Shown here: positions 1 through 64,000 of the stretch, in pieces | Layout of the letters: each line of letters begins with the position of its first letter | How positions within the stretch are numbered: the stretch's first letter is position 1 | Assembly: GCA_030605695.1 (NCBI GenBank) | Contig: JAUWHX010000092.1 | Coordinates: 996 to 64,995, forward strand | Length of the DNA stretch: 64,000 bases | Source of the DNA: a bacterium | Lineage (GTDB): Bacteria > Hydrothermota > UBA3073 > JACQXS01 | Direction of reading: 5' to 3' | Program-made: the position numbers and the translations under genes | Notes under the pieces: model-generated | Told to the model about the DNA's origin: nothing | Seen by the model: only the letters and a program-made list of their open reading frames with translations | Database searches by the model: none

Positions 1-673
1 AAAACGCTGGTACAATACTTGCTTGCGTTCGTCTTGCAAGCTCAAAAATCCCTTCGGGAAAAGAAAACGGCTTCCCAAAAAAGTTAGCTTCTTCGGTGGG
101 ACCTGAGTAAGCTCGGTCTCCAAGAGTAGCTACTACCTTGCCTTTCCTCAAAGCAAAAACTGCAGGAAACAATCTTTCTTCCACATAGACAACTTTCATT
201 CCAACTGCCTCGCGCCTACCGGTAAAGAAATTTTTTATATATCTTGATACTTGTGGAAATGCAATTACTGTCGGAGAATAACCTAAAATCCCAAGCATTC
301 CTGCTCCCAGTTCCCAATTGCCAAGATGTGCTGTGAGAACCAACACACCTTTTTCCTTTTTTAGAGCAGTATCAAGATATTCCTGATGCTCAATATCAAG
401 CCAATCCGACAAATTTTCCTTGTTAAGCTTTGGAAGTATCAAAAACTCATAAATAATCTTTGCAAAATTCTCATAAATTCTCAGAACTAATTCCTTTGCC
501 TCTGTAGAACTAATATTCTTATGAACCCTTTTTAAATTTGAGATTACTATCCTCCCCCTTTTTCCGTAAAATGTAAAATACCCAAAATTTGCTATCTTCT
601 TCGCGGTAAATATAGCTAACTTCGGTGGCATTACATGCGACAAAAAAATAAACCCCCAATAAATAATCGCCAT
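1..673 (-). CDS. LpxL/HtrB-family lipid A acyltransferase, partial (C-terminus lies beyond window start)
   Basis: Not in ORF track because it runs off the edge. Own translation from ATG at 673: MAIIYWGFIFLSHV...EKGVLVLTAHLGNWELGAGMLG...GDRAYSGPTEEANFFGKPFSFPEGIFELARR, open to base 1. HLGNWE is the Hx4(D/E) acyltransferase box. The start overlaps the upstream stop (TAATG). Confidence 0.7.
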   Translation of the reverse strand, partial: MAIIYWGFIFLSHVMPPKLAIFTAKKIANFGYFTFYGKRGRIVISNLKRVHKNISSTEAKELVLRIYENFAKIIYEFLILPKLNKENLSDWLDIEHQEYLDTALKKEKGVLVLTAHLGNWELGAGMLGILGYSPTVIAFPQVSRYIKNFFTGRREAVGMKVVYVEERLFPAVFALRKGKVVATLGDRAYSGPTEEANFFGKPFSFPEGIFELARRTQASIVPAF

Positions 674-903
674 TACTTAGAAACTATCTTGAAATTTTGT
701 ATACCCCATACGTGACATTCAGGACAACCTACAGGTTCCCCAATCTTTGCATCTCCAACACAATTCTCTTTCACCCAATTTGGAATATCCGACTTATACT
801 CCGGCTCATCAGTATTCGTTGCTACACAATAAGTATGGTCAGCAAATTGAAAAATCAGACTATCCCCTTCATACCCACAATTTCTGCATTTATATCGTTT
901 CAC
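673..903 (-). CDS. Small zinc-ribbon protein (hypothetical)
   Basis: 76 aa with two CxxC pairs (CRNCGYEG ... CPECHVWG). Overlaps both neighbours, so it is operonic with the lpxL-like gene. Confidence 0.5.
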   Translation of the reverse strand: MKRYKCRNCGYEGDSLIFQFADHTYCVATNTDEPEYKSDIPNWVKENCVGDAKIGEPVGCPECHVWGIQNFKIVSK

Positions 904-1141
904 TTTTATCCCAATTATAGTAAGTTTCCATTACCTCGTTATACATCTCAGTTTCAAGGTTTTCACTCCACTTATCTTTTTTTAACTTGGCACCCAGAAC
1001 ATTACCTAAATGCACTTGTGCGAAAATTAAAAACTTCCTTCGCTCAACAATATCTGGTGGATATGGAGCAATATCTGGTTTATTAACTCTAAGTTCATAG
1101 TCAATTTTTTCGAACTCTTGTTCAACTTGTTTTTTGGTCAT
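890..1141 (-). CDS. Hypothetical protein
   Basis: 83-aa ORF on the same strand with a 14-nt overlap onto the downstream zinc-ribbon ORF. No motif recognised. Confidence 0.4.
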   Translation of the reverse strand: MTKKQVEQEFEKIDYELRVNKPDIAPYPPDIVERRKFLIFAQVHLGNVLGAKLKKDKWSENLETEMYNEVMETYYNWDKSETI

Positions 1142-1220
1142 TTTTTCACTCCCATTCAGGAAAACAACAATCTAAATTCACTATGTAGTTTCACGCTTAT
1201 TTCTTGTTAAGATTGATTGC

Positions 1221-1748
1221 TTATAGCTTTAGTTGTATCAGCTTATTATCTATTTCCTCAAGACCATCGTATACTTTCGAAAAGTTATCTTTTGTTTTCG
1301 AAGGTGCAGCAATTTGAGAAGTTGTCTCTTTAAGATGTTTATGGGCATGTTTGTCTCTATCTACTTTTAAGCTTCCCAATACAGATTTCATAATGTGAAA
1401 CTTTCTACTGTCAATACTGTTCTCAAGTTCTTCAACCTTGATTATTCCTATTGTCTTGATAAGCATATCTCTAAATTTTTCATAATTAAAGGTGTGGGTA
1501 AGTTTAATAACTGTCTTTTCAATATAGTCCTGATTAACACTCATTTTTAAGTGCCTGTTTGCACAGTTACGAATAATATAATCCATTGATTCTTCAATCC
1601 ATCCACAAACTTCCAAAATTGCTAATTTAGAAACTAATTTAGGCCATTTGGGGTCAATTTTAGAAAATTCTGGATCATTGTAAAGTTGCTCTAATAAAAG
1701 GAGGATTTTAGAAATATCACTTTGAAGAATCATGTCAATTACCTGCAA
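1221..1748 (-). CDS. HEPN-like protein, putative partner of the DUF262 protein
   Basis: 175 aa, helical. RDKHAH near the C-terminus fits the HEPN Rx4-6H motif. 14-nt overlap with the upstream DUF262 gene. Confidence 0.45.
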   Translation of the reverse strand: MQVIDMILQSDISKILLLLEQLYNDPEFSKIDPKWPKLVSKLAILEVCGWIEESMDYIIRNCANRHLKMSVNQDYIEKTVIKLTHTFNYEKFRDMLIKTIGIIKVEELENSIDSRKFHIMKSVLGSLKVDRDKHAHKHLKETTSQIAAPSKTKDNFSKVYDGLEEIDNKLIQLKL

Positions 1749-2832
1749 ATATTTCTTTTGCTACAAGTAGTCTATCTATAACTTTGCTTTTACCTGCTAA
1801 ACCCTCGCTTAGGCTTTGTTCACTAAACTTCTCATGCTTTCGTAATTTGTTATACATAGAACGTACCAAATTCTTTGGTTTATGCTCAAGAGAGTCTAGA
1901 TTAAATGATACTCCTACTAGTAAAGCTTCTAAGACAGTAATACTGAGCTTTTCATCAGGTTTGAAAATCTTTTCATAGATAATCTTAACCGTACGTTCAA
2001 AAAGTATTCTTTTTTCATTGAGAGATTTTGCATCTATATCTTTATTATCTCTCATATAATTACTCAAGAAACTTGCGAGCTTACCGTTGTAATCTTCGTA
2101 CTTATTATTGAAAGTAAATAATCGCAAAATCAACTCTTGCTTAGTAAACCTATATCCTTCAGGGCTTTTCATTTTATTAATTTCCATCCATTGTTGATTT
2201 TTATCCAGTTCTTTCAAAAGCTTGTTGAAAGATCCACCATAAATGCAATTCCGAATTTCTTGGTTGTTGAGCTTCATACCTCCTGTATTGAGTCGGTGAA
2301 AAATTGTAAAGAGATACTCTGTATGGGGTTTCTTAGAATAATCACATCTTAATACAGTTATAGGCAGAGTTAAATTTTCAACACGAGTGTAGTATAAATG
2401 AAGAGGAGATTTTCTATCGATAAATTCAGAAATAGACTTTCCAGCAATTTTAGGATCAATGTCATCTAATTTGGAAAGAGTCCAATTTTTGTCAGATAGA
2501 AAACGAATTATAGTAGCCATACGTTGGAGACCATCAATTACTTGATATTTCTCTGTTTTATAATCTAAACTGAAGCACATACTTGGAATAGGCATTTTTT
2601 TTATAAGAGAATCTATAAATCTTGTTTGATCAGGACCTTTCCATACCTTTTCTCTCTCAAACTCAGGTTGAATATTAAGAACTCCTGGTTCTCCTTCTTT
2701 TGATTGTTGCATCCGATAAAGGTCTGCACAAGACCTGAGCTCATTGTAAGCAATTATGTCTGGTGGTGGTATTTTTGGGCTATCTTCTTCGTATAAAATG
2801 TTTTCTTCAGCTTCCTTGAGATTAATTGCCAT
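1735..2832 (-). CDS. DUF262 (ParB-like / GmrSD N-terminal type) domain protein
   Basis: IQPEFEREKVW...RFIDSLIKKMPIPSMCF...VIDGLQRMATI matches the DUF262 signature, including the DGQQR-type box. Confidence 0.85.
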   Translation of the reverse strand: MAINLKEAEENILYEEDSPKIPPPDIIAYNELRSCADLYRMQQSKEGEPGVLNIQPEFEREKVWKGPDQTRFIDSLIKKMPIPSMCFSLDYKTEKYQVIDGLQRMATIIRFLSDKNWTLSKLDDIDPKIAGKSISEFIDRKSPLHLYYTRVENLTLPITVLRCDYSKKPHTEYLFTIFHRLNTGGMKLNNQEIRNCIYGGSFNKLLKELDKNQQWMEINKMKSPEGYRFTKQELILRLFTFNNKYEDYNGKLASFLSNYMRDNKDIDAKSLNEKRILFERTVKIIYEKIFKPDEKLSITVLEALLVGVSFNLDSLEHKPKNLVRSMYNKLRKHEKFSEQSLSEGLAGKSKVIDRLLVAKEIFAGN

Positions 2833-2920
2833 AATTACCTCCTATAATCTAATACTTATTTGTGGTATAAATAGCTTTATTTTTCATCAATTAACTAATC
2901 TAAATCCTCTACATTTTACA

Positions 2921-2995
2921 TCGGGGAGACTGGATTCGAACCAGCGACCCCCAGCCCCCCATGCTGGTGCGCTAACCAAGCTGCGCCACTCCCCG
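2921..2995 (-). tRNA. tRNA-Pro(GGG): tRNA-Pro (anticodon GGG)
   Basis: The reverse complement reads CGGGGAGTGGCGCAGCTTGGTTAGCGCACCAGCATGGGGGGCTGGGGGTCGCTGGTTCGAATCCAGTCTCCCCGA. It folds as a cloverleaf with anticodon loop AUGGGGG and a GGTTCGAATCC T-arm. 75 nt, no encoded CCA. Confidence 0.9.
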
Positions 2996-3013
2996 AAAAT
3001 TCAAAAAACGTGA

Positions 3014-3081
3014 TTCGTGTTGGTGGTTCGTGTCCGTGACAGTCTTTTCTACCACCACGAACCACGGTCACGACCCACGAA
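3014..3081. promoter_or_regulatory. Cluster of four TTCGTG/CACGAA hexamers (two direct, two inverted) between the MerR-like gene and tRNA-Pro
   Basis: TTCGTG at 3014 and 3027; CACGAA at 3056 and 3076. GTGGTTCGTG and CACGAACCAC can form a 10-bp stem. No U-tract follows. Confidence 0.3.
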
Positions 3082-3093
3082 ATAATTTGCATT

Positions 3094-3453
3094 TTAAGTT
3101 TTCAGTATTTCAAGTATCTCCTTCAAGCCCTGCTGAATCTCTTGTAGAATATTTTTGTCTGCCTCTCCCCCATCTACTTTTGGATGTACCTCCTCATTAG
3201 AAGAAGCTCCACCATTATTTTTTAACTTCTTCCTTGCTCCCTCAATACTGTAACGTTCTTCATAAAGTAATCTCTTGATAGAAGAAATTAAGTCTATCTC
3301 TTTTTTAGTATATGCTCTCCTGCCACCTTTTGTCTTCTTTGGATGAAGCTCCTTGAATTCCTCCTCCCAATACCTAAGAACAGGGGGCTTTACATCTATG
3401 AGCTTTGCCACCTCAGATATTGAGTAATAATACTTCACTTTCAACAAATACAA
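3094..3453 (-). CDS. MerR-family transcriptional regulator
   Basis: N-terminal YSISEVAKLIDVKPPVLRYWEEEF is a MerR-type HTH, followed by a helical tail. Confidence 0.85.
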   Translation of the reverse strand: MYLLKVKYYYSISEVAKLIDVKPPVLRYWEEEFKELHPKKTKGGRRAYTKKEIDLISSIKRLLYEERYSIEGARKKLKNNGGASSNEEVHPKVDGGEADKNILQEIQQGLKEILEILKT

Positions 3454-3469
3454 TGAAACTTATCTTCTG

Positions 3470-4111
3470 TCAAGTGATTAGTTTTATCCCAAAGTAAACT
3501 AAAATCCCTCCGCATATTCTCGTGAAAATATCAAAAATCCTATGTTTCTGAGATATTAAACTTGGAACTCCTCCAGCCAAAACTCCTATCGGAATCAATG
3601 GAGTAAGGAATGTTCCTCCTCCAAAACATCCTCCATAAAAACTTGCTTCCATCAAACTTTTCGCTTCAAATGCAATATACGCAAGAACCCCAAACAACGG
3701 AATACAGGGAGCAAATCCTATAATAAGTCCCAAAAGAATCATTCCCTTTAAATTATTTTGGAGAGGATTTTTCATAAATCTCCTGCAAAATCTGTAATGA
3801 GGACTTTTATTAAAAATAAGCAGTGTCCCTAATATTATAATAATAACTCCTACGCCAAGATATATAAACCGACCGACTCCAGTCTCATAATAGTTTCTAA
3901 TCACCATATGCCCTACCAAAAATGCTATATTTGCAAGAATTATACATACTACTACCCGCGTGAATGAGAAAACCAACACACTCAATAGTCCTCTCATCCA
4001 TCCTTTTTGTGTTCCCGCAATGTAAGATGCAATTACTGGACTACAAAAAGCAAGACAAGGTCCCCATCCCAATACAATCCCCATAATAAATAAATCAGTG
4101 GAAACTTTCAT
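3470..4111 (-). CDS. DsbD_2/CcdA-like thiol-disulfide transmembrane protein
   Basis: Polytopic membrane protein with two GxxPC motifs (GWGPCLAF, GFAPCIPLF), as in cytochrome c biogenesis transmembrane-region proteins. Confidence 0.55.
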   Translation of the reverse strand: MKVSTDLFIMGIVLGWGPCLAFCSPVIASYIAGTQKGWMRGLLSVLVFSFTRVVVCIILANIAFLVGHMVIRNYYETGVGRFIYLGVGVIIIILGTLLIFNKSPHYRFCRRFMKNPLQNNLKGMILLGLIIGFAPCIPLFGVLAYIAFEAKSLMEASFYGGCFGGGTFLTPLIPIGVLAGGVPSLISQKHRIFDIFTRICGGILVYFGIKLIT

Positions 4112-4126
4112 TTCGTGAAATTCGTG
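4112..4126. promoter_or_regulatory. Direct TTCGTG-N3-TTCGTG repeat abutting the start codon of the DsbD-like/MerR operon
   Basis: TTCGTGAAATTCGTG begins 1 nt upstream of the ATG at 4111. It is the same hexamer as in the 3014-3081 cluster. Confidence 0.3.
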
Positions 4127-4181
4127 GTTAAGAAAATCTATGAAATCTGTGGCTCTCTCATATTTAGATTCTTTTTGAACA

Positions 4182-4397
4182 TTACTCGTCCGAACCTTCT
4201 AAAATCTTTTGTGCCTTCTCTACATCTTCCTCGTTCACCATTAATTTTACTCCTTTGATTAATTGAAACTGAGGATATATGCCTCCACAATCATCTGCAA
4301 ATATAATTGCTGTAATACCATTAGCTTCAAGAGCACCCTTAGCAAGTTCAGCAGATTCCCTGCTATTGTAAGTCTGAATACAAACTAACTCTGACAT
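4182..4397 (-). CDS. DUF2007-like small protein (putative signal-transducing fold)
   Basis: 71 aa. The pattern ...ESAELAKGALEANGITAIIF...VNEEDVEKAQKIL resembles DUF2007. Confidence 0.45.
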   Translation of the reverse strand: MSELVCIQTYNSRESAELAKGALEANGITAIIFADDCGGIYPQFQLIKGVKLMVNEEDVEKAQKILEGSDE

Positions 4398-4455
4398 AAG
4401 ACATCCTCCTAAATCAAGATAAGCACAGATTTAAATCTTTAGTTGGAGTTTAATT

Positions 4456-5346
4456 TTATAATCTTTGCCTGCTCCATCTTTTAATTCTACCGAATAAACC
4501 CAATTCACGCTTTATTTTAGGCAAACTTTTAAGAGCTGCTTCTCTTCCTCTCTCCATCAAGAAATCTGCTTTTGAAAAATCAGACCAATGAACCTCATGA
4601 AAATCTGGAGATATTATTATATCAGCATTCACAAGATTCAATGAATTTAATCGGTGCTTCACAATCTCATCTACTCTTAAATTTATTTGAAATGCTGTTC
4701 GCAATTCCCCGACCTCACTAAGCTCTCCCATAAATGATGAACAAATTACAAAATCCGCTCCCATCTCCTTTACTGCTGAAGTTGGAAGTGTTGATGTAGC
4801 CCCACCATCCACTAATATCCCCAGAGAACTCTCAACCGATGGAAAAACCCCAGGGATTGAAGCAGATGCTCGCACCGCATCTCTAATTCGCCCTTCTCTT
4901 ATAACTTTATCCTTTCCTTCTACTAAATCAATTGCTACTGCCGCAAACGGTATCTTAGTCTCAGAAATAAGAGCATCTCCAAACATCTTTTCTAAAATTT
5001 GGTTTAACTTATCTGCTTTAACTATATAAGGCTTTAAAAGACTCTTTGCATGTATATACTTTTCTTTTACAAAGTGCACAACATCACGAAATGGCTTTGG
5101 AAGTTCAGCATTTCCAAATAAATTAAAGCCTATATTTTTAAGTTCCGGAGATTCTAATATCTCTTTTGTAATCTCTTTTAGTTTTTTAGCATCTTTATAT
5201 AAAGCATAATATCCGCCAATCACTGCTCCAATTGATGTCCCTGCAATAAAATGAATTGGTATCTTTTCTTCTTCCAGCACTTCAAGCACACCAATATGTG
5301 CAAGTCCATGCGAGCTTCCTCCTCCAAGTGCAAGTCCAACTTTCAT
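4456..5346 (-). CDS. Patatin-like phospholipase
   Basis: GGGSSHGLAHIGV (oxyanion GGxxxG) and GTSIGAVIG (GxSxG), plus a DGG motif (LVDGGATS). Confidence 0.9.
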   Translation of the reverse strand: MKVGLALGGGSSHGLAHIGVLEVLEEEKIPIHFIAGTSIGAVIGGYYALYKDAKKLKEITKEILESPELKNIGFNLFGNAELPKPFRDVVHFVKEKYIHAKSLLKPYIVKADKLNQILEKMFGDALISETKIPFAAVAIDLVEGKDKVIREGRIRDAVRASASIPGVFPSVESSLGILVDGGATSTLPTSAVKEMGADFVICSSFMGELSEVGELRTAFQINLRVDEIVKHRLNSLNLVNADIIISPDFHEVHWSDFSKADFLMERGREAALKSLPKIKRELGLFGRIKRWSRQRL

Positions 5347-5425
5347 ATCAAATCTTTATATCCTGAGTTCGCAACTTCGTCAATATTTTTCTTGACTTTC
5401 AAGACTAATCGTGTAAATTGAAAGT

Positions 5426-5764
5426 ATGAAGAAAAAAACTTGGATATTTGCTACAACACTTCTTGTTATTGCTCTCGGTATTATTCTTTGGAGTACACCA
5501 AGAATTCTCAATATGGCATTTGAAAAATCAACAAGGATGCTTGAGAGAAGTTTCATTGAGAAAGCTTCTCCAGAATATTCATCAAGAATTCATAATGACT
5601 TTGACAGTTTCATCCTTGCATTTAAGAAGAATAAGCTCAAGAGAGAAGATTTGAAAAAACTATCAGAGCTAATAAAATCTGCAAATGAGGATAAAGAACT
5701 TGTTCAGCAAGAAATAGATGAAATATTAGAGTTCATTGAAACAATGACTCCCGGGCTTAAGTAG
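5426..5764 (+). CDS. Hypothetical membrane-anchored protein
   Basis: 112 aa with an N-terminal TM helix (WIFATTLLVIALGIILW) and a helical tail. Its last 12 nt overlap the P1 stem of rnpB. Confidence 0.5.
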   Translation: MKKKTWIFATTLLVIALGIILWSTPRILNMAFEKSTRMLERSFIEKASPEYSSRIHNDFDSFILAFKKNKLKREDLKKLSELIKSANEDKELVQQEIDEILEFIETMTPGLK

Positions 5765-6126
5765 ACTGTGTGATTGCTCTTCCCCGCAATATGCGGGGAG
5801 GGGAGGAAAGTCCGGGCACCATAGGGCAGAGTAGTCCGTAACGCGGACATTCCGATGACGAGAGTTGTCGGGACTGGAAAGTGCCACAGAAACTATACCG
5901 CCCGGTATATAAATTATGTGCTGGGCAAGGGTGAAATAGTGAGGTAAGAGCTCACTGCTCCGTCAGCAATGGCGGGGTGGGTAAACCCTACTTGGTGCAA
6001 GACCAAATAAAGGAGATAGGTGGTCCCGCCTTCCCACATATTAATTTGTGTGCGGAACTCCTTGAGTAGGTCGCTTAGATTAATAATCACCTGGACAGAA
6101 CCCGGCTTATAGGTCTGCTTAAGCCC
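5753..6126 (+). ncRNA. rnpB: RNase P RNA, bacterial type A
   Basis: GAGGAAAGTCCGGGC (P4 5' strand), ACAGAAA, GGGTGAAA, GGTAAGAGC, GGTAAACCC and ACAGAACCCGGCTTA (P4 3' strand). The P1 stem pairs GGGCTTAAGTAGAC (5753-5766) with GTCTGCTTAAGCCC (6113-6126). Confidence 0.9.
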
Positions 6127-6176
6127 CTTATTAACTTTTTGAGAAACGATAGTATGCAAAAAATATAGGAGGAAAG

Positions 6177-6827
6177 ATGAAAAAGATAATTTATGCTATA
6201 ATTTTGGGAGTAGCATTAGTAAATGTTTGTTATAGTAGGGATGAAGGAACAAATCTTGCCGAGAGAATAGGTCCTATTGAAGTTTATGGTGATATAGGAT
6301 TATCTTCTGCATTATCTCCTGAAGCTCTTAAAGATTATCGTAGGACGGGATTTAATTTTGGCATCGGAGCAGGTAAAGGAATGAATATGAATGTTGGAAA
6401 GTTTGATATTTCTGTTGGAGGAAGAATTGATTACAGTAGTTTAGACTTCTATGTGGATGAATTCTTGAGAAAAGAAAAAGGTATTGAGGAAGGTTACTCA
6501 ATAACAGGAGGAGAAACCTCCATTCTTACTCTTTTAGGAACTGCCAAAGTTATTCTATCTGGTATAATATCCCCATATTTCTATGGAGGACTGGGATTTT
6601 TTAGATTCTCAATAAAGGACGCAACAATGTATGACCTAATATCTTATGAGAATGAACCTATTCCAGGCAGTTCAGAAAACACTTTTGGAATTTCTCTGGG
6701 AGCAGGTGTTGAAGCAGGAACTCCTTTTGGATTATTTGCTGAGGGACAATATATTATTGGATTTACAGAGAGTAGTACTCAATTGCTTTTCCCAATAAAA
6801 TTAGGCGTAATTTATAAGTGGGAATAG
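6177..6827 (+). CDS. Outer-membrane beta-barrel protein (OmpA-like/porin-family fold)
   Basis: Signal peptide MKKIIYAIILGVALVNVCYS, alternating Gly/aromatic beta-strand pattern, RBS AGGAGG upstream. Confidence 0.6.
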   Translation: MKKIIYAIILGVALVNVCYSRDEGTNLAERIGPIEVYGDIGLSSALSPEALKDYRRTGFNFGIGAGKGMNMNVGKFDISVGGRIDYSSLDFYVDEFLRKEKGIEEGYSITGGETSILTLLGTAKVILSGIISPYFYGGLGFFRFSIKDATMYDLISYENEPIPGSSENTFGISLGAGVEAGTPFGLFAEGQYIIGFTESSTQLLFPIKLGVIYKWE

Positions 6828-6918
6828 AAGATAAGAGCAATTAATGGAATCAAGGAAAATATTATTAGGCATTTAGAAATATTTATATAACTGCTATTTT
6901 GTTTTCAGTTAAAGTAAC

Positions 6919-6962
6919 GGAGGGTTAGTCCTAACTGGTAAGGCAGCGGACTTGAAATCCGT
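6919..6962 (+). pseudogene. tRNA-Ser(UGA) 5' fragment, positions 1-43 only; variable arm, T-arm and acceptor 3' strand are missing
   Basis: GGAGGGT TA GTCC TAACTGGTA AGGC A GCGGA CTTGAAA TCCGT, then unrelated AT-rich sequence. I found no matching 3' half elsewhere in the window. Confidence 0.7.
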
Positions 6963-7147
6963 TTTTATATGATTTTGCATCTCTTTATTTGTTCGTTAAA
7001 TATCTTTAAACTCCTTGTTATTCCGTTATTTTGAGAGATTTAACTCCCATCTCATATCTCTCATAATTTCCATATTTCTGCATGTTAGTGGTAACAAATT
7101 GGTAACAAGAGACCTGTGGAATTGTATGCAAGTGCTCCATGTATTCT

Positions 7148-7369
7148 TTAAGGAAGAGAATACTCTATTTTCTCTTCTTCCTTTCTAAATCGCTCAATCC
7201 ATTCCTTGATATCATTTTCCTTGAATCGGATGATGTAACCATTGACTTTGTAGCAAGGAATGCTTTGTTCTTTAGCCCAACGATAAAGAGTTTGTTTTGG
7301 AATTGATAATATTTGCGAAAGCTCTTTTATGGAGTAGAATTTTTCCATGTCCGTAATTCTTTTGCTCAT
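7148..7369 (-). CDS. Excisionase-family / MerR-like HTH DNA-binding protein
   Basis: YSIKELSQILSIPKQTLYRWAKEQSIPCYKVNGYIIRFKENDIKEWI matches the excisionase-type HTH pattern. Confidence 0.75.
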   Translation of the reverse strand: MSKRITDMEKFYSIKELSQILSIPKQTLYRWAKEQSIPCYKVNGYIIRFKENDIKEWIERFRKEEEKIEYSLP

Positions 7370-7381
7370 ATATTACAAGCT

Positions 7382-7837
7382 TTATAGCAATTCTTCCACG
7401 ACACTTAACTGTTCTTGTAGCTCCTCCTCCCTGTATTCCCAATAATCAGTCACCTTCCCAACAAATGGATCCACAAAATCAGCTCCAAATACGCCAGCGA
7501 CCCAACTGCGATTATACGGAGAGTTTGCCATCTGTATCATATGCTGGCAATCCTGTATTCCTCGCTCAATCTCATCTCGGGTATTTTCTAAAAGTCTTGT
7601 CGGGTCTCTTTCTTCCAGAACATCTTGATACGGCTGAGGTATTTCATGTATATCTGAATGTTCCTCAATAACTTGCTCTTTTGCTGTTTCTAATTCCTCT
7701 TGCACTGATAAAGGCACCATAGGTTCTTGTATAACTTCCCTGATTGCTGATTGTATCTCTTCTTGTGCTGATTCATACCGGTCCTGAATTGGTTCAAATT
7801 CTCTTTCTAAATCTTCCATATGTGGGTCTATATACAT
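7382..7837 (-). CDS. Acidic hypothetical protein
   Basis: Start moved to the ATG at 7837 (MYIDPHMEDLE), which is preceded by GGAAGGAG. The longer track ORF would overlap the upstream gene by 64 nt. Confidence 0.45.
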   Translation of the reverse strand: MYIDPHMEDLEREFEPIQDRYESAQEEIQSAIREVIQEPMVPLSVQEELETAKEQVIEEHSDIHEIPQPYQDVLEERDPTRLLENTRDEIERGIQDCQHMIQMANSPYNRSWVAGVFGADFVDPFVGKVTDYWEYREEELQEQLSVVEELL

Positions 7838-7839
7838 AA

Positions 7840-8547
7840 TTATTCTCCTTCCCCCACGGATTGAGCCTTTTGGGCTTCTTTTCTCAATCTGCAATCTTGC
7901 CAATTACAGTTAATTCTATTGTGAATACTGCCGAGATTTCTGATGTATCCACACGAGAATTTGTATTTCACTGGATTGTCATAAACGCTTTTAATTGCAC
8001 TCATTGTGCTGTTTTTCAGTTTTGAGCCTCTTGCTCCAGTTAATGATTTTGGGATTCTCCTTGCCCACGGGAGGATTATGTTTATTGCCTCTTGGAGTAA
8101 CTCTCCTTTATCCCTTAAATATACGGCAAGACAAAGTGTAGCAGGATTTCTGGTACTCACTCTTTTAATCCCGTTCTTATACAAATCAATTATACAAGCA
8201 GGAGGGTCTGTATTCTTTATTGAAGTCGTTTGTAATGGTGCTTCTTTGGAAGCATGGTTGGAATTTTCATAGTATTTTACCTCATCTCTGAACCATTTTG
8301 CAGCGAATTCATTTGTATCTATATCCTCGTCATCATAAAAGGTAGGTCTGGGATTTCTGGCAAGTTCTCTTATTGATTCTATAGAAAGAGCTTTTAATTC
8401 CCATGGATCAAGCTCTATCTTGTAAAGTGACTCATTCCCAGAACGGGTGCTATTGGGTAACTTCATAACTCGCCTCACGTTGTAGATTGACATATCTAAG
8501 GTTTTTAAGCAAAGTAACTTCTTAAGCCGTCCAGCAATGCTTTTCAT
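7840..8547 (-). CDS. Archaeo-eukaryotic primase (PriS-like), C-terminal portion carrying motif III
   Basis: LDMSIYNVRRVMKLPNSTRSGNESLYKIEL resembles AEP motif III (D..v..d..R.hRlPgS.h.ksg). The ATG overlaps the stop of the upstream ORF (ATGA). Confidence 0.6.
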   Translation of the reverse strand: MKSIAGRLKKLLCLKTLDMSIYNVRRVMKLPNSTRSGNESLYKIELDPWELKALSIESIRELARNPRPTFYDDEDIDTNEFAAKWFRDEVKYYENSNHASKEAPLQTTSIKNTDPPACIIDLYKNGIKRVSTRNPATLCLAVYLRDKGELLQEAINIILPWARRIPKSLTGARGSKLKNSTMSAIKSVYDNPVKYKFSCGYIRNLGSIHNRINCNWQDCRLRKEAQKAQSVGEGE

Positions 8548-8981
8548 AATCTCATTTGAGGCTGCACTCCAAGAGTTTCAGGGAGAACGATGATGTGAAA
8601 TCCACGGTTTCCAGTGAAATAGAGTCTTACCTCATGTTTTTGCAATCCCAGATGGTGAAACAAAAAGTCCAGTAGCTTCTCAACATCTTTTTTAGCTTCT
8701 TTCCCACCTGTATCATCGTCAAAGTCAAAGTAGAGCCCACAATATTGAGGTTCCCCATCTGTTGGCACAGAATTCTCGAAACGTTGGGCTGTGGCATAGA
8801 CATCAGTGTTGCTGTATCTTCTGGCAAGCTGTTCTACCTGTTCCATCTTCACCCGTCTCCATTTAGCTTTCCCATCCCAGAAGTCTCGGTATTTGAATTC
8901 TGAAATAGCTTCCTGAACACACTGATGGTTGGGAATACACCTTCTTTCTTCAATCATAGCGATTTTACTTTGCATAAACAC
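8544..8981 (-). CDS. Archaeo-eukaryotic primase (PriS-like), N-terminal portion carrying motifs I and II
   Basis: GLYFDFDDD (DxD motif I) and YFTGNRGFHIIVL (sGxRGfH motif II). The start is uncertain (GTG 8981 or ATG 8975). Confidence 0.7.
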   Translation of the reverse strand: MFMQSKIAMIEERRCIPNHQCVQEAISEFKYRDFWDGKAKWRRVKMEQVEQLARRYSNTDVYATAQRFENSVPTDGEPQYCGLYFDFDDDTGGKEAKKDVEKLLDFLFHHLGLQKHEVRLYFTGNRGFHIIVLPETLGVQPQMRL

Positions 8982-8988
8982 AATTTAT

Positions 8989-9570
8989 CTAAAAATACCT
9001 TCTAAAGACCGAAGTTATTGGACGAATACTTTGAACATGAGTACGGATAACATACTCGTAATCACGGGCAAGTTGCTCGGGGCTCTTTTCCAGAAGCTCT
9101 GGCGGAGCAATGGCCCTGAACTTCTCCATATACTGCCTCATCAGGCTAACTTGAGCTTCCCAGTTTAAGGGACCCACATATGTGTGGAAGATATGGGTTA
9201 TGTATTTTTCCTCATGGTCATGCTTCAAAACATCACAAATCCGGTCAAGAATATTTCTCAGTCCGCCCATTATTCCTGTTTTAGCTTCAACAAAGGCACT
9301 TTCATACCCGCCCTGTCGGCTGAATTGGCGGTCAATGATTTGTCTAACAACTCCTGAGGCCATTTCTGGAGGCATTGGAGCACCATAGATACACTGATGG
9401 TGATGTTGGTGATATGCTATTATTTCTTCATGGAACTCCTCGTAGGAATTTACTGTGGTTCTCTGAAGTCGGTATGATTCTCTTGCCTGGTCATGCTTTA
9501 TGCTTACTACTTGTGCTATGTTTTCGGAATCAAGAAGCCTGAGTATTTGATTTAGGTCTACACTTTCCAT
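8989..9570 (-). CDS. Hypothetical protein
   Basis: Start set to the ATG at 9570, preceded by AGGAGG. His-rich patch (YHQHHHQ). No domain recognised. Confidence 0.45.
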   Translation of the reverse strand: MESVDLNQILRLLDSENIAQVVSIKHDQARESYRLQRTTVNSYEEFHEEIIAYHQHHHQCIYGAPMPPEMASGVVRQIIDRQFSRQGGYESAFVEAKTGIMGGLRNILDRICDVLKHDHEEKYITHIFHTYVGPLNWEAQVSLMRQYMEKFRAIAPPELLEKSPEQLARDYEYVIRTHVQSIRPITSVFRRYF

Positions 9571-9623
9571 AAACACCTCCTGTCATGGGGCTGACCGGGA
9601 CTCTCCAGTCAGCCCCTTAGAAA

Positions 9624-10004
9624 TTACGGTTTGCATCCATCACTGTAACATAAGTCAGCACAACCGATGAAGCCCATTGGCGAGATATAGAAGCAATTGA
9701 TATGCGTATCCTTACCATAGTCATAATTCTTGTTGTGGGTGCCGCTACATCGAGCATGTATCTTAAAACAGGTATGCTTCCTCTCGGTTTGACCATCAGC
9801 ATGTGTAACCACAGAATAGTGTTCGTAGATTGGTCCTTCAAGAGTGAGTGTTCCAGTGCGTCCACAGTATCTACATGCTCGTTCTCGTATGTGTCTCCGT
9901 AATAATTGAAGGCTTCTTCTCTCCCCTTCATCAAGAGCTCCCTCACCAACTGTTCTGACAAGATATTTCACCGTCTTGTTCGGGTCTATCTTCATCTCTT
10001 TCAC
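9624..10004 (-). CDS. Cys-rich hypothetical protein
   Basis: 126 aa with a GGAGG RBS and multiple Cys/His (CRYCGRTG...). Preferred over the overlapping frame at 9617-9961. Confidence 0.4.
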   Translation of the reverse strand: MKEMKIDPNKTVKYLVRTVGEGALDEGERRSLQLLRRHIRERACRYCGRTGTLTLEGPIYEHYSVVTHADGQTERKHTCFKIHARCSGTHNKNYDYGKDTHINCFYISPMGFIGCADLCYSDGCKP

Positions 10005-10015
10005 CTCCTTTCCGG

Positions 10016-12457
10016 TTAAAAAGTATCAAGTTCACGCCTTGGTGAACTTGTTTCTCTGTTTCTTGTTGCTTTTTTATCCACCTTGACACAGTAATTTCTC
10101 CTTGTGTTCTCAATAATATAGTCCCGGCAAAATGTCTTTTTCCTCTTGGATGGTGGGTAAGTCTTAAAGTTCACGATGTCATTGCCAATCCTTGCGTAAA
10201 CCTCTCCTTTTCCCAGAGTGAGTAAATCATTCACGTCTATCTTTCCCCTAAATTCGTTTACCATCCTTTTGGCATCATCAAGCTCAAGTCCGAAACATAT
10301 GACCGTACCCACATTACCCAATGCCTGCCGAACTTCTGGATTTGCCTGTCCTCTTATTTGATATGCTAATGTTGCTGATGCCTTGTACTTCCTGGCTTCC
10401 GTGAGGAATGCTTGTACATCGCAATGAAATCTATGAAATTCATCGCCGTAAATATACACTGGTTTCCTTTTATCCTCGGGAGTATCAGCTCTGGAGAGAA
10501 CTGCCTTATGAATGTGAGAGAAAAGGAAGGAGCCCAAAATATTTGCAGTCGCATACCCTAAAACGCCTGACGGTATCGATATAAGTAGTATCTTGTTGGA
10601 GTCAATTATTTCTCTTATGCTTATTTTGTTTTCCACCTGGGAAAATATGCGATGAGTCTTGTCATTTAAGAAAAATTGACCGAGCTTGTTTAACACTGGG
10701 TCCAGCATCTCGGGAGTGTATTTCTTGAAATCTTCTTCCCAGAATCGCCTGGCTGAAGGATTAGAAAGATAAGGAAGCATCTTTGCTCTGAATTGCTCTC
10801 CTTCAGGGCTTTTTGATAGTAAGATTTGAGAATCCAAAAGTGTAGTTCTTGGAGTTGCCAGCAGGGCATAGAACATCTGTCTAATGATGTTCTCCATACG
10901 GGCCCCCCATGAAGGCAGAATACTCTTCATCAAGGCAACAAAGTCTTCAGCGATCCGTGATATATCTTCGTAGCCCTCTATATCCACAGGATTAAAACAT
11001 GGAGTCCATTCTAAGTCAGCTGGATTAAAAAAGATGACATCATCCTTTCTACTTTCCGGTATGCTGTCAAGCACATCATCTGTCAGGTCCCCATGAGGCT
11101 CCATAAGGAGAATAGCTCCTTTACCTCTTCTCGCATCATCTAACAACATGTTACCCATTAATCCACTTTTGCCAGTATCTGTCTTCCCTAGCAAATATGC
11201 ATGGCTATACCTCATTTCGTCAGGAAGCTTGACTTTAGTTATTGTTATACGCTCGTTGTAACCGAGAGTTACCCCTGATACAGCAAGTTTCTCTGGCACA
11301 GCGAATCCTTCAATTATGTCAAGGTTATGCGGTCTGTCTTCGTCGTGGCTACCAGATGGAAGGTGGCACAGTCCACTTAACTCGGCACTGTTTAGTAAAA
11401 ATCCAGGTCTGTGTGTAGTGCGAGATATAAACATATTCAATATTTTCTGCTTATCTTTCAGTACCTTAAGATAGTCTCGTGATGTGAGAAAACTGAACCC
11501 TCGCCCACCATGTAAGAAATTGCTCATAAAAGAATTCAGACTCTTCACGGTCTCGTGCTGATACTTTTTTCCACAAAAAACACCTATCCTGACAACGGCG
11601 GCAAAAAATGGTTTATCTCGATGAGCTTTAGCTGTCTCACGCTTGCTTAATTCAGGGACATACAGTGAGGGAGTCTGGGAGAACCAGGAAGTGCGTGGGT
11701 TTGCATACTCTGATTGAGTGGTGGTCTTGAACTCGATATCTGTGAGAATTTCTACATTTCTGTGCCAGTTGTTTTGGGGAGAGGTAGGTTTAAAGATGAC
11801 TTGGTAGAAGGCAAACTCGTCTGGGTTGAGCTCATTTATAGCATGTAGAAGTATCTTTAATGGCGAATTACCCAATTCAGCGGGCTCTGTGAAATTCTTG
11901 CAGTATAAACTGTTCATAGGACAGTAATCCATAAATTCAAAAGCATGGGTTTTCGTACCGTTGAGTTTCTTTAATGTAAGATACTTGCTTAGCAAATCAT
12001 TATCTTGTTGCTCTGCGTGTGCTTCGGGATAATTCACCTTAAGAGCGTTCCTCACAGTAGGGAGATCCAGTTTGTCCAGAATGACCAGTTGAAGTTCAAT
12101 CTTTTGGCAATTACCAATGAGTTCAAATGAAATAACAGAAGAAGGAACTACCACTTTCAAAAAATTCTCCGCATCTTTCCAATCCAATTTGTCGTGTTTT
12201 GAAGGCCATACCTTAAGATATATAGGTTTGTTAGGCTTTACATCAAGAGGGACATACGATTCTCGTATCTCGCCATCCTCCTGATTTCTCATTGCAACTC
12301 TTGGGTCAAAAATACTGAACCGAGGTTCAATGTCCACGAGTACTCGGTGTATTGTGGGGTCACACCCTTTTTTGCCTTCCTGCAAGAAGAGATGCTGGAA
12401 GAGGTTGGTAATTGTTTGTGTTACTTGTCCAAGTATTTCTGGATTAGGTCTTGGCAT
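10016..12457 (-). CDS. TraD/VirD4/FtsK-like DNA-translocating ATPase (type IV coupling-protein-like)
   Basis: Walker A LGKTDTGKSGLM, Walker B VYIYGDEFHRF, then ...TEARKYKASATLAYQ. About 400 aa of the N-terminus are uncharacterised. Confidence 0.7.
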   Translation of the reverse strand: MPRPNPEILGQVTQTITNLFQHLFLQEGKKGCDPTIHRVLVDIEPRFSIFDPRVAMRNQEDGEIRESYVPLDVKPNKPIYLKVWPSKHDKLDWKDAENFLKVVVPSSVISFELIGNCQKIELQLVILDKLDLPTVRNALKVNYPEAHAEQQDNDLLSKYLTLKKLNGTKTHAFEFMDYCPMNSLYCKNFTEPAELGNSPLKILLHAINELNPDEFAFYQVIFKPTSPQNNWHRNVEILTDIEFKTTTQSEYANPRTSWFSQTPSLYVPELSKRETAKAHRDKPFFAAVVRIGVFCGKKYQHETVKSLNSFMSNFLHGGRGFSFLTSRDYLKVLKDKQKILNMFISRTTHRPGFLLNSAELSGLCHLPSGSHDEDRPHNLDIIEGFAVPEKLAVSGVTLGYNERITITKVKLPDEMRYSHAYLLGKTDTGKSGLMGNMLLDDARRGKGAILLMEPHGDLTDDVLDSIPESRKDDVIFFNPADLEWTPCFNPVDIEGYEDISRIAEDFVALMKSILPSWGARMENIIRQMFYALLATPRTTLLDSQILLSKSPEGEQFRAKMLPYLSNPSARRFWEEDFKKYTPEMLDPVLNKLGQFFLNDKTHRIFSQVENKISIREIIDSNKILLISIPSGVLGYATANILGSFLFSHIHKAVLSRADTPEDKRKPVYIYGDEFHRFHCDVQAFLTEARKYKASATLAYQIRGQANPEVRQALGNVGTVICFGLELDDAKRMVNEFRGKIDVNDLLTLGKGEVYARIGNDIVNFKTYPPSKRKKTFCRDYIIENTRRNYCVKVDKKATRNRETSSPRRELDTF

Positions 12458-13370
12458 AGTTATCTCCTCTATGTTTTTGGGTTAGCTGAGTAAAACCGTA
12501 TAATCCCTTTTTCTGCGAGGATACTGGTTCCCATATGTCATTGAGGATTGTTTCTGGCGTGATGCGGTCAAAAGTTGTAAGCCATACAAAGTTAGCTTGG
12601 GCTTCAATGCAGGCGTGCTTAATATTCCTTAATCTCTGTTGCCCTGTGGTCACAAACAGCAATCTGAACCCTTTGAACTTTTCGTAATTGAAAATCTTGT
12701 TGTAAGCTGAATATCCTCCTGTGTCGAAATAGCGACAGTACGCTCTAACCTTTTTGGTAATATCATTCTGGATTTGAGACGATGCTTTTATGCTCTCGGT
12801 TGACCTATCAGCCTCCAGAAAGAGTAAGAGTCGCTTGCGAGCACGGTTTTCAAGGTAAAAAGTAGCATCGGGTATTATTTGCTTGCTAACTTTGCTTACC
12901 TCCTGACTCGTGGCAAAATAACAGGAAAGCTCTGACGAGTGTTCACACGCAATTGTGAGATTGATTTTAAAATCGCTTATATGAAGAAAATGCTCAAAGT
13001 GCTGACCATCTCTTATACTTCTATATTTTGGCTTCACGATTTGCACTTTCTTGCCCATAATCGAGGACACCACAGCACTCCCTTCCCTGTTGAGGCAATA
13101 CACATATTCTCCTTTGCCAAAGACGGATGCTATACTTCTCTCAGAACGCTGTAAGTAGCCATTATCAAATAGAATTTTTAGCCTTCGGCATGCTTTCTTT
13201 TGACTTGAAAAATGAAGACGCTGTACCTGCGAGGTAGTCAGGTATTTATAGAACTCAAGGTCAACAAGAATTTTTATATCACGGTTTGTGAGTCTCATTA
13301 AACCTCCAGGGGAGTAGCCCTGTGAGATTCTAACTTGCTTCCACAGGGCTTTGCTCCCTTTTGCCATCAT
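12444..13370 (-). CDS. Replication-relaxation (Replic_Relax) family protein
   Basis: LTNRDIKILVDLEFYKYLTTSQVQRLHFSS...ACRRLKILFDNGYLQR matches the Replic_Relax N-terminal wHTH pattern. 14-nt overlap with the ATPase gene. Confidence 0.65.
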   Translation of the reverse strand: MMAKGSKALWKQVRISQGYSPGGLMRLTNRDIKILVDLEFYKYLTTSQVQRLHFSSQKKACRRLKILFDNGYLQRSERSIASVFGKGEYVYCLNREGSAVVSSIMGKKVQIVKPKYRSIRDGQHFEHFLHISDFKINLTIACEHSSELSCYFATSQEVSKVSKQIIPDATFYLENRARKRLLLFLEADRSTESIKASSQIQNDITKKVRAYCRYFDTGGYSAYNKIFNYEKFKGFRLLFVTTGQQRLRNIKHACIEAQANFVWLTTFDRITPETILNDIWEPVSSQKKGLYGFTQLTQKHRGDNYAKT

Positions 13371-13376
13371 CAGGGA

Positions 13377-13913
13377 CTACAGATTGTATAAGTATATAGA
13401 AGGATCACTTACAAACCCTCTGTGTCCACAGTTTCTACAAGTCCCTATCACTGGATTCTGAACATTAACCCATTTCCCAGGATTGAGTGTTTTCAGCATA
13501 TCTTGAAAATCCAGCTCCTTCTTCCTCGCCTCTCTCAGGCTCTTTCCGAAATCGAATTTGGGCCCCGAATCGAGGTCCAACCGAATCTCTGTCTCCTTCG
13601 GATAGTCGAAGAGCTTAACCTGATTAAGTGGATTTTTGCTGCAATACGAGGCATGACCGATTGTCCGTCCGCATTCATCACATCCGGTGGATAAACATAA
13701 TGTTGGCTTCAGATAGTCACAGGTATTAAGTGGGCTAACTGGTGGCTTCAGATAGTCATAGGTCTTAAGCGGTTTAAACGAGTTTTTACACAAAAGAGGT
13801 GAGATACTGGAGTAACCACTTGAACCAGATGAAGAACTACTTTCCCTACTGGAAGAATCAGGCTCGCCTGAAAACATCTTGCATGGATTAAGAAGAAAAT
13901 CTGTGAAACTCAC
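13377..13913 (-). CDS. Hypothetical Ser-rich protein with Cys clusters
   Basis: GTG start with a GGAGGG RBS. CDECGRTIGH and CRNCGH motifs. Internal duplication (T)YDYLKP / (T)CDYLKP, encoded by a 28-bp imperfect direct repeat at about 13704-13770. Confidence 0.4.
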   Translation of the reverse strand: MSFTDFLLNPCKMFSGEPDSSSRESSSSSGSSGYSSISPLLCKNSFKPLKTYDYLKPPVSPLNTCDYLKPTLCLSTGCDECGRTIGHASYCSKNPLNQVKLFDYPKETEIRLDLDSGPKFDFGKSLREARKKELDFQDMLKTLNPGKWVNVQNPVIGTCRNCGHRGFVSDPSIYLYNL

Positions 13914-14114
13914 GGTACCCTCCTTACACCAACCTTACTAACGGTTTCACTCTCGGGTTTACCACTCCCGATTCTCATCCCCATTGCTTGGTAAATCCCC
14001 TCCTCTCAAATTTTTATCACTTGACTTCTTTAACGACTGTTGTATATAATAATGCAAAAAAGGGGAGTTGGTATATACCGGAAGGCTCGTTGATAATTGG
14101 TCATATGTCTTCGA

Positions 14115-14161
14115 TCCTCAAAGATAGCTGAGACGGACAGGTCACATTGCTATCTTGAGGA
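14115..14161. promoter_or_regulatory. Imperfect 13-bp inverted repeat in the 380-bp gap beside the transfer module (candidate oriT or operator)
   Basis: TCCTCAAAGATAGC (14115-14128) pairs with GCTATCTTGAGGA (14149-14161) with one bulge. The pair is nested inside GGGGAG (14062) and CTCCCC (14164). Confidence 0.3.
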
Positions 14162-14294
14162 CGCTCCCCGTGTCCTTTTCTTTTTAGATGCAGAAAAAAG
14201 AGAAAGATTCGCCATCATTCCTTGCTACATAAGAATTTGGGAGGTTTGAATTGTCTGTAATATTGTCCGTAATAATAGAGATTGTTAGTCTTAT

Positions 14295-15557
14295 GTGCTT
14301 ACCTGTATTGCAAATAGCTTCATTAGTCAGCCAAGTTTATTAATACTTATGAGTGTCCGTGAAGACGAGCGTAAAAAAATAGAGGAGTGTGAGGTAAAGT
14401 TTAATGTTATTGATATTGATAATGATGAATATTACGGCATACTGACTCCACTTGAGCGAGCACTTATTTCATGCTTGAGAAGGAGAGGGGCAAGGAGAGA
14501 TATTCCTATGATAGATATGGCTTGGGATTTAAAACCTTACTATCGTCGGAAACCGAGACGTATATCCCGTAATAGACTTTTAAAAAATAAAAAGAATCAG
14601 ATATATGAAGCTCGAAGGAACATAAACCTAAACGAAAAAGATGGCTGCTTTTATGTGGCTTTAGGGGATACTCCTGGGAGAAATTTTAAGTTACTTGTTT
14701 ATCCAGATGACTTCGAAGAAGCAAAGGAGAGAGATAGAAAATCGCACGAGAGACATACTATATACCGAGAAATGGTGTACATTCCCGCTGGTGAATTTAT
14801 GATGGGTTCAGATGACCCTCAGGTAGGCGACATTGAGAAGCCTGAACACCGTGTTTATGTGGATTCCTTCTATATAGACAAATATGAAGTAACGAATGAA
14901 CAGTTCTGCAAGTTTCTGAATGAAAAAGGTAATCAAGAGGAGGGAAGTATTGGGGAACCTGGCAAGGAACGTCGCTCCAAATGGCTACATATAGACAGGG
15001 AAGAATGCCGGATACAGTATATAGATAGCAGATACCAACCGAAATCGGAATATGCTAAGCATCCTGTAGCATGTGTCACCTGGTATGGGGCAAGAGCTTA
15101 TGCCAAGTGGGCAGGCAAAAGGCTGCCAACAGAAGCAGAGTGGGAAAAGACAGCCCGTGGCGGGATTGAGAGGGGAACATACCCATGGGGGAATGAGTAC
15201 CCGCAGGGAAGAGCGAATTGGGATCACGCGATTAAAAGACTTCCCTCTTCCGGCTATCTGCAAAGGCAAAGGGGAGGGACGAAACCTGTTGGAAGTTATA
15301 GCCCAAATGGCTATGGGCTCTATGATATGGCGGGAAATGTCTGGGAGTGGTGCCAAGATTGGTATGACGACACCTATTACAGGAGTAGCCCAAACCGAAA
15401 TCCAAGAGGGCCGGACTCTGGCACAGGACGTGTTTGTCGTGGTGGTTCGTGGTGTTGGGGTTCGGTATGGTTGCGGTGTAGTTGCCGATTCGGGTCGCGT
15501 CCTGGGGACCCCTCTTGGCGTGCTATGGGATTTCGTTGTGTCCGTTCTCCCGAATGA
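14295..15557 (+). CDS. FGE-sulfatase (SUMF1/EgtB/PvdO-type) domain protein with an uncharacterised basic N-terminal region
   Basis: MVYIPAGEFMMGSDD...YIDKYEVTNEQF...HPVACVTWYGARAYAKWAGKRLPTEAEWEKTARGG...YGLYDMAGNVWEWCQDWY...RVCRGGSW...GFRCVRS. The start is uncertain (GTG 14295 or ATG 14349). Confidence 0.85.
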   Translation: MLTCIANSFISQPSLLILMSVREDERKKIEECEVKFNVIDIDNDEYYGILTPLERALISCLRRRGARRDIPMIDMAWDLKPYYRRKPRRISRNRLLKNKKNQIYEARRNINLNEKDGCFYVALGDTPGRNFKLLVYPDDFEEAKERDRKSHERHTIYREMVYIPAGEFMMGSDDPQVGDIEKPEHRVYVDSFYIDKYEVTNEQFCKFLNEKGNQEEGSIGEPGKERRSKWLHIDREECRIQYIDSRYQPKSEYAKHPVACVTWYGARAYAKWAGKRLPTEAEWEKTARGGIERGTYPWGNEYPQGRANWDHAIKRLPSSGYLQRQRGGTKPVGSYSPNGYGLYDMAGNVWEWCQDWYDDTYYRSSPNRNPRGPDSGTGRVCRGGSWCWGSVWLRCSCRFGSRPGDPSWRAMGFRCVRSPE

Positions 15558-15766
15558 GTATAATATAGATTTCTAAAAACTTTTTTCTGTGTACTGTTTT
15601 CAACTACTTGTTGGTTAATCCCCGTTTTTTCTCTGGAAAGGGGTCCGGGGGAAACCTCTCTTTATAGCCCGATTTATAAAAATTTGCTCAATATTCCAAT
15701 TGCATCAATAAGTTGTAAGTGAATTTCGTGGAGTTGATGTTTGATCTCAAGGGATGAGTAAATACT

Positions 15767-15967
15767 TTACTTCTCAGGAAACTTCTCCAATGCGAGCATT
15801 CCACCAATGCCCCAGTTCGTCTTTGGTTGCTCATTTATGATAATATGGACAGCATCTCGTGGACAGCTCAAGGTATCTGCCACAGTGTCAGTGATTTCTT
15901 TTACAAGTTTTCGCTTTTGCTCAACTGTTGATTTTCCTTTTCAGAGATTGATGGTTATTAGTGGCAT
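15767..15967 (-). pseudogene. 4-oxalocrotonate tautomerase-family gene with an in-frame TGA at codon 9
   Basis: Own translation: MPLITINL*KGKSTVEQKRKLVKEITDTVADTLSCPRDAVHIIINEQPKTNWGIGGMLALEKFPEK*. It has the catalytic Pro1 and matches 4-OT along its length. Absent from the ORF track. Confidence 0.75.
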
Positions 15968-16048
15968 GGTTAGACCTTCTGTTTAAATGTCATTTGAGGA
16001 TTTGACCCTAAATTCTCTAAATTCTACTTTTTGTCTACAAGAATCGTC

Positions 16049-16378
16049 TCAGATTAACGTAAGAAGTCCATCAATTATAAGTTTTTTGATTCCTTCTGCG
16101 AGATTCTGAGCCCTTGCTTTGGCAGCTACTTTCATCTTGAGAGATTCCATTTCTGTTAGGGACTTCATATCAAAAACATACCCTTCAAATTGTTTTTTGG
16201 TTATCAACCCATTGGTAAGTTGGTCCAAATAACGTTCCAATTTTTCTCCCTGCTCTTTGATGAAACTTTCCGCATCATCTTTCGCAGTGTTCACCAAGCC
16301 CTTAATCTCATCCTTAATAAGCTCACCTGCACCATCTTTTAGGTTGCCAATGAACCCATTATACCACTTTAAACTCAT
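16049..16378 (-). CDS. Hypothetical helical protein with a hydrophobic C-terminus
   Basis: 109-aa ORF with a 12-nt gap from the upstream lipoprotein gene. Ends in LIIDGLLTLI. Confidence 0.4.
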   Translation of the reverse strand: MSLKWYNGFIGNLKDGAGELIKDEIKGLVNTAKDDAESFIKEQGEKLERYLDQLTNGLITKKQFEGYVFDMKSLTEMESLKMKVAAKARAQNLAEGIKKLIIDGLLTLI

Positions 16379-16390
16379 AGCTTTACCTCC

Positions 16391-16858
16391 CTATTCATTT
16401 TTGTTCTTTAATCTCTCAGTTTCTATCGCTATATCGAAAGCTTTTGCGATGTTTTCCTTCTGATTGTTCAGGTGTATTTCATTCCATTTTCCGTTTTCCA
16501 GTCGGTCATTAATATGTCTCTCAAACATTTCTTGGATTATCTTTATTTGCCTTGTGGTTTCAATATTCTTTTCTCCTTTTCCAACTTCGTATTCATATAT
16601 CTGGGCAAGCCTCAGGCGACTGATCGCAATCTTATCGGTATTGATGAAATCGCCAACAAAAGTATCATATAAAGTAATTACTTCAGGCTTTAAGTCTGTG
16701 AGGTTCTTATATGTTACAGGATCGTAATATGCTGGAAATCTCAATAAAGAAGTACATCCAGACAAATACAGCAAGAGAAATAGTAAGTTTGCTGCAAGTT
16801 TATTAATCAAATGGTATCTTATTCTACAATCTTTAATTAAATAAGCCTTCATATTCAT
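16391..16858 (-). CDS. Putative lipoprotein
   Basis: Lipobox LLLYLSGC. Start moved to the ATG after the GGAG (MNMKAYL...). Confidence 0.45.
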   Translation of the reverse strand: MNMKAYLIKDCRIRYHLINKLAANLLFLLLYLSGCTSLLRFPAYYDPVTYKNLTDLKPEVITLYDTFVGDFINTDKIAISRLRLAQIYEYEVGKGEKNIETTRQIKIIQEMFERHINDRLENGKWNEIHLNNQKENIAKAFDIAIETERLKNKNE

Positions 16859-16991
16859 TCTCCTTTTTATCTTTGCCATTTTGCCTCCTTGTAATAAAAA
16901 GAACTATTTCTTTCTCTTTCGCAATATATTTCCCAACTTTTCCATTGTTTTACTGATACATAAACATTCAAAAAGAGTTAACGTTTAATTA

Positions 16992-17390
16992 TTAAACGGA
17001 CTTCACAAGTTCAAAATGAGGTAGATCCATGAATGTTTGATCTTTGACATCAGTATCAGAGTCCCAATCTCCACCCCATCTTATTTTGATATCCATTTTT
17101 ATGGCAATCCCCTTAACAACTCCTGCAAAGTAATAGAATCTCTCTTTGTCATTCCAGTCTATTGGATAAGGAGCAACATCTACTGCCTCAGATGGTTTCT
17201 TGTTATGCTTGCTTTTCGGGAACTTTAATTTCGACCGACCTTCATGATAGGCATTATCCTGATCTTCTTTACTTCTGTGGCCCTGAAGCACCGAACAGTC
17301 AAAGCAATTAACAACCTCTTGAAAAAGACGTCGCAATTCCGGATGGCAAGTCTCCAACCTACTCTTTGATTTTTTCCCAAATTTAGGCAT
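16992..17390 (-). CDS. Peptidase M15 (L-alanyl-D-glutamate / D-Ala-D-Ala peptidase, endolysin-type)
   Basis: GHRSKEDQ, SEAVDVAP and DLPHFEL give the H-D-H zinc ligand pattern of M15 cell-wall peptidases. AGGAGG RBS. Confidence 0.8.
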   Translation of the reverse strand: MPKFGKKSKSRLETCHPELRRLFQEVVNCFDCSVLQGHRSKEDQDNAYHEGRSKLKFPKSKHNKKPSEAVDVAPYPIDWNDKERFYYFAGVVKGIAIKMDIKIRWGGDWDSDTDVKDQTFMDLPHFELVKSV

Positions 17391-17522
17391 GATTCCTCCT
17401 TTTTTCTTTCTTCATAATTCATTTTACGTTCCTATAAACATTTCAACCTATTTATATAAATGATTTTATATTTTTATCAAGTATCGTTTTGCAAGTATCT
17501 ATAATTGCTTATATATCAATCA

Positions 17523-17565
17523 CTTTGATAAATTTATCAAGTTTAAAGAAGCGGTGTTTTGACAT
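17523..17565. repeat. 43-bp direct repeat, copy 1, containing the perfect 16-bp palindrome TTGATAAATTTATCAA (17525-17540)
   Basis: CTTTGATAAATTTATCAAGTTTAAAGAAGCGGTGTTTTGACAT is 40/43 identical to 21281-21323. An extra half-site, TTTATCAAGT, lies at 17473-17482. Confidence 0.85.
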
Positions 17566-17650
17566 AATGTTTTAGCTTTAATAGTAGATATTTTTACAGT
17601 AAAATGTAATTTGAAGACCCGACCCTATTCTGTTTTGATTCACAATATTT

Positions 17651-20077
17651 TTAATTGTTCCAGTCATATTCACGATGTCCGCATTTAGACCTGATTTTTT
17701 TCTCAACATTATCATAGTATCTTTTAGAAATCGGTTTATTACAGTCTTTACAGTAAAATAATTCTTCTAAACTTACTACATCCTGCCAGAATGCTCTACA
17801 ATCTCCAATATTCGTGTCAAAATTACTGTCATGTGAATCTTTATTTACAACAAAAACAGATGAGATTATTTTTTTAATTATTGGCTCAAATATATCCTTG
17901 GAAGGTTGTTTATTAATCTTACTTTTCAATTCAGATAACAATTCGTTGCTCATTCTGTTTTCATTCAACTCGTTCGAGCGATATTTAACATATACATCTA
18001 TCTCTTCGGAAATTTCCTTTAGCAATTCCTCTAAATATTTTCTCATAAGATTTCCGAGTCCAGTTTTGTCATTATCGGCTAACCGTTGTTCTATTGTTCG
18101 TTTCAAGTCAACAAGTGTTTCATTTAAATGTGTGCCTTTAGATTCATTCCAATTAATAACATTAACCATCCAATCCGCTTTCCCCCGGACTATATTTTTC
18201 ATATAATCAAACCAGTTTCGTTCATGCGTTAAGATAAAAACTTGATAATCTGAAAATTTTTCCAGTAATAGGTCACTAAGTCTTTTTCTGTGATTTAAAT
18301 CAAAACTTGATATAATATCGTCAAGAATAAAAAATTGATTCTTTTCATTGAATGCTTTTACAGATGTAAGAAAGAAAGATATCCCCAAACTGTTCAAATG
18401 CGATTCACTCAAATATTTTTGGGGCGGAGAGGCGCTTTTATCAAAGAATTTAGATTCTATTGTTATACCTATTAATTCATCATCTCTTTTTGTCGTCTTT
18501 ATCTCAATATTTTCAACTTTTTCCCCGGGGTGCATATATTGATAATAATCATTTATTTCTTGAGAATAATTGTTGATAAACTCATCCAATTTTTCTTTTT
18601 GTTCTTGCACAAAAGCGTTATAAATTATTTCCATTGAAGTTTTTTGTTTTTCCAAAATCTCTTTTTCTCTTTTTAACCTTTTTATTTCTAAGTATGCTCG
18701 GCGCGAAAGTGTAATTTTATCCTGAACTTCTAAAATTTTGTTTCCTTTTATATTAGAAGCGAGAAACTCATTTCTTTTTTGACAAAACTTTGATATCTCA
18801 TTAAATTTTATCATATCAAACATTATCTCATCTTTCGTTTTCACTCTTTGTCCTTTTAATATATCAATACTAAGTTCTTGACTTACCATTGATATATACT
18901 CTTCAATAAATTTCACGAAATCCCCGATAGTTTTATTTTCCTCTAAATTGAAATATTTATTAGATTGAATGCCAGCAATTATTTTTTTAATTTCATCTAA
19001 TATATTTTGAACAGTTTTTTTCGCATCATCAAACTGGATCTTCTGTTTCTTAATTGGATCCAATGTTGTTAAACGTAATTCAATTTCTTTCATTAATTCT
19101 TCTCTGGATTTTGGCAGAAAACATAGCGGACATTCATCTTTTTCTATGATAGAGCCCTTCAGCACTTTCAGTCCTTCACTCCATAGATAACCTAAAGCAA
19201 TTTTCTTTAAGGTTTCAATATCCCGAATGATTTTTTGAAATAACTGATAATATTCCTCATATACGACTAATAAATTATTGATTTTATTCTGCAAGTCATT
19301 TATTTTACTAATAGCATCATTATAATATACTCTCTGTTCAATTACTGCGGAATCATCGGATTTTTTAAATAAAGAAAGTAAGTTATTTATGTCTTCAATT
19401 TTAGTTAAAACAAAGTCCATGTTTAATGGTTTAATTATTTCGTTTATTTTATTTATATACTGTTCATCCGATATAACTCGTTCATTCAATAACGACATTA
19501 TTTGACCGTCTCTGTTACTTATTTCATCATCATAATTTCTTGATCGTAAACTTCTTTTAATCTCATTTGCCGCTGTTTTTAGAACACCTCTAATACCTGA
19601 AATTTTAGTAAAACCAATAACCTTTGATAATGCATCGAGTTTATTTTTTGGTGTAGATAAAACAAACTCTGTTAAATCACCATACTTTAAAGTAAGATTC
19701 TCATTTTTAGAACTCTCAATATATTCTTTGAATGCCTCAGAATTATTAGAATTTTCAACTTCAGGGTTGGACTTTTTTAAGATTATACTTTTTTGAGAAT
19801 TCAAATTATCATCAGTAAAATTAATCTCCACTGAACATTTTTCTGTATCTGCAATAAAAATATTCCTAAGAGCAGTTAATCCGCCTTTTCTATCAATTTC
19901 TTCATTTACAAGGTGACCAACATAATTTTTATAAAACCATTCTGTTGCATCTGTAATACTGCTTTTCCCGGTTCCATTATCTCCAAAAAGTAAGGCTGAT
20001 TTAGAATTTAACTCCAAGGATAATCCCTCTTTAACTCCTCTAAATCCTTTAATGTATAAAGATTTAATTTTTATCAT
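17651..20077 (-). CDS. Coiled-coil ABC/SMC-like ATPase with a CxxC zinc hook and a PrrC/RloC-like C-terminal region
   Basis: N-terminus IKGFRGV...LLFGDNGTGKSSITDA (Walker A). Long coiled coil with DECPLCFL. YLSESHLNSLG signature, Walker B FFILDDIISSFD, H-loop ILTHE. Then MRKYLEE...NKDSHD and a terminal CKDC...CGH zinc ribbon. Confidence 0.75.
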   Translation of the reverse strand: MIKIKSLYIKGFRGVKEGLSLELNSKSALLFGDNGTGKSSITDATEWFYKNYVGHLVNEEIDRKGGLTALRNIFIADTEKCSVEINFTDDNLNSQKSIILKKSNPEVENSNNSEAFKEYIESSKNENLTLKYGDLTEFVLSTPKNKLDALSKVIGFTKISGIRGVLKTAANEIKRSLRSRNYDDEISNRDGQIMSLLNERVISDEQYINKINEIIKPLNMDFVLTKIEDINNLLSLFKKSDDSAVIEQRVYYNDAISKINDLQNKINNLLVVYEEYYQLFQKIIRDIETLKKIALGYLWSEGLKVLKGSIIEKDECPLCFLPKSREELMKEIELRLTTLDPIKKQKIQFDDAKKTVQNILDEIKKIIAGIQSNKYFNLEENKTIGDFVKFIEEYISMVSQELSIDILKGQRVKTKDEIMFDMIKFNEISKFCQKRNEFLASNIKGNKILEVQDKITLSRRAYLEIKRLKREKEILEKQKTSMEIIYNAFVQEQKEKLDEFINNYSQEINDYYQYMHPGEKVENIEIKTTKRDDELIGITIESKFFDKSASPPQKYLSESHLNSLGISFFLTSVKAFNEKNQFFILDDIISSFDLNHRKRLSDLLLEKFSDYQVFILTHERNWFDYMKNIVRGKADWMVNVINWNESKGTHLNETLVDLKRTIEQRLADNDKTGLGNLMRKYLEELLKEISEEIDVYVKYRSNELNENRMSNELLSELKSKINKQPSKDIFEPIIKKIISSVFVVNKDSHDSNFDTNIGDCRAFWQDVVSLEELFYCKDCNKPISKRYYDNVEKKIRSKCGHREYDWNN

Positions 20078-20254
20078 TTATTTTTCCTCCCTTAAAGAAG
20101 TAAGTTTATTTGATAGATTGGTATTGGTCAGTTTACCTTCCTCATACATCTTTTTGATTTCAGATGCCAGCTTCTTATCCACATCTGGAATATTCAATAT
20201 ACCATTGAAAAAATCATCCAATATTTCTTTTCCGTTTTTTATTGGTTTATCCAT
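20078..20254 (-). CDS. Small helical protein (58 aa) between the nuclease and the ATPase
   Basis: Start set to the ATG at 20254 (MDKPIKNGKE), preceded by GGAGG. It overlaps the upstream gene by 8 nt, and its stop abuts the ATPase start (TAAATG). Confidence 0.5.
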   Translation of the reverse strand: MDKPIKNGKEILDDFFNGILNIPDVDKKLASEIKKMYEEGKLTNTNLSNKLTSLREEK

Positions 20255-20720
20255 TGTCAAGACCTCCTTTCTCAAAATATTTCCAGTCAATTACAAGATT
20301 TAAATTTAAATCCTTTTTTAATACTTCAAATCCAGTTTTATTGTTACAAATAGGATAAATGCCATATTCCTTAACAAAACCTAAAATAAAATAACTTTCT
20401 AGGTCCTCTATTTTAAAGTTCCATATCTGTTTTAACATTTCAAAATTAAGATATGTGAAATAAAGTCCTTCAACTTTACGATAATTTAAAAGTCCTTCAT
20501 TTCCTGATGACCCATCATAATGGACTAACAGTCGTTTGGCAATACTGTTTGTTCTTTTTTCACTCATACCAATATAAATCAACCTTGATTTTTTGAATGG
20601 ATAAGGAATTTCAGTTTTCTTCAAAAAGATAAAATATAATCCACATATACCTATCAATTGTTTTATATTTTCAAGTTCAAATTCCTTATACTTGTCAAAA
20701 TAAATTTTGTATTGATTCAT
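20247..20720 (-). CDS. GIY-YIG-like nuclease domain protein
   Basis: CGLYFIFL...SRLIYIGMSEKRTNSIAKRLLVHYDG...ESYFILGFVKEYGIYPICNNKTG follows the GIY...YIG...R...H...E...N pattern. Confidence 0.55.
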   Translation of the reverse strand: MNQYKIYFDKYKEFELENIKQLIGICGLYFIFLKKTEIPYPFKKSRLIYIGMSEKRTNSIAKRLLVHYDGSSGNEGLLNYRKVEGLYFTYLNFEMLKQIWNFKIEDLESYFILGFVKEYGIYPICNNKTGFEVLKKDLNLNLVIDWKYFEKGGLDNG

Positions 20721-20731
20721 ATTTTACTGTT

Positions 20732-21109
20732 TTATTTATACCAATCTCGTTCTGGTACAATAGCAAATTTACAACTTTTATAATCATAACCGGTTTTTGC
20801 TTTATGTTTATCGGTCAATTCAACTGGATCAAATAACTCACCCGTATCTTTAATTGATAAAAAATTGTTTATGTTAAATGCAATTACTTTCGGGTCTGGA
20901 AATTCGTTTTTATCTTTATGGTCATAGCAATAGGCATATACATTATTCTTATTTCTTTCAAATGTTCTTGGATTTGTTGTACCAATATCAAAGGGTGCTA
21001 TTTTATGTGAAACAATTTCCGCATCTGAAACATGCTGATATGTAATTGATAATATTTTCTTTTTAACAATTGCTTCTCTTATAATATTAAATACTTCATT
21101 CCTATCCAT
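20732..21109 (-). CDS. Stand-alone WYL-domain protein with no HTH
   Basis: ILSITYQHVSDAEIVSHKIAPFDIG...NNVYAYCYDH...VIAFNINNFLSIKDTGELF matches the WYL beta-barrel pattern. Start at 21109 (AAGGAGG RBS) or 21124. Confidence 0.6.
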   Translation of the reverse strand: MDRNEVFNIIREAIVKKKILSITYQHVSDAEIVSHKIAPFDIGTTNPRTFERNKNNVYAYCYDHKDKNEFPDPKVIAFNINNFLSIKDTGELFDPVELTDKHKAKTGYDYKSCKFAIVPERDWYK

Positions 21110-21127
21110 ACTATCCTCCTTCATATT

Positions 21128-21241
21128 TTATTTAAATCCTTCAACTATTTTAATATCCTCTTCGGTTAAGCCGTATATGTCATACACCATCTGGTCAATC
21201 CGGCGTTCGTATTCTTTGACTTTGGATTGCCAAGTAAAAAG
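21128..21241 (-). pseudogene. Orphan 3' fragment (37 codons) of an RM/BREX-type methyltransferase-like gene
   Basis: Own translation: ...WQSKVKEYERRIDQMVYDIYGLTEEDIKIVEGFK*. The ...VY.LYGLTEEEI..IE tail is typical of type IIG/type I/PglX-like enzymes. A stop lies just upstream and the gene body is absent. Confidence 0.5.
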
Positions 21242-21280
21242 TCATTTGAAGACCTGACCATCCTCTTTCGTCATCAACAG

Positions 21281-21323
21281 CTTTGATAAATTTATCAAGT
21301 TTAAAAGAGCAGTGTTTTGACAT
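21281..21323. repeat. 43-bp direct repeat, copy 2, containing the palindrome TTGATAAATTTATCAA (21283-21298)
   Basis: CTTTGATAAATTTATCAAGTTTAAAAGAGCAGTGTTTTGACAT. On the minus strand both copies begin with ATGTCAAAACAC. Confidence 0.85.
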
Positions 21324-21382
21324 TTATTTTATCCCAATATTATCTTTGTTTCTAAGATTTTAAAAATTATACTAAACTGAAT

Positions 21383-22261
21383 TCAACCGGCAAGTGCAAC
21401 ACTCCTTTCTTTCTCCAAGACTTCTAATGGTGTTTGATAATTCAAACACTTCCTCGGCCTATTATTAAGCCAATCTTCAATCTCTAAAATTTCTTCTTCA
21501 CTTACTTCTGCTAAATCCGTCTTTTTGGGAATCCAACGCCTTATTAATCCTATGGTGTTTTCTACCGTCCCCTTCTCCCAACTATGATAAGGGTTACAGA
21601 AATACGACTTGATGTCAAGCACTTTGTTGACTTCTTCATGTTCAGTGTTCTCTGACCCGTTGTCATATGTAATGGTAAGAACAGGATATTTAATCAGTGA
21701 TCCTAAAATCGCTAATTTTGTATTCTCTGCTGTCTTTCGCTGTAGTTTCTTAAGAAGTGTTACTCTGCTTTTTCTATCTGCTAAAACATTCAATGCCACT
21801 TTGCTCTGTCTTGAAACCATTGAATCGCTTTCCCAATCACCAATTCGTTCTCTTTTCTCTGTAATATCAGGACGCTCTGAGATTGAAACCCTGTTCGGAA
21901 TATGTGGTCTTTGATGTTTCCTGCTATGACCTTTTTCCATACGCTTTCTATGTCTCCTCACCAGACAAGAAATAAGCTCTTTCCTTGCTTCATAAATATA
22001 TTGATAAATTGCTTCATGGCTTATTGACTCTCCCGGCTTATCAATAGATAACCTGCCTGCTATTATCTCGGGAGACCATCCTTTCCTCAGTTTACTTTCC
22101 ACATACTCTCTGATTTCCTTATTTTTCAGTTTCTCCCGTTTATGTGTAGCTGCCCAACGATTTTTGGCTCGTTCTTGAGCTTTGTGGCTTAAGTAGTACC
22201 CTTTATGGATAGGCGGAGCATTCCTATTTAGCTCTCTGGAAATAGTGGATTTATGTCTAAT
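21383..22261 (-). mobile_element. IS30-family transposase remnant, 5'-truncated
   Basis: The frame is open from 22261: (I)RHKSTISRELNRNAPP...KLRKGWSPEIIAGRL...DWESDSM...YFCNPYHSWEKGTVEN (DDE). About 35 N-terminal HTH residues and the left IR are missing. A TAA stop sits at 22262-22264. Confidence 0.8.
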
Positions 22262-22271
22262 TTATTTCAAC

Positions 22272-23366
22272 TTAAAAATATGTAAAAAACTTTTGTGGGC
22301 TTGCTTGATTAGTTAGCAAGGGTTCAATCTTTTTATGTTTTGTCGAGATCTGTCTTATCAATTCAATATTATATTCCAAAGGGGTTTTAGGATTTTTGTA
22401 AATTACGATTATGTCTCCTGGATTACCGCTTCGTTTAACAGCTTCACATTGTAAGCGAAACTCTTTTTTCTTATCATAATAGTAAATGCGGATATGTTGG
22501 TCTTTAAATATCTTACTATCAATTCTAATATTAGCTATTGCGTAAAGTTGTGGGTAACCAGAACCTGAATTAGTGTATAATACTGGCCAGTTCCAAAAAC
22601 TTGGCATTGACTTCAAGGCTGCAAGCGGAATAAGTATCACCGGGTCTTGACTCCTATCGCTCACATCAAAGCCAGAAAGTGTCATTGCAAAATTACCTTT
22701 TAATACCGGAACTGTTGTTGCCGCTTGTGTGTTAATTGGAGGTAATATTTTTGCTTTTTTTATAGTCTTGAAGGGTAAATCAGAAATCTTCTCAATTATA
22801 TCCTTAAATGATTTTTGTTTTCTTTCATCTATCACAGAACCATACGTTAGGAGCTTATCTAAAAGAGTCAAATCACATTTTTTTGTGTTTTCATCGTTAA
22901 GTAAGTTATTCCAATAATCTATTACTTGTTTTTTGAAGTTATCAGCATCCCCTGATGTATCTAATGTTATACTAATATTTACTTCGTAATTAAGAAAGAA
23001 ACCTCCTGCGGTAAAGTTTGATGAGCCGATAATTACCTTCTCTATTTCTTTATTACCAAACAAATATACTTTTGGGTGGAAGGTAATGTCAAAATTCTTG
23101 TCATGATGAATAAAAAGATTGTCCTTCGCAAATGTTTTAAGATTTACCAACGCTTGATAAGAAGTGTTGTTTTGGTCAATACCTGCGATGATAGATGTTT
23201 TTCCTCCAGCGTTTGAAAAGTATACCAGATCATTATAAATCCTACTAATACCTGAATTCTTAGCATATGCAACAGCCGCTTTGAAGTCAGAATACTTTTT
23301 ACTCATTAATGTTTTTGCAATTTCTTCTCCAGCAATATTTTCGTGTGTTAAAAGAGTAAGTTTCAT
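22272..23366 (-). CDS. PLD-superfamily (HKD) restriction endonuclease, NgoFVII/BfiI-like
   Basis: Single HKD motif FHPKVYLFGNKEIEKVIIGSSNFT in the N-terminal half. About 170 aa of separate C-terminal domain. 4-nt gap from the upstream methyltransferase. Confidence 0.75.
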   Translation of the reverse strand: MKLTLLTHENIAGEEIAKTLMSKKYSDFKAAVAYAKNSGISRIYNDLVYFSNAGGKTSIIAGIDQNNTSYQALVNLKTFAKDNLFIHHDKNFDITFHPKVYLFGNKEIEKVIIGSSNFTAGGFFLNYEVNISITLDTSGDADNFKKQVIDYWNNLLNDENTKKCDLTLLDKLLTYGSVIDERKQKSFKDIIEKISDLPFKTIKKAKILPPINTQAATTVPVLKGNFAMTLSGFDVSDRSQDPVILIPLAALKSMPSFWNWPVLYTNSGSGYPQLYAIANIRIDSKIFKDQHIRIYYYDKKKEFRLQCEAVKRSGNPGDIIVIYKNPKTPLEYNIELIRQISTKHKKIEPLLTNQASPQKFFTYF

Positions 23367-23370
23367 ACTA

Positions 23371-24942
23371 TTACTTTCTTCTTAATACTAAAATTGATTC
23401 GGCATTTATTGAATTCTTAGAGTGGATTAGATATGATTTCTGCACTGTCATACTTATTTTTTCTACGAATTTGAAGTTATTCTTCTCGGCAATATAGCCA
23501 ATAAAATCATCTGTCGGAATATCGAATTTTTCACTACCTGCAGTTGTTTTATTTTTTCCTACGACAAAAAATGCAAATTTGTTTTTCTTGAGAACCTTTG
23601 AAATCTGACTTATTCCGTAGTGCATATCAAGAAAATATTTGTAAAGCAAAGCAGCAGTGTTCTTTCTGCGAAAACCAACACTTGCATCTTTATTTAGTAG
23701 ATAGATTTTTTTTAAAAGTTGAACTATTTCTATTGGCAACACAGAAGACTCGAAATTTCTCTCTAATTCCTTATCTAATTTCTCCCGTTTTGATTTGGTA
23801 ATTTCTCTGTTGCCGATCAGGCTTTCTTCTAATTCTCTAAAAGTTGACTTGTCGGCAAATCCGAACACAAACAATGAAAGTCGGTCTGTGTCAACATAAG
23901 GTAATGCTGTTGCGTAAGGTGGTGAAGTAATGAGCAAATCGATTGAATTTGCTTTTAGGTTTGTACTTTTAATCAATGTTCTGATATCTCCTAAATAATT
24001 TTGAATATTTGAGGTCAATTTGAATCTGTCAAGCAATTGGAATTTTTCAAGGTTTTCAGTTTGTTCGTTTAGATTATTCTTGAAAACTTCAATTAGATTT
24101 TCAGGAGGTGTATCTCGCCTTCTTCTGATTCTTAATTGTGATGGGTCTTGATATGAATATTCTCGCAGGAGATTACTTAAAATAACTTTAGAAAATAGTT
24201 TATAAGTTTCATTATTGAATAATTTAATAATTTCTTGTATAAAAATAATTTTTTTAAGAGTATTTTCAGGAAACCAATTTTTCAAATAATTAGCGTCTAC
24301 AATTCTATTATAATTATCAATTACTATTTTCTCCCAGCCGGTTTTTTTATTTAGGTTTTCAAAAGCTTTTCTTATATGTTTCAAGTCATTTTGTCTAAGC
24401 AGCAAGCTTTGCACCTTAGCTTTAGCCATAAGATATGCAATCGGATTGATGTCAACACCAACAGCGTTCGCGCCGAACAGAAAACTTTCGACGAGAGTAG
24501 TTCCACTGCCGCAGAATGGATCCAAAACTGTATCACCTTTTTTAATACCTGCATAATTCATAAACGATTTTGCGAGTTGAGGATAAAATCTGCCTTTGTA
24601 TTCGTGAAGTGAATGGGTTAAATAACGGATTTCCCTTGATTTATTTGGCTTTAAGTCTTGAAAGAGACTTGGCTCATAAGTCTTGTAACTTTCCACTACA
24701 GATTGGTCTGTCAGAATGTTTGATTTACCAAATTGAGCGTTTCGATAATGGAATTCACTATAAAAAGTAAGTTTCTTCAACTTTAATTCATCCATTAATT
24801 TGCTTGTAGTAAATTTAATTCCCTCTTTGGTAATAGTTTTGTTTATTACAGACGGGAATTGATTCTCGAACTCTTTAATTGCAAGTTCTTTTTCGTAGTC
24901 TCTAAGTTTATATTTTACAAAATTTACTTGATATTCGAACAT
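23371..24942 (-). CDS. DNA methyltransferase (N6-A or N4-C)
   Basis: AdoMet motif I DPFCGSGTTLVE and catalytic motif IV ITSPPYATALPY. Confidence 0.85.
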   Translation of the reverse strand: MFEYQVNFVKYKLRDYEKELAIKEFENQFPSVINKTITKEGIKFTTSKLMDELKLKKLTFYSEFHYRNAQFGKSNILTDQSVVESYKTYEPSLFQDLKPNKSREIRYLTHSLHEYKGRFYPQLAKSFMNYAGIKKGDTVLDPFCGSGTTLVESFLFGANAVGVDINPIAYLMAKAKVQSLLLRQNDLKHIRKAFENLNKKTGWEKIVIDNYNRIVDANYLKNWFPENTLKKIIFIQEIIKLFNNETYKLFSKVILSNLLREYSYQDPSQLRIRRRRDTPPENLIEVFKNNLNEQTENLEKFQLLDRFKLTSNIQNYLGDIRTLIKSTNLKANSIDLLITSPPYATALPYVDTDRLSLFVFGFADKSTFRELEESLIGNREITKSKREKLDKELERNFESSVLPIEIVQLLKKIYLLNKDASVGFRRKNTAALLYKYFLDMHYGISQISKVLKKNKFAFFVVGKNKTTAGSEKFDIPTDDFIGYIAEKNNFKFVEKISMTVQKSYLIHSKNSINAESILVLRRK

Positions 24943-24948
24943 AGCTTC

Positions 24949-26091
24949 CTACTTGATGTTTTCGAAAACTACAATCTTTTCCGTCTTGATATTTCCAATC
25001 ATAGGATTAAACGACTTTTTTCTAAGATTTAAGTTTCTGGTAAATTCAGTTACGAAATTGAAAGGAGTATTTCTTGCAACTTCTTTCAGAATTTCATCAT
25101 TTTTAATACTTCTACCCTTCAAAATGGAATTGCCAATTACCAAAACAAAATATGAACCAGGCTTTAGAATTTTACGTATATTAAAAAAACATTTTCCCAT
25201 GTCTCGCATAAAATCAAATTCGTCTGGTCCATTTTTCTTTGAGTAATCAGCATGGGCTCCAATCTCACTTTTACGCAGAGAATAAGGATTCATTTCAAGC
25301 CAAAACAGTCTGTATTTGTGGTAAAGATGATAATCGTAGGCATTGGGGTAAGGTGGTGATGTTACAACCAAATCAGCACTGTTATCAGGAAAAATATTTT
25401 CTTCTCTAGTGTCTGCAACTTTAAATTGTGAATCCCCTTTTGTTAAGTCTTGATAACATTCTTGCATTTTGCCACGAAGCTTGGAAAGTTGTTTGGAAAA
25501 TTTTTCAAAAGTATCAAAATGGCTTATGTTCTTTTGAACCCTTACATATCTCGTGTCACTATCTTGGTTAGAAACGTTTACTATTATTCCTGAAAGAGCA
25601 ACAAGACAAAAGTTTTTTAAATCTTGGTTATCTATATTTTCAATTTCATTTTTAAGAAAAAAAAGTTCAGCAATGACGAAATCTTTAAACCATAAGTCTA
25701 TGTTAGGTATATCTGGCTTTTTAAAATCTTTTATTTTGCCAGTATAGTATTCGTCAATTTTCTTGTAAACTCTGTTCAACAATGTATCAAGTTTCTTAAA
25801 TTGAACTGGATTTACCGGTGTAGTTTTTGCTTTAGAAATGAGAACGGCTAATTCGTTGACATCATTACCAATTGCATTTCTACCGAGAATATTTGCTTCA
25901 ACTGCTGTAGTGCCACTTCCAAGAAAAGGGTCATAAATGGTATCTCCTATATCTGAAAACTGCTCGATAAATTGTTTTGGGATTTGTGGAATAAATTTAG
26001 CTGGATAGGGATGCATATGATTTGTTGCAGTGTTCGTTTCTGCTTTAACAAAGTCCCAATCAATTTTTTCCAATATAGCTAATTCTGTCAT
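24949..26091 (-). CDS. DNA methyltransferase (N6-A or N4-C)
   Basis: DPFLGSGTTAVEA and VTSPPYPNAYDY. 6-nt gap to the next methyltransferase. Confidence 0.85.
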   Translation of the reverse strand: MTELAILEKIDWDFVKAETNTATNHMHPYPAKFIPQIPKQFIEQFSDIGDTIYDPFLGSGTTAVEANILGRNAIGNDVNELAVLISKAKTTPVNPVQFKKLDTLLNRVYKKIDEYYTGKIKDFKKPDIPNIDLWFKDFVIAELFFLKNEIENIDNQDLKNFCLVALSGIIVNVSNQDSDTRYVRVQKNISHFDTFEKFSKQLSKLRGKMQECYQDLTKGDSQFKVADTREENIFPDNSADLVVTSPPYPNAYDYHLYHKYRLFWLEMNPYSLRKSEIGAHADYSKKNGPDEFDFMRDMGKCFFNIRKILKPGSYFVLVIGNSILKGRSIKNDEILKEVARNTPFNFVTEFTRNLNLRKKSFNPMIGNIKTEKIVVFENIK

Positions 26092-26192
26092 TGTTGATTT
26101 CCCTTCAAAAATACTCTACAAATAATATTTTGTCAATGTTTTTCTCCTCTGAAAATTGTAGGGGACAGACATTGCCTGCCCCCCATTCAAAA

Positions 26193-26420
26193 TTATCCCT
26201 TCGGTGGATATGGGTCATTTCCATGACTATCAGATTCCGATATTCTCCCATCCATATTATGAATTACAAATTCAGTTCCTTGATTTCGACTAATTTCTCT
26301 TCCCTCTCTTATCGCTTCTTCTTTAGTGTCAAAATGTCCGGATGACCTATCTGCATTCTCTCTTTTTACATCCCATCCCCCATTGGGATTAGGAACTATA
26401 TGATGCTCTTTTCTTGCCAT
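26193..26420 (-). CDS. DUF2188-like small protein
   Basis: HHIVPNPNGGWDVKRENADRSSGHFDTKEEAIREGREISRNQGTEFVIH matches the DUF2188 pattern. GGAGG RBS. Confidence 0.65.
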   Translation of the reverse strand: MARKEHHIVPNPNGGWDVKRENADRSSGHFDTKEEAIREGREISRNQGTEFVIHNMDGRISESDSHGNDPYPPKG

Positions 26421-26461
26421 AATATTTCACCTCCTTTTTTGTTTTCATATTTTTGCTCATT

Positions 26462-27097
26462 TTACTCGTCTGCTAAATTCGGTATTGAGGTAATCACGAT
26501 TCCCTGAATTTGAAAATCCGTTGTCAAAACAATAGGCTTATGCTGTTCGTTTGTAGACCTGGGTTTTAATACAATTGCCTTGTCCGAAGAATGGAATTCT
26601 TTTATAGTCGCTTCATTATCAATTAAAGCAATAACGATATCTCCATTGATAGCTGTAGGTTGCTGACGCACTAAAACTAAATCCCTGTCATTTATACCTT
26701 TTTCATTCATAGAATCACCTTTAGCTCTCAACAAGAAATACCTGGATGATGGACGAGCCAATTTTGTAGACACCGGAATCATCGCCTCAATGTTTTCTTC
26801 AGCGAATATCGGCGTTCCACAAGCAACTGTACCTACTAACGGCACATCAACTGTTTGAGCCTGACCCCTATCCTCCTCTAATCCTTTCATAAATTGAAGT
26901 TTGTTGTCTGATTTGCGACGACGCAAAACGCCTTTTTTTATTAAACTATCAATAATCAAGGAGATAGAGCGTGGCGAGCGATACCTCATAGATACCATAA
27001 GCTCACGAACGGAAGGAAATTTCTCTTTGTTCACTATTGAATTTCTAATATACCGGATTGCCTCCAATTCTTTGCTTGTAAAGTCTTTATCGTTCAT
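26462..27097 (-). CDS. LexA/CI-like S24-peptidase repressor
   Basis: LexA-type wHTH (FPSVRELMVSMRYRSPRSISLIIDSL), cleavage region GTVACGTPIFAEE, Ser/Lys dyad (KGDSM, ATIKEF). Start moved to ATG 27097 on promoter evidence. Confidence 0.8.
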   Translation of the reverse strand: MNDKDFTSKELEAIRYIRNSIVNKEKFPSVRELMVSMRYRSPRSISLIIDSLIKKGVLRRRKSDNKLQFMKGLEEDRGQAQTVDVPLVGTVACGTPIFAEENIEAMIPVSTKLARPSSRYFLLRAKGDSMNEKGINDRDLVLVRQQPTAINGDIVIALIDNEATIKEFHSSDKAIVLKPRSTNEQHKPIVLTTDFQIQGIVITSIPNLADE

Positions 27098-27104
27098 TAT
27101 ACAA

Positions 27105-27132
27105 ATAATACACCATTTATATAGCTTGTCAA
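27105..27132 (-). promoter_or_regulatory. Sigma70-type promoter placing the TSS at or near the repressor ATG (leaderless mRNA)
   Basis: The minus strand reads TTGACA-16 nt-TATTAT-TTGTATA-ATG. No RBS is possible in the 7 nt before the ATG. Confidence 0.55.
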
Positions 27133-27287
27133 GTATTTTTTTGTATTTTTGAAATTTTTTCTTACCCTTTCTCAACTCTGGAGTAGAAAAATTTAGATAT
27201 ACTGAATAGATAAAGGAGGCAAGAAATTGCAGGCAAAAAATACAAAGTTTTAAATATCTTTAATGATATCCCTTATGATATCACAAA

Positions 27288-27641
27288 ATGGAAAACCGCT
27301 TTTTGATGAATCCAAGCAGAATTACTGTCATAGACCTTTATAGAATAGCTGACCTGCTTGCTCAGATAACCTGGATAGAGGAGAAGCTTGAAAAGTTGCT
27401 GGAGCAGTATGAATCCATTATCAATCCTATGTTTCAAAACCAATCCAAAGCTCAAATAGAGTTTGAAGTAGCTCATCTATCAAATACGGGCAAGTTCTTG
27501 AATAAATTAGTATTCGAGCTACACCAACAAGAAGATATAGAGACTCCATTCATAGTGGATATTGTAAGACACAAGAACAAGGCTGAACAACTTATCAGTA
27601 GAGTTTCTGAAATAATAGGTTTGGGGGCGGTTGATATTTAG
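27288..27641 (+). CDS. Hypothetical protein divergent from the repressor
   Basis: 117-aa helical ORF. TGATATC-N5-TGATATC lies directly upstream of the start. Confidence 0.45.
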   Translation: MENRFLMNPSRITVIDLYRIADLLAQITWIEEKLEKLLEQYESIINPMFQNQSKAQIEFEVAHLSNTGKFLNKLVFELHQQEDIETPFIVDIVRHKNKAEQLISRVSEIIGLGAVDI

Positions 27642-27687
27642 TGTAGAGTTTATGCGTCAAAAAATAAAACAAGGAGGTGTATAAAAA

Positions 27688-27951
27688 ATGGCTGAACCGG
27701 TAGAAGTTTTCAAATCTGGAACCGTGCAAGCATCGGTATTTCTGAACAAAGTGAAGACCAAGGAAGGAGATGAGATCGAAATTCCGACAATTAGTTTTAG
27801 AGTCAGATATAAGGATAAGAAAACTGGAGAGTGGAAGAGCACGAATAGCCTTGATGAACGCCAAATTCCGCAGGCAATTGAGGTTTTAGAAAAAAGCAGG
27901 GAATTCTTGAAGAAATTGAAGTCCCAGAAAAAAGAAGAAACACCAGAGTAA
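27688..27951 (+). CDS. Small protein, possibly a PC4/YdbC-like ssDNA-binding fold
   Basis: GGAGG RBS. ...ISFRVRYKDKKTGEWKSTNSLDERQIPQAIEVL resembles bacterial PC4-like proteins. Weak call. Confidence 0.35.
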   Translation: MAEPVEVFKSGTVQASVFLNKVKTKEGDEIEIPTISFRVRYKDKKTGEWKSTNSLDERQIPQAIEVLEKSREFLKKLKSQKKEETPE

Positions 27952-27954
27952 GTG

Positions 27955-28368
27955 CTAATATTTTTTTCTTATTTTATTCTGAAAACCGTAAGCTCTATGG
28001 TTCAAGACATTACTAATACTTCTAATAATATACGACTTGTAATTATTCCTCAGAGTAGAAGGATATACTGGAATTAAATCAAGGTTGGACTTAGCATATG
28101 CCTCTCTTTTCTTAATAATCCCTCGGTTATAATTCTGGTCGTTTTCCATACCATAATATTCCAGAACTATATGATAGTCTGTTAAATAAAAATCAGGGTA
28201 GTAAATCCTGGTCTTTGACTGTTTATCCTTGACCAAGAGTCCCTTTTCATACTCAAAAGGAATACCATATTCATTAAGAAGTTGTGCAATCTTCCTCTCT
28301 CCTTCAGACTTATAAGAGCTCTTTTGGATGTGGGACTCCAGATTATCATTATCCCCTTTATCACTCAT
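27955..28368 (-). CDS. PD-(D/E)xK / Vsr-like endonuclease-fold protein
   Basis: GERKIAQLLNEYGIPFEYEK...RIYYPDFYL...HIVLEYYG fits E...PDF...hhEhxG. The ATG overlaps the upstream stop (ATGA). Confidence 0.5.
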   Translation of the reverse strand: MSDKGDNDNLESHIQKSSYKSEGERKIAQLLNEYGIPFEYEKGLLVKDKQSKTRIYYPDFYLTDYHIVLEYYGMENDQNYNRGIIKKREAYAKSNLDLIPVYPSTLRNNYKSYIIRSISNVLNHRAYGFQNKIRKKY

Positions 28369-29618
28369 TTTCTCAACTTCTTGAATTCTCTGAACTCACG
28401 CTTTGTTATTTTAATCATAAGGTCTTCCAGAACTTTCATCTGCTTGCAAATTCTGAGAATTCCATACTCATATCGTATTGCTTCATTTATCCATTTCTTG
28501 GAATCTTCAGTCTTCCCTGCATTCAAATTGACAATTACCATTTTCAAGGAATATGTAAAATCTTTATCATATTCTTCTATCTTTTTCTCAAAATACCTTA
28601 GTTTCTCCTCGCACCCTAACTTGGCACGCTGTTCTGTAATAGTTATCCTCAGTTTCTTCTTCAGATTATCAGGTAATTTTCTATATCTTTCCCTCAATGA
28701 CTCAAATACTCTTAAATCAAACCTCATTAGCTTAGTATCAATATCTTTCAGAGCAGCCAATAAACGAGTAGCTTCATGTTCCCTGGGAACAATATCAGCA
28801 ATTTTCTGCGAAATAAGCCTTCTACCTTCTGCTGAGCCTCCATGCTCATCTGTAATTTTCATAATCTCCTGCAGGTCTCGGATAATTTTCTTGCTTTCCT
28901 TCATCTCTTTTTTAGTAATCCTTTCCAGTCGACTACGAATTATCGCTTTTTCCTGTTTTTCTTCTTTAGGAAGCCTGAGGTCTCTGGCAGTCTCAACTGG
29001 CTGTTTCACCTTCCTCGCAAGTGTTCTCATTGCCTCCTCACTTCTTGGAAAAAGTGCTCTGACTCCTTGAAATAATGCAATAAATACAGCTATCAATAAA
29101 ATACTGTGCAAAAAAGCTGTCCACTCATTTTTCTGCATCCAATCAAAAATATTTGGTGAAACAGCTCTCATAGAAAAATAAAGCATTACAACAGTTGCTG
29201 AACTTGAGAGTGTCCTATTTGCTGTCAGTCTCTGTAATCCCTGGAATATGGTTATACCTATAAGGATGGTGAATATACCAGCAGCCACAGGGCCAAAAGA
29301 CCGAAGAGACCATCCCATCTGACGCTCCATTAGTACAAGGGAAATAGCCAGGACAATACCGACTCCTGTAACTATTGCTCTTCCGCCACGATTCTCTCCA
29401 AACATCTTGCCCAGAGTCACTTTGGCTATACCGACAAAAATCACGAGATAGATTGCCAGATCCCATACCGTGCTGTATTTGTCATAGGCTCTTGCAATAT
29501 CCAGCCCTGCAAGTGGGGCGAATAGCTGGTCCAGAATATTTTGGGCACTGACCTCTGGGATAAAAACTGGAACTAATATAAATAGGCACAGAATTGCAAG
29601 TATCACCACTTTTTTCAT
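28365..29618 (-). CDS. Membrane protein: signal peptide, about 4 TM helices and a roughly 215-aa charged helical domain
   Basis: MKKVVILAILCLFILVPVFIPEVSA, hydrophobic helices to about aa 200, then a K/E/R-rich coiled-coil-like region. No family recognised. Confidence 0.55.
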   Translation of the reverse strand: MKKVVILAILCLFILVPVFIPEVSAQNILDQLFAPLAGLDIARAYDKYSTVWDLAIYLVIFVGIAKVTLGKMFGENRGGRAIVTGVGIVLAISLVLMERQMGWSLRSFGPVAAGIFTILIGITIFQGLQRLTANRTLSSSATVVMLYFSMRAVSPNIFDWMQKNEWTAFLHSILLIAVFIALFQGVRALFPRSEEAMRTLARKVKQPVETARDLRLPKEEKQEKAIIRSRLERITKKEMKESKKIIRDLQEIMKITDEHGGSAEGRRLISQKIADIVPREHEATRLLAALKDIDTKLMRFDLRVFESLRERYRKLPDNLKKKLRITITEQRAKLGCEEKLRYFEKKIEEYDKDFTYSLKMVIVNLNAGKTEDSKKWINEAIRYEYGILRICKQMKVLEDLMIKITKREFREFKKLRK

Positions 29619-29740
29619 TCTGATGGTTAGAATACATTTCTACTATAATAATTTTGCGGTTTTTAAGCGGATTCTGGAAGAAAGTTTTTTATATGATTGA
29701 TGTTTTATGAGTGCAGTGGAATTTATGAGTGGAGATAAAG

Positions 29741-30832
29741 ATGGATATTGAGGACTACCTTGCTAAGAGAATGAAACTCGCTAAAGCTCACCGGAATAAG
29801 ATAAAGGACTTCAAGGTATTTGACTTTAATTATATTCCTGCGAAACCGATTATGAGAGAAGAAATTAAGCCTGTGATTGATGCTATGGTTATGTATCAAA
29901 AAGCTTGTCTGAGCCACTCGGCACTTTTGGTGGGGTCAAAAGGAAGCGGCAAAACTCTTATGGTCAAGTACCTTCAGAGACTCTTTGAAAATAAAATAGG
30001 TCTTACAGTCAAGTATGCTAATTGTAGAAGTAACAACACTTCTTTCAAAATTATTGCCCATCTTACCAATTCCAGGGCAAGAGGGTGCTCTCTTTCAGAA
30101 CTATGGAAAAGGTTTGAAGAGATGTATCCAGGCAAAACTGTTGTTATTCTTGATGAAATAGACCTTATTTCTCCTAAAGATAGAAATAAAGACATTCTCT
30201 ACTTGCTAAGTAGAAGCGAAAATAACTATATGACCATCATCCTGTCAAATAACCCAAAATTCTTGTATGAGCTTGATGCACCTACAAGAAGCTCATTACA
30301 GCCTGAGATTATTTATTTTAAGAACTATGATGCCTTACAGATGTTTGAGATACTGAAAGCACGAGCTACAGAAGGAATCAGGAAGCTTTCGGCAGGAATA
30401 TTAAAGAAAATCAGTGCACTCACAGTTCAGAACACAAACTCTGATGTGAGGGTAGCTATAAAGACATTACTATATTCAGTTATAGAATCCAACAAGAGTA
30501 CCCAAGAAAACTTTGAGAATGCTCAGCGTGATATAGTAATTGATATGATAAATGACCTTAATGACAAGAATATTCTGGCTTTGAAGGCAACATCCGCAGA
30601 CAGAAAAAAGTTTGTTAAAGATGTCTACAAGGGATATGTAAAGCTAAGCAACCTCCACAAGGAGAAAGCATTCTCATATGTCCATTTTTATAATAATTTA
30701 AGCTATTTACAATCTCTGGGGCTAATATTACTTGTTTCTACCAAGGTAAATCGTGCCTACACATACAGAATATCCTTATTATTCGATGAGCAGGTTCTTA
30801 ACAGTGTTTATTCTATGCGTTTTGGTAGGTAG
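29741..30832 (+). CDS. Orc1/Cdc6-type AAA+ ATPase with a C-terminal winged helix
   Basis: FDFNYIPAKPIMREEIKPVIDAM...ALLVGSKGSGKTLMV (Walker A), VVILDEIDLI (Walker B), ILYLLSR...IILSNN, NSDVRVAIKTL. The WH-like tail reads SYVHFYNNLSYLQSLGLILLV. Start at ATG 29741 after GGAG. Confidence 0.75.
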   Translation: MDIEDYLAKRMKLAKAHRNKIKDFKVFDFNYIPAKPIMREEIKPVIDAMVMYQKACLSHSALLVGSKGSGKTLMVKYLQRLFENKIGLTVKYANCRSNNTSFKIIAHLTNSRARGCSLSELWKRFEEMYPGKTVVILDEIDLISPKDRNKDILYLLSRSENNYMTIILSNNPKFLYELDAPTRSSLQPEIIYFKNYDALQMFEILKARATEGIRKLSAGILKKISALTVQNTNSDVRVAIKTLLYSVIESNKSTQENFENAQRDIVIDMINDLNDKNILALKATSADRKKFVKDVYKGYVKLSNLHKEKAFSYVHFYNNLSYLQSLGLILLVSTKVNRAYTYRISLLFDEQVLNSVYSMRFGR

Positions 30833-30991
30833 AGTGTGCACAGTTTATGCGTCAGCACAGATTTTGGATGCAGGTATGTTTGCAAATTTTATACTATATC
30901 TTTCAATATAGAAAATAATAATATAATAAAAAAAGAAAACCTAACATTTTATTATTTAGTTTCACGTGTAAACTCCACACACACTCTTAAG

Positions 30992-31276
30992 TTAGGACTC
31001 TTGGTCTTGCACACAGACTACATAAATTCTTTTGATACAAGCTTTGTTCATTGGCTCGGTCTTGTTAAAGCAGGCAGGGTCAATTTCCCTGTAGACCATA
31101 ACAGTGCTGTTTGGACTGTATGTCTTGCAGAGGTCCATATCAACTTCTAAACACCTATTCGTTGATACGAGTATTATTGTAGCATGAATTGCCAGAATTA
31201 TTGAGAACACCAATATTAGAAGTAGTAATTTTCTTGTAATATCTTCCCTGAGCCACTTATGGAGACGTTTCTTCAT
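30992..31276 (-). CDS. Possible small single-pass membrane protein
   Basis: 94-aa ORF with an N-terminal TM helix (LLLLILVFSIILAIHATIILV). No clear RBS. It lies in an otherwise non-coding AT-rich gap. Confidence 0.3.
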   Translation of the reverse strand: MKKRLHKWLREDITRKLLLLILVFSIILAIHATIILVSTNRCLEVDMDLCKTYSPNSTVMVYREIDPACFNKTEPMNKACIKRIYVVCVQDQES

Positions 31277-31599
31277 GCAAGTTCAGAATATGCACAAATA
31301 TATAAGCTTTTTGTTAGAATATAGCTCAAACGCCAAATAAAGCCTGCTGAGGCATTTTTTCTTATGGGGTAATATTCTGTGATACCTTTGAAAATTCAAA
31401 TAGCAAGAAAAGAAAGGGGGTTCCGCACCTCCCCCAAAGAAAAGAAAAAACTTGCAATTTTCAAAATTATAATTAATAATTAAATGCAAACATTGCAAGC
31501 AAGAACAACTCATAGGTAATCATATAGAATGGATTAAATATCATATTAAGAGGTCTGGATAGATGTCCCAAAAAAGTATAAAAAAATAGAGGAATAAAT

Positions 31600-34500
31600 A
31601 TGTCTGCTTTAGACAAGGATACAAAATTAGAATTTCCTCACGTGTTGGTAATAGATGCTTCGGCAGGCTCAGGCAAGACTCATACATTAACACAGAGATT
31701 TGTTCAACTTATTCTATCAAATCAGATATCCCGAAACGAACTGGCAAACGTTTTAGCAATCACATTTACCAACAATGCGGCGAGAGAGATGAAAGAAAGG
31801 ATTCTCAATTGGCTCAAGAAACTTGCTTTTGACGAAGACTGTGACGAAAAAAGCCAGACACTTGAACTTGTTGACATAACTTCTCAAGAATTGTCTCAGA
31901 AGGCCACGAAAGCAGTTGAGAATATCCTCAACAGATATTCTGATTTTCATATCCAGACCATAGACAGCTTTATGAGCCAGGTTCTGCGTTCATCCGTGAT
32001 TGAACTGAAGTTACCTCCAGGAGTTGAAGTTACGAAAGCTTACGATAACCTGCTTGACTACACCCTGTCGGTTATGTTAAAGGAGGTTGGCAAGGGTACG
32101 GATAAGTCTCTTGAAAAGGAAATCCAGGAGTTCCTTGATTTGCTGATTCAGGAGAAAGGAAGCTTTCCCTGGAGAGCGGTTGAAGCAGTTAGAAACACAT
32201 TTAACGATTTCCTTGTAAAGGAAGGAAAGGTATTAGAGGAAATAACCTTTGAAGATAAAAGAAATGCAATTAACGAGAGATTTGCTATAGTGACGGAGCT
32301 TTGGGAAAAGTTCTCGACTATGGGAATTGCTGATAAAATCAAGAAAAGCATTAAAACTGCCATTGAAGATAAAAATATAAAAACATTTATTGAAAAGTAC
32401 TCGCAAAATCTTCCCAGACTTAAGAATAACCAGGAAGCTTGCCAATCGTGGGCTGACTTGGCTCCTGTGGTGACAGAAATGGCAGAGTATTTCTCTGTAT
32501 CAAGGTACTATCATTATGGTCAGTTGTATAAGCGGTTTAAGAACTTGCTTGATAGGGTCAAACGGGAGAAAGAAATCATACATATCAATGATATTAACAA
32601 ATCGCTTTCTCATTATATAAGGAAAGAAACAGTTCCAGAAATTTACTACCGACTTGGTGATGTTCTGTATCACTTTTTGATTGATGAATTTCAAGATACT
32701 GACAGGGTTCAATGGGAAAATATGAAACCTCTTATTGAGGAGAGTCTTTCCAAGGAGGGCTCTCTTTTTACCGTTGGCGACTTGAAGCAGGCAATTTATA
32801 TGTTCAGAAACGCTGATTACAAGATAATGAGAGAAGTGGTGAAGGAAGTAGTAGCCCGGGATAATATAGGTGAGATGTATCTCCCACGCAGTGCAATTCA
32901 GAATGCGAGGGTGATTCCGCTTAAAGAAAACTATCGTTGTGGAGAAGTGATTTTGGATTATGTAGAAGGAATATTTAAGAACAAAGTGAATGGGTTAGTA
33001 GGAACTGAATTCCTCAGGGAAGATAGAACAGGACTGACGCGGTACATTCAGAATCCTTCGAAGGGCAGAAAAGGAAAGGGCTATGTGGAGACGAGAATTA
33101 TAAGTGGCGATGATGAGAATGCTGAAAAAGTTGCCTTGCTTGAAATCCTGAATGACATCATAAAAAGAAGATATAATTACAAGGACATTGCTATTCTTGC
33201 CAGAAAGAATGCCGAAATTGAAAAAATTGTGGAATGGCTCACAGAAAGTAGCATCCCGGCAGCTTCCTATAGTTCACTGGATATAAGACAGCGAAAAATC
33301 ATTATGGAAATTGTCCATTTGCTAAAGTTTCTTGATTCTCCAATAGATAATCTGGCTTTTGGAACTTTTATATTGGGTGATGTTTTTACAGAAGCTGTGG
33401 GAGCTACTTCACGGAAACTGGAGACAAATGCCATTTGCGATTTCATTTTCAAAGCATCCCATGAGGAAGGACAATCAGAGTATTTGTATATTAAATTCAA
33501 AGAATCCGAGAAATTCAAGGGTTTATGGAACACATTTTTTGAGGATATTTTCAACAAGGTTGGTTATTACCCTATATACGATCTTGTTTCACTAATTTAT
33601 AGGACATTTCGTGTTTTTGAGAATTTCCAAGAAGAAACAGGTTTTCTCTTGAAATTCCTTGAAACTGTGGGGGTTATTGAGTCAAAAGGAATGAACAGTA
33701 TAAAGGATTTGATACAAATGGTGGAAGAAGATAATGATGAATCCGTTTTTAGTATCGTTCTTCCTGATTACATAGATGCAGTTAAAGTGATGACATTTCA
33801 TAAATCAAAAGGGCTTGGCTTCCCTGTTGTAATTAATATGTTATATGATAGTGGAAGTAAAAAGGACTACACTTTCTTTCAAAAATATGGGGACGAATTG
33901 CGGCAGTATTACATAATCAAAGCTTTTACTGAAAAATCCGAGAGATTGAAGAATATATATGAAGAACACCGGTTGGATGAGAGAATCGAGTTTCTAAATT
34001 GCCTCTATGTCACAAATACACGGGCGCAAGAAGAATTATACAATATAGTGAAACGGAAAGAGAAAATTGATAATCCTTGCCTGGGTCTATTTGAGGAATA
34101 CAGCGATGGAGCGAAAAGAAAGTTTGCAACTAAGCCTCCAGTTGCACAACCTGAAAGTGTAACGCTTCCTGAGAAGGTGGAGGTCGAATTTGTCGGTGAG
34201 GAAAGAGAAGACTGGTCGATCGGAAGATTACTGGAGACAAAAAGGGGAGAGTTCTTCCATGAAGTTTTGGCCCAAATTGAGTATTTGCAGGATGAGATTG
34301 AAGTTACAGTTGATAAGCTTGTTGAAGATACGCAGAAAAACAGGAAAGAGTCATATGACTTGGGGGAAGTCAAGAAGATACTTCTCCGATTCTTGAATAT
34401 AGAAAGTGTGAGAGGATGGTTTCAAGCACAATCAGACAGGGAGATTCAAACAGAAGTGGAATATAGTGATGAACAAGGTGTGCTTTATAGGCTTGATAGA

Positions 34501-34680
34501 GTCATCATAGACATAGATAAGATAACAATAGTTGATTTCAAAACAGGTGAGGAAAAGATGAGCCATTATCGTACGCAAGTGAAGAATTATGTTAAGGTAG
34601 TCAAGAAGCTCGTTCCTCAAAAAGAGGTTAAGGGATACTTAGGATTTATAGATACCTTGGAAGTCGAAGAAGTAAAATGA
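31600..34680 (+). CDS. addA: AddA-type UvrD-family helicase with a C-terminal RecB-like nuclease
   Basis: ASAGSGKTHTL, TFTNNAAREM, TIDSF, LIDEFQDTD, VGDLKQAIYMFRNA, ENYRC, TFHKSKGLGFPVV, YVTNTRAQEEL. The nuclease part has GEFFHEVL, LDRVIIDIDKITIVDFKTGE and YRTQVKNY. Confidence 0.85.
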   Translation: MSALDKDTKLEFPHVLVIDASAGSGKTHTLTQRFVQLILSNQISRNELANVLAITFTNNAAREMKERILNWLKKLAFDEDCDEKSQTLELVDITSQELSQKATKAVENILNRYSDFHIQTIDSFMSQVLRSSVIELKLPPGVEVTKAYDNLLDYTLSVMLKEVGKGTDKSLEKEIQEFLDLLIQEKGSFPWRAVEAVRNTFNDFLVKEGKVLEEITFEDKRNAINERFAIVTELWEKFSTMGIADKIKKSIKTAIEDKNIKTFIEKYSQNLPRLKNNQEACQSWADLAPVVTEMAEYFSVSRYYHYGQLYKRFKNLLDRVKREKEIIHINDINKSLSHYIRKETVPEIYYRLGDVLYHFLIDEFQDTDRVQWENMKPLIEESLSKEGSLFTVGDLKQAIYMFRNADYKIMREVVKEVVARDNIGEMYLPRSAIQNARVIPLKENYRCGEVILDYVEGIFKNKVNGLVGTEFLREDRTGLTRYIQNPSKGRKGKGYVETRIISGDDENAEKVALLEILNDIIKRRYNYKDIAILARKNAEIEKIVEWLTESSIPAASYSSLDIRQRKIIMEIVHLLKFLDSPIDNLAFGTFILGDVFTEAVGATSRKLETNAICDFIFKASHEEGQSEYLYIKFKESEKFKGLWNTFFEDIFNKVGYYPIYDLVSLIYRTFRVFENFQEETGFLLKFLETVGVIESKGMNSIKDLIQMVEEDNDESVFSIVLPDYIDAVKVMTFHKSKGLGFPVVINMLYDSGSKKDYTFFQKYGDELRQYYIIKAFTEKSERLKNIYEEHRLDERIEFLNCLYVTNTRAQEELYNIVKRKEKIDNPCLGLFEEYSDGAKRKFATKPPVAQPESVTLPEKVEVEFVGEEREDWSIGRLLETKRGEFFHEVLAQIEYLQDEIEVTVDKLVEDTQKNRKESYDLGEVKKILLRFLNIESVRGWFQAQSDREIQTEVEYSDEQGVLYRLDRVIIDIDKITIVDFKTGEEKMSHYRTQVKNYVKVVKKLVPQKEVKGYLGFIDTLEVEEVK

Positions 34681-37499
34681 AAAAAGGAATACTTGCATAT
34701 CCATCAGTAGATATCATTCAGCTTGTGGCTAACATTCTTCTTGAGGAAAAAGAGTATTTGTCCCGTAATCTTGTGGTTTTTCCTGGAAAAAGACCGTCTC
34801 ATTTTTTGAGAAGATATTTGGCTGATGTTCTCAAATCACCCTTTAGGGCTCCCAAGCTGCTGTCCATAGAGGAATTTGTCGATTTCTGTTGTAAGCTATC
34901 AGGCAGGAGGGACAGAAGGATAAATGATATCGATGCGGTGTCTATTATTTTCAATCTACACAAGAAGAATAGATTAATTGGTAGAGAAGGCGAGGAGCTG
35001 GATATTGATAGCTTTCTTATTTGGGGTTTTAAGATATTCTCGGACTTTGAAGAAATGTACATGGCAGGAGTGAAACCGTCTGACTTGCAGAAAAGTGAAG
35101 TAATTGCAGGAGAAAAACTGCCGGGAAGTATCTACGAAAGATTAACGTCTCTGTCTGTGCTTTACGAGTCTTTTTATGAATATCTTTTGGAGAACGAACT
35201 CTCTACAAGGGCATCAAGATACAGAGATACGTTGAATACTGTTGGTGAGATAGACTTGAATGTGTTTAAGAAAGTAATTTTTGTTGGCTTTTTCGCTTTT
35301 ACTAATACGGAAAGAAAGATTTTTGAGCAGTTGAAAACAAGAGATAATGTGAGTTTTATTTTCCAGAAAGGTCATGGTATTGAATTGACTATCTCGGAGT
35401 TGAATATTGATGTTGAAGAGATGGGAGAAGACGATAAAAGTCCAAAAATATCATTTTATCGGGCGATGGATGTACACGGCGAAGTGTTCTCCCTTAATCA
35501 GGTCTTACATGAAAAGAAAGACTTTGACAGGAAAGATGTTATAGCTCTTCCATCCACAGAAAGTCTTTTCCCAATAGTTCAACAAACTCTTCCTTTTACT
35601 AACAACAACTACAATATCTCTATGGGGTATCCTTTGTTCCGTACGCCTGTCTATTCCCTTATTGAGACTCTCGGGAGGTTGCTTGAGACAAGGGAGGACG
35701 ATGAATATTTTGTTCCTGATTACTTGAGATTTGTGCTACATCCCTATGTGAAAAATATCTATTATAAAGGTGCCAGTTATCCAACAAGAATTATTCTTCA
35801 TACGATAGAGGAACAATTAGTAAAACGAAATCGAAGATTTGTCAAATTGGAGGAAATCGAAGAGGATAAATCTATTATTCAAGAATGTGTGAAAAAGCTC
35901 AAAGAAGGTAGAAAAAGCAATATCAGCACCGAGAAAGTCATAAGACACTTGAAAAAAATCCATACAGTTTTGATAAAACCCTTCGAAGATATAAAAAACG
36001 TTGAGGATTTTGGTGAAAAACTTCTTGTGTTGGTAACATTCATATCTACCAGCAGTCCAGCGAAGATGCATCCTTATACAAGGCCATTTATAAAAAGGAT
36101 GATAGAGGGAATTTATGAACTCAAAACATCAGGTTTAAAGGATGAGAAGTTCAATGAAACTAAAAGTTATCTAAAATTATTAAGAAACTATTTCCGCACG
36201 GTGACATATCCGTTTGAAGGAACTCCGGTTAAAGGTCTTCAGGTTCTCGGATTTTTGGAAACACGAAACATCAAATTTAACACGCTTTATCTACTAGACG
36301 GAAATGAAGGAATAATTCCTGATACGAAAAAGGAAGATACATTGCTACCGTATGAAGTAAGAAAGCATTTAGGACTGCCGACTTATGTGGAAAAAGAACG
36401 AATCGCAAGATACCATTTTGAAAGATTGGTGAACTGTGCTAAGGAAGTTCATATATTCTATGTTGAAAGTGCGGATAAAGAGAAAAGCAGATTCGTGGAA
36501 AAGCTTATGTGGAATCTGCAGAAAGAGCATAAAAATCTGGAACTTCAGAATCAAAAAGAGGCTTTCTTCGGAGTACAATTTAGCCAAAAGAATCCAGGAG
36601 CAATTAGGAAGAATGAGGACATGATAAAATGTCTTGAAAAGCATAGGTTTTCTCCTAGTGCGTTGGATACCTATTTGCATTGTCCACTCAGATTCTATTA
36701 CCAGTATGTTTTGAATTTACAGGAAAAAGAAGCAATCTCAGATGTTTTGGAAGCAATTAAAGTAGGTGACATAGTTCACAAGATTCTTGAGAAGTTCTTC
36801 AAACCAAAAGTAGGTCGGGAAATGAAAATCGAGGATGAGGATTACCAGAGAATGGACGAGATAGTTGAAGATCTCTTTGCAAAACATTATGGTGGAAATG
36901 TCGAAGGGGGAAGTTATTTGACTAAATTGCAGGTCAAAAGAAGAATGAGGGATGTTATTAACTTGCATAATAACAAATTTTACGATGTGGTGATTGAAGA
37001 GTGTGAAGATTGGCATGAAGGTAAGATTACTTTATCTAATGGACAGAAAGTAAACCTTGTAGGAAAAATTGATAGGATTGACAGAAGAAATGGGCAGATT
37101 TGCGTAGTTGACTACAAGACAGGAAAAAATACTGATGTGCCAAGTACTACGAAATTTCCTGCCTCGCCAAGGGAAGAATGGTACAAGACTTTGAAGTCAG
37201 TTCAACTACCTTTTTATATACTTGTATATCTCGATGAGCACAAAGATATTTCCATAAACGAAATCAACAGTTGTTTAATGCTCCTGGGAACAAAGACTAT
37301 CAAAGAGGAATTCCTCTTTAAGGACAAAACAGAGAGAAAAAAGTTCTTTGTAATGTATAGAGAAGCAATAACTACGCTAATCGGTGAAATACTAGATAAG
37401 AATGTCGAATTTTCCCCGACAAAAGATTTTGAAAAAGAATGCGTATGGTGTAGTTACAAGAATATTTGTGGCACTCAATGGGTAGTGAAAAAATGGTAG
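34677..37499 (+). CDS. addB: AddB-type subunit: degenerate helicase-like N-terminus, PD-(D/E)xK nuclease and a 4-Cys cluster
   Basis: No Walker A (VFPGKRPSHF). SPSALDTYLHCPLRFYYQYVL, GDIVHKILE, GKIDRIDRRNGQICVVDYKTGK, QLPFYILVY, CVWCSYKNIC. ATGA overlap with addA. Confidence 0.8.
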   Translation: MKKGILAYPSVDIIQLVANILLEEKEYLSRNLVVFPGKRPSHFLRRYLADVLKSPFRAPKLLSIEEFVDFCCKLSGRRDRRINDIDAVSIIFNLHKKNRLIGREGEELDIDSFLIWGFKIFSDFEEMYMAGVKPSDLQKSEVIAGEKLPGSIYERLTSLSVLYESFYEYLLENELSTRASRYRDTLNTVGEIDLNVFKKVIFVGFFAFTNTERKIFEQLKTRDNVSFIFQKGHGIELTISELNIDVEEMGEDDKSPKISFYRAMDVHGEVFSLNQVLHEKKDFDRKDVIALPSTESLFPIVQQTLPFTNNNYNISMGYPLFRTPVYSLIETLGRLLETREDDEYFVPDYLRFVLHPYVKNIYYKGASYPTRIILHTIEEQLVKRNRRFVKLEEIEEDKSIIQECVKKLKEGRKSNISTEKVIRHLKKIHTVLIKPFEDIKNVEDFGEKLLVLVTFISTSSPAKMHPYTRPFIKRMIEGIYELKTSGLKDEKFNETKSYLKLLRNYFRTVTYPFEGTPVKGLQVLGFLETRNIKFNTLYLLDGNEGIIPDTKKEDTLLPYEVRKHLGLPTYVEKERIARYHFERLVNCAKEVHIFYVESADKEKSRFVEKLMWNLQKEHKNLELQNQKEAFFGVQFSQKNPGAIRKNEDMIKCLEKHRFSPSALDTYLHCPLRFYYQYVLNLQEKEAISDVLEAIKVGDIVHKILEKFFKPKVGREMKIEDEDYQRMDEIVEDLFAKHYGGNVEGGSYLTKLQVKRRMRDVINLHNNKFYDVVIEECEDWHEGKITLSNGQKVNLVGKIDRIDRRNGQICVVDYKTGKNTDVPSTTKFPASPREEWYKTLKSVQLPFYILVYLDEHKDISINEINSCLMLLGTKTIKEEFLFKDKTERKKFFVMYREAITTLIGEILDKNVEFSPTKDFEKECVWCSYKNICGTQWVVKKW

Positions 37500-37515
37500 C
37501 ACGCCAAGATATAGT

Positions 37516-39963
37516 ATGATTACAAAAATTAATGAGTTGAAATATATCTGTAATTTTCAATGTTTTTTATGGCAAAATAAAATACCCGAATTTTCCAAGG
37601 TGAATATTATATTCGGGTACAATGGGAGTGGCAAAACAGTTTTCTCAAATGTTTTTAAGCTGTTTTCTACAAAAGAAGATACTGCTAATTTATTGTTTAG
37701 CGAACTGGCATCAAATGACAGTGATGCTTCAGTGGAAATCGCAATAGATAAGAAGAAAATCAAATACAAAGATAGTTGTCTTAAAAAGGATATTTACGTT
37801 TTCAACTCAGATTTTATTACAAAACACGTTTATGATGGGACAAAAGCGAATATATCAGAATTTGATAGTGCAGTAACTACTAAAGAACAACTTACAAATC
37901 CCAAAATTCAGCACCTTGAAGAAGAAATAAACAAATTAGAACAAAACAAAACAGAAGAAGAAAGTCAAAAGGAAGCTTTAGACAAAAAATTTGAAGAAAT
38001 AAAGGATCGTTTATCTCGCGAATTCAACCAAAATATTATTGGTAAAAGAGTTACTGTTACGCAATCATTAACAATACCAACAAAAAAAGCAGCAGAAATT
38101 CGAAAAGAATTAGATAGTTGTTATCAACAATACCAACTGAGTAAAAAGCAAGAGACTTTGAACAAAGATAAACAAATTTTAGAGGATGTAGATTTTCAGA
38201 CTATCAAAATTGATGCCCAATTAATCTCTCAGGTATTGGGAAAAACAATTTCGAAAGTTGCTCGTGAAAAAGTTGTTCAAAAATTAACACGTTATTCTAG
38301 TTTTGTACCTACAAAGGTGGAAAACCTCCAAGATTGGTTTGAAGACGGGCATTCTTTTCTACAAGATATAAAAAAGAAAGGAGAAACTAAGTGCCCATTA
38401 TGTGATAGTGATATTCAAAAAGGTATGGAAGAATTATTAGATGAATACAATAGTTATTTTAGTGAAGAACATAAAAATCTTTCTCAGCAGATTGAATTAC
38501 TAATGAGAAATATTGAAGGAATAAAGAATTTACTTTCCAATAATAAAACTATAGCTTTGCAACTTAAAAATATTTTTGATAGATATGAGAGTTTACATAG
38601 AGAAGAAAAGAATAAAGACGAGCGGGAAGATTTTAAGCTTAATAATTTAGAAACTAATCTTAAAAGCTTGAAAGAGAGACTTGCAAGCAAAAAGAATGAT
38701 TTATTAAGAACCATGACCAACAATGATTTAATCAGCGAGATAGAGGCAACAATTACAAACTACAACTCTCAAGTGGAGAAAAAAGAAAACATGAAAGATA
38801 AGTTATTAGAAAAGTTAAAGCAATCTTTTGACTCCAGTGAATTAGAAAAACAGGCAAAAGAATTTGTGAGGCAATTAACACAGGCAGAATTCAATGAACA
38901 CAATGGTGGTGAAAAAATAGAAAAATATCAAGAAATAAAGAGACAAATAGAAGGAATAAAAGCTCAGCTAATACCCATTGAAAACCAACGAAAGACAGAA
39001 GTTGATAGCTTAAAGAACGAGTCAAAATATATTAACGATTTTTTGAAAAAATCAGGAGTTCATAATTTTACAGTAGATATTGATAAAAAACAAACTCAAG
39101 AAAACATACAAATTCATTACAAAAATGGTTGTACAAGGTCAAAGTTAAAATACTCTCTTAGTGAAGGTGAAAAAACAGCATTGGCTTTCGCTTATTTTTT
39201 AAGCCTAATCAAATATGAAGTATTTGATAATACAAGAGATAATCTTGCCCAACAAACAATTGTTGTTATAGACGATCCTATATCGAGTTTGGATGAAGAG
39301 CGTTTATATACTACTGCTTACTTAATTAGTCATTCATTTAAAGATGTAGAACAACTTTTTGTATTAAGTCACAACCTTATTTTTTTAAAGTTTTTTAGTA
39401 ATATTACCACTCATGATTCTAAAGAAAGACAAGATTATTATCTTTGTAATCATAAAATGACATTAGACTCTTTACCGACAGGTTTAACAAACTACACAAC
39501 GGTATATTTTCAAAAACTACATGATATTATTGAATATCAAGAAAACCGTATAAAGTATGATGAAGTCAAAAAATTTATTCCTAATCACATTAGAGTTGTA
39601 TTAGAAACATTTTTAAGTTTTAAATTTGCTGCCTTAAAGCAAGGAAGTTCAGGAGAAAAATATTATTCTGCAGGATTAGACAAGCTTATAAACAACTTGA
39701 AAAACAAAACACATCTTTTTGAAGGATTTGTTGAAATTGAAGATATTGATAAATCCAATTTTATTGAAAAACTAGAAAAAATTAAAAGGATAACAGATTC
39801 CCAATCACATGGTGGTCCTCAAAGTATTGATGAGTTTAATTTTATAAGTGAAAATGAGCTAAAAGACATAACTAAAGATGCTTTAAACATTATAAAATAT
39901 TTAGATCAAATTCATTTTGACTCTGTTAAAGAGAAAGTTAGTAATATTACAAACTCTTCTTGA
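37516..39963 (+). CDS. RloC/PrrC-like (AAA_13-type) ABC ATPase with a CxxC zinc hook
   Basis: IIFGYNGSGKTVFS (Walker A), coiled coil with GETKCPLCDSD, LSEGEKTALAFAYFL, VVIDDPISSLD, VLSHN. The C-terminal region has PNHIRVVLETF ... DSQSHGG (R-x3-E ... H). 16 nt downstream of addB. Confidence 0.75.
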   Translation: MITKINELKYICNFQCFLWQNKIPEFSKVNIIFGYNGSGKTVFSNVFKLFSTKEDTANLLFSELASNDSDASVEIAIDKKKIKYKDSCLKKDIYVFNSDFITKHVYDGTKANISEFDSAVTTKEQLTNPKIQHLEEEINKLEQNKTEEESQKEALDKKFEEIKDRLSREFNQNIIGKRVTVTQSLTIPTKKAAEIRKELDSCYQQYQLSKKQETLNKDKQILEDVDFQTIKIDAQLISQVLGKTISKVAREKVVQKLTRYSSFVPTKVENLQDWFEDGHSFLQDIKKKGETKCPLCDSDIQKGMEELLDEYNSYFSEEHKNLSQQIELLMRNIEGIKNLLSNNKTIALQLKNIFDRYESLHREEKNKDEREDFKLNNLETNLKSLKERLASKKNDLLRTMTNNDLISEIEATITNYNSQVEKKENMKDKLLEKLKQSFDSSELEKQAKEFVRQLTQAEFNEHNGGEKIEKYQEIKRQIEGIKAQLIPIENQRKTEVDSLKNESKYINDFLKKSGVHNFTVDIDKKQTQENIQIHYKNGCTRSKLKYSLSEGEKTALAFAYFLSLIKYEVFDNTRDNLAQQTIVVIDDPISSLDEERLYTTAYLISHSFKDVEQLFVLSHNLIFLKFFSNITTHDSKERQDYYLCNHKMTLDSLPTGLTNYTTVYFQKLHDIIEYQENRIKYDEVKKFIPNHIRVVLETFLSFKFAALKQGSSGEKYYSAGLDKLINNLKNKTHLFEGFVEIEDIDKSNFIEKLEKIKRITDSQSHGGPQSIDEFNFISENELKDITKDALNIIKYLDQIHFDSVKEKVSNITNSS

Positions 39964-40159
39964 TATTAACCCGTAACAAAAGATAAATTATCGAACTATA
40001 TTGTTTTTTGAAAATATTATATCCTAATAGAAGTTACTATACCGTTTCCAACCACATTGATTCTCAAGTCTTGGTTTTGTCATATGGTAGCCTTTAAACT
40101 TTCTACTTTGGAGTTTTTTTCTTGCAATTTTCTAAACTCTATAATAAAATAGTATCCAA

Positions 40160-40630
40160 ATGAGAAAGCAAAGTTTAAAGGAAAGGATAGATAGAGAATA
40201 CGATAATCTCAGACAGAGAAAATTTACATGGGATTCGTCACGGGGCAAAAAACTGGCTCGTGACCTTGTAAGATATAAGCTCTGCAAGCATTTTGGATGG
40301 AAAGATGAACAGACATACAAAATGAGAGATCTAGTAAGCGTAGATATTAAATTGCTCAGAAATCTTGGTTTAGGAAGTATACTCAATAAATTCCAGGGTA
40401 TTCTTGATGTTATCTACCATGCATATCCAAAAATGGAGAAAGAATTCAGCAAGATTGTGATTGCTTCCATAGAATACTTCCTGGAGCATTCCGAAGGTGA
40501 AATGCCAAGAAAATTCTATCCAAAGCCCCATTCTGATTTTGAAAAAAGACATGGAATAAGCACTAAAGAAGTATACAACGCTATGCGCAGATATGGGCAG
40601 TTAAATACTCTTGAGAAAATAAAAAGATAG
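40160..40630 (+). CDS. Hypothetical protein
   Basis: 156-aa ORF, the only rightward gene between the addAB operon and the leftward module. No motif recognised. Confidence 0.4.
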   Translation: MRKQSLKERIDREYDNLRQRKFTWDSSRGKKLARDLVRYKLCKHFGWKDEQTYKMRDLVSVDIKLLRNLGLGSILNKFQGILDVIYHAYPKMEKEFSKIVIASIEYFLEHSEGEMPRKFYPKPHSDFEKRHGISTKEVYNAMRRYGQLNTLEKIKR

Positions 40631-40667
40631 GTAGGCAGTTTATACCGACTTGCCCAGGTCGTTTAAT

Positions 40668-40997
40668 CTATCCAACCATCACTTTTTGAGTGCTCTTGCG
40701 TCTCTGATTTGATTGCTTTGCTTCAGTTCCATTGCCATCCGGTTCAAAGAAGTCATTGTTTAGTTGCCGGAGTTCCTTGAAAAGTCTGCTGATTTTCTCT
40801 GCTTTTTGCTCTCTGAGTCTATCTATCTCTGGCGCTGGAGTTATCACAATCTTCTCCGGTGCAATCTCCAATTTTACGCTCTTATCTGCTTTGAATCCTA
40901 TTTCTTCAAGCCATTTACCAAATAGCTTTAAAAATGGGACTTTACCACCACCTTCTGGTGATGATGCTTCTGCTATGATTAAATGCCTTACTTCCAT
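40668..40997 (-). CDS. SymE-like / AbrB(SpoVT)-fold protein
   Basis: VPFLKLFGKWLEEIGFKADKSVKLEIAPEKIVITP matches the SymE-type swapped-hairpin pattern (L.G.WLe.aGF..g..v.v). Basic tail. Confidence 0.55.
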   Translation of the reverse strand: MEVRHLIIAEASSPEGGGKVPFLKLFGKWLEEIGFKADKSVKLEIAPEKIVITPAPEIDRLREQKAEKISRLFKELRQLNNDFFEPDGNGTEAKQSNQRRKSTQKVMVG

Positions 40998-41006
40998 AAT
41001 TGCCTC

Positions 41007-41210
41007 CTATGACTTTTGCACAGCTATGTCAATTGCTGTATTAACTACAATAGTCCAACATTCCATTCCCCACTCTATGCCTTTCTTTACCTGATACAGC
41101 TCATCATCTGTAAGCTTCCGTCCTATCCGTTTTTGAGCAAGGAGCTGTGCGTCCTCTTCAATTATCTGATACAAAATTCTATTTCCCCATTCATTCTTGC
41201 AAAAGGACAT
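41007..41210 (-). CDS. Hypothetical small protein
   Basis: Start set to ATG 41210 after AAGGAGG. Confidence 0.4.
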   Translation of the reverse strand: MSFCKNEWGNRILYQIIEEDAQLLAQKRIGRKLTDDELYQVKKGIEWGMECWTIVVNTAIDIAVQKS

Positions 41211-41472
41211 GATTTTCACCTCCTTCAAAAGTCAGAATTTTCTTTGCAGTCTCTTCAACTGCTGTCTCAGGCAAGGATTCATCAAGCATTTCGTCATAAA
41301 GCACGTGCACGCACTCATGAAGCAAGGAGAGACCACCATCTTCCTTGCCTATAACAATCTCTCCCTTGTCATAATCAACATAGGCATCTGCAAGCCATGT
41401 CCTGCGATATTCAATATCAAAACCTGCTGAAATCACTGCCATTATCAATTGTTCAATCATCTCTGCCTCCAA
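41191..41472 (-). CDS. Mini HExxH protein (putative small metallopeptidase-like)
   Basis: 93 aa with LLHECVHVLYDE (HExxH). Confidence 0.4.
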   Translation of the reverse strand: MEAEMIEQLIMAVISAGFDIEYRRTWLADAYVDYDKGEIVIGKEDGGLSLLHECVHVLYDEMLDESLPETAVEETAKKILTFEGGENHVLLQE

Positions 41473-41505
41473 TAAAATAAAAAGGGCAGGAAATAAATCC
41501 CGCCC
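41471..41505 (-). terminator. Rho-independent terminator
   Basis: Minus-strand RNA: GGGCGGGA-UUUAUU-UCCUGCCC followed by UUUUUAUUUUAUU. Confidence 0.7.
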
Positions 41506-41524
41506 CCTGTTTTAATCAATAATC

Positions 41525-41743
41525 TCAATAACCTAACATTTCTCCTATATCATACCCTAAATCTGTATCACATTCACCACAGTGGCAGTGCTCTGCACTT
41601 CCTGAATCCTTCTTTACATACCTTTTGTCCTCATCGTCCCATTCCCAAGTTATATCATCATACTGCGTCTGAGTCACCTTATTCATTGGTTTGCCACAAT
41701 TCGGGCAAATAAACTTACCTTCTTTATCCTTTTTGAAATCCAT
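41525..41743 (-). CDS. Zinc-ribbon small protein
   Basis: CPNCGKP ... CHCGEC. GGAGG RBS. Confidence 0.5.
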   Translation of the reverse strand: MDFKKDKEGKFICPNCGKPMNKVTQTQYDDITWEWDDEDKRYVKKDSGSAEHCHCGECDTDLGYDIGEMLGY

Positions 41744-41756
41744 AGCTCCTCCTATT

Positions 41757-41930
41757 TCAGTGAACTTCTGTTACATCAAACTCTTGAAGATGGCTTTTTC
41801 TAACCAACTCCCCGTCATCTGTGTTGCGAACTATATCTTCTGCTTCATTACTATCTTTAGCTTTCACTTCTATAATCCCATGCCATCTCCAATGAACTCT
41901 AAAGGTTTTATGCTCCTTTTTATCTCTCAT
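41757..41930 (-). CDS. Small protein (57 aa), member of a 3-copy mini-protein family in this module
   Basis: Not in the track (<60 aa). GGAGG-N7-ATG. MRDKKEHKTFRVHWRWHGIIEVKAKDSNEAEDIVRNTDDGELVRKSHLQEFDVTEVH. Confidence 0.5.
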   Translation of the reverse strand: MRDKKEHKTFRVHWRWHGIIEVKAKDSNEAEDIVRNTDDGELVRKSHLQEFDVTEVH

Positions 41931-41944
41931 TTTTTTACCTCCTT

Positions 41945-42121
41945 CTATTTGGTCCCTGGACTCACGGTTAGCTCATTGCCTGTAGATGAGTTTACCCGAG
42001 CCCTGACTCCATATTCTTTCAAAAACTCCTTATTTCTATCTCTAATTTCATCTCTACGGAGTCTTACCTGATACTGTGTTCTGTTCCCCAATTGGTTTTT
42101 GAGATAAACCTTGCTTTGCAT
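41945..42121 (-). CDS. Hypothetical small basic protein
   Basis: MQSKVYLKNQLGNRTQYQVRLRRDEIRDRNKEF... The start is uncertain and it overlaps the upstream Cys-rich ORF in another frame. Confidence 0.3.
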   Translation of the reverse strand: MQSKVYLKNQLGNRTQYQVRLRRDEIRDRNKEFLKEYGVRARVNSSTGNELTVSPGTK

Positions 42122-42236
42122 AACAAAATTGTCCCTCGCAATAATCTGGTGTGAAATAGTAACACTTTTCACATTCAAGATTATCGCACTCTTCAACTGT
42201 CTCTGGTATAAACCTCTGTAATGTCTTTTTCTTCAT
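42054..42236 (-). CDS. Cys-rich small protein
   Basis: MKKKTLQRFIPETVEECDNLECEKCYYFTPDYCEGQFCY... The 3' part overlaps 41945-42121, so a frameshift or nested genes are possible. Confidence 0.3.
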   Translation of the reverse strand: MKKKTLQRFIPETVEECDNLECEKCYYFTPDYCEGQFCYAKQGLSQKPIGEQNTVSGKTP

Positions 42237-42250
42237 CTTAATCACCCCCC

Positions 42251-42682
42251 TCAAATTACATCTCTATCCTTCAAAGATACCCAACTTGTGTTTCCAAGTA
42301 TCACATGGTCCAACACTGGTATTCCTAAAATCTTGCCTGCTTCAGCAATTTGCTTGGTGACCTTCTTATCATCTTCACTGGGCTCTGGCTCTCCGCTTGG
42401 ATGATTGTGGACCAAAATGATATTTGCTGAATTTGCCAAAATAGCTGGTTTAAAGACTTCACGACCACAAACTGCTGATGAGGTCAAAGTTCCAATACTA
42501 ACAGTGTTAATGCAAATAACTCTATTCTTTGCATTTAAGCAAATCACCACAAAATGCTCTCTATCCTTCTTTCTCAAGCTTGACAGCAGTTTCCAGACAT
42601 CTTCAGGGTTTGTTATTGTAGGACCTAATTTCTCAGGAGCTTCTCTTACCATCTCAATCTGCACTTCTAATCCTTTGTACAT
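42251..42682 (-). CDS. radC: RadC-like JAB/MPN domain protein
   Basis: HNHPSGEPEPSEDD is the JAMM-like RadC motif. Start at ATG 42682 after GGAGG. Confidence 0.9.
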   Translation of the reverse strand: MYKGLEVQIEMVREAPEKLGPTITNPEDVWKLLSSLRKKDREHFVVICLNAKNRVICINTVSIGTLTSSAVCGREVFKPAILANSANIILVHNHPSGEPEPSEDDKKVTKQIAEAGKILGIPVLDHVILGNTSWVSLKDRDVI

Positions 42683-42703
42683 AATGACCTCCATTTTAGC
42701 TTA

Positions 42704-42743
42704 ATAATAAAACAAAACAGCCCCCACAATGGAATGGGGGCTG
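42704..42743 (-). terminator. Rho-independent terminator downstream of dnaN
   Basis: CAGCCCCCA-loop-UGGGGGCUG followed by UUUUGUUUUAUUA on the minus strand. Confidence 0.75.
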
Positions 42744-42778
42744 AAATGTTAAATGCTTAAGAAACAACGAGAAGATTC

Positions 42779-43867
42779 TTATTCAAATCTAACAGGCATC
42801 AGCAAATAGAGGTGTTCATTCTCGCTATTATCAGGCTTTAATATCATTGGAGATACTGGATTCTTAAAACTCCACTTAACCTGTTCACCTTTAATCGCAG
42901 ATACTATATCAAGCAGATATTTGGCATTAAATCCAATCTCTAAAGCATCTCCGGTATACTTGCATTCAACTCTAACCACAGATTCACATCCTTCTGCTGC
43001 AGATGTTAAGGCAAGTTCATTAGCACCTTTATCAATCTTAAGTTTCGCTAATTCATTCGACTTTTGAGCAAATACCTCAACTTGTTTTAATCCTTGAATA
43101 AGCTTCTCTCTACCTATAATCATCAGTTTATCGTTATCATCTGGGATAACTGACTCATAGGGAGGGTAGTCTCCTTCGAGAAGTCTCGTCACTACTGTTA
43201 GGTTTCCAGAAGAAAAGCCAATCATTGTTTTATCCACAAGAACCTGAATTGTATGAGCTTCCATTTTTCTCAAATGTTTTGCAATGTCTGATGGGACAAC
43301 CAGTTTTTGTTCTTGCTCAAACTCTCCCGAAATGCCAATTTCTGCCAGTCTGTGCCCATCAGTGCCAACAAGAATGAGCTTATCCTTTCTAAAATCAAAC
43401 AAAGTGCCAGACAAAACACTAGAATAAGTCTCCTTGCCTGTAAGTGCAGATACAGAGCTCATTGCAGATTGAAGCTCAGTTCTCGGAATGTATATGCCAT
43501 TTGAGCCGGGAAGAGGTTTCTCTATCGGGTAATCCTTTGGATTCGCTAAAGGCAATTTAAACTTTGAGCCATTGGATTTAATCACAAGTTGCTTATCCTT
43601 TGTCTCCAAACTCACATCTTCTTCTGGCAAAAGTTTTGAGATTTCAGCTAACTCTTTGCCAGAGACTACTACAATACCTTCTTCGTCAGTTTGACATGTA
43701 GCTTCAGCTCGTAGCCAGATATTCAAGTCAGTAGCTGTGGCTTTTACTGAACCGTTTTCAACTTGCAGTTTCACACATTCAAGTCCAGCCAAACTATTTT
43801 TCTTAATAACACTGACTACCTTGTCTAAAACTTCCCTCAAATAGGTTTGATGCATTAAAACTTTCAT
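42779..43867 (-). CDS. dnaN: DNA polymerase III beta sliding clamp
   Basis: 362 aa. ATDLNIWL, VGTDGHRLA, LEGDYPPYESVIP, IGFNAKYLLD, LLMPVR. Three-domain length. Confidence 0.9.
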   Translation of the reverse strand: MKVLMHQTYLREVLDKVVSVIKKNSLAGLECVKLQVENGSVKATATDLNIWLRAEATCQTDEEGIVVVSGKELAEISKLLPEEDVSLETKDKQLVIKSNGSKFKLPLANPKDYPIEKPLPGSNGIYIPRTELQSAMSSVSALTGKETYSSVLSGTLFDFRKDKLILVGTDGHRLAEIGISGEFEQEQKLVVPSDIAKHLRKMEAHTIQVLVDKTMIGFSSGNLTVVTRLLEGDYPPYESVIPDDNDKLMIIGREKLIQGLKQVEVFAQKSNELAKLKIDKGANELALTSAAEGCESVVRVECKYTGDALEIGFNAKYLLDIVSAIKGEQVKWSFKNPVSPMILKPDNSENEHLYLLMPVRFE

Positions 43868-43883
43868 CTCGTCCTCCTTTCAA

Positions 43884-43936
43884 TAAAAAAAGGCGTCCAG
43901 TTTACCCCGTTAATTGCGGGGCAAAGCCCAGACGCC
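43884..43936 (-). terminator. Rho-independent terminator with a nested hairpin
   Basis: GGCGUC...CCCCG-loop-CGGGG...GACGCC, followed by UUUUUUU on the minus strand. Confidence 0.65.
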
Positions 43937-43954
43937 CTTGGTTTTTAGAATACC

Positions 43955-45637
43955 CTATATGTTAGAGAGTGTGACTTGCTTCAATTTTGCAGGTAGGTCG
44001 TGGATTCTCTCTACATAAATTACTCTCTCCTTGCTAAAATACTCTCTTAACTCTAATTCATCACTTCCCTGCACACCTATACAGATTACCTTGATGTTAT
44101 AGGTATCAGCATACTGAAGCAAGTCTTCTATACTAAGCTCACCTCTCAAATCTCCATCTGTCAGGATAATAACCAGCTTCTTGTGTGCAGGTATTTCCTT
44201 TGCTAACCTCAGGCACTCTTTCAGAGCTAAAGAAAAGTTTGTGCCACCCTGAGCACTCAAGCCAACTGGAATTCGCCGTAATACAGTATCTAAAGATACA
44301 GACTTCTTGCCTTTAATCAACTGTGGCACATCATCAAATCCTAAAACCTGTGCTTTCACTCTTGGTATGGTTGAGAGTGCTTTGTAAAGAGTAGAAGCTA
44401 TCTGGATTGTGACTTCTTCTTTGGCTCCCTCTGCCATCGAACCCGAACGGTCAAAACATAAAATAATACTCGTCTCATCAATAATCCTTGCAATCCGCCT
44501 CACTTCTTTCCTGACTCTGGCTTCTTTTGGATTGGTCTTAATCTCATGGAAATGAGATGGACTAAATCGCTCTCCTACGACACTTGGAGCCATTCTCTTG
44601 ATGGTTCTCTGGAATAACATAGGTCTCAGGCTATTTCTCACCTCTCCCACAATAGACTCATTTATGTCTGGAATGCCAGGAGCTGTCTCTTTTTGCTCCT
44701 CTAAGTCATACGGTTTCTCAATACAGCTGTGCATCCTCTCTACAGACTCTTTAGCAATATCCTTCTCTACCTTTCTCATAGCTTCCCTGTATTTGTCCAG
44801 CACTCCATTTCTCTCTGCGAGTTTTTGCAGTTTAGCTGCATCACTCTTACTCAGCTTCCTGTTTCCAAAACCAGAGGATTTAGCTATCTTATCTACCATT
44901 TCAGGAGTCAGGTTACTTGCACTGGATTTGCCTGATTTCTTACCTTGCCCCTTGTCACCACCGCTACCTGCCTGTTTCTGCTTTTTCCTCTCTTCCTCTA
45001 TCCAGAAATCCTTTAATACTTTAAACAATCGCTTTACGAGTTTGGGCCTGTCTTTAATCTCTGCTTTCCGTGCTTCCTTTGCTATAGGCTTGAGTTTTTC
45101 AAAGGTCTTGTGTAGAGTGTGACTCTTGGGCAAGCTCCTGACATCCTTTCCATTAAACTTAACTCTCCTTTTCCGCATAAAGTTAATAGCTATGCCAAGA
45201 AGAGCAGAGAGTTTCTGCCTCTTTGTTTTCAAAGGCATTTTCTTAAGGTCTGTGCTTTGCTCGTAGGTTGTATTATTCAGGCTAATCGTGAAAGGAATTG
45301 AGCCGGGCCAGGTTTGAGGAGTAAAGTTAAAGTCATTGGAGTCACAGATGACATTGTTGAGTATCGCTGGTTTTGTATCGTTAGCTTCGCCACTCAAAAG
45401 GTGAGCAGATTCGTGATAAGCAAGTCCAACCACAATGGAGAAGAGGAGCTCACGGCTCGCATTTGCCACAAACTCCTCTCCAAGAAACTCTCCAAGTGTT
45501 GGCTCTGAAATTGGCAGTTGTAATACCTGTCTCGGTTTATAAATCGCACAGGGCTCAGGAGAATCTTCAACGGGGATAGTAAACCCTATCACTCTTCTAA
45601 CATAATGCCTTATATAATCAGCGAGTTCTGGTCTCAT
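43955..45637 (-). CDS. HExxH metallopeptidase-like N-domain fused to a vWA (MIDAS) domain; CobT-like
   Basis: GLAYHESAHLL (HExxH). K/G-rich linker. ILCFDRSGSM (DxSxS MIDAS), GGTNF, IILTDGD. Start at ATG 45637 after GGAGG. Confidence 0.7.
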   Translation of the reverse strand: MRPELADYIRHYVRRVIGFTIPVEDSPEPCAIYKPRQVLQLPISEPTLGEFLGEEFVANASRELLFSIVVGLAYHESAHLLSGEANDTKPAILNNVICDSNDFNFTPQTWPGSIPFTISLNNTTYEQSTDLKKMPLKTKRQKLSALLGIAINFMRKRRVKFNGKDVRSLPKSHTLHKTFEKLKPIAKEARKAEIKDRPKLVKRLFKVLKDFWIEEERKKQKQAGSGGDKGQGKKSGKSSASNLTPEMVDKIAKSSGFGNRKLSKSDAAKLQKLAERNGVLDKYREAMRKVEKDIAKESVERMHSCIEKPYDLEEQKETAPGIPDINESIVGEVRNSLRPMLFQRTIKRMAPSVVGERFSPSHFHEIKTNPKEARVRKEVRRIARIIDETSIILCFDRSGSMAEGAKEEVTIQIASTLYKALSTIPRVKAQVLGFDDVPQLIKGKKSVSLDTVLRRIPVGLSAQGGTNFSLALKECLRLAKEIPAHKKLVIILTDGDLRGELSIEDLLQYADTYNIKVICIGVQGSDELELREYFSKERVIYVERIHDLPAKLKQVTLSNI

Positions 45638-46010
45638 TTTTGCCTCCAATCGTTATGTCGTTGCCTGTGGAGGACTTAATCTTTCCTGCTACACCAAAGT
45701 TCTCTAAAACTTCCTTAACCTTGTCCTCCAACTCCTCCTGGTGTTCTCCATCAAGAAAAGAGTCAACCCTGATAATCATCTGCAAGAATCCAGTACCCTC
45801 ATCCCAATCAGGCACTTCATAGCATTGCTTCAATATCTCATACTCCTTATCTGTCAAATTTCCCTGATGCCAGTTCGAATGTAGTCGAAACAACAAAGCC
45901 AACACCGCAACCTCATCTCCGTCAAGAGCTTCTTCTATACTTTGCTCCTTTTTGAATACAGCTACTACATTTTCTATTGCTTCTTGCAAAACATCTGTCA
46001 ACTTACTCAT
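45618..46010 (-). CDS. Hypothetical acidic protein
   Basis: 130-aa ORF with a GGAGG RBS. Confidence 0.45.
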   Translation of the reverse strand: MSKLTDVLQEAIENVVAVFKKEQSIEEALDGDEVAVLALLFRLHSNWHQGNLTDKEYEILKQCYEVPDWDEGTGFLQMIIRVDSFLDGEHQEELEDKVKEVLENFGVAGKIKSSTGNDITIGGKNETRTR

Positions 46011-46197
46011 GCGACACCTCCTTATACTCTCCTTTTTCTATGCAGTCCTGAAATGACTCATCTGCCATTTGCTCTACAAGCCATTCATCAACTATATCCA
46101 TTGTGGCTACTTCATAGTCTCCGTTCTTAATGGCTTCTAAAGACTCTCCCTTTAACCTATATCGGTAGGGAACACTGATTGTGCATTCAATAATCAT
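46003..46197 (-). CDS. Hypothetical small protein
   Basis: 64-aa ORF overlapping both neighbours by a few nt. Confidence 0.4.
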   Translation of the reverse strand: MIIECTISVPYRYRLKGESLEAIKNGDYEVATMDIVDEWLVEQMADESFQDCIEKGEYKEVSHE

Positions 46198-46358
46198 TTT
46201 ACCTCCGTTGTCTCTTTTTGCCTTAACTCGTTATACCTATCAATTACCATCTGGAATGGTTTTAAGCCTCTTCTCAGCATTTCATTTACTGTGCTTATCA
46301 TAAGTTCAAAAAGAGTTTCATTATCGCAATCTTTAATATTCTCTTTTAGTAGTTTCAT
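46194..46358 (-). CDS. Hypothetical small protein (54 aa)
   Basis: Not in the track. GGAGGACAGG-ATG. MKLLKENIKDCDNETLFELMISTVNEMLRRGLKPFQMVIDRYNELRQKETTEVK. The stop overlaps the next ATG (ATGA). Confidence 0.45.
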   Translation of the reverse strand: MKLLKENIKDCDNETLFELMISTVNEMLRRGLKPFQMVIDRYNELRQKETTEVK

Positions 46359-46373
46359 CCTGTCCTCCTTACT

Positions 46374-46553
46374 TCAACAAATTTCTTTACCTTCTTTATC
46401 AACCACACAAGAGTAAATCCAAACCTCGTATCCTTCTAACCCGCACTTCGAACACTTTTGAGGAATTTCTATGGTTTCTCCAAGTCCATCAAACTTGAGC
46501 TCTTTTCTCCAATCCTTTACATATTCCCACTCATGGTCGCATTTCTTGCTCAT
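46374..46553 (-). CDS. Zinc-ribbon small protein
   Basis: Start at ATG 46553 after GGAGG. CDHEW ... CSKCG. Confidence 0.45.
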   Translation of the reverse strand: MSKKCDHEWEYVKDWRKELKFDGLGETIEIPQKCSKCGLEGYEVWIYSCVVDKEGKEIC

Positions 46554-46569
46554 CTTTTCACCTCCTCTC

Positions 46570-46767
46570 TTATGGAACATCTATATTTCCATTTCTTGCT
46601 GATTCGTTACTCAGCATATCAAAAATATTACCTATACTTTCTTTTACAAGAAACCTCTTATTCTCGCAAATAATCAAAGTACCATCTTTTTTCGCACCAA
46701 ATGTAAATAAATCAGGTGCTTCAAACTTAACTGGCTTGCCAGTCTTTGCATCTGTTAAAGTTATCAT
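46570..46767 (-). CDS. Hypothetical small protein
   Basis: Start set to ATG 46767 (MITLTDAKTGKP...) after GGAGG. The longer track ORF would overlap the upstream gene by 77 nt. Confidence 0.45.
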   Translation of the reverse strand: MITLTDAKTGKPVKFEAPDLFTFGAKKDGTLIICENKRFLVKESIGNIFDMLSNESARNGNIDVP

Positions 46768-46780
46768 TCTGCACCTCCAT

Positions 46781-47167
46781 TTAAGTCTCATAAACATCTT
46801 TCTCATCCACATCAGTTTGCACTTCCTCAAATTTCTCCAAATCATCTCTAACTTCATCTATGGCATTGGCTATCTGCTCCAAATCTCCTCCCTCAAAAAA
46901 CCTTGAACCTGTATCAACAACTCCCTTTATTATCCGGAGTGCTCTTACAAAATTATCATACACACCCCTCTGAATCGGACAAATTACATTCCTCGGTTTG
47001 TCTTCTGCTTCAAAATAATAGTCTTGTCTATCTTCTCTTGCCTTATCATTTCCTTCTTGACATTTCCTTAACTGCACTTTCCTGGAACCATAAATAGCGT
47101 GCAGAACTTTAATATCATTACAGTTATACTCATCAGCAGTTACTTGCCACACAATCCAAACTTTCAT
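46781..47167 (-). CDS. Hypothetical protein
   Basis: 128-aa ORF with a GGGGG RBS. Confidence 0.45.
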   Translation of the reverse strand: MKVWIVWQVTADEYNCNDIKVLHAIYGSRKVQLRKCQEGNDKAREDRQDYYFEAEDKPRNVICPIQRGVYDNFVRALRIIKGVVDTGSRFFEGGDLEQIANAIDEVRDDLEKFEEVQTDVDEKDVYET

Positions 47168-47192
47168 ATTACACCCCCTTTTACGCTTTCCA

Positions 47193-47567
47193 CTATGCTC
47201 CTTCTGGAACAGCCATACTTTTTCCCTCTATCTTCTCCGGTGTGATAACATACTGGAAAGCATTGAGACAATTCAACTTCTCGTGTCCTATCTCCATTAT
47301 CACTGCCTTCTCTCCTTCTGCCAGGTGCTTCTGGATAAACTCTGCAAACTCAAAATCTTCATAACCTTCATCAGGCCCACAATTAAACGGAATGTGCGAA
47401 TATCCAGCCAGGACTACTTCATTCTCTTTTAACTCCTCTAACGAATCCTTCGTGAAAACTTCAACATCATTCATCCAAATTTTCTCATTCTCAATAGCTT
47501 TTAAGAATACCTTCACATCTTTAACCTTAAAAGCATTGCTTCTTGTACAAGCCATATACTCAGCCAT
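47193..47567 (-). CDS. Hypothetical protein
   Basis: 124-aa ORF with a GGGAGGG RBS. Confidence 0.45.
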   Translation of the reverse strand: MAEYMACTRSNAFKVKDVKVFLKAIENEKIWMNDVEVFTKDSLEELKENEVVLAGYSHIPFNCGPDEGYEDFEFAEFIQKHLAEGEKAVIMEIGHEKLNCLNAFQYVITPEKIEGKSMAVPEGA

Positions 47568-47598
47568 TATTCCCTCCCTTTTACATAATCTACTAACT

Positions 47599-47814
47599 TT
47601 AGTTTTCCTCTGGCATTAAAGCCAATGATACCCTGGCTTTAATTTCATCAAATAATCCAACATCAATATTCTTACCCAGTTCATCTAATACCTCACTCAC
47701 TATATAATGTGCAAGGTCATCAATTTTACTGCCACCTGCTTTTAAATTACATAGCAGGGGGTCATAAATCTCCTGTCCACAAACCGGGCACTTACCCTCT
47801 CTTAACTTTCCCAT
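47599..47814 (-). CDS. Small protein with an N-terminal CxxC
   Basis: GKCPVCGQ. GGAGG RBS. Confidence 0.45.
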   Translation of the reverse strand: MGKLREGKCPVCGQEIYDPLLCNLKAGGSKIDDLAHYIVSEVLDELGKNIDVGLFDEIKARVSLALMPEEN

Positions 47815-47816
47815 TC

Positions 47817-47969
47817 TTACCTCCTTACAATAATCACATCATCTTCTTCCATATGAAGCCAGACATCTGACAACTCACCCGGCCGTAATATCTCTTCTCT
47901 ATTATCCCATTCTCCTTCACTGGCGAAGAATAGTTTAATCGGTTTATCAGTCTCGTTTTTTATCTTCAT
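47817..47969 (-). CDS. Hypothetical small protein (50 aa)
   Basis: Not in the track. GGAGGGG-TT-ATG. MKIKNETDKPIKLFFASEGEWDNREEILRPGELSDVWLHMEEDDVIIVRR. Confidence 0.4.
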   Translation of the reverse strand: MKIKNETDKPIKLFFASEGEWDNREEILRPGELSDVWLHMEEDDVIIVRR

Positions 47970-47977
47970 AACCCCTC

Positions 47978-48178
47978 CTAATCGTCTAATTCTATTACAT
48001 CTCTAATTTCCCAATCCTTATCTTCAGAACGAGTTGTCTGCTCAAAATCGGCATCAGCATGACCATTTTCTGCCATTTCTCTCGCTTCCTTTTTAGAAAA
48101 AGCATATGCACTACTTTCTCCAAATACCTTGGCTTCCCACTCTATCTTATACAACTTCTTTTTCTTACTTTGCATCAT
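47978..48178 (-). CDS. Small protein, member of the 3-copy mini-protein family
   Basis: ...LYKIEWEAKVFGESSAYAFSKKEAREMAENGHADADFEQTTRSEDKDWEIRDVIELDD. GGAGG RBS. Confidence 0.5.
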   Translation of the reverse strand: MMQSKKKKLYKIEWEAKVFGESSAYAFSKKEAREMAENGHADADFEQTTRSEDKDWEIRDVIELDD

Positions 48179-48312
48179 TCACCTCCTATTTTCTTCATTC
48201 ATCTTCACGGCTTGGTCCGCTGGGCTCCCCCCGATTAAGACAATCACCGTCTTTGCCTATCATCTCTTTCAATGATAGTCCTCTGTCCCCTTTGCAAACC
48301 AAGCCACGAACA

Positions 48313-48759
48313 TTACTCGCCTTTCTTATTAGTTATCACATAAAACCTATCATCCAGAATAGGTTCTAAAACTCTCTTAACATCCTTCCAGTCTAATCTT
48401 CCGTTTCCACATCCTGGGCGAGGAAGCACTACTTTTTTCCATTCATAGATGTTTGCGAAGCTCACTAAACATTTAGCTGATTCCTTAATCAAACTCATAT
48501 CTGCTTTTTCCCACCACTTGTGTTTCACGGGGAAGCTAACTACATCATAATCCCCGGTTCTATGAAATATGATGGGAAAATTCCCCCCTTCTTCAATTGC
48601 CTCACCTAATGTTTTGCTACAATTCCACCTTCTATCTGCTTCTTTTGCACACCCTCTGCCCATTACAGCTTCTCCATTCTTCTTAACATTACCATTGGTA
48701 GTAATACAAATGGCATCTGCATCCTTTTGCTCAAATAGGTCTCCGAAAATTTCCTTCAT
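48313..48759 (-). CDS. Macro-domain (ADP-ribose binding/hydrolase-like) protein
   Basis: DADAICITTNGNVKKNGEAVMGRGCAKEA ... LPRPGCGNGRLDW resembles the macro/Appr-1-p pattern (N...G.G.A ... G.G.GG). Confidence 0.6.
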   Translation of the reverse strand: MKEIFGDLFEQKDADAICITTNGNVKKNGEAVMGRGCAKEADRRWNCSKTLGEAIEEGGNFPIIFHRTGDYDVVSFPVKHKWWEKADMSLIKESAKCLVSFANIYEWKKVVLPRPGCGNGRLDWKDVKRVLEPILDDRFYVITNKKGE

Positions 48760-48783
48760 TTTGCACCTCTCTGTCTTTTTGTC

Positions 48784-49077
48784 TTATCTTGCACCTTCCT
48801 CTGCTTTTAACCAATTAGCCCTAAAGTTAGCTATTGCTTCCTCTAAAGTATCACCACTCCCCTGTATTTCGCCTCTCACATAGCCATTATGTCTAACTGT
48901 ATATATCTCGTGCCAGGTGTTTTCAAAATAATCATACTCAAGAACTCGCTCAAAAGCTATAGTGCCATCACGATGCTTATGATGGTCAGCTATAATCTTC
49001 TCCATAACCTCAGGGGCGAAAAATTCCCCAATCAGCTTGTTGATACTTCTATCATTTATTTCCATCTTGTCCCCCAT
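48784..49077 (-). CDS. Hypothetical protein
   Basis: 97-aa ORF. An alternative start lies at 49065. Confidence 0.4.
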   Translation of the reverse strand: MGDKMEINDRSINKLIGEFFAPEVMEKIIADHHKHRDGTIAFERVLEYDYFENTWHEIYTVRHNGYVRGEIQGSGDTLEEAIANFRANWLKAEEGAR

Positions 49078-49086
49078 GCTTTTATA

Positions 49087-49305
49087 TTACGCACTCAAGG
49101 CTCCGATAACTGCCTCTGCAATCATATCAATCATCCTCCAGTCCCCAACTATGCCACCGAGCTGTGCAATCCCACTCAATTTACTCAATCCACCTTCTGA
49201 ATACCTCATCAGGTCATCTCTCGTAATTTCTTGCCAGCTACCTTCTACAAAAACTTCAACAGAATTTTTATCTATTCTCCTTGCAAAATCTAATTCAGTT
49301 TTCAT
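49087..49305 (-). CDS. Hypothetical small protein
   Basis: 72-aa ORF with a GGGGG RBS. Confidence 0.4.
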   Translation of the reverse strand: MKTELDFARRIDKNSVEVFVEGSWQEITRDDLMRYSEGGLSKLSGIAQLGGIVGDWRMIDMIAEAVIGALSA

Positions 49306-49316
49306 CTTTCCCCCTT

Positions 49317-49667
49317 TTATTCTTCTTCATTCCAAGCCCTGATAATTCTATCAGCTTTCTCAGGGCTACATTCAATTAGTGCCTGACTCCCATCTGTATC
49401 TGCAAAATACACTCCTACCAAGTCCTTGCCATTATCACAACTTATCACTTTGTCCCTTTTCAGTTTTCTAAACACCGGCTTTGTCTTAAACTTATCAATA
49501 AACGCTTGCAGGTTTTCACAATCTTCGTGCCCTTCAATACTCTCAATCAATCCACTTGCTAAAAATTCAGCACCATGCCAGAAGAATACCATTTTCCTGA
49601 ACTCCTCATTAGATGATTCTTCTATCAATTTTAGTGCTTGCTTTTTTAATCTTTCTAATTTATCCAT
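49317..49667 (-). CDS. Hypothetical protein
   Basis: 116-aa ORF with a GGAGG RBS. Confidence 0.45.
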   Translation of the reverse strand: MDKLERLKKQALKLIEESSNEEFRKMVFFWHGAEFLASGLIESIEGHEDCENLQAFIDKFKTKPVFRKLKRDKVISCDNGKDLVGVYFADTDGSQALIECSPEKADRIIRAWNEEE

Positions 49668-49827
49668 TTTCTTTCACCTCCTTCACTTTAATTATCTCGA
49701 AACTATCTGTGACATAGCTTCCGTCATGCTGACAATCTAAATTCTCAACCTCAATTACAGCATCTTCCTTTGAATCTGCCGTTACTTCTTTCTCTAACTC
49801 TATCTGCCAGGTTACCTTATACTTCAT
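49660..49827 (-). CDS. Small protein (55 aa), member of the 3-copy mini-protein family
   Basis: Not in the track. GGAGG RBS and ATGA overlap with the upstream stop. MKYKVTWQIELEKEVTADSKEDAVIEVENLDCQHDGSYVTDSFEIIKVKEVKENG. Confidence 0.5.
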   Translation of the reverse strand: MKYKVTWQIELEKEVTADSKEDAVIEVENLDCQHDGSYVTDSFEIIKVKEVKENG

Positions 49828-50270
49828 TTTGCACCTCCAACTGCAAACAGTTTTAACTGCGGTTTACTTCTTTTATCAACAGACTTCCTTATCTTGAATG
49901 CCTTCATACTTTGATTATAGAGCCAAACTCTGAGTTTTTTCAGTTCCTGCTGGTCATATTCAGACAGCGGTTCCACATCTTGTAGAAAATCGGGTAATTG
50001 TTGTATCCTTTTCTTCAACACCTTTGCCGCAAAATACATATATGCCTTATACCCCTCACCTGATAGAGGCTCTACTAACGAGGCGGTTATGAGATAAGCC
50101 AGGCATTCACAATCACCAGCTTCTTCTTTTCCCATTGTTGAATAGACCAATCTTTCCTCCTTTATAGCTGTTCTTAGCCACTCAGGTATAGCATCAGCCC
50201 ATTGGATTCCTCCATGCCCATACAAGACTAAAGGTCTATTCTCTTTTGCCATTTCATTTCTACCATTCAT
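49824..50270 (-). CDS. Hypothetical protein
   Basis: 148-aa ORF with a GGAGG RBS. Confidence 0.45.
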   Translation of the reverse strand: MNGRNEMAKENRPLVLYGHGGIQWADAIPEWLRTAIKEERLVYSTMGKEEAGDCECLAYLITASLVEPLSGEGYKAYMYFAAKVLKKRIQQLPDFLQDVEPLSEYDQQELKKLRVWLYNQSMKAFKIRKSVDKRSKPQLKLFAVGGAK

Positions 50271-50291
50271 TTTACACCTCCATCAAGTCCA

Positions 50292-51701
50292 TCAAGTGCC
50301 CCTTATGATATACTCATTAGGCACTATGATATTGACTGCCTGTCTGATACGTTCACAGGCTAAAGAGCGGATATTCACATCTGGAATCGCATTCAAAATA
50401 TGCTCACTCAGTGCTATGACATATCTCTGTGGCTGATGCTGTCTCAGAGTTGCTGTCCACAGGAAATCTGCTACGCTCGTGTATCCTACATCATAGCCTA
50501 ATGAATCTCCTTCTACTGTATCAGTTAGAGTTTTGAATACATCCACTCCTATCTGCCAATTGATTTGCTGGTCAATATCTGGAATTCGCTTTTTGAGTGT
50601 CTTGTAAGCTGGTTTCTTGGCAATCAGGGACTTCAGTATCTTCTGGATAATCTTCGGGTCTTTCTCATAATCCTGATAGATTATAACAAGTCTTCTTGAC
50701 TCTGCGTTAGACAGCCTTTTCAGGTCATCTGTGAGGTATCTATCGCTGGTTAAGGGATTAGCAGTTAAAATAAACTGAACATGAGAGAAATCCACTCTTG
50801 CCTCCCTGCTTCCATCCTTATATTTAGAGCTCTGTATGGTATAGTATCTATCCTCATCTGAAAACAGCCTATAAAACTCTCTCCTGGTCTCATCAGAAAA
50901 ACTGTTGTATTCCTCAAAGATTACAAGAAGCTTAATTCCAAGCTCTTTTGTCTTCCTTGCCATCCTGCATAAGACTCCTTCAAGCACAAATGTGCCATTC
51001 TGGTCAAAATCTTCTCTGTCAAATAATCTATCCCCTTCAAGTCTTGCATTACCATCTATTATATACACTCCATAGCCTTCTTGATTAAGTTGTGCTCCAA
51101 AATATCTTGCTAATGCTGATTTCCCAGAGCCTGTTGGACCAAGTAAAGCAATTGATGGAGTGGTTTCATAGACTCTCTGTTGTAGACTCTCTAATACCAA
51201 AGGATCAGAAACAAAGTTAAGAGGTGGATTTACTATAAGATCAGAAGGCACACTATGATTACCATTACTCTTTTTAGCTTCTTCTATCAGCACTTTGAGT
51301 AAATTCTTACCATTTGTTTGAACTAAATGCTGCTGCAAGATATAGGGCTCAAGTTCAATATCAATCCTCTGGCGGCTTGTGTTTAGCCCCTGGTCCGAAA
51401 GCAACGATAATGCCAGTCGCTGTGCAAGTTCTCTCTGATGGTTCTGAAATCTCTCATCCTGACAGTATTCATCTACACTCAAGCTATCATCCAGAATGTC
51501 CATTACTTCTTCTGATTCGAGTAATAGCTTATCTTCCTTTGTCATAGTTTCATAACTAACTGTGCCCTTCAAATACCAGAGGTCACCTTTACCCTTTTCC
51601 AACTTATAGTCTGTTCGTAAGTCAAGAATACTGCTATCTTCCAGTGCAGTTCTTATCTTCGCAGATGAGATAGCTATATTAAGTAAGTCTTTTTCTCGCA
51701 T
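50292..51701 (-). CDS. AAA+ ATPase (MoxR/CobS/AAA_5-like)
   Basis: Walker A ALLGPTGSGKSALA, Walker B LLVIFEEYNSF. Start set to ATG 51701 after GGAGG. Confidence 0.6.
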   Translation of the reverse strand: MREKDLLNIAISSAKIRTALEDSSILDLRTDYKLEKGKGDLWYLKGTVSYETMTKEDKLLLESEEVMDILDDSLSVDEYCQDERFQNHQRELAQRLALSLLSDQGLNTSRQRIDIELEPYILQQHLVQTNGKNLLKVLIEEAKKSNGNHSVPSDLIVNPPLNFVSDPLVLESLQQRVYETTPSIALLGPTGSGKSALARYFGAQLNQEGYGVYIIDGNARLEGDRLFDREDFDQNGTFVLEGVLCRMARKTKELGIKLLVIFEEYNSFSDETRREFYRLFSDEDRYYTIQSSKYKDGSREARVDFSHVQFILTANPLTSDRYLTDDLKRLSNAESRRLVIIYQDYEKDPKIIQKILKSLIAKKPAYKTLKKRIPDIDQQINWQIGVDVFKTLTDTVEGDSLGYDVGYTSVADFLWTATLRQHQPQRYVIALSEHILNAIPDVNIRSLACERIRQAVNIIVPNEYIIRGT

Positions 51702-51783
51702 TTTTACCTCCAATTTTTCAAAAAGTGGGAATTGAGGAGTGAGAGTTACTTTCTGCTCACTTCTCACTCCTCGTTACTCGCTT

Positions 51784-53277
51784 CTATTTTTGGAATCTTC
51801 TCTCAAAGTGAGACACTTTAATAACAGCAGGATATGGATAGCCAACTGCCTGCACTATTCCCAAACCAAGCGTTTTCTTGAGCGGTGGCCTTAATATCAT
51901 TGCTTTACAATCTTCAAGCAACGGTGCATTTTCTACCAAAACCTTCAAATCTGCTTTATTAAGATGAAAAGAGATGGTAGAGTAAATCTGTCCATAAACA
52001 CTTGCTGGGATGGATATAGGGCTCTGCGTTGAAAGCAGTAAAGTTACTCCAAACTTCCTGCATTGCATCACAAACTCTGCTATCTTCTCTCCTGTTGTCT
52101 TTATGAAATGCTTTGCCTCATCTATGATTACAAAATACCTCTGGGCTACTCTCTTATGGATTGCGTGTTTACCTGCTTGCTGGAGTCTATTCAAGAGTAG
52201 CTTCACAAACAATCCCTGGTAGTACTCTGTCATATTGAATGTATTAACAAGCACTGTCTTGCCTCGCTTGAGCTCCATAAGGATTTGAGATACAACAGGA
52301 GAAGCTTTTGAGTCAATATAGTTAGCCAGTATCCTCGCCTGCTTGCTTACTGCGTCAATTGTGGGCATAGGAGCTATACCAACGGTTTTGGTCTTCTTCC
52401 GAGTCTTTGGGTCTGTTATCTGCTTCCTGTGTAGCTTGTAAGGGTCAGTATTTATATCATACTTTGCAAGGATCTCTATATACTTCCTTGGTTCTCTTGC
52501 CTGCATATGTGCCCATAAATCCCTCATAGATGTTGACATATCAAATTGGTCAAATATATCGGAAAGTGAAAGTTCTTCCGGGGAAAGCTTAATTCTCTTG
52601 TCATATCCAAATAGCACAATTCTATCATCTCCTAAAGCTGAGAGTCCTCGGGTGCCGTTGTCATTGGGATTATCAACTCCTAAATCAGGATGTCCAAACA
52701 CAAGCATTGGCACAGGGTTTTCAAGCTCCAAGTTAGAGGCAATCAACTCTTTCAAAAAATTAGTCTTTCCCGTACCATTTTTGCCAAACACTGCTATATG
52801 CCTTGCAAGAGCAGAATCCATATCCAGTTTAAAAGGCACTTGAGTTGTTTTATAGCCACTTGCTATTTTTCCTATCTCTATGCCTTCTCTTTGGTTTGGA
52901 TAGAGCTTTGCAATTTCTCTCTCATAAGCTCTATAAACTGCCTCAAAATAGCCAATTCCACCTTCGTATTCTGTAAGTTCGCCATTATCGTAAACAGTTC
53001 CAAGTGGCTCTATCTCAAGTTTTTTATAAAGCATATCCCAGGTCTCTGGGGTTGGCTTTACCCGTTTCTTCAGACATCTCTTGGCAATATTTACAAGAGT
53101 GTTGTCTGTATGAAAGTCATGGCTATCTGAAATCCTGACAATCCTTCCAACAGTGCTTCCAATCTTCACAAAATTCATTAGCTGCACATTTCCAAGTTTC
53201 TCTGCTGTTTTATCAGTTCTGGCAAGAATGTTACCATTCTCTCCAGTGCCTATGGTTATTGCAATTGGGTCTTGCAT
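51784..53277 (-). CDS. HerA/FtsK-like (DUF87-type) ATPase
   Basis: N-terminal HAS-barrel-like segment (VKIGSTVGRIVRISD), Walker A VFGKNGTGKTNFL, Walker B YFVIIDEAKHF. Confidence 0.65.
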   Translation of the reverse strand: MQDPIAITIGTGENGNILARTDKTAEKLGNVQLMNFVKIGSTVGRIVRISDSHDFHTDNTLVNIAKRCLKKRVKPTPETWDMLYKKLEIEPLGTVYDNGELTEYEGGIGYFEAVYRAYEREIAKLYPNQREGIEIGKIASGYKTTQVPFKLDMDSALARHIAVFGKNGTGKTNFLKELIASNLELENPVPMLVFGHPDLGVDNPNDNGTRGLSALGDDRIVLFGYDKRIKLSPEELSLSDIFDQFDMSTSMRDLWAHMQAREPRKYIEILAKYDINTDPYKLHRKQITDPKTRKKTKTVGIAPMPTIDAVSKQARILANYIDSKASPVVSQILMELKRGKTVLVNTFNMTEYYQGLFVKLLLNRLQQAGKHAIHKRVAQRYFVIIDEAKHFIKTTGEKIAEFVMQCRKFGVTLLLSTQSPISIPASVYGQIYSTISFHLNKADLKVLVENAPLLEDCKAMILRPPLKKTLGLGIVQAVGYPYPAVIKVSHFERRFQK

Positions 53278-53290
53278 TTTCTACCTCCTT

Positions 53291-54235
53291 TTAGGTTTTT
53301 ACTTCTCTTACTTCAAGGCAGGAATACTCTGAAGTTCCAGTAGCTTCTTTCAATATATCCTTTGGTATCAAGTTTTTGTCTATTTTCTCTCTCTTCCGAT
53401 TTAAGCTACGGACTATGAACCTTCCTGCCCTGAGTGCTCCGGTATGATAAGCACTCAGGCTCCCTTCAAGAGACTCCTTTAGCAACTTCAACCTATCTTC
53501 AGCTTCCTTTTTCTCTTTAGATAATCTCTTGTATTCATCTGCTGTTTCAATTACAGCAGGGTCGTCTGTCTTCACGAGCTTATCACCAGTCCTGCCTTCT
53601 TTAACACCAGCCCAGCATATCTTCTGAAACTGGCAATACTGACAGTGCCAATCTGATTTGGGATATGGTCTGTCAGGAACCGTTCCTGCTTTTAGATGTG
53701 AATCAATCCTCTCAAACTTGGCAAGTAGCTCCTGAATAAGATTTTCATCTCTCTCAATAATAAACTCCTTCATCGCTGCTGTGTTCTTGTTCTTATAAAG
53801 AATCACACCTCTCGGTATGTTCCTGTAAAACATATAGAGGTTTATCTGCTGGATGTGGTCCTCAAGTGGATTGCTGTTCAATCTCTCAAACTGAAAGTGG
53901 TTGATAGACTTTATCTCAAGTAAAAGACGGTCTCCGTTGTTACAGACAATTCCATCAATATGTCCACTTAAATTCCAGTTAGGGTCATAGAGTTCTCTTT
54001 CTTCTTCAACAAGCTCAAATCCTGCCTTACGGATTCTGTCTCTTATATCCCTGTGATGCATATCACCATCATTGAATATCAGCATTCCTCTGCCAGAAAT
54101 TGGTTCTTTTTCTTCTCCTCTCCAGTCATACACTAAAGCTCTTTCACATTTGCCAATTTCTGACATTCTGTGATACTTCTTGATTGAGGACTGGTATTCA
54201 CTGGCAGCACTTTCTACAATTTTCTCTGCAATCAT
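53291..54235 (-). CDS. Cas4/RecB-like PD-(D/E)xK exonuclease with a 4-Cys cluster and a helical C-terminal extension
   Basis: GKCERAL (Cys1), GHIDGIV...LLEIKS (D...ExK), QQINLYM (QxxxY), CQYCQFQKIC (Cys2-4). Confidence 0.8.
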   Translation of the reverse strand: MIAEKIVESAASEYQSSIKKYHRMSEIGKCERALVYDWRGEEKEPISGRGMLIFNDGDMHHRDIRDRIRKAGFELVEEERELYDPNWNLSGHIDGIVCNNGDRLLLEIKSINHFQFERLNSNPLEDHIQQINLYMFYRNIPRGVILYKNKNTAAMKEFIIERDENLIQELLAKFERIDSHLKAGTVPDRPYPKSDWHCQYCQFQKICWAGVKEGRTGDKLVKTDDPAVIETADEYKRLSKEKKEAEDRLKLLKESLEGSLSAYHTGALRAGRFIVRSLNRKREKIDKNLIPKDILKEATGTSEYSCLEVREVKT

Positions 54236-54249
54236 CGTTACCTCCTGTT

Positions 54250-54287
54250 AAAATCAAAAGGGGCAAAGGATTAGAACCTCTGCCCCT
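54250..54287 (-). terminator. Rho-independent terminator
   Basis: AGGGGCA-loop-UGCCCCU followed by UUUGAUUUU on the minus strand. Confidence 0.65.
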
Positions 54288-54323
54288 CACTGCGAATCTG
54301 TGACTTATTCTTGTTGATGGGAA

Positions 54324-54821
54324 TTAGAACGGTAATTCCTCTGGTTGAAGTTCCTGTATAAAGTCACTTACTTCTCCACGAGATACTTTATCTACAATAT
54401 CAGAAGTGCCAAATCGCTCCTTGAGTTGCTGAACAATCTCATTTTTTTCAAGTCCCTTCTCGTATCCCATCGCAAATATCTTCTTAAGCTGTTTCTCAGT
54501 AGCAAATTTCTTCCCATTATCAGATGGAGTAGTTTCTGAATCTTTCTCCTTTTTCTTGCCAGATTGCTTGTTCTTGCCGGGTTCAGGTTTCGTCTCAGCG
54601 TTAGGATTCTGTGTCCCATTAGTTGCCCTATCCAGTTGATCAGAAATCTGTTCATCTAATAACTGAAATAGCTGGCTACTTACCTTTCCCATATCCTGTT
54701 GTGCAGTGATAACTCCTCCAATTGTCAAGTCAGCTCTACAGTTCTCATACTCGCCAGTCTTAATGGTTCTTCCGAAATGCACTTCAAGGCTATCAAGCCT
54801 AAATCCTTCTATCTTTGACAT
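54324..54821 (-). CDS. Hypothetical protein with a Lys-rich disordered centre
   Basis: 165-aa ORF with a GGAGG RBS. No motif recognised; its position is compatible with an ssDNA-binding or annealing role (speculative). Confidence 0.4.
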   Translation of the reverse strand: MSKIEGFRLDSLEVHFGRTIKTGEYENCRADLTIGGVITAQQDMGKVSSQLFQLLDEQISDQLDRATNGTQNPNAETKPEPGKNKQSGKKKEKDSETTPSDNGKKFATEKQLKKIFAMGYEKGLEKNEIVQQLKERFGTSDIVDKVSRGEVSDFIQELQPEELPF

Positions 54822-54866
54822 TTTAACTCACCTCCTTTCATTCAAAGACTCAATAAACTCCTCAAC

Positions 54867-55097
54867 TCAATAACTCAATGCACGGCATCTTGGTATTGCA
54901 TAAAACCTCTTGCTTGCTTCACGAAGTGTTGGCATTATCTCTCTAAGATAAGCTTGAGGCACACCAAATGCCTTGCAATACGCACTGATGAACTCAACAG
55001 CTTTCTTGAGTCCACCTGCTAAACCTACTATTTTTAAAGCCCTGCTTGTATCAAGTGATTCAAGGCTTTTCTCAAGAGCTTCGGCTGAATAAGTCAT
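54867..55097 (-). CDS. Hypothetical small protein
   Basis: 76-aa ORF with a GGAGG RBS. Confidence 0.4.
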   Translation of the reverse strand: MTYSAEALEKSLESLDTSRALKIVGLAGGLKKAVEFISAYCKAFGVPQAYLREIMPTLREASKRFYAIPRCRALSY

Positions 55098-55108
55098 CTC
55101 ATCCTCCT

Positions 55109-55161
55109 AATAAAAATAAAAAGGGGATACCTTATATCAAGTAAATCGGTTAGGTATCCCC
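55109..55161 (-). terminator. Rho-independent terminator
   Basis: GGGGAUACCU-loop-AGGUAUCCCC followed by UUUUUAUUUUUAUU on the minus strand. Confidence 0.75.
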
Positions 55162-55187
55162 TTAATCTACTATTCTTTCTCCTGTCT

Positions 55188-55637
55188 CTATGTCATCTGG
55201 GAAAGAATTTTCCTTACGTCATCTGACTGTCCTGCAAGCCATAACTCCTCGAGAAGTTCATCTTTTAGCTCCTGCAGACGCTGTTCCTCGTGTCCAAGGT
55301 CAATTTTAAACTCGGCTCGTGCTTTAACTTCTTCCTCAAGTTTCTTGCCCTGGAAATTACCGCGATTCCAGTCTTCCCAGGCAGAATAGCCATAAGAATA
55401 ACCCAGCTTAGCACTTATCTCTTCTTCCAATGCTTTAGCCTTTTCCATTAGCTTCACAAGTTCTGTCACCAGTTTATCCAATCCCCATTCTGAAATCACC
55501 TTCTTTTCCAGCTTCTCAATGAGTTCACGGTGCTCCTTCTTGACCTTAGCCACTGCCCTGTCATACTTGGAGAGAAGTATTTTCTCTGCCTTTTCCCTTA
55601 GCTTGACGGTCACACCATTGCCATTGTTGTTACACAT
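55188..55637 (-). CDS. Hypothetical coiled-coil protein
   Basis: Start set to ATG 55637 after GGAGG. E/K-rich and helical. Confidence 0.45.
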   Translation of the reverse strand: MCNNNGNGVTVKLREKAEKILLSKYDRAVAKVKKEHRELIEKLEKKVISEWGLDKLVTELVKLMEKAKALEEEISAKLGYSYGYSAWEDWNRGNFQGKKLEEEVKARAEFKIDLGHEEQRLQELKDELLEELWLAGQSDDVRKILSQMT

Positions 55638-55919
55638 GCTTATCACCTCCTTTCATTGTGCTTTAAGGCAAAAATTGTTGTTGTTCTTGGTAAAAATTGT
55701 GGTTTTTAAGAAGAATTATGAGAATAGAATTCAGACTATCAAAAAACTGGTGTTTCAGTCCCTGACATTCAATCCAGAGAGGCTCACGATAGCGATTTCA
55801 GGGTTTTAGGGACTCATCCCCAGAGGTAATCGCTGACCTCAGGGGAGAGTTCTTGGGTTGTCTTTTACAGACATGGGTTTTGTGAATATGAAATTTTAGC
55901 ATGAAAAAAGAGGAAGAGA

Positions 55920-56102
55920 TTATTCATCGTTCTCTTCCTCTGGTTGGAGGTATGAAGGTATTTGATATATTTTGCAGGTAGCATAACGCTCATCCTTCTG
56001 GTTTTCAATAATATGGGAGAGCTTTAGATTTATCTCTCTCACGAGGTCTTCAAGCTTAAGCACTGCTTTCTTACACCGCTTATCAAAGTTATTTTTAACC
56101 AT
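55920..56102 (-). CDS. Hypothetical small protein
   Basis: 60-aa ORF, the first leftward gene of the module. No clear RBS. Confidence 0.3.
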   Translation of the reverse strand: MVKNNFDKRCKKAVLKLEDLVREINLKLSHIIENQKDERYATCKIYQIPSYLQPEEENDE

Positions 56103-56211
56103 TTCAGAATAGTAAAAACATAGGTAGTATTTATACTTTTCTATACTCCAGTATCTAAATGGAAAATCCTACTGCAAAATCAAAAAAAGATCAAAAAAAT
56201 TCAAAATCTTC

Positions 56212-56240
56212 TTGACAGAATATGAATTTTGAGATATTAT
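56212..56240 (+). promoter_or_regulatory. Sigma70-type promoter for the giant secreted-protein gene
   Basis: TTGACA (56212-56217), 17-nt spacer, TATTAT (56235-56240). Confidence 0.6.
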
Positions 56241-56288
56241 ATCTATAGTTCTTTGATACTCTATTTTGCAATTCACTTGCTTAGTAAA

Positions 56289-56360
56289 ACCATACTATAC
56301 CCAAGTGCAATTGCCCCGATAACTCGGGGTGCTCTGTTGCTCTTAAGTGTATAGTATGGT
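56289..56360 (+). other. Structured element in the roughly 270-nt 5' leader
   Basis: ACCATACTATAC (56289-56300) pairs perfectly with GTATAGTATGGT (56349-56360). It encloses the hairpin CCCCGA-TAAC-TCGGGG (56314-56329). Confidence 0.45.
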
Positions 56361-56517
56361 AGTCATGGAATTTTAATTCTGTGGCTGAGCAATGGCAGTG
56401 CCCCTTTTGTTTAGGTGGGGATACAAAGCTTGAAAAATATTTTAGAAAATTATGAGATGTGAGAGAAAGTGTCAAAAATGGAGTAGAGTCAAGCCAAGAA
56501 TGGCTTGGAAGGAGGGT

Positions 56518-59500
56518 ATGATGGTTAGAAAAATTGCTTTTGGTATTGTTGGGTGTGTTGTTTTTTCTTCGTTACAGGCTACAGTTATAAGGGTGCCCGC
56601 AGATTCACTTACGATTCAGGGAGGACTGAATGGTGCAGGTAGTGGAGATACGGTGTTGGTATCACCGGGAACTCACTATGAGAACATTAGTTGTCCTGCG
56701 ACTACTGGTATAGTTCTATTATCAGATTCAGGTGCGGCGGTTACTATCATTGACGGTTCGTTTAATGATAGGGTAATAGCCAATGTAAGCGCAAGTTCTG
56801 TAATAGACGGTTTTACCATAAGAAATGGGCTAACTTCAGGAGATGGTAGTGGAATCTATTCTACCTCAAATTCTGTGAAGATTGTTAATTGTAAGATATT
56901 GAGCAATCAGGCTAATAATGGTGGAGGAATATATATTAGTGGCGATAGCTCTATTGTGGAGAATTGTGGAATTCTTTCAAATACTGCCACTGCAAATGGT
57001 GGAGGGGTTTGTTTGGATGGCACTGGGTCTACTATGAACAACTGCAAAATTGAGTCAAATACTGCATCTACAGATGGTGGAGGCGCTTATATTACAGGCT
57101 TAACTCTGCCTTTAAGCGGAAATTATATTTCTGGTAATATGGCTTCCAATAATGGTGGCGGTATTTATGTAAGTACACGATATTGTGTTTTCTCCAATGA
57201 TACCTTCATTAACAACTCTGCGATGAAAGGCGGTGGGATTTATGTTGCTCCATCAAACAAACAGGATAGTTTAGTAATAGACAGTGCTGTAGTGACAAAT
57301 AATATGGCTACATCTTCCGGTGGAGGGATATATATATCTTATACAAAGGCTTCCGGTTCCACTAATTTTAGATGCAGGATTGAGAATAATGAGATTTCTG
57401 GAAATACAGTCTCATCGGGTTCGGGGGGGGGAATTTTCATTTATGATTATCTGTCCATAAGTTTGGGCAGTGTATGGAATCCTCCAAAGGTAGTTGCTCA
57501 ATTCGATATCCATAATAACATAATATCGAATAATTCTGCTTCGTACGATGGAGGAGGAGTACATTTTTATTCATATATTTCCAGTGCAGGCGACCGCATA
57601 GGCACTGCTATTGGGATGTGTAGACTAAATATGGATTCCAATAATTTTTCTTACAACAATAGCCAGAATGATGGCGGTGGTATGTTTATACATAATTGGG
57701 CACGTGCAACGAATAACAGTGGTTCTCATAAATCTGTAGCCTCTGTGGAGTTGGTAGAAAACACAGTTCAAAATTGTTTTGCTAACAACAAAGGAGGAGG
57801 GTGTTATATATATGAATTTTTCCCAAGTTCATCGGGAAATGATACAGGTGCAATAATTTTGACCAACAATAGCGTAAAAGACTGCAGAGCTGATTCCAAT
57901 GCAGGATTATATGTCGAGTTATATTCAACAAGTGGTTATGTCCCTGCAACTATTTCAGCGTCTGTTAATACTCTGCAAAATAACACAGCCACTTCTTCTA
58001 ATGGTGGAGGTTACCTTTACTCTAGTGGCTATAAGTCAACCATAAATTTTACAACAAATACTATCGCAGGGAATGATGGAGGTGGAATTCAGATGAAATT
58101 TAATAGGGGAAAAGTAACTGCAAGTGGAAATACAGTGAGTAACAACGATGGGGATTATGGAGGTTTATATATAGAAGTTGATACCCTTACATTCACTAAC
58201 AATGTAGTAGAAAAGAATACTGCAACTACTAATGGTGGAGGTCTTCATCTCAATGTAAATGACAAGCTCTTTTTTACCAATAATCTTATAACCGGAAACT
58301 CAGCAAATTCAAATGGTGCTGGGATATTTGTTCAGAATGGCCCCGGGCAAATACAACGTAATACTTTTGTAACCAACATAGGTGCCGGTGTATATTTGAA
58401 TTCTTCTGCAAGTCCCACTATTAGTGCCAATGCTTTTGTTGATAATGATGGAACAGTTAAAGATTCAAGTGATGGAGGAGAGATTACTAACAATAACCTC
58501 TATTATAACACCTATCAGCCTGGAGACTATGAATTGTACTATTACCACACTTCCCCACTGAATGCTATCCAGAATTACTGGCTGGATACTGACACTGGAA
58601 CAATTGCTGGAAATATTTATGGAGCAGACTATGTGACCATTTCTCCGTTCAGAGGTGCACCAAATCTTGCTGCTCCTTATGAGCCATCGGTTGTTGATTC
58701 TGTAACCATATTTTATGATTCTGCTTATACTATCCCTTTCACAGACTCTGCTTCTCTTGGCGATACCCTCTATCTTCAATTGACAGGAAATAGCAACTCC
58801 TCAACAAACAGAGATTACGCAGTTGTGATGTTAAAAACATCAACAGATACTATAACAGTTGCATTGCCCGAAACAGATGTTAACTCTGGAATCTACAGGT
58901 GGTGGGCAACTATTGAGGATTCTTCAAATGACCTCCATAATCGCATACGTGCTGGACTTATAATTACTGCAACAGCGAGAGTAGATTCTACAAAGAGTGA
59001 TAGTGTAATATTCAAAGACACGGATCCACCTTCTGTACCTGTGTTGGTATCACCTGTAGATGGAGCATATATATCGGATTCAATTCCTACCTTTGTCTGG
59101 CATACTTCTATAGATGTCCACAGTATTATTGACTACTATATCCTTGAGTATGCAGATAACCCATCTTTTGCATCCATGGAAAGCCTGAATGTTATTGATA
59201 CTACCTATACTCCTTTTTCTGGGCTTTTGGATACCACTTATTACTGGAAGGTAAAGGCAGTAGATATTGCCAATAATAAGAGCGATTTCTCCGAAATATG
59301 GGATTTTGAGATTGATACTTATACACCAGATGCTCCAACTCTTCTATCTCCTTCAGATAATAGTTGGTTCAATGATACGACAATTGTTTTTGAGTGGAGT
59401 GCTGTCACAAAAGGTAGTAAAACATTTGGAAAGGAAAGTTTTAATCTCGGAGCAAAATCAGCACCTATAAGATATATTCTTCAGATAGATACCACAGATA

Positions 59501-61062
59501 GCTTTACAAGTTTAATAATTGCTGATACGACTCAACTTACCAAGGATACTGTCCGTCTTGGTGAAGGTAGATACTACTGGCGAGTTGAAACTTATGACCT
59601 ATCAGGAAATAATAGTTTTTCAGAGTCTTGGCATTTTGGGATAGATATGGAATCACCAGGTCTCTCCGGAACTACAATCTGGAAAGATACTCTCTATACT
59701 GCGAGTCCAATTCCTGTTACATCAACGATTACAGATGGTTTTGCAGTAGTCTCGCCTACTCTTTATTATAGAACGAATTTGGATACCAATTGGGTAGGTA
59801 TAGCTATGAGTAAGCAGTGGATATCTGGGAAGTATAAAGCAGAGATTCCGTCACAGACATCTGATACAAGAGTTGAATACTATTTAGAAGCGCAGGATTC
59901 TATTCTAAATATTGGCAGAGACCCTCAAAATGCCCCAGACAGTGTATATTCGTTTGTAGTAAGACATGGTAGTGGAGTAGATTTGATTGTTGATGGAACA
60001 ACAGAAACTTCGTGGGGAGAATGTACTTTTCGTTATGTAGGAATTATCAACGGTGGCGTTTTGAATGTTCTATCTTATAACGGCTCGTCTTTTGCAGGCA
60101 AGTTGACCATTTATGCAGATAGCATTTTTGTATCCAGTGGCTCACAATTAAAGGCTAATAGAGCTGGATATAGAGGAGGAAAAGGAGGGTCGCATGGCTT
60201 TGGAACTTGGGGTGAAGGACCTGGCGGTGGGGGATGTGGAAAATGGGATGATAAGTGGCATGAGGGGATTTCTGCTGGTGGAGGTGGTGGATACGGCGGT
60301 AAAGGTAAAGACGGTGGCGGAGGTTATTTTGGAGTGCCAGGAGGTTCTTCATATGGTGATGCTCAAAGCTTGGCTATACAGAGAGGCTCAGGGGGAGGAG
60401 AAGGTATAAGTTGGACAAATGATACTTGCATTGGTTATTCTGATGGAGGAAATGGAGGTGGAGCAATTAATTTAAATGCATCAAAAATCACCATTGAGGG
60501 ACAGATTGCAGCTAATGCAGGAGCAGGAGGAGGTAGCAACGGAGGTGGTGGCAGCGGAGGTGGAGTTCTCCTGCGAGGAATAAGTCTATTGTCAATCCAT
60601 GGAAGTATTGCAGCTAATGGAAGAAGTGGATACGGCGGTGGATACGGCGACGGAGGTGGGGGAAGGATAAAGATATTTGGTACATCTATTGACACGACTG
60701 GCTCCACAATTACAGCAAGCCCCAATGGAACTGTGTATATAAAAGAAGACACAGTAGGAGTGGAGACAGAAACTCCTTTACCCAAAGTCTTTGGTCTATC
60801 ACAGAATTATCCAAATCCAGCGACGAAAACAGTTACTATCTCCTATCAATTGCCTCAACCTACAGAGGTTTCTCTTAAAATGTATGATGTAGCTGGGAAG
60901 CTTGTGACAATAGTTGTTGATGAAAAACAAAATCCTGGATATTATAATGTGGTTTGGAACGGAAGGGATGCAACTGGCAAGAAAGTGGCATCTGGAATTT
61001 ACTTCTATCGTTTACAGACACCGAGTTATACCAAAGCGAAGAAACTTATTTTAGTGGAATAA
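56518..61062 (+). CDS. Giant secreted beta-helix (Pmp-like GGxI/FxxN repeat) protein with a T9SS-type C-terminal sorting domain
   Basis: Start after GGAGG (MMVRKIAFGIVGCVVFSSLQA signal). More than 15 NxGGG(I/V)Y(I/V) repeats, FN3/Ig-like segments (YYWKVKAVD, YYWRVETYD), a Gly-rich tract, and a C-terminus NYPNPATKTVTISYQL...SGIYFYRLQT. Confidence 0.8.
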   Translation: MMVRKIAFGIVGCVVFSSLQATVIRVPADSLTIQGGLNGAGSGDTVLVSPGTHYENISCPATTGIVLLSDSGAAVTIIDGSFNDRVIANVSASSVIDGFTIRNGLTSGDGSGIYSTSNSVKIVNCKILSNQANNGGGIYISGDSSIVENCGILSNTATANGGGVCLDGTGSTMNNCKIESNTASTDGGGAYITGLTLPLSGNYISGNMASNNGGGIYVSTRYCVFSNDTFINNSAMKGGGIYVAPSNKQDSLVIDSAVVTNNMATSSGGGIYISYTKASGSTNFRCRIENNEISGNTVSSGSGGGIFIYDYLSISLGSVWNPPKVVAQFDIHNNIISNNSASYDGGGVHFYSYISSAGDRIGTAIGMCRLNMDSNNFSYNNSQNDGGGMFIHNWARATNNSGSHKSVASVELVENTVQNCFANNKGGGCYIYEFFPSSSGNDTGAIILTNNSVKDCRADSNAGLYVELYSTSGYVPATISASVNTLQNNTATSSNGGGYLYSSGYKSTINFTTNTIAGNDGGGIQMKFNRGKVTASGNTVSNNDGDYGGLYIEVDTLTFTNNVVEKNTATTNGGGLHLNVNDKLFFTNNLITGNSANSNGAGIFVQNGPGQIQRNTFVTNIGAGVYLNSSASPTISANAFVDNDGTVKDSSDGGEITNNNLYYNTYQPGDYELYYYHTSPLNAIQNYWLDTDTGTIAGNIYGADYVTISPFRGAPNLAAPYEPSVVDSVTIFYDSAYTIPFTDSASLGDTLYLQLTGNSNSSTNRDYAVVMLKTSTDTITVALPETDVNSGIYRWWATIEDSSNDLHNRIRAGLIITATARVDSTKSDSVIFKDTDPPSVPVLVSPVDGAYISDSIPTFVWHTSIDVHSIIDYYILEYADNPSFASMESLNVIDTTYTPFSGLLDTTYYWKVKAVDIANNKSDFSEIWDFEIDTYTPDAPTLLSPSDNSWFNDTTIVFEWSAVTKGSKTFGKESFNLGAKSAPIRYILQIDTTDSFTSLIIADTTQLTKDTVRLGEGRYYWRVETYDLSGNNSFSESWHFGIDMESPGLSGTTIWKDTLYTASPIPVTSTITDGFAVVSPTLYYRTNLDTNWVGIAMSKQWISGKYKAEIPSQTSDTRVEYYLEAQDSILNIGRDPQNAPDSVYSFVVRHGSGVDLIVDGTTETSWGECTFRYVGIINGGVLNVLSYNGSSFAGKLTIYADSIFVSSGSQLKANRAGYRGGKGGSHGFGTWGEGPGGGGCGKWDDKWHEGISAGGGGGYGGKGKDGGGGYFGVPGGSSYGDAQSLAIQRGSGGGEGISWTNDTCIGYSDGGNGGGAINLNASKITIEGQIAANAGAGGGSNGGGGSGGGVLLRGISLLSIHGSIAANGRSGYGGGYGDGGGGRIKIFGTSIDTTGSTITASPNGTVYIKEDTVGVETETPLPKVFGLSQNYPNPATKTVTISYQLPQPTEVSLKMYDVAGKLVTIVVDEKQNPGYYNVVWNGRDATGKKVASGIYFYRLQTPSYTKAKKLILVE

Positions 61063-61217
61063 GCAAAAGGGAAGGTGTTTAGTAGTCACAGGATAAACAG
61101 AGAAGCTAACTCTGAAATGTTTTTCTCCATGCTCTCTCTATAGCTCCATAATGTTAAAAAGCTTGCTTTTGTTAGTTTAATAGTTACGAAAAAAGCTTAA
61201 AAATTAAGGAGGTTGGT

Positions 61218-63344
61218 ATGCGTAACTTTTTAGCAATAATTTGGAGTGCAGTAGCTTACTATTGCTTGGTTGCATCATCACTTTTTGCCGATTGGCACGT
61301 GGTATCCAACCCGACATCCAAATCCTTGAATGCTGTATTCTTTAACAGTCCTTCTGACGGTTGGGCAGTGGGAGGATATTCTTCTGTGCCGGAAGAAGGA
61401 ACTATCGTTCATTACAATGGGAGTTCTTGGGATATAGTATCCAACCCAGCAGCATCTAAGGAGATATATGATGTATTCTTCAATAGCGCTTCTGATGGTT
61501 GGGCAGTGGGAGCCCCTACTATTCTTCACTACAACGGGAGTTCTTGGAGTACAGTCTCCAGTCCAACACCTATATATCTGCAAGCCGTATTTTTCAACAA
61601 TGCTTCTGATGGTTGGGCAGTGGGCGCTTATGGCACCACTATTCATTACGATGGGACTTCTTGGAGTATAGTATCCAGCCCAACCTCCAATACACTGAGA
61701 GGTGTGTTCTTTAATAGTCCTTCTGATGGCTGGGCGGTTGGGTATGCTGGCACCATTCTTCATTATGATGGGACTTCATGGAGTACAGTATCGAGCCCGA
61801 CATCCAGTTGCCTGTATGGAGTATTCTTTAACAGTCCTTCTGATGGCTGGGCGGTGGGAGGTACACCAGTGGGCAATGGAACTATTCTTCATTACAACGG
61901 GAGTTCTTGGGATACAGTATCCTGTCCGACAAGTGAGCAACTACGGGACATATTCTTCAATAGCGCTTCTGATGGTTGGGCTGTTGGGGGAGATGGCGTT
62001 ACTCTTCACTATAATGGAAGTTCTTGGCGCAAAGTCTCCAGTCCAACATCTGCTCTCTTGCGTGGTGTGTTCTTTAACAATCCTTCTGATGGTTGGGCAG
62101 TGGGATTTGGGACTATTCTTCATTATTATGGAGAGGATGAGTATCCAAATAAAGTTGTTAACACTGTGACAATCGGAACCTGTCCTTGCGGTATTACAGT
62201 CACTCCAGATGGAGATTATGTATATGTTGCCAACAACTGTAGTTATGATGTCTCAGTAATACGTACTTTTAACAATAATGTCATTGCGAACGTTACTATT
62301 GCGGGAAATGGGCCATGGGATGTTGCAGTTACTCCAAATGGAAATTATGTATATGCTACAAGTGGTTATGACAATGGTAAGGTTTCAGCAATTCGTGTTT
62401 CTGATAACAGTATTACAGATAGTATTTCTTTGTTCTCTGGGCCTGTAGAGGGAATTGCTATCACTCCTTCTGGAGATTATGCATATGTAGCCCATGACCC
62501 TGTTGTTGCTTTTATCAATCTCTCTATTAATGCTTTGGAATATGGAATATCAGGTGTTACTGGCCCCAAAGATGTGGTAATCAATCCTGCTGGCACTCAC
62601 GCTTATGCCACAGAGACTAATGCTAACAGTGTAGCAATAATTCGTCTCTCTGATAACACAGTTACTTCTCGCATTTCTGTTGGAACTTATGCCTGGGGTG
62701 CTGCAATTACTTCAGATGGAGCTTATGTGTATGTTACCAATAGCGATGATAACAGTGTCTCAGTCATTAGAACTTCCGATAATACTGTTATAAAAACAAT
62801 ACCGGTTGGTACTCATCCTCAAGGTATTGCAGTTACTCCAAATGGTAAGTTTGTATATGTGGCAAATTACCAGAGTAACAATGTCTCTATAATCCAAACT
62901 TCTGATAACAGTGTCGTTGAGACTGTATCTGTGGGTAATGGCTCCTGGGATGTAGCAGTTCATCCAAACGGTGATAAGGTATATGTGACAAACTTTAGTG
63001 ACAATACTGTTTCAGTTATTGGCTATGGGCAAGGAGTAGAGGAGAGAAGCTACAGGTCGCAAGTTGCAGAATGTAGGTTAGAAGCTTATCCCAATCCTTT
63101 TGCCACAGGAGTCAAGATTCAGTGGTCAGGGATTAGCGAAGGGCAAAAAGTAAGTATAGGAATTTATGATTTAAGTGGCAGATTAGTCAGGTCTTTTCCA
63201 ATTGTCTATAACCAATCACCAATAACCAGTATTGTATGGGATGGGTGGGATGAGAAGGATAGACATTTGCCAAGCGGGGTATATTTTTATCAGTTGAAGA
63301 CTGAGAATTATAGTGAGACGAAAAAGGTTGCGAAGATAAAGTAA
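61218..63344 (+). CDS. Secreted repeat protein: 7 W-x-VSxPTS...SDGWAVG...ILHYxGSS blades, then about 7 YVTN beta-propeller repeats, then a T9SS-type C-terminal domain
   Basis: Signal-like N-terminus. The YVTN units read VGTHPQGIAVTPNGKFVYVANYQSNNVSII. The C-terminus reads YPNPFATGVKIQW...SGVYFYQLKT. Confidence 0.8.
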   Translation: MRNFLAIIWSAVAYYCLVASSLFADWHVVSNPTSKSLNAVFFNSPSDGWAVGGYSSVPEEGTIVHYNGSSWDIVSNPAASKEIYDVFFNSASDGWAVGAPTILHYNGSSWSTVSSPTPIYLQAVFFNNASDGWAVGAYGTTIHYDGTSWSIVSSPTSNTLRGVFFNSPSDGWAVGYAGTILHYDGTSWSTVSSPTSSCLYGVFFNSPSDGWAVGGTPVGNGTILHYNGSSWDTVSCPTSEQLRDIFFNSASDGWAVGGDGVTLHYNGSSWRKVSSPTSALLRGVFFNNPSDGWAVGFGTILHYYGEDEYPNKVVNTVTIGTCPCGITVTPDGDYVYVANNCSYDVSVIRTFNNNVIANVTIAGNGPWDVAVTPNGNYVYATSGYDNGKVSAIRVSDNSITDSISLFSGPVEGIAITPSGDYAYVAHDPVVAFINLSINALEYGISGVTGPKDVVINPAGTHAYATETNANSVAIIRLSDNTVTSRISVGTYAWGAAITSDGAYVYVTNSDDNSVSVIRTSDNTVIKTIPVGTHPQGIAVTPNGKFVYVANYQSNNVSIIQTSDNSVVETVSVGNGSWDVAVHPNGDKVYVTNFSDNTVSVIGYGQGVEERSYRSQVAECRLEAYPNPFATGVKIQWSGISEGQKVSIGIYDLSGRLVRSFPIVYNQSPITSIVWDGWDEKDRHLPSGVYFYQLKTENYSETKKVAKIK
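61290..62129 (+). repeat. Seven tandem in-frame coding repeats of 117-135 bp
   Basis: Peptide units of 39-45 aa, e.g. WSTVSSPTSSCLYGVFFNSPSDGWAVG...GTILHYNGSS. They generate several spurious alternate-frame ORFs in the track. Confidence 0.85.
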
Positions 63345-63370
63345 ATTTTTTGAGATAACAGGAGGTGTGT

Positions 63371-64000
63371 ATGCATTATTTTAGAGCTTTTATGATTGTC
63401 GGGCTAATGGTAGCTCTCGCAGGCTGTAAAAAAGAGAATCCGACTAATGGAAACGGTGGCAATGGCAATGGATACACCATAGATAACTACTTCCCGTTGG
63501 CTGTTGGAAATAGCTGGTCATTCAAGGGTGTCCAAGATTGTTCTGATGGGCAGAGCGATACTACGTACTTGAATCTGACCGTGAGTGAGAAATATACCTG
63601 GCAGGATAAGAGTGTATTTAAAACGCTCAGTAATGAAGACCCATCAGGATATATGGTGTATTATGATAATGAGCTTCGTGTCTATTATGACCCTCCAGAG
63701 AATGGAGGATCCTATGATATAATACTGAGAGAGCCCTTAGAAATGGGAACTACTTGGGAAGATAACTACTATACACATAAGATTGCCTCTGTGAAGATGC
63801 AGTTAAGTGTTCCTGCAGGTAGTTTTGAGAATTGTATAAAGGATGAATTCACTAGAAGAAATGTTGAGCCTCCTGTGGAGAAAGTAAAGGGTTATATGGC
63901 TTATGCTCCTGGAGTCGGGATGGTAAAAGAGTATGTTGAAATCGACTACTCGGATGGTTCTTGGTGTAAGGCTTTGATGGAACTCACTTCATATGACATA
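63371..64000 (+). CDS. Putative lipoprotein, partial (continues beyond window end)
   Basis: Not in the track. GGAGG-N5-ATG. MHYFRAFMIVGLMVALAGCKKENPTNGNGGNGNG... has the lipobox LAGC. Open for all 210 codons to base 64000. Confidence 0.65.
   Translation, partial: MHYFRAFMIVGLMVALAGCKKENPTNGNGGNGNGYTIDNYFPLAVGNSWSFKGVQDCSDGQSDTTYLNLTVSEKYTWQDKSVFKTLSNEDPSGYMVYYDNELRVYYDPPENGGSYDIILREPLEMGTTWEDNYYTHKIASVKMQLSVPAGSFENCIKDEFTRRNVEPPVEKVKGYMAYAPGVGMVKEYVEIDYSDGSWCKALMELTSYDI

Follow-up and report, generated by a model that had tools for sequence, protein, structure and literature searches.

Does the chain of four leftward genes in the window (the whole 64,000-nt stretch of DNA analysed here) form a system of its own and, if so, to which class of systems does it belong? 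All four genes can be read in the window sequence on the minus strand and are as tightly linked as a previous sequence-only reading had described: the WYL-like ORF is followed after an 11-nt gap by the 157-aa ORF, which the 58-aa ORF overlaps by 8 nt (ATGGATAA), and TAAATG joins the latter to the 808-aa ATPase ORF. The cassette has a GC content of 27-29%, compared to 32-46% in its surroundings. Its features and immediate flanks are as follows:

17515..17565, no strand: direct repeat A, left copy, with a palindrome at 17525-17540 (repeat comparison, blastn)
17598..17650, no strand: repeat piece B, left copy, right after the ATPase stop codon (local alignment)
17651..20077, minus: zinc-hook ABC ATPase with a probable C-terminal HEPN-like domain and a zinc ribbon, 808 aa (Pfam SMC_N, PADLOC LmuB, hhalign)
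17681..17752, minus: C-terminal zinc ribbon, C776, C779 ... C797, C799 (conserved cysteines; three short strands in the AF2 model)
17753..18115, minus: probable HEPN-like helical domain, approximately residues 655-775 (conserved residues, AF2 model, Foldseek)
19121..19132, minus: CPLC zinc-hook motif in the middle of the insert, residues 316-319 (C316, P317 and C319 invariant)
19961..19984, minus: Walker A motif GDNGTGKS, residues 32-39 (G32, G35, G37, K38 and S39 invariant)
20078..20254, minus: small protein in the 'middle component' position, 58 aa (synteny; helical according to the sequence-only reading)
20247..20720, minus: GIY-YIG-like protein, predicted nuclease partner, 157 aa (conserved residues, Pfam, AF2)
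20732..21109, minus: stand-alone WYL-like protein in an optional accessory slot, 125 aa (130 aa from the ATG at 21124)
21131..21213, minus: relic of a methyltransferase gene (3' end, Eco57I/TaqI_C type), immediately upstream of the WYL gene, its translation ending in RRIDQMVYDIYGLTEEDIKIVEGFK or KEYERRIDQMVYDIYGLTEEDIKIVEGFK before the stop
21233..21279, no strand: repeat piece B, right copy, contiguous with A (local alignment)
21273..21323, no strand: direct repeat A, right copy, with the palindrome TTGATAAATTTATCAA at 21283-21298 (repeat comparison, blastn)
21383..22102, minus: IS30-type transposase gene, N-terminally truncated, 239-aa ORF (context; Pfam rve)

The conserved unit comprises three of these genes, not four, and encodes the GIY-YIG-like protein, the ~58-aa protein and the ~808-aa zinc-hook ABC ATPase. 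The GIY gene and the small gene are located beside the ATPase gene in 57 of the 68 assessable genome loci, and the three genes are co-inherited in the syntenic order effector, small protein, ABC ATPase, with median identities to the window proteins of 63% (GIY), 48% (small protein) and 40% (ATPase). The previously proposed four-gene layout thus reduces to the triad and leaves out the WYL-like gene, which is missing from most triad loci and represents an optional slot outside the core. In L083/84/91, L092 and L093/94, the triad is immediately preceded by a member of the window's WYL subfamily, and in L096 the contig ends within the WYL gene; this slot retains WYL in the window's close relatives and is occupied by KTSC proteins or by WYL-like proteins of other subfamilies in some further loci. 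The same subfamily also follows unrelated OLD-TOPRIM plus DUF2130 genes and PDDEXK/RNase_H_2 genes. The protein itself, whose 125-aa form starts at the second ATG (preceded by AAGGAGGA), matches Pfam WYL with E=0.001 (19.5 bits versus a cut-off of 21.8 bits) and the PADLOC WYL profile PDLC01652 with E=1.2e-5, and 8 of 19 family members match Pfam WYL below threshold, making the WYL assignment probable. It resembles BrxR, CapW and Cas13d WYL1 as a small WYL-like beta-barrel protein beside a defence system. WYL1 stimulates a HEPN RNase. In contrast to these proteins, however, its assignment is sub-threshold, its subfamily is shared with the unrelated genes mentioned above, and no HTH or RHH DNA-binding domain was detected.

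Neither PADLOC nor NCBIfam provides a full-system assignment for the cassette genes, in agreement with the earlier suggestion that no named system combines these genes. The module is named by no library profile or literature that we found (Krishnan et al. 2020 may list the family), and it was not found in the phage collection or any of the defence-system libraries searched. Widespread and unnamed, the three-gene module sits in restriction-modification loci and is probably a defence system. On balance, and with modest confidence, we regard the cassette as a horizontally acquired, restriction-linked anti-phage module that combines features of Lamassu and RloC.

Judged by its sequence, the ATPase has a Rad50/SbcC/LmuB-type head and a long insert with an invariant CPxC zinc hook. 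Pfam SMC_N matches with E=1.4e-13, and an insert of ~370 aa splits the head. The best PADLOC match of the family is LmuB (1e-18 to 1e-27), which scores 9.2e-18 on the window protein and 1e-23 to 1e-27 on relatives, where it covers almost the full profile length. Its nucleotide-binding motifs also match those of PrrC/RloC-type ATPases (Pfam AAA_13), with an hhalign probability of 97.8% across the signature, Walker B and H-loop; the Walker B/D-loop 'DDxISSxDxxH' and the H-loop THx..FF are specifically common to both, and the CPLC motif lines up with CxxC in a canonical AAA_13/RloC-type protein. The motifs noted in the initial reading (Walker A, CPLC hook, R-x3-E...SH and zinc-ribbon cysteines) are all present. 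Across 12 homologues with 29-75% identity, the invariant residues include G32/G35/G37-K38-S39-S40, S557-E-S-H560, D586-D587, H618, R679-x3-E683, S748-H749-D750, C779 and C799; K687 is invariant down to 29% identity, and the conservation of C776 and C797 is 90% or higher. The median identity to the window protein is 29% in the insert and 64% in the C-terminal half of the head.

These similarities raise the possibility of a plain Lamassu-type system, in which the GIY-YIG-like protein would be the sole effector, held by the LmuB-like ATPase together with a miniature LmuC until the sensing of DNA ends releases it, while the HEPN-like domain and zinc ribbon would form a non-catalytic nucleic-acid-binding or regulatory module. 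The order of effector, small middle protein and SMC-like ATPase, recognized in the initial reading and conserved across loci, indeed corresponds to that in Lamassu (LmuA/LmuC/LmuB; DdmABC) and in the ABC three-component (ABC-3C) scheme, under which Lamassu systems are also described. Moreover, the cassette ATPase shares its hhhhDD Walker B motif and its one CxxC hook with 'long' Lamassu systems (bioRxiv 2025.04.02.646746), and the cassette likewise occurs embedded or in a defence-island context. However, the protein in the effector position has just 157 aa and lacks a detectable LmuA C-terminal domain, the middle protein has just 58 aa, and LmuA, LmuC and ABC-3C middle-component profiles match neither of them; in addition, a HEPN-like domain and a zinc ribbon are part of the ATPase itself. 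The term GIY-YIG occurs zero times in the Lamassu survey bioRxiv 2025.04.02.646746. Loci with the small protein and the ATPase in the absence of a GIY gene (L019, L029) further suggest that the ATPase can act independently of the latter. Taking into account the C-terminal domain considered next, we judge this possibility to be rather unlikely.

The C-terminal domain of the ATPase is probably a HEPN-like helical bundle. Its AF2 model (pLDDT 83.3) contains six helices, and its best Foldseek match is 2q00 (prob 0.93, TMt 0.62), a non-significant hit (E=0.33) to a structure classed as HEPN-T in PMC3710099; 1o3u (HEPN) and AbiA are also among the matches. It carries the invariant residues R679-x3-E683-x3-K687, N702/N705/R708-M709 and S748-H749-D750. 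The R-x3-E...S-H pattern matches the triad of the PrrC/RloC tRNA anticodon nucleases, which mutagenesis has shown to be catalytic in both proteins (PMC2610378), and the segment GN-x-M-R-K-Y-L-E matches PN-I-I-R-R-F-L-E of true AAA_13 proteins. The invariance of R679, E683, K687, S748, H749 and D750 down to 29% identity, together with this match to a mutationally defined triad, argues against the non-catalytic role that the plain Lamassu scheme assigns to the domain. On the other hand, the strict HEPN motif R-x4-6-H is not present, with N in place of R, and motif-less HEPN domains can be non-catalytic binders (PMC3710099). The domain is confined to proteins of ~800 aa, which form 413 clusters at 50% identity.

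The similarity to RloC noticed initially is therefore real in that the ATPase has both a zinc hook and a triad of the PrrC/RloC type, and it extends to the insert-interrupted ABC head, the helical location of the triad, the length of ~800 aa and the frequent linkage to restriction-modification genes. It may even be asked whether the ATPase is an RloC paralogue, that is, a self-contained anticodon nuclease with the small protein as an antitoxin-like inhibitor and the 157-aa protein as an adaptor or immunity factor rather than a nuclease. In accordance with this notion, the pair of small protein and ATPase is conserved more deeply than the triad, with a small-protein homologue immediately preceding the ATPase in all assessable loci above ~27% ATPase identity, and true RloC-type genes adjoin the triad in L008, L015, L083 and L092 and the WYL gene in L096, consistent with paralogous systems. 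However, the main-clade ATPase is never stand-alone, always being accompanied by the small protein and nearly always by the GIY-YIG-like protein, and it has an extra zinc ribbon. Its E-to-H spacing is 65 residues, versus 36-52 in the original RloC/PrrC definition (67 in the window's own true AAA_13 protein, counted manually on the alignment). The AAA_13, PrrC and PDC-S06 profiles are weak on the ATPase and leave its C-terminal domain uncovered, with no alignment of Pfam AAA_13 or PADLOC PrrC to this domain, and the RloC-type profile PDC-S06 scores only 1e-6 to 1e-8 on the cassette family, compared to 1e-56 to 1e-179 on true members.

The 157-aa protein bears on the same issue. Each of the residues G27-L-Y29, Y49-I-G51, R63, H67, E108 and N126 is found in at least 95% of 60 family sequences, and a mere adaptor role is hard to reconcile with such a full set of GIY-YIG catalytic-type residues. 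GIY-YIG families are also the only recurrent Pfam matches of the family, with GIY_YIG_2 ranking first in 36 of 40 members, each time below threshold, and one homologue reaching 21.7 bits for PF01541 over the whole domain (cut-off 22.6 bits). A homologue with 45% identity carries the RefSeq name 'GIY-YIG nuclease family protein', and the partner family comprises 1104 clusters at 90% identity. The AF2 model (pLDDT 85.8) shows the order beta-beta-alpha-alpha-beta-alpha; its Foldseek matches, with best E-values of 2 against the PDB and 0.16 against viral models, are non-significant and leave the fold unconfirmed, in favour of the adaptor role. The initial GIY-YIG and WYL calls thus pointed in the right direction and are, like the HEPN assignment, probable rather than established, because all of them fall short of a curated cut-off or a significant Foldseek E-value. 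Overall, we consider the RloC-paralogue explanation doubtful, slightly more so than the plain Lamassu scheme. For the 58-aa protein, no profile match was obtained in Pfam, PADLOC or NCBIfam; at least 95% of 60 family sequences retain K6, G8 and F15.

A Rad50/SMC-type head, a zinc hook and a separately encoded predicted nuclease are also reminiscent of SbcCD and Mre11-Rad50, suggesting a housekeeping DNA-repair complex instead of a defence system, and RecF, SMC and Rad50 profiles match the ATPase weakly. However, a GIY-YIG-like protein takes the place of the calcineurin-like phosphoesterase, the insert is much shorter, and an RNase-type domain is fused to the ATPase. Moreover, the triad is sporadically distributed across distant phyla with near-identical architecture, including Bacteroidota, Cloacimonadota, Nitrospirota-type lineages, Alphaproteobacteria and archaea, it is found on two alphaproteobacterial plasmids, on one of them beside TniB/TniQ transposition genes, and frameshifted copies exist (L019, L023). 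Together with its anomalously low GC content and its location in mobile, defence-related contexts, these features make a housekeeping role highly improbable.

The restriction-linked context is evident from the immediate upstream neighbours. The triad often starts 2-9 nt past a restriction-modification gene, and in most of 10 loci tested, ~10 nt or less separate the end of the upstream neighbour from the GIY start. An identifiable domain was found in 9 of these 10 neighbours, which include restriction-modification enzymes (type IIG, III, I-S, C5), a PLD+SNF2 helicase, a true RloC-type ATPase and a reverse transcriptase; genes of the OLD, SMODS/SLATT and dnd-associated kinds are also among the neighbours. 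In L079, the cassette follows a PLD/SNF2 helicase and an Eco57I-type methylase and shares this position with an OLD-type cassette, reminiscent of embedded HEC/PDC candidates, and ABC ATPase systems are the commonest class embedded in Hma, BREX and type I restriction-modification loci (Payne et al., bioRxiv 2024.01.29.577857). Unlike for these candidates, no HEC or PDC model matches the cassette partners, the sole hit being PDC-M57B (E=0.019).

Returning to the favoured Lamassu- and RloC-like module, it is conceivable that the ATPase dimerises via its hook and ATP-engaged heads and surveys DNA, sensing free ends, aberrant replication intermediates or the failure of the neighbouring restriction enzyme. 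By analogy to LmuC, or to the helices through which Mre11 binds Rad50, the 58-aa protein may act as a bridge at the heads and keep the GIY-YIG-like subunit inactive within the complex. Activation would then pair two HEPN domains, leading to cleavage of tRNA or other RNA and a stop of translation, and release or position the GIY-YIG nuclease for DNA cleavage, resulting in abortive infection or destruction of the invader. The stand-alone WYL-like protein could bind a ligand and, as an optional component, modulate activity or expression.

The direct repeats that bracket the cassette were correctly identified from the start (43 bp, 40/43 identical, with a 16-bp palindrome): blastn recovers them with E=5e-11 against a small sequence set, and the A copies are 88% identical across 51 nt. 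The palindrome TTGATAAATTTATCAA occurs exactly twice in the window, with no other occurrence at up to two mismatches. It is not a feature of the cassette family, as the other fetched loci lack it except for L078, which is the same contig, and an exact 25-mer scan of metagenome contigs for the repeat gave no match; among the loci and contigs scanned, it is unique to the window's contig. The right A copy also begins a 42-aa ORF. A second piece, B (17598-17644 matching 21233-21279), scores 51 in local alignment, versus 25.9 +/- 4.2 (maximum 43) in 500 shuffles, and the order of A and B is permuted between the flanks, with B preceding A on the left flank when read along the genes. Most likely, these repeats are scars of cassette shuffling and not working parts. 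In related loci, ~80-nt methyltransferase 3'-end relics bracket the cassette in place of repeats. The window retains one of them, the previously recognized methyltransferase stump, whose DNA is 77-80% identical to the relics on both sides of the L079 cassette; similar relics are present in L015, L092, L093 and L096. Such methylase-end relics separating cassettes are not described in bioRxiv 2024.01.29.577857. The first 12-24 nt past the ATPase stop codon are common to the window, L079 and L080. The IS30 remnant is likewise present (Pfam rve, E=2e-6, 28.4 bits, below the 32.6-bit cut-off), and a comparable transposase gene in L080 (HTH_38+rve) encodes 328 aa. On the other side, the gene previously described as endolysin-like is in place (16992-17390) and matches Peptidase_M15_4 only weakly (E=0.04). 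The window cassette is further adjoined by a PLD nuclease and two methyltransferases.

The sequence-only reading was accurate as to the layout of the cassette, since the four minus-strand open reading frames, their junctions and their ribosome-binding sites were all recovered from the window sequence. Its observation is confirmed and its interpretation partly supported. The genes, in the order of their transcription, are:

start most likely at the second ATG (21109), 5 nt past AAGGAGGA, minus strand: WYL-like gene, 125 aa
20720..20247, minus strand: GIY-YIG-like gene, 157 aa, 11 nt after the WYL-like open reading frame
start inside the last codons of the GIY-YIG-like gene (ATGGATAA), minus strand: gene for the 58-aa small protein
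start at TAAATG, minus strand: gene for the 808-aa zinc-hook ABC ATPase

The last three of these genes recur together and are referred to here as the triad. A scan of one genome per species yielded 77 loci with the ATPase, whose six-frame open reading frames were searched with the window proteins and with family HMMs; upstream DNA was assessable in 68 of them. Both the GIY-YIG-like gene and the small gene adjoin the ATPase gene in 57 of these 68 loci. The gene order of the window is seen in 45 loci and a divergent GIY-YIG-like gene in 7 (Alphaproteobacteria and relatives), while the remaining triad loci are broken by contig ends or contain a frameshifted ATPase gene. Two loci combine the small protein and the ATPase without the GIY-YIG-like gene. 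Beside nine distant ATPase relatives (23-29% identity), neither partner was detected at E<=1e-5, and several of these nine have a similar small open reading frame at the same position. The ATPase family has many members of strikingly uniform length (about 808 aa), and the family of the GIY-YIG-like protein comprises 1104 clusters at 90% identity. This protein is also the best-conserved member of the triad, with a median identity to the window of 63%, followed by the small protein (48%) and the ATPase (40%); within the latter, the values are 29% for the insert and 64% for the C-terminal half of the head.

The lineages with triads include Bacteroidota, Cloacimonadota, Alphaproteobacteria, methanogens and others; among the carriers in culture are Flavobacterium psychrophilum DSM 3660, Pedobacter and Maribacter algarum. 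No triad was found in the phage records searched, and two alphaproteobacterial plasmids carry one, with its products named 'AAA family ATPase', 'hypothetical protein' and 'GIY-YIG nuclease family protein' in RefSeq. Among the loci fetched for comparison from genomes, metagenomes and plasmids (handles L001-L097), the GIY-YIG-like gene is divergent from the small-plus-ATPase pair in Alphaproteobacteria and some other lineages (L048, L055, L057, L058, L060, L062, L063, the Aliiroseovarius plasmid L089 and the Brucella anthropi plasmid L090). The triad of the Aliiroseovarius plasmid adjoins Mu-transposase/TniB/TniQ genes and is possibly transposon cargo. In a Methanoperedens locus (L001, 6679-7014), the GIY-YIG-like gene is seemingly truncated or fused to the small gene, and L019 and L023 have a frameshifted ATPase gene.

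The motifs that the sequence-only reading had assigned to the ATPase hold up in an alignment with 11 homologues (29-75% identity), in which all of them are invariant or nearly so. The invariant residues comprise G32..K38-S39, S557-E-S-H560 (the LSESH signature), D586-D587 (a DD Walker B motif) and H618, so that all ABC ATPase motifs required for RloC (Walker A, signature, Walker B/D-loop and switch histidine) are present. The Pfam SMC_N profile matches residues 4-631, interrupted by an insert that is about 370 aa long. Within this insert, the hook C316-P-x-C319 is invariant and lines up with the CxxC of an AAA_13 protein. The protein thus appears to share the long insert with a central CxxC zinc hook that is characteristic of RloC. 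Sequence matches in the PDB are SMC and Rad50 heads, and the best PADLOC model is LmuB: the window protein matches PDLC03865 at 9.2e-18 over its N-terminal part only, and its relatives match PDLC03859 at 1e-23 to 1e-27 over profile positions 4-595 of 611. The window ATPase has no match to Pfam AAA_13, and its relatives score 32-36 bits (cut-off 36), with the match ending at profile position 584 of 713. On PDC-S06, E-values for the 808-aa family are no better than 1e-6 to 1e-8; as a control, three bona fide AAA_13 proteins, one of them from window 37516-39963, reach 1e-56 to 1e-179 and are matched by PrrC as well. The AAA_13, PDC-S06 and PrrC profiles therefore do not recognize the ATPase over its full length. 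In profile-profile comparisons with hhalign, the region of the signature, Walker B and H-loop is tied specifically to AAA_13 proteins (Prob 97.8%). We conclude that the ATPase has an RloC-like architecture on an LmuB-like chassis and falls outside the curated RloC/PrrC family.

The C-terminal 180 residues have no Pfam match. Their structural model (pLDDT 83.3) consists of an all-helical domain with six helices, followed by a three-stranded ribbon, and the terminal cysteines are invariant or nearly so in the 12-sequence alignment. The top Foldseek structure is 2q00 (prob 0.93, TMt 0.62, E=0.33), with 1o3u (HEPN) and AbiA lower in the list. 2q00 has been classed as HEPN (HEPN-T), a superfamily with a four-helix up-and-down core and the motifs R-x4-6-H and E-x3-[KR] (Anantharaman et al., 2013; PMC3710099). 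Here, E683-x3-K687 is invariant, and the histidine motif reads N745-x-x-S-H749, without a conserved arginine at the R position. RloC has been defined by R-X3-E-X36-52-H, often with a serine before the histidine, each residue being essential (Davidov and Kaufmann, 2008; PMC2610378). R679-x3-E683 and S748-H749-D750 are invariant in the family, with an E-to-H spacing of 65 as against X36-52 in that definition; counted by hand on the alignment, the same spacing is X67 in the bona fide AAA_13 protein of the window. Locally, the motif GN-x-M-R-K-Y-L-E resembles PN-I-I-R-R-F-L-E of AAA_13 proteins. When the C-terminal domain was compared with an AAA_13 C-terminus in hhalign, just 14 columns over the R-x3-E motif were aligned (Prob 4%). 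An exhaustive profile search located the domain in 413 clusters (50% identity), always at the end of a protein some 800 aa long, and a PDB sequence search with the profiles of this domain and of the GIY-YIG-like and WYL-like families gave no meaningful match.

The 157-aa protein shows the residue pattern of GIY-YIG domains, in which the strands are followed by catalytic-type Arg, His/Tyr, Glu and Asn residues: G27-L-Y29, Y49-I-G51, R63, H67, E108 and N126 are kept in at least 95% of 60 sequences. With about 20 rather than about 10 residues between GIY and YIG, the first hairpin exceeds the usual length. Pfam matches are essentially confined to GIY-YIG families, although all of them fall below threshold: the window protein scores 14.9 bits against PF20815 (cut-off 22.4), 40 members match PF20815 in 36 and PF01541 in 8 cases, and the best PF01541 score, 21.7 against a cut-off of 22.6, covers the whole domain (L041, one of the comparison loci). 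The model (pLDDT 85.8) has the order of secondary-structure elements expected for GIY-YIG. Foldseek returned Eco29kI, T4 EndoII and several phage GIY-YIG proteins, but at E=0.2-4 and TM 0.3-0.4, and thus no significant match; NCBIfam matched none of the partners, including the RefSeq homolog named GIY-YIG. Taken together, these data make it fairly probable that the protein carries a divergent GIY-YIG domain. The GIY-YIG and WYL assignments of the sequence-only reading are probable; their Pfam matches are consistent and all lie below the curated cut-offs.

The best-supported reading is a three-component, Lamassu-like sensor-effector complex whose sensor may also carry an RloC-type RNase. The ATPase would sense DNA ends or restriction failure, the small protein might serve as a bridge, the HEPN-like domain would cleave RNA and the GIY-YIG-like protein DNA, with the WYL-like protein as a possible modulator. 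The composition, conservation and synteny of the triad, its linkage to restriction-modification genes and its mobility are seen directly in the loci compared. The triad shares the effector-middle-ATPase gene order of Lamassu and ABC-3C systems but lacks matches to LmuA and LmuC. LmuA of Lamassu combines an effector domain with a conserved C-terminal docking domain, which was not detected in the 157-aa protein; no PADLOC LmuA model matched this protein at E<=1. The small protein had no PADLOC, Pfam or NCBIfam match and was not recognized as LmuC or another middle component. In a survey of 132 defence systems, GIY-YIG is reported for no more than three, all of them single-gene systems, and HEPN for 18, including PrrC and RloC. 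A literature search, whose scope did not extend to the ABC-3C paper (Krishnan et al., 2020), returned no description of the present combination. The triad is a probable defence module that is named by no library or paper checked. Judged by its sequence, it is one more member of the large class of ABC ATPase defence systems, widespread and with an unusual, putatively dual-nuclease design.

In other genomes, the immediate upstream neighbour of the triad had an identifiable domain in 9 of 10 cases tested. These neighbours include restriction-modification enzymes (type IIG, type III Res and Mod, C5, type I-S and a type ISP-like enzyme) as well as a PLD+SNF2 helicase, a true AAA_13 (RloC-type) ATPase and a reverse transcriptase, and most of them stop within about 10 nt of the GIY start. 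Close relatives are surrounded by OLD-TOPRIM, SMODS/SLATT, dnd-associated and helicase-nuclease genes. The GC content of the window cassette (18000-21000) is 27-29%, as against 32-46% around it, with 31-35% to the right (restriction-modification genes) and 39-46% to the left (conjugation and sulfatase-maturase region). Such a context is typical of a mobile set of defence genes and not of a housekeeping repair complex, and the usual place right behind restriction-modification genes fits a second-line defence that would fire upon restriction failure. The neighbourhood in the window itself comprises:

22272-26091, minus strand: PLD/NgoFVII-like nuclease and two N4/N6 DNA methyltransferases, a restriction-modification unit beside the IS30 remnant
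26462-27175, minus strand: LexA-like S24 repressor gene after that unit
10016-13370, minus strand: relaxase (Replic_Relax) and TrwB-type coupling-protein genes, a few kb downstream of the cassette

The relaxase and coupling-protein genes suggest that the window belongs to a conjugative element or a plasmid-like region.

The fourth gene behaves differently. The sequence-only reading had included it in a four-gene unit; however, the window WYL protein matched nothing in the 77 ATPase loci. It scores 19.5-19.6 bits against Pfam WYL (cut-off 21.8) and E=1.2e-5 against PADLOC WYL, so that a WYL assignment appears consistent, if below threshold. Its subfamily is small (21 clusters). Members with at least 72% identity usually precede a triad (the window, L083/84/91, L092 and L093/94; the contig of L096 stops within the WYL gene), with the exception of L095, where the 2.9 kb downstream contain no triad. 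L083, L092 and L096 each have a true AAA_13 gene immediately upstream. Members of lower identity are found behind OLD-TOPRIM plus DUF2130 genes or behind PDDEXK/RNase_H_2 genes:

L087/L088, 2963-6384; a JGI contig; L085, 149-2037: WYL-like gene after an OLD-like TOPRIM ATPase, the stop codon of one overlapping the start codon of the other, with a DUF2130 protein ahead of the ATPase; in another lineage, WYL-like gene after a PDDEXK/RNase_H_2 protein

The subfamily behaves like a portable add-on to nuclease and ATPase defence genes. In other loci, the slot before the triad contains a 104-aa protein related to the window WYL protein in L079 (hhalign Prob 71%), proteins of 96-98 aa in L014 and L015 (the latter with a Pfam WYL match at 1.3e-3), a KTSC protein in L004 (1984-2199; Pfam E=3.9e-27) and, elsewhere, an RHH protein, an FRG protein or proteins of no recognized type. 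Since the slot contents vary among triad loci, the fourth gene is best described as a facultative accessory that is often WYL-like. A 75-aa family recurs in the slot of three Cloacimonadota/Bacteroidota loci (L024, L033, L040), another KTSC protein follows an OLD-type ATPase in L079 (6401-6616), and the WYL-like gene of L097 (740-2151) lies after, not before, the family ATPase.

The direct repeat flanking the window cassette is real (51 nt at 88%, core 40/43), and its palindrome occurs exactly twice in the 64 kb. As a conserved cassette edge it fails: it was present in only 1 of 88 loci, the window's own contig (L078), and a search with an exact 25-mer retrieved nothing from metagenome contigs. 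The unit formed by the palindromic repeat (A) and a second repeated segment (B) is whole on the right flank and represented on the left by two partial pieces in permuted order. The element may be a rearrangement scar near the IS remnant or an operator, for which TTGATAAATTTATCAA is a candidate within the repeat. It is not the start of the RNase_H_2/PDDEXK gene that follows the ATPase in relatives, as those proteins start otherwise, and a 42-aa open reading frame considered as the N-terminus of a methyltransferase or other protein matched only the window's own copies in tblastn. The flanks contain no terminator-like site, and no Rfam match at E<=0.1 was found across 16000-23000.

A different border element does recur. 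The methyltransferase C-terminal relic reported upstream of the cassette was found again (21213-21131), together with the truncated IS30-type transposase gene, and in other loci defence cassettes behind an Eco57I/TaqI_C-type methyltransferase gene are set apart by copies of about its last 80 nt (...IDQMVYKLYGLTEEEIKIVE*):

Methyltransferase-end relics
L079, 4319-4395, 6899-6975 and 10493-10569: true gene end, followed by a relic on either flank of the WYL-like-plus-triad cassette
L015, 599-660, 2983-3044 and 6577-6638: layout of L079, the first slot being occupied by an AAA_13 cassette
L092, about 950-1010 and 4549-4629: partial layout
L093, 984-1044 and 4890-4990: partial layout
L096, 848-934 and 3249-3334: partial layout
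Window, 21131-21213: upstream relic kept

The two flanking relics of L079 share 84% identity, as against 69% with the resident gene end; for triad-flanking relics overall, these values are 84-85% and 61-69%. The identical relic spacing of 3594 nt in L079 and L015 was taken as coincidence, because the gene lengths differ. The whole resembles a cassette array in which defence genes are stacked after a type IIG/Hma-type methylase, with the gene end as recombination site. Such an array fits the 'embedding' of defence genes described by Payne et al. (bioRxiv 2024.01.29.577857), who do not mention methyltransferase-end relics; these relics may show how embedded genes get exchanged.

It is tempting to speculate, although we regard this as rather unlikely, that the triad is a distinct and widespread prokaryotic immune system bridging RloC and Lamassu, in which one zinc-hook Rad50-like sensor governs two nucleases, a fused HEPN RNase and a detachable GIY-YIG DNase, and whose cassettes move as units behind type IIG/Hma methyltransferase genes, each bounded by an approximately 80-nt gene-end copy that acts as the recombination site of an integron-like array. 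Should the triad work as in the best-supported reading above, it would add a common unnamed branch to the ABC ATPase immune systems and join two systems studied apart, RloC, a single-protein tRNase under a Rad50-like region, and Lamassu, with its SMC-like sensor releasing a separate nuclease. It would also offer a natural test of how one DNA-sensing ATPase gates RNA-directed and DNA-directed effectors.

True RloC-type genes directly adjoin the triad or its WYL gene in several unrelated loci, so that two related ATPase-HEPN systems tend to travel together:

True RloC-type (AAA_13/PDC-S06) genes
L008, 4041-6332
L015, 720-2942
L083, 1061-3343
L092, 1-888
L096, 913-3183
L010, 9695-11997

The window has a canonical AAA_13/RloC-type ATPase of its own (37516-39963, 815 aa; Pfam E=4.5e-67, PADLOC PDC-S06 1.7e-56), in a plus-strand stretch (31600-39963) with genes for an AddA-like UvrD helicase/PDDEXK protein (1026 aa) and an AddB-like PDDEXK protein (940 aa). 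The three genes appear to form one operon (4-nt overlap, then 16-nt gap), and the coupling of an RloC-type tRNase with a helicase-nuclease for break processing is in keeping with the proposed response of RloC to DNA breaks.

Follow-up and report, generated by a model that had tools for sequence, protein, structure and literature searches.

Replication in archaea and eukaryotes is characterised by Orc1/Cdc6 initiators that act at origins with ORB elements, whereas the initiator of bacteria is DnaA. In archaeal origins, two inverted ORBs flank AT-rich regions, and the cdc6/orc1 gene lies between clusters of ORBs (PMC1904270). The ARS activity of a Halobacterium origin is abolished when half of the inverted repeat is lost (PMC1904270). 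Integrated elements of Thaumarchaeota encode Orc1/Cdc6 as well (PMC6563490), and in integrated elements and archaeal plasmids, such as the 7.6-kb plasmid of Picrophilus oshimae and those of haloarchaea, Orc1/Cdc6 is the replication protein of a small mobile replicon. In Sulfolobus, the Orc1 paralogue Orc1-2 is not a replication protein but a regulator of transcription (PMC6061795). Furthermore, neighbourhoods that combine Orc/CDC6 with HerA/FtsK, named 'HerA-FtsK capture systems', have been predicted to act against invaders (PMC10853773).

Here we describe a bacterial gene of this type, orc, and the repeated DNA boxes that surround it in a 64-kb stretch of DNA (the whole stretch analysed, referred to as the window) and in related loci. 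The Orc protein has the domain layout and length of the archaeal Orc1/Cdc6 proteins that act with an oriC (Sulfolobus Orc1-1, Aeropyrum ORC1, and Pyrococcus). It shares with them a conserved glycine of the insert and basic residues of the wing, and they provide its best sequence and structure matches. As in an archaeal oriC (PMC1904270), repeated boxes of ~20–25 bp are found on both sides of the gene, and an inverted pair of these boxes is placed around an AT-rich stretch, an arrangement that we call the cassette. In contrast to the archaeal initiators, Orc belongs to a bacterial host, its identity to the archaeal proteins is merely 24–30%, its profile scores are below cut-offs, and no MCM or other helicase is encoded nearby. 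Moreover, the bacterial Orc is accessory, multi-copy, and patchily distributed rather than the chromosomal initiator, and its usual partners are HerA/FtsK and a small nuclease.

The adjacency of integrases to orc in several bacterial loci is reminiscent of the integrated elements of archaea. The hosts of those archaeal replicons supply MCM, whereas the hosts of the present family are bacteria. Searches yielded no member of this family in the form of a free plasmid. The likeness to Orc1-2 is that a canonical Orc1 fold binds a short promoter motif containing AGTTTC, and here boxes with an AGTTTA core are located upstream of start codons; the difference is the additional inverted pair with an AT-rich spacer, away from any promoter. 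Across the family, the loci resemble the HerA/FtsK capture systems in the combination of an Orc/CDC6-clade ATPase with HerA/FtsK, a restriction-endonuclease-fold nuclease, and a wHTH in mobile contexts. However, the Orc described here is without the inactive-nuclease insert, which is called invariable in PMC10853773, the copy in the window is without HerA/FtsK, and PMC10853773 describes no cis-acting boxes or cassette. The literature searched contained no description of the bacterial Orc family, its boxes, or their layout, and the supplement of PMC10853773 held nothing relevant.

The Orc protein and its family

The orc gene (29741..30832, plus strand) is a real open reading frame with an alternative GTG start at 29729. 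In agreement with the original prediction, sequence profiles and a structural model show its 363-residue product to be an AAA+ protein of the Orc1/Cdc6 type that is full-length and ends in a winged helix; an initiator-specific insert is present as well. The protein matches the TIGR02928 (orc1/cdc6) profile with an E-value of 2.6e-36 and the structure 2qby_A from the PDB with an E-value of 3e-17; the nearest solved structures are Sulfolobus Orc1-1 and Orc1-3 and Aeropyrum ORC1. Foldseek searches with the AF2 model (pLDDT 79) aligned it over its full length, including the winged helix, to 2qby_B (4e-18), and the top seven matches are all archaeal Orc1/Cdc6 proteins with full-length alignments. 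The alignments to 2qby, 2v1u, and 1fnn cover the full length. The Pfam families AAA and AAA_22 are matched above their cut-offs. The TIGR02928 score of 125.3 bits is below the curated cut-off of 181.3, and the match to Cdc6_C (residues 283–352, E = 2.4e-4), with 21.5 bits, is below the cut-off of 25.1; the Orc family is a divergent bacterial clade and not an equivalog. An assignment to the IstB/DnaC clade was rejected, as the IS21 IstB profile gave 19.8 bits against a cut-off of 200 and a winged helix is present. There were no matches of Orc in PADLOC-DB v2.

The N-terminal lead-in (FDFNYIPAKPIMREEI), Walker A (GSKGSGKT), and Walker B (ILDEID) motifs are kept across relatives, as are the sensors and winged-helix tail that had been recognised beforehand. 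Among 20 Orc relatives, Walker A, Walker B, and the sensor 1 residue N170 are invariant or nearly so. Residue R237, also nearly invariant in this set, was assigned as sensor 2 because, in the alignment to solved archaeal structures, it coincides with the arginine of their GDAR motif. The initiator-specific insert of the model consists of helices 101–109 and 118–128, positioned between strand 2 (residues 89–94) and strand 3 (residues 133–138). Its residues R114 and G115 are invariant in the relatives, and G115 aligns with G120 of Orc1-1, which contacts DNA (PMC3089459). The winged helix of the model is formed by helices within residues 275–326 and a hairpin, the wing, of residues 329–346, the basic residues K335 and R338 of which are invariant in the 20 relatives. 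The lid and the winged helix are connected by one linker helix only (residues 254–271), and the Orc proteins, which are 361–365 residues long, have no inactive-nuclease (restriction-endonuclease) domain inserted ahead of the winged helix and after the AAA+ core.

The host of the window is bacterial, as originally suggested; it carries an RNase P RNA of class A (5758–6125) and a LexA-like repressor. The Orc family is large and tightly conserved, with a length of about 362 residues and identities of 50–63%, and is found mostly in Planctomycetota and their relatives, often as several diverged copies per genome. Its members have so far been annotated just as 'Cdc6-like ATPase'. The plasmid database PLSDB contains no bacterial plasmid with an Orc relative and only archaeal plasmids with at most 30% identity, the best of which is the Picrophilus plasmid (30% identity, 4e-29). 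No Orc relative was found in the phages of INPHARED or the viral contigs of IMG/VR, no circular form was indicated by terminal overlap among the contigs of 80 metagenome loci, and 39 of 40 loci had no tRNA integration site within 10 kb. Tyrosine integrases adjoin orc in several loci. In the best reading, the orc module is accessory and has spread horizontally, mainly in Planctomycetota and their relatives.

Boxes and spacer around orc

Comparison of about 130 related loci identified a conserved 20-bp box with the consensus (A)GAGWGWGTGSAGTTTAYGCGTSA, in which the core AGTTTA is invariant, and the layout of the boxes recurs in more than 100 bacterial loci. K-mers from the flanks of orc are shared by 13–17 of 51 loci, against at most 3–8 in controls, and a PWM scan detected 129 box sites in 734 kb, compared with 5 in shuffled sequence. 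The pattern was reproduced in the 80 metagenome loci, which overlap partly with the genome set. The placement of the boxes is stereotyped: in the two locus sets, just 1 of 129 and 3 of 135 sites are more than 6 kb from orc, a box is located ahead of the orc ATG in 35/51 and 58/75 related loci, and an inverted pair is present in 18/20 and 10/13 of the loci with 6 kb of flank on both sides. Boxes are present in each of the 33 loci with long flanks, and orc is the sole gene that these loci all share. In locus L037, an array of at least six box-like copies fills the gap from orc to the downstream c21-c25-c27 operon. The Pyrococcus ORB1–3 (CCCCCAGAGTTTCATTTCC...; PMC1904270) share a GAGTTT core with the box, a six-nucleotide match that alone is not statistically meaningful. 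The similarity of the box to archaeal ORBs is limited to this core and not significant, and its sequence is its own.

The window contains four box sites, against 0.28 expected, all of which are within 3.3 kb of orc, with none elsewhere in the 64 kb. Box S1 (GTGTAGAGTTTATGCGTCAA; 27641..27660, plus strand) has a PWM score of 28.8, where the maximum is 32, and a single mismatch to the consensus, and is positioned 28 nt upstream of the start of gene c10. The degenerate box S2 (CAGTGGAATTTATGAGTGGA; 29714..29733, plus strand), with a score of 12.6 and two mismatches, ends 8 nt before the orc ATG. The inverted pair has box S3 (GTGCACAGTTTATGCGTCAG; 30836..30855, plus strand; score 24.6) as its left arm, 4 nt past the orc stop codon, where related loci also hold a box. 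The right arm, box S4 (GTGTGGAGTTTACACGTGAA on the minus strand; 30961..30980), has a score of 29.3 and no mismatches. The pair occupies the gap that separates the orc stop codon from the end of an orphan ORF running towards orc, a position at which a promoter is not required.

The AT-rich spacer between S3 and S4, a candidate unwinding region (30856..30960), is 105 bp long and has a GC content of 20%, which is among the lowest 0.3% of the window. Its centre is occupied by the palindrome TTTCAATATAGAAA (30901..30914), which is 46 bp from either box and conserved in relatives: the sequence TTTCNATATNGAAA occurs in 13 spacers compared with two occurrences in 569 kb outside spacers, and the conservation is also seen in the spacer alignment. 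The GC content of the spacers of relatives is on average 9.6 points below that of their own locus (control SD of 5 points), and 17 of 30 loci show a significant dip; in the commonest architecture of the family, the spacer is just mildly AT-rich.

The original prediction had pointed to an origin-like region next to orc. The architecture holds, with a family-conserved 20-bp inverted pair, an AT stretch, and a third box before the start codon, but the features that constitute it differ from those originally named. The A/T stretch at 30883–30960 is real, with 12.8% GC; the CTATAT and ATATAG sequences within it can be read but are at chance level and not conserved. The same applies to the 8-bp repeat CTTGCAAT/ATTGCAAG (31451–31499), which exists, since 2.3 kb of sequence contain 73 inverted pairs, many of them longer than these two repeats. 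The complete 767-bp tract (30833–31599) had been considered AT-rich and mostly non-coding. Its GC content of 33%, compared with 37% for the window, is not notable overall, and it contains an ORF of 94 residues on the minus strand (30992..31276) that is a gene call in the public contig. This ORF has no homologue among 5.8 billion proteins and is absent from related loci; it lies next to the conserved module and outside it. The box and spacer element takes up no more than the initial 160 bp of this tract, and the rest is the orphan ORF and an ordinary promoter region of the AddA-like gene. No RNA family from Rfam was found at the orc locus, and scans for promoters and terminators gave results at chance level.

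The cassette is conserved beyond its genes: in one genome with two diverged copies, the cassettes are 87% identical, compared with 73% for the genes. The left and right boxes do not co-vary or show compensatory changes, which argues that they are protein-binding sites and not the stem of a hairpin. An RNA or DNA hairpin was accordingly rejected; the arms can pair (z = -3.3), but compensatory variation is missing and single unpaired boxes exist. An attP-like recombination site is disfavoured because integration would split attP, yet the cassette is intact on contigs of 0.5–0.9 Mb, which are presumably chromosomal. Transposon ends are disfavoured as well: a transposase is lacking, a promoter would not fit next to the upstream box, synteny and the similarity of paralogues run past the boxes, and copies from the same genome are only 73% identical.

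Neighbouring genes

The gene c10 (27688..27951, plus strand) encodes a conserved 87-residue protein with no assigned function and is found near orc in 22 of 135 loci. It has no Pfam, PDB, or Foldseek match, and its identification as a PC4-like single-stranded DNA binder was rejected, with no Pfam or PDB profile match and Foldseek E-values above 0.4. The genes c5 (27955..28368) and c6 (28365..29618), both on the minus strand, form an operon divergent from orc. On the basis of its sequence, c5 encodes a small, putatively active nuclease of the PD-(D/E)XK (restriction-endonuclease) fold, with a weak match to Pfam Phage_endo_I (2.2e-5) and a match to the PADLOC profile HEAT_CxxC_PD-DEXK (1.4e-11). 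The link of orc to this nuclease, proposed at the outset, is borne out by its presence in 40 of 135 orc loci. The c6 protein, of 417 residues, is a conserved neighbour in 21 loci and, from inspection of its sequence by eye, appears to be a membrane protein with a charged, coiled-coil-like tail; it has no family match, and neither c6 nor c10 has a PADLOC match.

The 33 loci with long flanks contain a HerA/FtsK gene (c2) and its small partner c4 with orc in 28 cases and the c5 nuclease in 17. The c2 protein carries a C-terminal wHTH, and its best PADLOC matches are to the HerA domain of DndH. The architecture seen most often has the gene order orc-c4-c2, with the cassette directly after c2 and a spacer of near-constant length, 172–179 bp. 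Searches with tblastn found no c2 within 10 kb of orc in the window, which together with loci L031, L045, and L078 has boxes and a cassette without c2. The surroundings of orc in the window contain genes of defence type, namely a PLD nuclease and two methylases, an SMC-like gene, AAA_13/PDC-S06, and AddAB-like genes, and an E1/JAB/ubiquitin-like operon is located beside orc in many loci. In about 150 loci, of which 135 carry orc, the conserved neighbours include no replicative helicase (such as MCM), primase, or polymerase. The supposed connection to a PriS-like primase was not upheld, as this gene is 20 kb away and its Pfam match is weak (E = 1e-3, below cut-off). The AddAB genes, also proposed as associates, are next to orc in no relative.

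A candidate origin and the competing readings

We infer that the boxes are bound by Orc because orc is the sole gene common to all box-bearing loci. Orc would be a functioning ATP-dependent, sequence-specific DNA-binding protein that recognises the conserved box over about 20–25 bp. The box ahead of the orc start codon would let Orc control its own expression, and the inverted boxes 3' of orc, together with the AT-rich spacer and its palindrome, would form the site where Orc acts. By analogy with archaeal oriC, the cassette would be the replication origin of the element. From the comparative analysis, it is quite possible, if just short of probable, that Orc binds the boxes and that the cassette functions in cis, most likely as an origin. 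It is speculative that binding would cause the DNA to melt and replicate, and so is the identity of the helicase to be loaded; the candidates are the host DnaB and the usual HerA/FtsK-type partner of the family. As this partner is absent from the window, the copy there may have undergone reduction or may rely on functions supplied in trans. The wider proposal, that a widespread family of bacterial mobile modules, mainly of Planctomycetota and their relatives, replicates with an archaeal/eukaryotic-type Orc1/Cdc6 on its own origin of ORB, AT-rich region, and ORB without MCM, is somewhat doubtful. In cells without MCM, Orc would need to load DnaB or the family's own ring ATPase of the HerA/FtsK type.

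Several observations speak against an origin. Boxes S1 and S2, located before genes, would equally fit a transcription regulator. MCM, the helicase loaded by Orc1 in archaea, does not occur in bacteria. Helicase, primase, and polymerase neighbours, relatives on bacterial plasmids or phages, and circular contigs are lacking, Orc scores below curated cut-offs, and the spacer is mildly AT-rich in the commonest architecture. A purely regulatory Orc, similar to Sulfolobus Orc1-2, would use the boxes as operators and the cassette as a regulatory region for downstream genes. The position of S1 and S2 directly upstream of start codons, the L037 array ahead of an operon, and the resemblance of the Orc1-2 motif ANTTTC, within AATAGTTTCRG (PMC6061795), to the invariant AGTTTA core of the box all fit such a role. 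It is nevertheless a very improbable explanation of the whole arrangement: the inverted pair has no downstream gene in the window and where integrases or other convergent genes follow, the conserved AT-rich spacer, central palindrome, and fixed geometry exceed the needs of an operator, and the ATPase motifs are strictly conserved.

The published reading of neighbourhoods with Orc/CDC6, HerA/FtsK, and a nuclease is defence (PMC10853773). If the module served conflict or defence in the manner of the 'HerA/FtsK capture' systems, Orc would position or activate the nuclease and a DNA pump against invading DNA, and the boxes would be its own operators or a self-anchor. The frequent company of c2, c4, and c5, the similarity of c2 to the HerA domain of DndH, the many defence-type genes around orc in the window, and the neighbouring E1/JAB/ubiquitin-like operons agree with it, and the Orc/CDC6, REase, HerA/FtsK, and wHTH components match those of PMC10853773. 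We consider this function unlikely. The defining inactive-nuclease insert is missing from the 362-residue Orc, the model of which has a linker helix only, and Orc has no PADLOC match. A sensor of foreign DNA needs no conserved cassette of fixed geometry in its own locus, the cassette of the window needs no promoter, and cassette conservation exceeds that of the genes; the published systems are, in addition, predictions themselves. It is less likely still that the module serves DNA transfer or segregation, with the cassette as a centromere- or clt-like loading site for the c2 pump and Orc as its loader or adaptor, so that the element is moved or partitioned. In actinomycete integrative elements, the FtsK-like TraB acts at clt, and there are many parallels for an AAA+ loader paired with a ring motor. 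Such a role would suit the cassette placed right behind c2 in the orc-c4-c2 order with its nearly constant spacer, the tyrosine integrases beside orc in several loci, and the conserved membrane protein c6. However, boxes and cassette persist in the four loci without c2, the cassette follows orc and not c2 in the window-type architecture, and the box before the orc ATG tracks orc; the literature searched gave no experimental precedent for an Orc-type loader of FtsK or HerA.

Even if the role of the module is regulatory or defensive, a 20-bp box that is conserved across phyla and tied to a conserved winged-helix ATPase constitutes a testable protein–DNA pair, and adds a cis element that is absent from the published description of Orc/HerA neighbourhoods. 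If bacterial elements do fire an Orc-type origin, they would combine the two great systems of replication initiation in a natural hybrid and would show how an initiator of the Orc type can be coupled to a helicase other than MCM. This would be relevant to why neither initiation system can replace the other, a question of long standing, and would provide a native replicon for Planctomycetota, which are poor in genetic tools.

An Orc1/Cdc6-type protein family in bacteria

The orc gene (29741–30832, plus strand; alternative GTG start at 29729) encodes a 363-residue protein, Orc, as originally predicted. Orc is an Orc1/Cdc6-type protein. The NCBIfam profile TIGR02928 (orc1/cdc6) matches its residues 22–334 with an E-value of 2.6e-36 and a score of 125 bits, below the curated 181. 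The Pfam profiles AAA and AAA_22 are above cut-off, and Cdc6_C (2.4e-4) is slightly under it. The closest solved structures by sequence are Sulfolobus Orc1-1 (3e-17), Orc1-3, and Aeropyrum ORC1. The AlphaFold2 model, calculated from an alignment of 20 relatives (pLDDT 79), has a five-strand AAA+ core, in which two helices separating strands 2 and 3 form the initiator-specific insert, as well as a lid and, at the C-terminus, a winged helix whose wing is flexible. The top seven Foldseek matches of the model in the PDB are archaeal Orc1/Cdc6 proteins, aligned over their full length (4e-18 to 4e-13), after which eukaryotic ORC and Cdc6 are ranked. An IstB identity was rejected, as the score of 19.8 bits is far below the cut-off of 200. 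Because the top profile and structure matches are Orc1/Cdc6, the winged helix is modelled, and the IstB score is this low, the archaeal-type assignment holds against another AAA+ clade devoid of a winged helix.

Walker A, Walker B, and sensor 1 (N170) vary little or not at all in the 20-member alignment, which has a mean column identity of 71%. The same is true of R237, aligned to the arginine of the archaeal GDAR motif and, by alignment to archaeal structures, the putative sensor 2; of wing residues K335 and R338; and of insert glycine G115, aligned to Orc1-1 G120, a DNA-contact residue (PMC3089459).

The host is bacterial, in line with the original prediction, since the window encodes a bacterial class A RNase P RNA (5758–6125), a tRNA-Pro, and a LexA-like repressor (26462–27175). 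We found 812 relatives of Orc, the best 120 of which are all approximately 362 residues long and 53–63% identical to it. With one genome per species, most hosts are Planctomycetota (Phycisphaerae, Sedimentisphaerales, Pirellulales, and Brocadiia), with a minority of Verrucomicrobiota/Lentisphaerae, Hydrogenedentota, and Nitrospirales, and archaeal proteins reach 26–28% identity at most. The clade is compact in a library clustered at 50% identity, where the next full-length relatives, including a Thermoprotei Cdc6 (30%), are at most 36% identical. Several metagenome-assembled genomes carry two or three diverged orc copies, two of which, from the same genome, have 73% DNA identity, and the GC content of orc follows that of the host locus from 28% to 63%. 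PLSDB contains relatives on archaeal plasmids (best 30%) and none on bacterial plasmids, and none was found in phage records or IMG/VR. Databases annotate the family only as 'Cdc6-like ATPase'.

Conserved boxes and the inverted-pair cassette

Within 300 bp upstream and downstream of orc, enriched k-mers (13–17 of 51 loci, compared to at most 3–8 in controls) merge into a 20-bp box, (A)GAGWGWGTGSAGTTTAYGCGTSA. In genome-derived loci totalling 734 kb, its position weight matrix matched 129 sites, compared to five in shuffled sequence, and the pattern was seen again in 80 metagenome loci, which partially overlap the genome set. Sites more than 6 kb from orc account for 1 of 129 and 3 of 135 in the two locus sets. 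In 35 of 51 and 58 of 75 loci, the orc ATG is preceded by a coding-strand box whose end is 1–8 nt away. An inverted pair (plus, then minus; spacer 85–325 bp, median 172) follows either the orc stop codon directly or c4 and c2, genes for a helical partner and a HerA/FtsK-type ATPase, and 18 of 20 and 10 of 13 long-flank loci have such a pair.

The matrix detects exactly four sites in the 64-kb window; pattern matching also gives four, with 0.28 expected and none of 100 shuffles reaching that number. S1 (27641–27660, plus) is positioned 28 nt before c10, S2 (29714–29733, plus) 8 nt before the orc ATG, and S3 (30836–30855, plus) 4 nt after the orc stop codon, whereas S4 (30961–30980, minus) forms the right arm of the pair. 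The only gene common to all box-bearing loci is orc, and the DNA-contact elements of Orc are as conserved as the box; we therefore infer that Orc would bind the boxes. In locus L037, box-like copies with the variant core GAGTTAAYRCG, at least six in number, form an iteron-like array over the 350 bp (2040–2390) between orc and the downstream Zn-ribbon operon c21-c25-c27, and two further copies (905–945) precede the orc ATG. The GTTAA variant occurs in all boxes of several loci, among them L024, L045, and L069.

S3 and S4 enclose a 105-bp spacer (30856–30960; 20% GC), which contains the A/T stretch of the original prediction (30883–30960), measured here at 12.8% GC. In 36 pairs, the spacer GC content is on average 9.6 points under that of its own locus (control SD 5 points), and the most AT-rich 40 bp are significant in 17 of 30 loci; loci of window-type architecture show the strongest dip, those of the orc-c4-c2 type a weak one. 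A central palindrome, TTTCNATATNGAAA, is found in 13 spacers, mostly 37–48 bp from the right box, compared to two matches in 569 kb elsewhere. Its counterpart in the window, TTTCAATATAGAAA (30901–30914), is 46 bp from each box. Between two paralogous copies, identity is 87% for the cassette and 73% for the genes.

A hairpin reading of the cassette was rejected: the box arms can pair, yet left and right boxes show no co-variation beyond the column-frequency prediction, and unpaired boxes occur, so the constraint appears to act on the sequence, as in a protein-binding site. Readings as attP, transposon ends, or RNA were considered and disfavoured. Spacers of the orc-c4-c2 type (~174 bp) contain conserved internal blocks, CTTTATAAA, TTTCCCACCACTTTGAAGTG, and ATCGATCG, in two mirror-image orientations relative to orc (L004, L006, L015, L019, L020, and L022 versus L009, L016, L059, and L002), as if the cassette interior could lie either way round between the boxes.

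Other parts of the original description of the downstream tract fared less well. The 767 bp are not notably AT-rich overall (33% GC, compared to 37% for the window). They contain a 94-residue minus-strand ORF (30992–31276), which the public contig lists as a gene; a search of 5.8 billion proteins gave no homologue. The two proposed inverted repeats are present, but 2.3 kb of sequence contains 73 inverted pairs including these, and neither is conserved among relatives.

Gene neighbourhood of orc

ORFs of approximately 150 loci were clustered, and orc was present in 135 of them. Recurrent neighbours are the small protein c3 (64 loci), c2 (62; Pfam DUF87 and TraG P-loop; top PADLOC matches to the HerA domain of DndH), the small HTH protein c7 (58), c4 (56; ~187 residues), the small PD-(D/E)XK nuclease c5 (40), the 87-residue c10 (22), and the membrane or coiled-coil-like c6 (21). 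Tyrosine integrases lie near orc in 17 loci and an E1/JAB/ubiquitin-like operon in approximately 25. Helicase, primase, and polymerase families are not among the recurrent neighbours in these loci. The window contains only c10 (27688–27951), c5 (27955–28368, minus), and c6 (28365–29618, minus); c2 and c4 are absent from its module. Where at least 6 kb is available on each side of orc (33 loci), c2 accompanies it in 28; the window belongs to the five loci that lack c2. A 497-residue ORF 20 kb from orc (51784–53277, minus) matches c2 weakly (tblastn, 27% over ~120 residues, E = 1e-6).

In many Planctomycetota loci, a syntenic four-gene operon resembling bacterial ubiquitin-like conjugation (Bil-type) systems lies upstream of c9-c3-c7-orc, ~2–6 kb from orc (L004, L006, L009, L012, L015, L017, L019, L020, L059, and others). 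It encodes a 74-residue ubiquitin-like protein, a 350-residue Cys-rich protein, a JAB peptidase, and a ThiF-type E1. In L070, a DUF5615/DUF433 pair (PIN-like toxin and antitoxin; 1229–1834) shares an element with a window-type c5-c6-orc-cassette module, which terminates in two tyrosine integrases beside host sugar-metabolism genes.

The region 31600–39963 of the window, encoding an AddA/RecB-like helicase-nuclease (1026 residues), an AddB/Cas4-like nuclease (940 residues), and an AAA_13 ATPase (815 residues) matching PADLOC candidate system PDC-S06 (1.7e-56), is probably a separate defence-type module that is not conserved beside orc elsewhere. The suggested AddAB link is unsupported, as no relative conserves the AddAB-like genes beside orc, nor the AAA_13 gene. 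The region 16000–26100 is low in GC (27–35%) and appears to be a patchwork of defence and mobile genes, encoding an 808-residue SMC-like ATPase, two DNA methyltransferases, a PLD-family nuclease, and WYL-domain and rve-type integrase fragments. Within 7382–13913, a Replic_Relax relaxase-like gene (12444–13370) and a TrwB-type coupling protein gene (10016–12457) adjoin three short consecutive minus-strand ORFs, possibly pieces of a broken-up primase gene belonging to a separate conjugative element. One of these (8544–8981, minus) bears on the suggested primase link, which is not borne out: its primase small-subunit match is weak (E = 1e-3, below cut-off) and not conserved beside orc.

Putative function of the orc module

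We tentatively favour, at slightly less than even confidence, an accessory, probably integrative module on which an Orc-type initiator would act at a cognate, origin-like cassette and would regulate its own gene. The bacterial loci resemble archaeal oriC in having a box before orc and, next to the gene, an AT-rich stretch enclosed by an inverted pair; in archaea, cdc6/orc1 is located between clusters of origin recognition boxes (ORBs), with inverted ORBs and AT-rich regions, and deletion of half the inverted repeat abolished Halobacterium ARS activity (PMC1904270). Only the core GAGTTT is shared by the box and Pyrococcus ORBs (PMC1904270), and only AGTTT by the box and the Orc1-2 motif (PMC6061795), neither overlap being significant by itself. 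Gene orientation and GC skew switch at 29.6 kb, which is compatible with an origin, yet within 64 kb merely mirrors gene direction. Against replication, no helicase partner was found among the recurrent neighbours, and bacteria are not known to have MCM. Free plasmid, virus, or circular contig forms were not found in PLSDB, phage records, IMG/VR, or the 80 metagenome loci.

The boxes at gene starts fit a regulator equally well, and a pure transcription regulator similar to Orc1-2 is a very unlikely alternative to the initiator. The family has the same content of Orc, HerA/FtsK, nuclease, and wHTH as the predicted 'HerA/FtsK capture' defence systems (PMC10853773); we consider such a module unlikely, given that the required inactive-nuclease insert is absent from the Orc model, no PADLOC model matches Orc, and a sensor is not expected to keep a fixed cassette inside its locus. 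A transfer or segregation site for a HerA/FtsK pump, with Orc as the loader, would agree with the orc-c4-c2-cassette order; the cassette is kept without c2 in some loci, including the window, and this explanation appears decidedly improbable.

The Orc1/Cdc6 and ORB design is already known, and related Orc/HerA neighbourhoods have been noted by comparative genomics (PMC10853773). The literature searched describes neither the boxes nor the cassette, nor an origin-like architecture in bacteria. What is new is a conserved Orc1/Cdc6 and ORB-like module in bacteria, with its box sequence and central palindrome, and the partnership with HerA/FtsK without MCM.

Follow-up and report, generated by a model that had tools for sequence, protein, structure and literature searches.

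The addA and addB genes found in a bacterial DNA stretch of 64,000 nucleotides, analysed at full length and here called the window, are closely followed by a gene of the RloC family. Very likely, a solo rloC was laterally acquired next to a housekeeping addAB in a defence-rich region, and the adjacency of the genes is not a partnership. The initial annotation had offered, as the alternative to a guard-type coupling, that a defence gene lies beside a housekeeping addAB by chance; this is now favoured by the lack of recurrence of the arrangement in 83 AddB loci and 165 RloC-family loci, and by the base composition of rloC.

Organization of the locus

The features of the locus are as follows.

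31600..34680, + strand: addA, 1026 aa, SF1A (UvrD-type) helicase, RecB-family nuclease at the C-terminus
34677..37499, + strand: addB, 940 aa, without Walker A, PD-(D/E)XK nuclease at the C-terminus, 4-Cys cluster
37500..37515, + strand: addB-rloC spacer, 16 nt, cacgccaagatatagt, without obvious Shine-Dalgarno sequence and without terminator
37516..39963, + strand: rloC-family gene, 815 aa, Rad50-like ABC ATPase with helical arm and CXXC hook
within 37516..39963, + strand: C-terminal part of the rloC-family gene, predicted anticodon-nuclease-type (diverged HEPN) domain
37500..40100, no strand: low-GC segment, GC about 0.26-0.31, coinciding with rloC and its 3' spacer

ORF calling returned the gene coordinates, the ATGA overlap, the 16-nt gap and the 815-aa length initially annotated, with the addB start on the addA stop (4-nt overlap). 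The ORFs are long and their family matches strong, and the three genes are therefore real, far beyond chance. A GAGGA sequence is located 8 nt 5' of the addA start, in contrast to the rloC spacer. All three genes lie on the same strand, and nothing resembling a terminator was detected on the + strand between addB and rloC; strand, spacing and absent terminator indicate that addA-addB-rloC are very probably co-transcribed in the window genome. The scan for promoters and terminators, with 27 promoter-like sites against 33 expected from shuffles, was uninformative. Downstream, rloC is flanked by an unannotated 156-aa ORF. Co-transcription usually marks functional linkage; the single strand, the 4-nt overlap, the 16-nt gap and the missing terminator count against mere adjacency.

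AddA and AddB

The identities proposed for the three products, AddA, a Walker-A-less AddB and an RloC/PrrC-like zinc-hook ATPase, proved correct by Pfam, motif reading and alignments. AddA matches UvrD-helicase (9.8e-42), UvrD_C (9.3e-24) and PDDEXK_1 (8.4e-07); all seven helicase motifs are found, among them, as read directly, I (GSGKT, 23-27), II (DEFQD, 362-366), III (DLKQAIYMFR, 394-403), IV (NYRC), V (TFHKSKGLGFP) and VI (LYVTNTRA), together with the nuclease motif VDFKT (978-982), so that the full set of UvrD motifs and the RecB nuclease initially noticed are borne out. Among solved structures it matches B. subtilis AddA best (3u44_A, 1.4e-20).

AddB matches PDDEXK_1 (8.2e-39) over residues 657-931 and has no Walker A, its N-terminus reading VVFPGKRPSHF. 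Fifteen homologues all retain the cysteines C669, C922, C925 and C931, predicted to hold an Fe-S cluster, as well as D799 and D812-Y-K814 of the nuclease, in agreement with the nuclease and 4-Cys cluster first described. The AddB profile gave no match to PDB sequences at E<=0.01.

The proteins were compared with the NCBIfam equivalogs addA_Gpos, addA_alphas, PRK13909, addB_Gpos and addB_alphas. The best AddA score, 269 bits, is far below the cut-off of 650 (PRK13909.1-2), and AddB reaches 99 bits against 299.6 (TIGR03623) and 67 against 486.5 (addB_alphas). To judge from sequence comparison, the window AddAB is a separate clade, outside the Gram-positive, alphaproteobacterial and epsilonproteobacterial models and widespread in candidate phyla. 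As in known AddAB enzymes (B. subtilis, 3u44; B. fragilis; alphaproteobacterial), AddA combines a single SF1A motor and a RecB nuclease, four Fe-S-type cysteines flank the RecB-family nuclease of AddB, and the genes are adjacent and translationally coupled; the window differs in its addA-addB, not addB-addA, order and in the missing Walker A of AddB.

Gene order and context of related addAB loci

In B. subtilis and alphaproteobacterial operons the canonical order is addB-addA, and solely against these is the order in the window reversed. A literature search on AddAB gene order found no statement. The AddB family comprises 382 related loci in GTDB species genomes; the best 80 of the 382 come from 80 different assemblies, and among them identity drops with taxonomic distance, from 57-58% in Stahlbacteria/WOR-3, through 52% in Nitrospinae and about 40% in Elusimicrobia, to about 38% in Nitrospirota. 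AddA lies directly upstream of AddB in about 38 of the 66 loci with sufficient upstream sequence and a few kb upstream in 3 more, and downstream in none of 83 related loci. The closest relatives keep both the order and the 4-nt overlap; in the closest loci (L009, L010, L013, L016) the AddA directly 5' of the AddB orthologue is 53-59% identical to that of the window. The addA-addB order with 4-nt overlap is, on these comparisons, standard for this AddAB clade (WOR-3, Stahlbacteria, Nitrospinota, Nitrospirota, Elusimicrobiota), and the reversed order, initially taken as an anomaly, is normal in it.

Several relatives hold addAB among core genes, such as miaA (L010, L016, L019), a Glu/Gln-tRNA synthetase gene (L021) and tyrA-cmk (L015). 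Downstream of addB in the closest relative (L009) there are defence-like genes (DUF6119, SNF2, methylase, ResIII). The single locus per assembly in the best 80 matches and the core contexts of relatives suggest that addAB is probably housekeeping in the window genome.

The RloC-type protein

The 815-aa protein matches Pfam AAA_13 over residues 15-775 (4.5e-67), PADLOC PDC-S06 (1.7e-56) and, over residues 505-758, the PADLOC PrrC model (8.8e-13). No protein found shares more than 47% identity with it; the homologues P0003, P0004, P0029 and P0035 bear the JGI label "wobble nucleotide-excising tRNase". The ATPase motifs are Walker A (GYNGSGKT, 34-41), LSEGEK (548-553), VVIDDPISSLD (583-593) and the linchpin H619. 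In a 21-sequence alignment, G34, N36, S38, G39, K40, S549, E552, D586, D587, P588, D593 and H619 are invariant, as are C293 and C296 of the CPLC hook (293-296). The C-terminal part reads R693-VVL-E697 (R693-x3-E697) and S764-H765, with H765 invariant and R693 and S764 nearly so. All the motifs initially listed for this AAA_13-type ATPase, the KCPLC hook and R-x3-E...SH, are thus there and conserved in the 21 sequences. R758-x6-H765, considered as a HEPN Rx4-6H motif, was dropped, since the alignment shows no conservation of R758.

In the AF2 model, a helical arm flanked by two beta/alpha head lobes is formed by long helices (129-287 and 302-512), between which residues 288-301, bearing CPLC, are non-helical; the best fold matches are Rad50 (7zr1_C, E 4.9e-06) and SMC heads with coiled coil. 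The arm is thus a Rad50-like coiled-coil insert that splits the ATPase head, with CPLC as its predicted central zinc hook. The C-terminal model (pLDDT 82.5) is an all-helical bundle, for which Foldseek against the PDB gave nothing significant, with HEPN toxins at E about 2, and the HEPN/PrrC-like fold is therefore putative. When the C-terminal 175 aa alone were compared with PADLOC there was no PrrC match, PDC-S06 (4.2e-05) being the sole one. The protein as a single sequence found no match in the PDB, and matches of the RloC profile were confined to Rad50, AriA and RecF P-loop regions and coiled coils.

The C-proximal motif of RloC has been described as Arg-X3-Glu-X36-52-His, often with Ser before His (PMC2610378). 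GkaRloC (Geobacillus kaustophilus) and AbaRloC (Acinetobacter baylyi) are wobble-nucleotide-excising anticodon nucleases with a Rad50-like ATPase. The window protein resembles published RloC in size (815 against 804 aa), in the hook (C293/C296, almost the same position as C291 in GkaRloC), in R693/E697, equivalent to R692/E696, and in the Ser preceding His (PMC2610378), as well as in its predicted Rad50/SMC head with helical arm and its full-length AAA_13 match. It differs in the Glu-to-His spacer, 67 residues long and outside the published 36-52 range because of an insert of about 25 residues common to the close subfamily (P0001-P0019), and in its place directly behind addAB, not seen elsewhere. 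The protein is best assigned to the RloC family, with a predicted tRNase activity.

With E. coli PrrC (EcoPrrC) the protein shares the ABC ATPase N-domain and the C-terminal Arg/Glu/His nuclease motif; PrrC, however, has about 400 aa without coiled-coil/zinc-hook insert, whereas the window protein is twice that size and has one. PrrC is consistently tied to a type Ic restriction-modification (hsd) locus, which silences it (PMC3458546), but the window rloC is not inside such a locus: the nearest restriction-modification-like genes, at 22272-26091, encode a PLD nuclease with methylases; they lie on the other strand at a distance of 11 kb and are not hsd. PrrC identity is ruled out by size, by the helical insert of about 400 residues with CXXC, and by the missing hsd locus.

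Linkage of addAB and rloC in other loci

The 10 kb around AddB were scanned in 83 loci with 35 AAA_13 queries (E<=1e-5), and no AAA_13 homologue was found within 10 kb of AddB in any of them. Reciprocally, the surroundings of RloC-family genes, in 85 loci from metagenomes and elsewhere (0.79 Mb) and in 80 viral loci (1.08 Mb), contained neither AddA nor AddB (0/165 together). The same tblastn approach, applied to HsdM and HsdR as a positive control, detected one or the other close to RloC-family genes in 17/85 and 8/80 loci (25/165). The test of synteny recurrence was thus negative both ways. The type I linkage recovered in these 25 of 165 loci is a known minority arrangement. The premise that PrrC/RloC homologues are classically embedded in restriction-modification loci fails for RloC: in the literature rloC is rarely so linked, being often solo mobile cargo, and its product has a DNA-dependent switch of its own (PMC2610378, PMC3458546).

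The nearest relatives of the window RloC (44-47% identity, one 33%) have neighbourhoods of four unrelated kinds: protein kinase/DUF5128, a metallophosphatase, another AAA_13 gene, and type I restriction-modification. With identities no higher than 44-47% and mostly short contigs, the immediate clade is thinly sampled. Exact-sequence look-up of the window RloC protein returned no contig; the AddB look-up returned a 13-kb Logan contig (SRR14876850), which is from the same organism and ends inside rloC, and therefore is no independent instance.

Base composition and neighbourhood

The rloC gene is compositionally foreign, with a GC of 0.285 and a GC3 of 0.212, unlike addA (0.381 and 0.382) and addB (0.363 and 0.359), which equal the window average (GC 0.374). 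The drop coincides with the rloC borders, GC being about 0.36 in addB and 0.35-0.40 beyond 40100. Given this difference and the lack of synteny in both sets of loci, the ATPase gene is variably present beside addAB, which is one part of the outcome that the initial annotation had itself set against coupling. The RloC family has 126 matches in viral contigs, the AddB family none in 2.9 million. The repeats detected around rloC are AT-rich chance matches, none of them a credible insertion scar.

Other defence or mobile genes in the window include PD-T4-2_A, the PLD nuclease with methylases and a HerA/mad8-like gene. To the left of addAB-rloC there are a T4 coupling protein, a relaxase-like gene, an rve integrase, a restriction-modification system, a LexA-like repressor, a phage endonuclease I-like gene and a Cdc6-like AAA gene; to the right RadC, DnaN, a VWA gene, about 20 small ORFs, and HerA-like and Cas4-like genes. 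Window ORFs share no synteny with the flanks of AddB relatives beyond addAB. T9SS-tailed proteins encoded in the window suggest the same broad lineage as that of the nearest addAB relatives.

Discussion

In the favoured explanation, addAB would be lineage-typical and probably housekeeping, processing double-strand-break ends in an uncultured WOR-3/Stahlbacteria relative, with one helicase motor (AddA) and two RecB-type nucleases, AddB having a putative Fe-S cluster and no ATP-binding motif. rloC would be a self-contained gene, laterally acquired and inserted right behind addB, by an accident of insertion into a region rich in defence genes and mobile elements; given the tight spacing, it would probably be carried by low-level read-through transcription from addAB. 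By homology, its product would be a Rad50-like ABC ATPase responsive to DNA ends, in which zinc hook and ATPase would keep the C-terminal anticodon nuclease restrained; DNA breaks, as in phage attack, would release the nuclease, which would cut tRNA and stop translation. RloC would act independently of AddAB, and AddAB would be unguarded by it.

That addAB in the window is flanked on both sides by mobile and defence-like genes, with the flank synteny of its relatives gone, counts against this explanation and speaks for an alternative in which the whole addA-addB-rloC block would be cargo of an integrated mobile/defence island, an accessory second end-processing nuclease serving defence or the element's own recombination, not host housekeeping. 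The defence-like genes downstream of addB in the closest relative point the same way. This is nevertheless improbable: the AddB family is absent from the viral contigs and occurs once per assembly in the best 80 of its 382 genome matches, most relatives hold addAB in core-gene contexts, addAB composition equals the window average while that of rloC does not, and the nearest addAB relatives belong to the broad lineage suggested by the T9SS-tailed proteins.

Functional interplay in trans or in cis is plausible a priori, since RloC senses DNA ends and AddAB processes them. In the guard model initially proposed, RloC, co-expressed with AddAB, would monitor AddAB integrity or unprocessed ends, and a Gam-like phage inhibitor would make the tRNase fire. 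Strand, 16-nt spacing and absent terminator fit such a model. RloC is activated by DNA termini (PMC3458546) and by double-strand-break inducers, with partial and temporary tRNA disruption (PMC3874168), so that ends left by an inhibited AddAB could be the trigger; in an earlier study, double-strand breaks alone gave no detectable RloC activation in the natural host (PMC3458546). Against the model, the arrangement does not recur where restriction-modification linkage is recovered by the same method, rloC is foreign in composition, and published RloC works in heterologous hosts as a single polypeptide with an internal switch (PMC3458546, PMC3874168).

The likeness to retron Ec48 lies in the idea alone, an abortive-infection effector triggered when a host end-processing enzyme is inhibited; at addAB-rloC there is no reverse transcriptase or ncRNA, and no evidence of AddAB sensing. 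To our knowledge, Ec48 is not gene-linked to recBCD and their relation acts in trans; adjacency is therefore neither needed for a guard logic nor evidence of it, and a guard relationship does not predict it. With two of its premises, gene order and restriction-modification embedding, failing, and no recurrence, guard-type coupling is unsupported and very unlikely. About as unlikely is a variant in which an incoming rloC was captured, in this lineage, into the addAB transcription unit; its tRNase would be made in fixed proportion to AddAB and would fire on a build-up of ends caused by an overwhelmed or phage-inhibited AddAB, as a young, one-off guard that has yet to reach other genomes.

The comparative evidence gives no reason to expect AddAB-RloC coupling at this locus; if true, the coupling would offer a natural setting in which to test RloC sensing in vivo. 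The locus adds to the known family one divergent RloC, with a longer nuclease-motif spacer, and documents a large candidate-phyla AddAB clade with addA-addB order and a Walker-A-less AddB.

Layout and identity of the addAB genes

The three ORFs described in the initial annotation were found again at the same coordinates, with the ATGA overlap between the first two and the 16-nt spacer before the third.

Features of the three-gene block
31600-34680, same strand as addB and rloC: addA, ORF of 1026 aa
34677-37499, same strand as addA and rloC: addB, ORF of 940 aa, sharing the ATGA overlap with addA
37516-39963, same strand as addA and addB: rloC, ORF of 815 aa, 16 nt after addB

Pfam matches and motifs read in the translations bear out the proposed identities of AddA, AddB and an AAA_13 ATPase. 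AddA matches UvrD-helicase (9.8e-42), UvrD_C (9.3e-24) and, at the C-terminus, PDDEXK_1; helicase motifs I (GSGKT), II (DEFQD), III, IV, V and VI are readable, together with the nuclease motif VDFKT, and among solved structures B. subtilis AddA (3u44_A, 1.4e-20) comes closest. AddB carries a C-terminal PD-(D/E)XK nuclease (Pfam, 8.2e-39), and its matches to TIGR03623, addB_alphas and addB_Gpos are weak. The lack of a Walker A motif and the presence of a nuclease and a four-cysteine cluster, noticed earlier, are confirmed: the N-terminus reads VVFPGKRPSHF, without a P-loop, and a 15-sequence alignment shows no variation at C669, C922, C925 and C931 or at the nuclease positions D799, D812 and K814. 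Family membership suggests that AddA would translocate from a broken DNA end and unwind it, with one strand cut by its own nuclease and the other by that of AddB; AddB, with its Fe-S cluster, would serve in end binding and probably in Chi scanning, but would hydrolyse no ATP.

Gene order and distribution of addAB

In the Bacillus and alphaproteobacterial models the order is addB followed by addA; a literature search for a statement of this order found none. Full-length AddB homologues (38-62% identity) number in the hundreds, spread over WOR-3, Stahlbacteria, Schekmanbacteria, Nitrospinae, Eisenbacteria, Elusimicrobia, Nitrospirae and further groups. When one genome per GTDB species was scanned, 382 AddB loci emerged, the best 80 of which belong to 80 different assemblies, with identity dropping with taxonomic distance. 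Gene order was counted at the 66 AddB loci whose upstream flank reaches 3.3 kb or more. AddA lies directly upstream, on the same strand, in about 38 (36 by the script threshold, plus loci L023 and L067, where hits were split) and a few kb upstream in 3; 25 show no AddA within the flank, those named being all Elusimicrobia. At none of the 66 is AddA downstream of AddB, and the closest relatives (loci L009 and L010) have addA directly 5' of addB, the two genes overlapping by 4 nt there as well. The order regarded at first as an anomaly is therefore not one: the addAB operon of this clade runs opposite to the models.

The genes found 3' of addB in the relatives are mostly core genes, such as miaA in three WOR-3 genomes and, elsewhere, a Glu/Gln-tRNA synthetase, a tyrA-cmk fusion, a radical-SAM enzyme or a secreted peptidase. 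Since the order is clade-wide, the neighbours are mostly core genes and the top loci occur one per assembly, the distribution is, on sequence comparison, that of a vertically inherited, single-copy repair enzyme.

The closest AddAB relative (L009; GCA_028716385.1, JAQUPX010000010.1, 309-21790; 62% AddB identity) has sbcCD-like genes directly upstream of addA, and a DUF6119 protein with SNF2, N6_N4 methylase and ResIII genes directly downstream of addB. Defence-like genes thus adjoin addAB there too, but they differ from those of the window.

Identity of the third gene

The third protein gives a full-length AAA_13 match (Pfam, 4.5e-67) and, in PADLOC, matches the single-gene defence candidate PDC-S06 (1.7e-56). 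RloC has been defined as a protein of about 800 aa with PrrC-like ABC ATPase motifs, a coiled-coil insert resembling that of Rad50 and carrying a CXXC zinc hook (C291 in the Geobacillus protein) and a C-proximal Arg-X3-Glu-X36-52-His motif, often with Ser before His (R692, E696 and H737 in Geobacillus kaustophilus RloC, GkaRloC) (PMC2610378). The window protein shows Walker A at 34-41, LSEGEK at 548, DDP at 586-588 and H619, and both the hook (C293-P-L-C296) and the C-terminal motif (R693-x3-E697, S764-H765) pointed out previously are present. All these residues are invariant, or nearly so, in an alignment of 21 homologues (19-47% identity), several of which bear the JGI name 'wobble nucleotide-excising tRNase'. 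The Glu-to-His spacer measures 67 residues, whereas the definition allows 36-52 (PMC2610378), because of an insert common to the closest subfamily.

In the full-length AlphaFold model (pLDDT 77.9), two beta/alpha head lobes are separated by long helices (129-287 and 302-512), whose break falls exactly at CPLC, and an all-helical C-terminal domain follows. Compared with PDB folds, this model is most like Rad50 of the Mre11-Rad50-Nbs1 complex (E 4.9e-06); SMC heads with their coiled coil and Lamassu LmuB come next. For the C-terminal model (pLDDT 82.5) no PDB match is significant, HEPN toxins appearing only at E ~2, and the PrrC HMM does not match the C-terminal 175 aa alone. As the RloC and PrrC nuclease domains are divergent members of the HEPN superfamily (PMC3710099), such a weak structural signal is unsurprising. 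Of the initial description as RloC/PrrC-like, the RloC half holds. PrrC was rejected: the protein matches the PADLOC PrrC model (8.8e-13), yet it is twice the size of PrrC, contains the hook insert and lies outside an hsd locus.

Genomic surroundings and origin of rloC

Defence and mobile genes abound in the window, so that another defence gene inserted next to addAB is nothing unusual there.

Defence and mobile features of the window
1221-1748: 175-aa ORF overlapping the PD-T4-2_A gene
1735-2832: PD-T4-2_A / GmrSD_N protein, GmrSD-like (PADLOC E 5e-154)
2920-2996: tRNA-Pro(GGG), directly adjoining the PD-T4-2_A gene
10016-13370, minus strand: type IV secretion coupling protein (TrwB_AAD_bind) and Replic_Relax protein
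17651-20077, minus strand: second low-GC (~0.29) ABC/SMC-type ATPase, 808 aa (SMC_N)
21383-22102: rve integrase, near the 808-aa ATPase
22272-26091: PLD-type nuclease and two methylases, R-M-like cluster, likewise near the 808-aa ATPase
26462-31150: LexA-like S24 repressor, phage endonuclease I-like protein, 417-aa protein without family, Cdc6/ORC-like AAA ATPase
42251-42694, minus strand: RadC
45600-50300, minus strand: about 20 tightly packed small ORFs of 40-148 aa, strong GC skew (-0.46)

The two genes at the start of segment 1221-2996 possibly form a defence pair that sits at a tRNA integration site, and the 10016-13370 genes, of higher GC (0.42), belong to a conjugative or mobilisable element, either as parts or as remnants. 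The 808-aa ATPase resembles LmuB and PtuA at its N-terminus and is not an AAA_13 protein. The 26462-31150 genes, just upstream of addA, have no counterpart beside addAB in the relatives. Within the 450-nt spacer preceding addA, a G5/C5 hairpin at 31418-31440, GGGGGTTCCGCACCTCCCCC, lies between A/T-rich runs and is a possible bidirectional terminator. The run of small ORFs lies between two groups of genes: RadC, the sliding clamp DnaN and a VWA protein at 42251-45649, and an AAA_5 ATPase, a HerA/mad8-like ATPase and a Cas4-like PD-(D/E)XK nuclease at 50292-54235. The whole looks like an integrated element with rloC as its leftmost neighbour. RadC-like JAB proteins (34-48% identity to that of the window) occur within a few kb of RloC-family genes at five other loci (L095, L106, L119, L180 and L181), which suggests that the two travel as cargo of similar mobile elements.

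Base composition is 0.285 GC (GC3 0.212) for rloC, 0.381 (0.382) for addA and 0.363 (0.359) for addB, with 0.374 GC for the window; in a fine profile the drop runs from ~37500 to ~40100, corresponding to rloC and its 3' spacer. Among 2.9 million viral and prophage contigs, the RloC family is frequent, with 126 confirmed matches, and the AddB family has none. No insertion scars were found around rloC. Judged from its composition, the viral distribution of its family and its surroundings, rloC looks like a recent arrival, and its juxtaposition to addAB is best explained as a chance insertion. The mobile-looking flanks and the loss of synteny with the relatives would also suit a block addA-addB-rloC carried as island cargo, hence a second addAB copy; this is unlikely, the AddB family being cellular, single-copy and set in core-gene contexts, and the addAB composition host-like.

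Adjacency of addAB and rloC in other genomes

The window RloC and 34 other AAA_13 proteins were searched for around AddB by tblastn (E<=1e-5), and none was found at 83 loci, 67 of which have at least 2.5 kb of downstream sequence. Reciprocally, no AddA or AddB homologue lies near RloC-family genes in 85 metagenome loci (0.79 Mb) or 80 viral-contig loci (1.08 Mb); the sole match, a weak one, comes from a single contig family, where a 617-aa UvrD helicase lies at a distance of 3 kb. As a sensitivity control, HsdM and HsdR queries used in the same way detected type I R-M beside RloC-family genes at 17 of the 85 and 8 of the 80 loci, a rate not far from the 8 in 72 published for this minority linkage (PMC2610378). 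The four obtainable contexts of the closest RloC relatives contain a protein kinase with DUF5128, a metallophosphatase, a second AAA_13 gene and type I R-M, respectively. The recurring addA-addB-AAA_13 synteny that had been envisaged is thus seen from neither side, and a guard coupling of RloC to AddAB, biologically plausible and suggested by their proximity, is left without comparative support and appears very improbable.

Proposed action and expression of RloC

By analogy with GkaRloC and Acinetobacter baylyi RloC (PMC2610378, PMC3458546, PMC3874168), RloC dimers would be kept silent via the zinc hook; DNA termini, once bound, would raise ATP hydrolysis and set free the C-terminal nuclease, which would cut tRNA anticodon loops, excise the wobble base and so block translation in the infected or genotoxically stressed cell. 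Given the 16-nt gap after addB, in which neither a terminator nor a Shine-Dalgarno is visible, transcription of rloC is probably by read-through from addAB and its translation poor, as would be fitting for a toxic gene; in general, RloC ORFs have the look of weakly expressed genes (PMC2610378). Nothing in the proposed action or in read-through expression requires AddAB. The addAB of the window belongs to a known family and is typical of its lineage, and the third gene is a new, somewhat divergent rloC of a known defence family.
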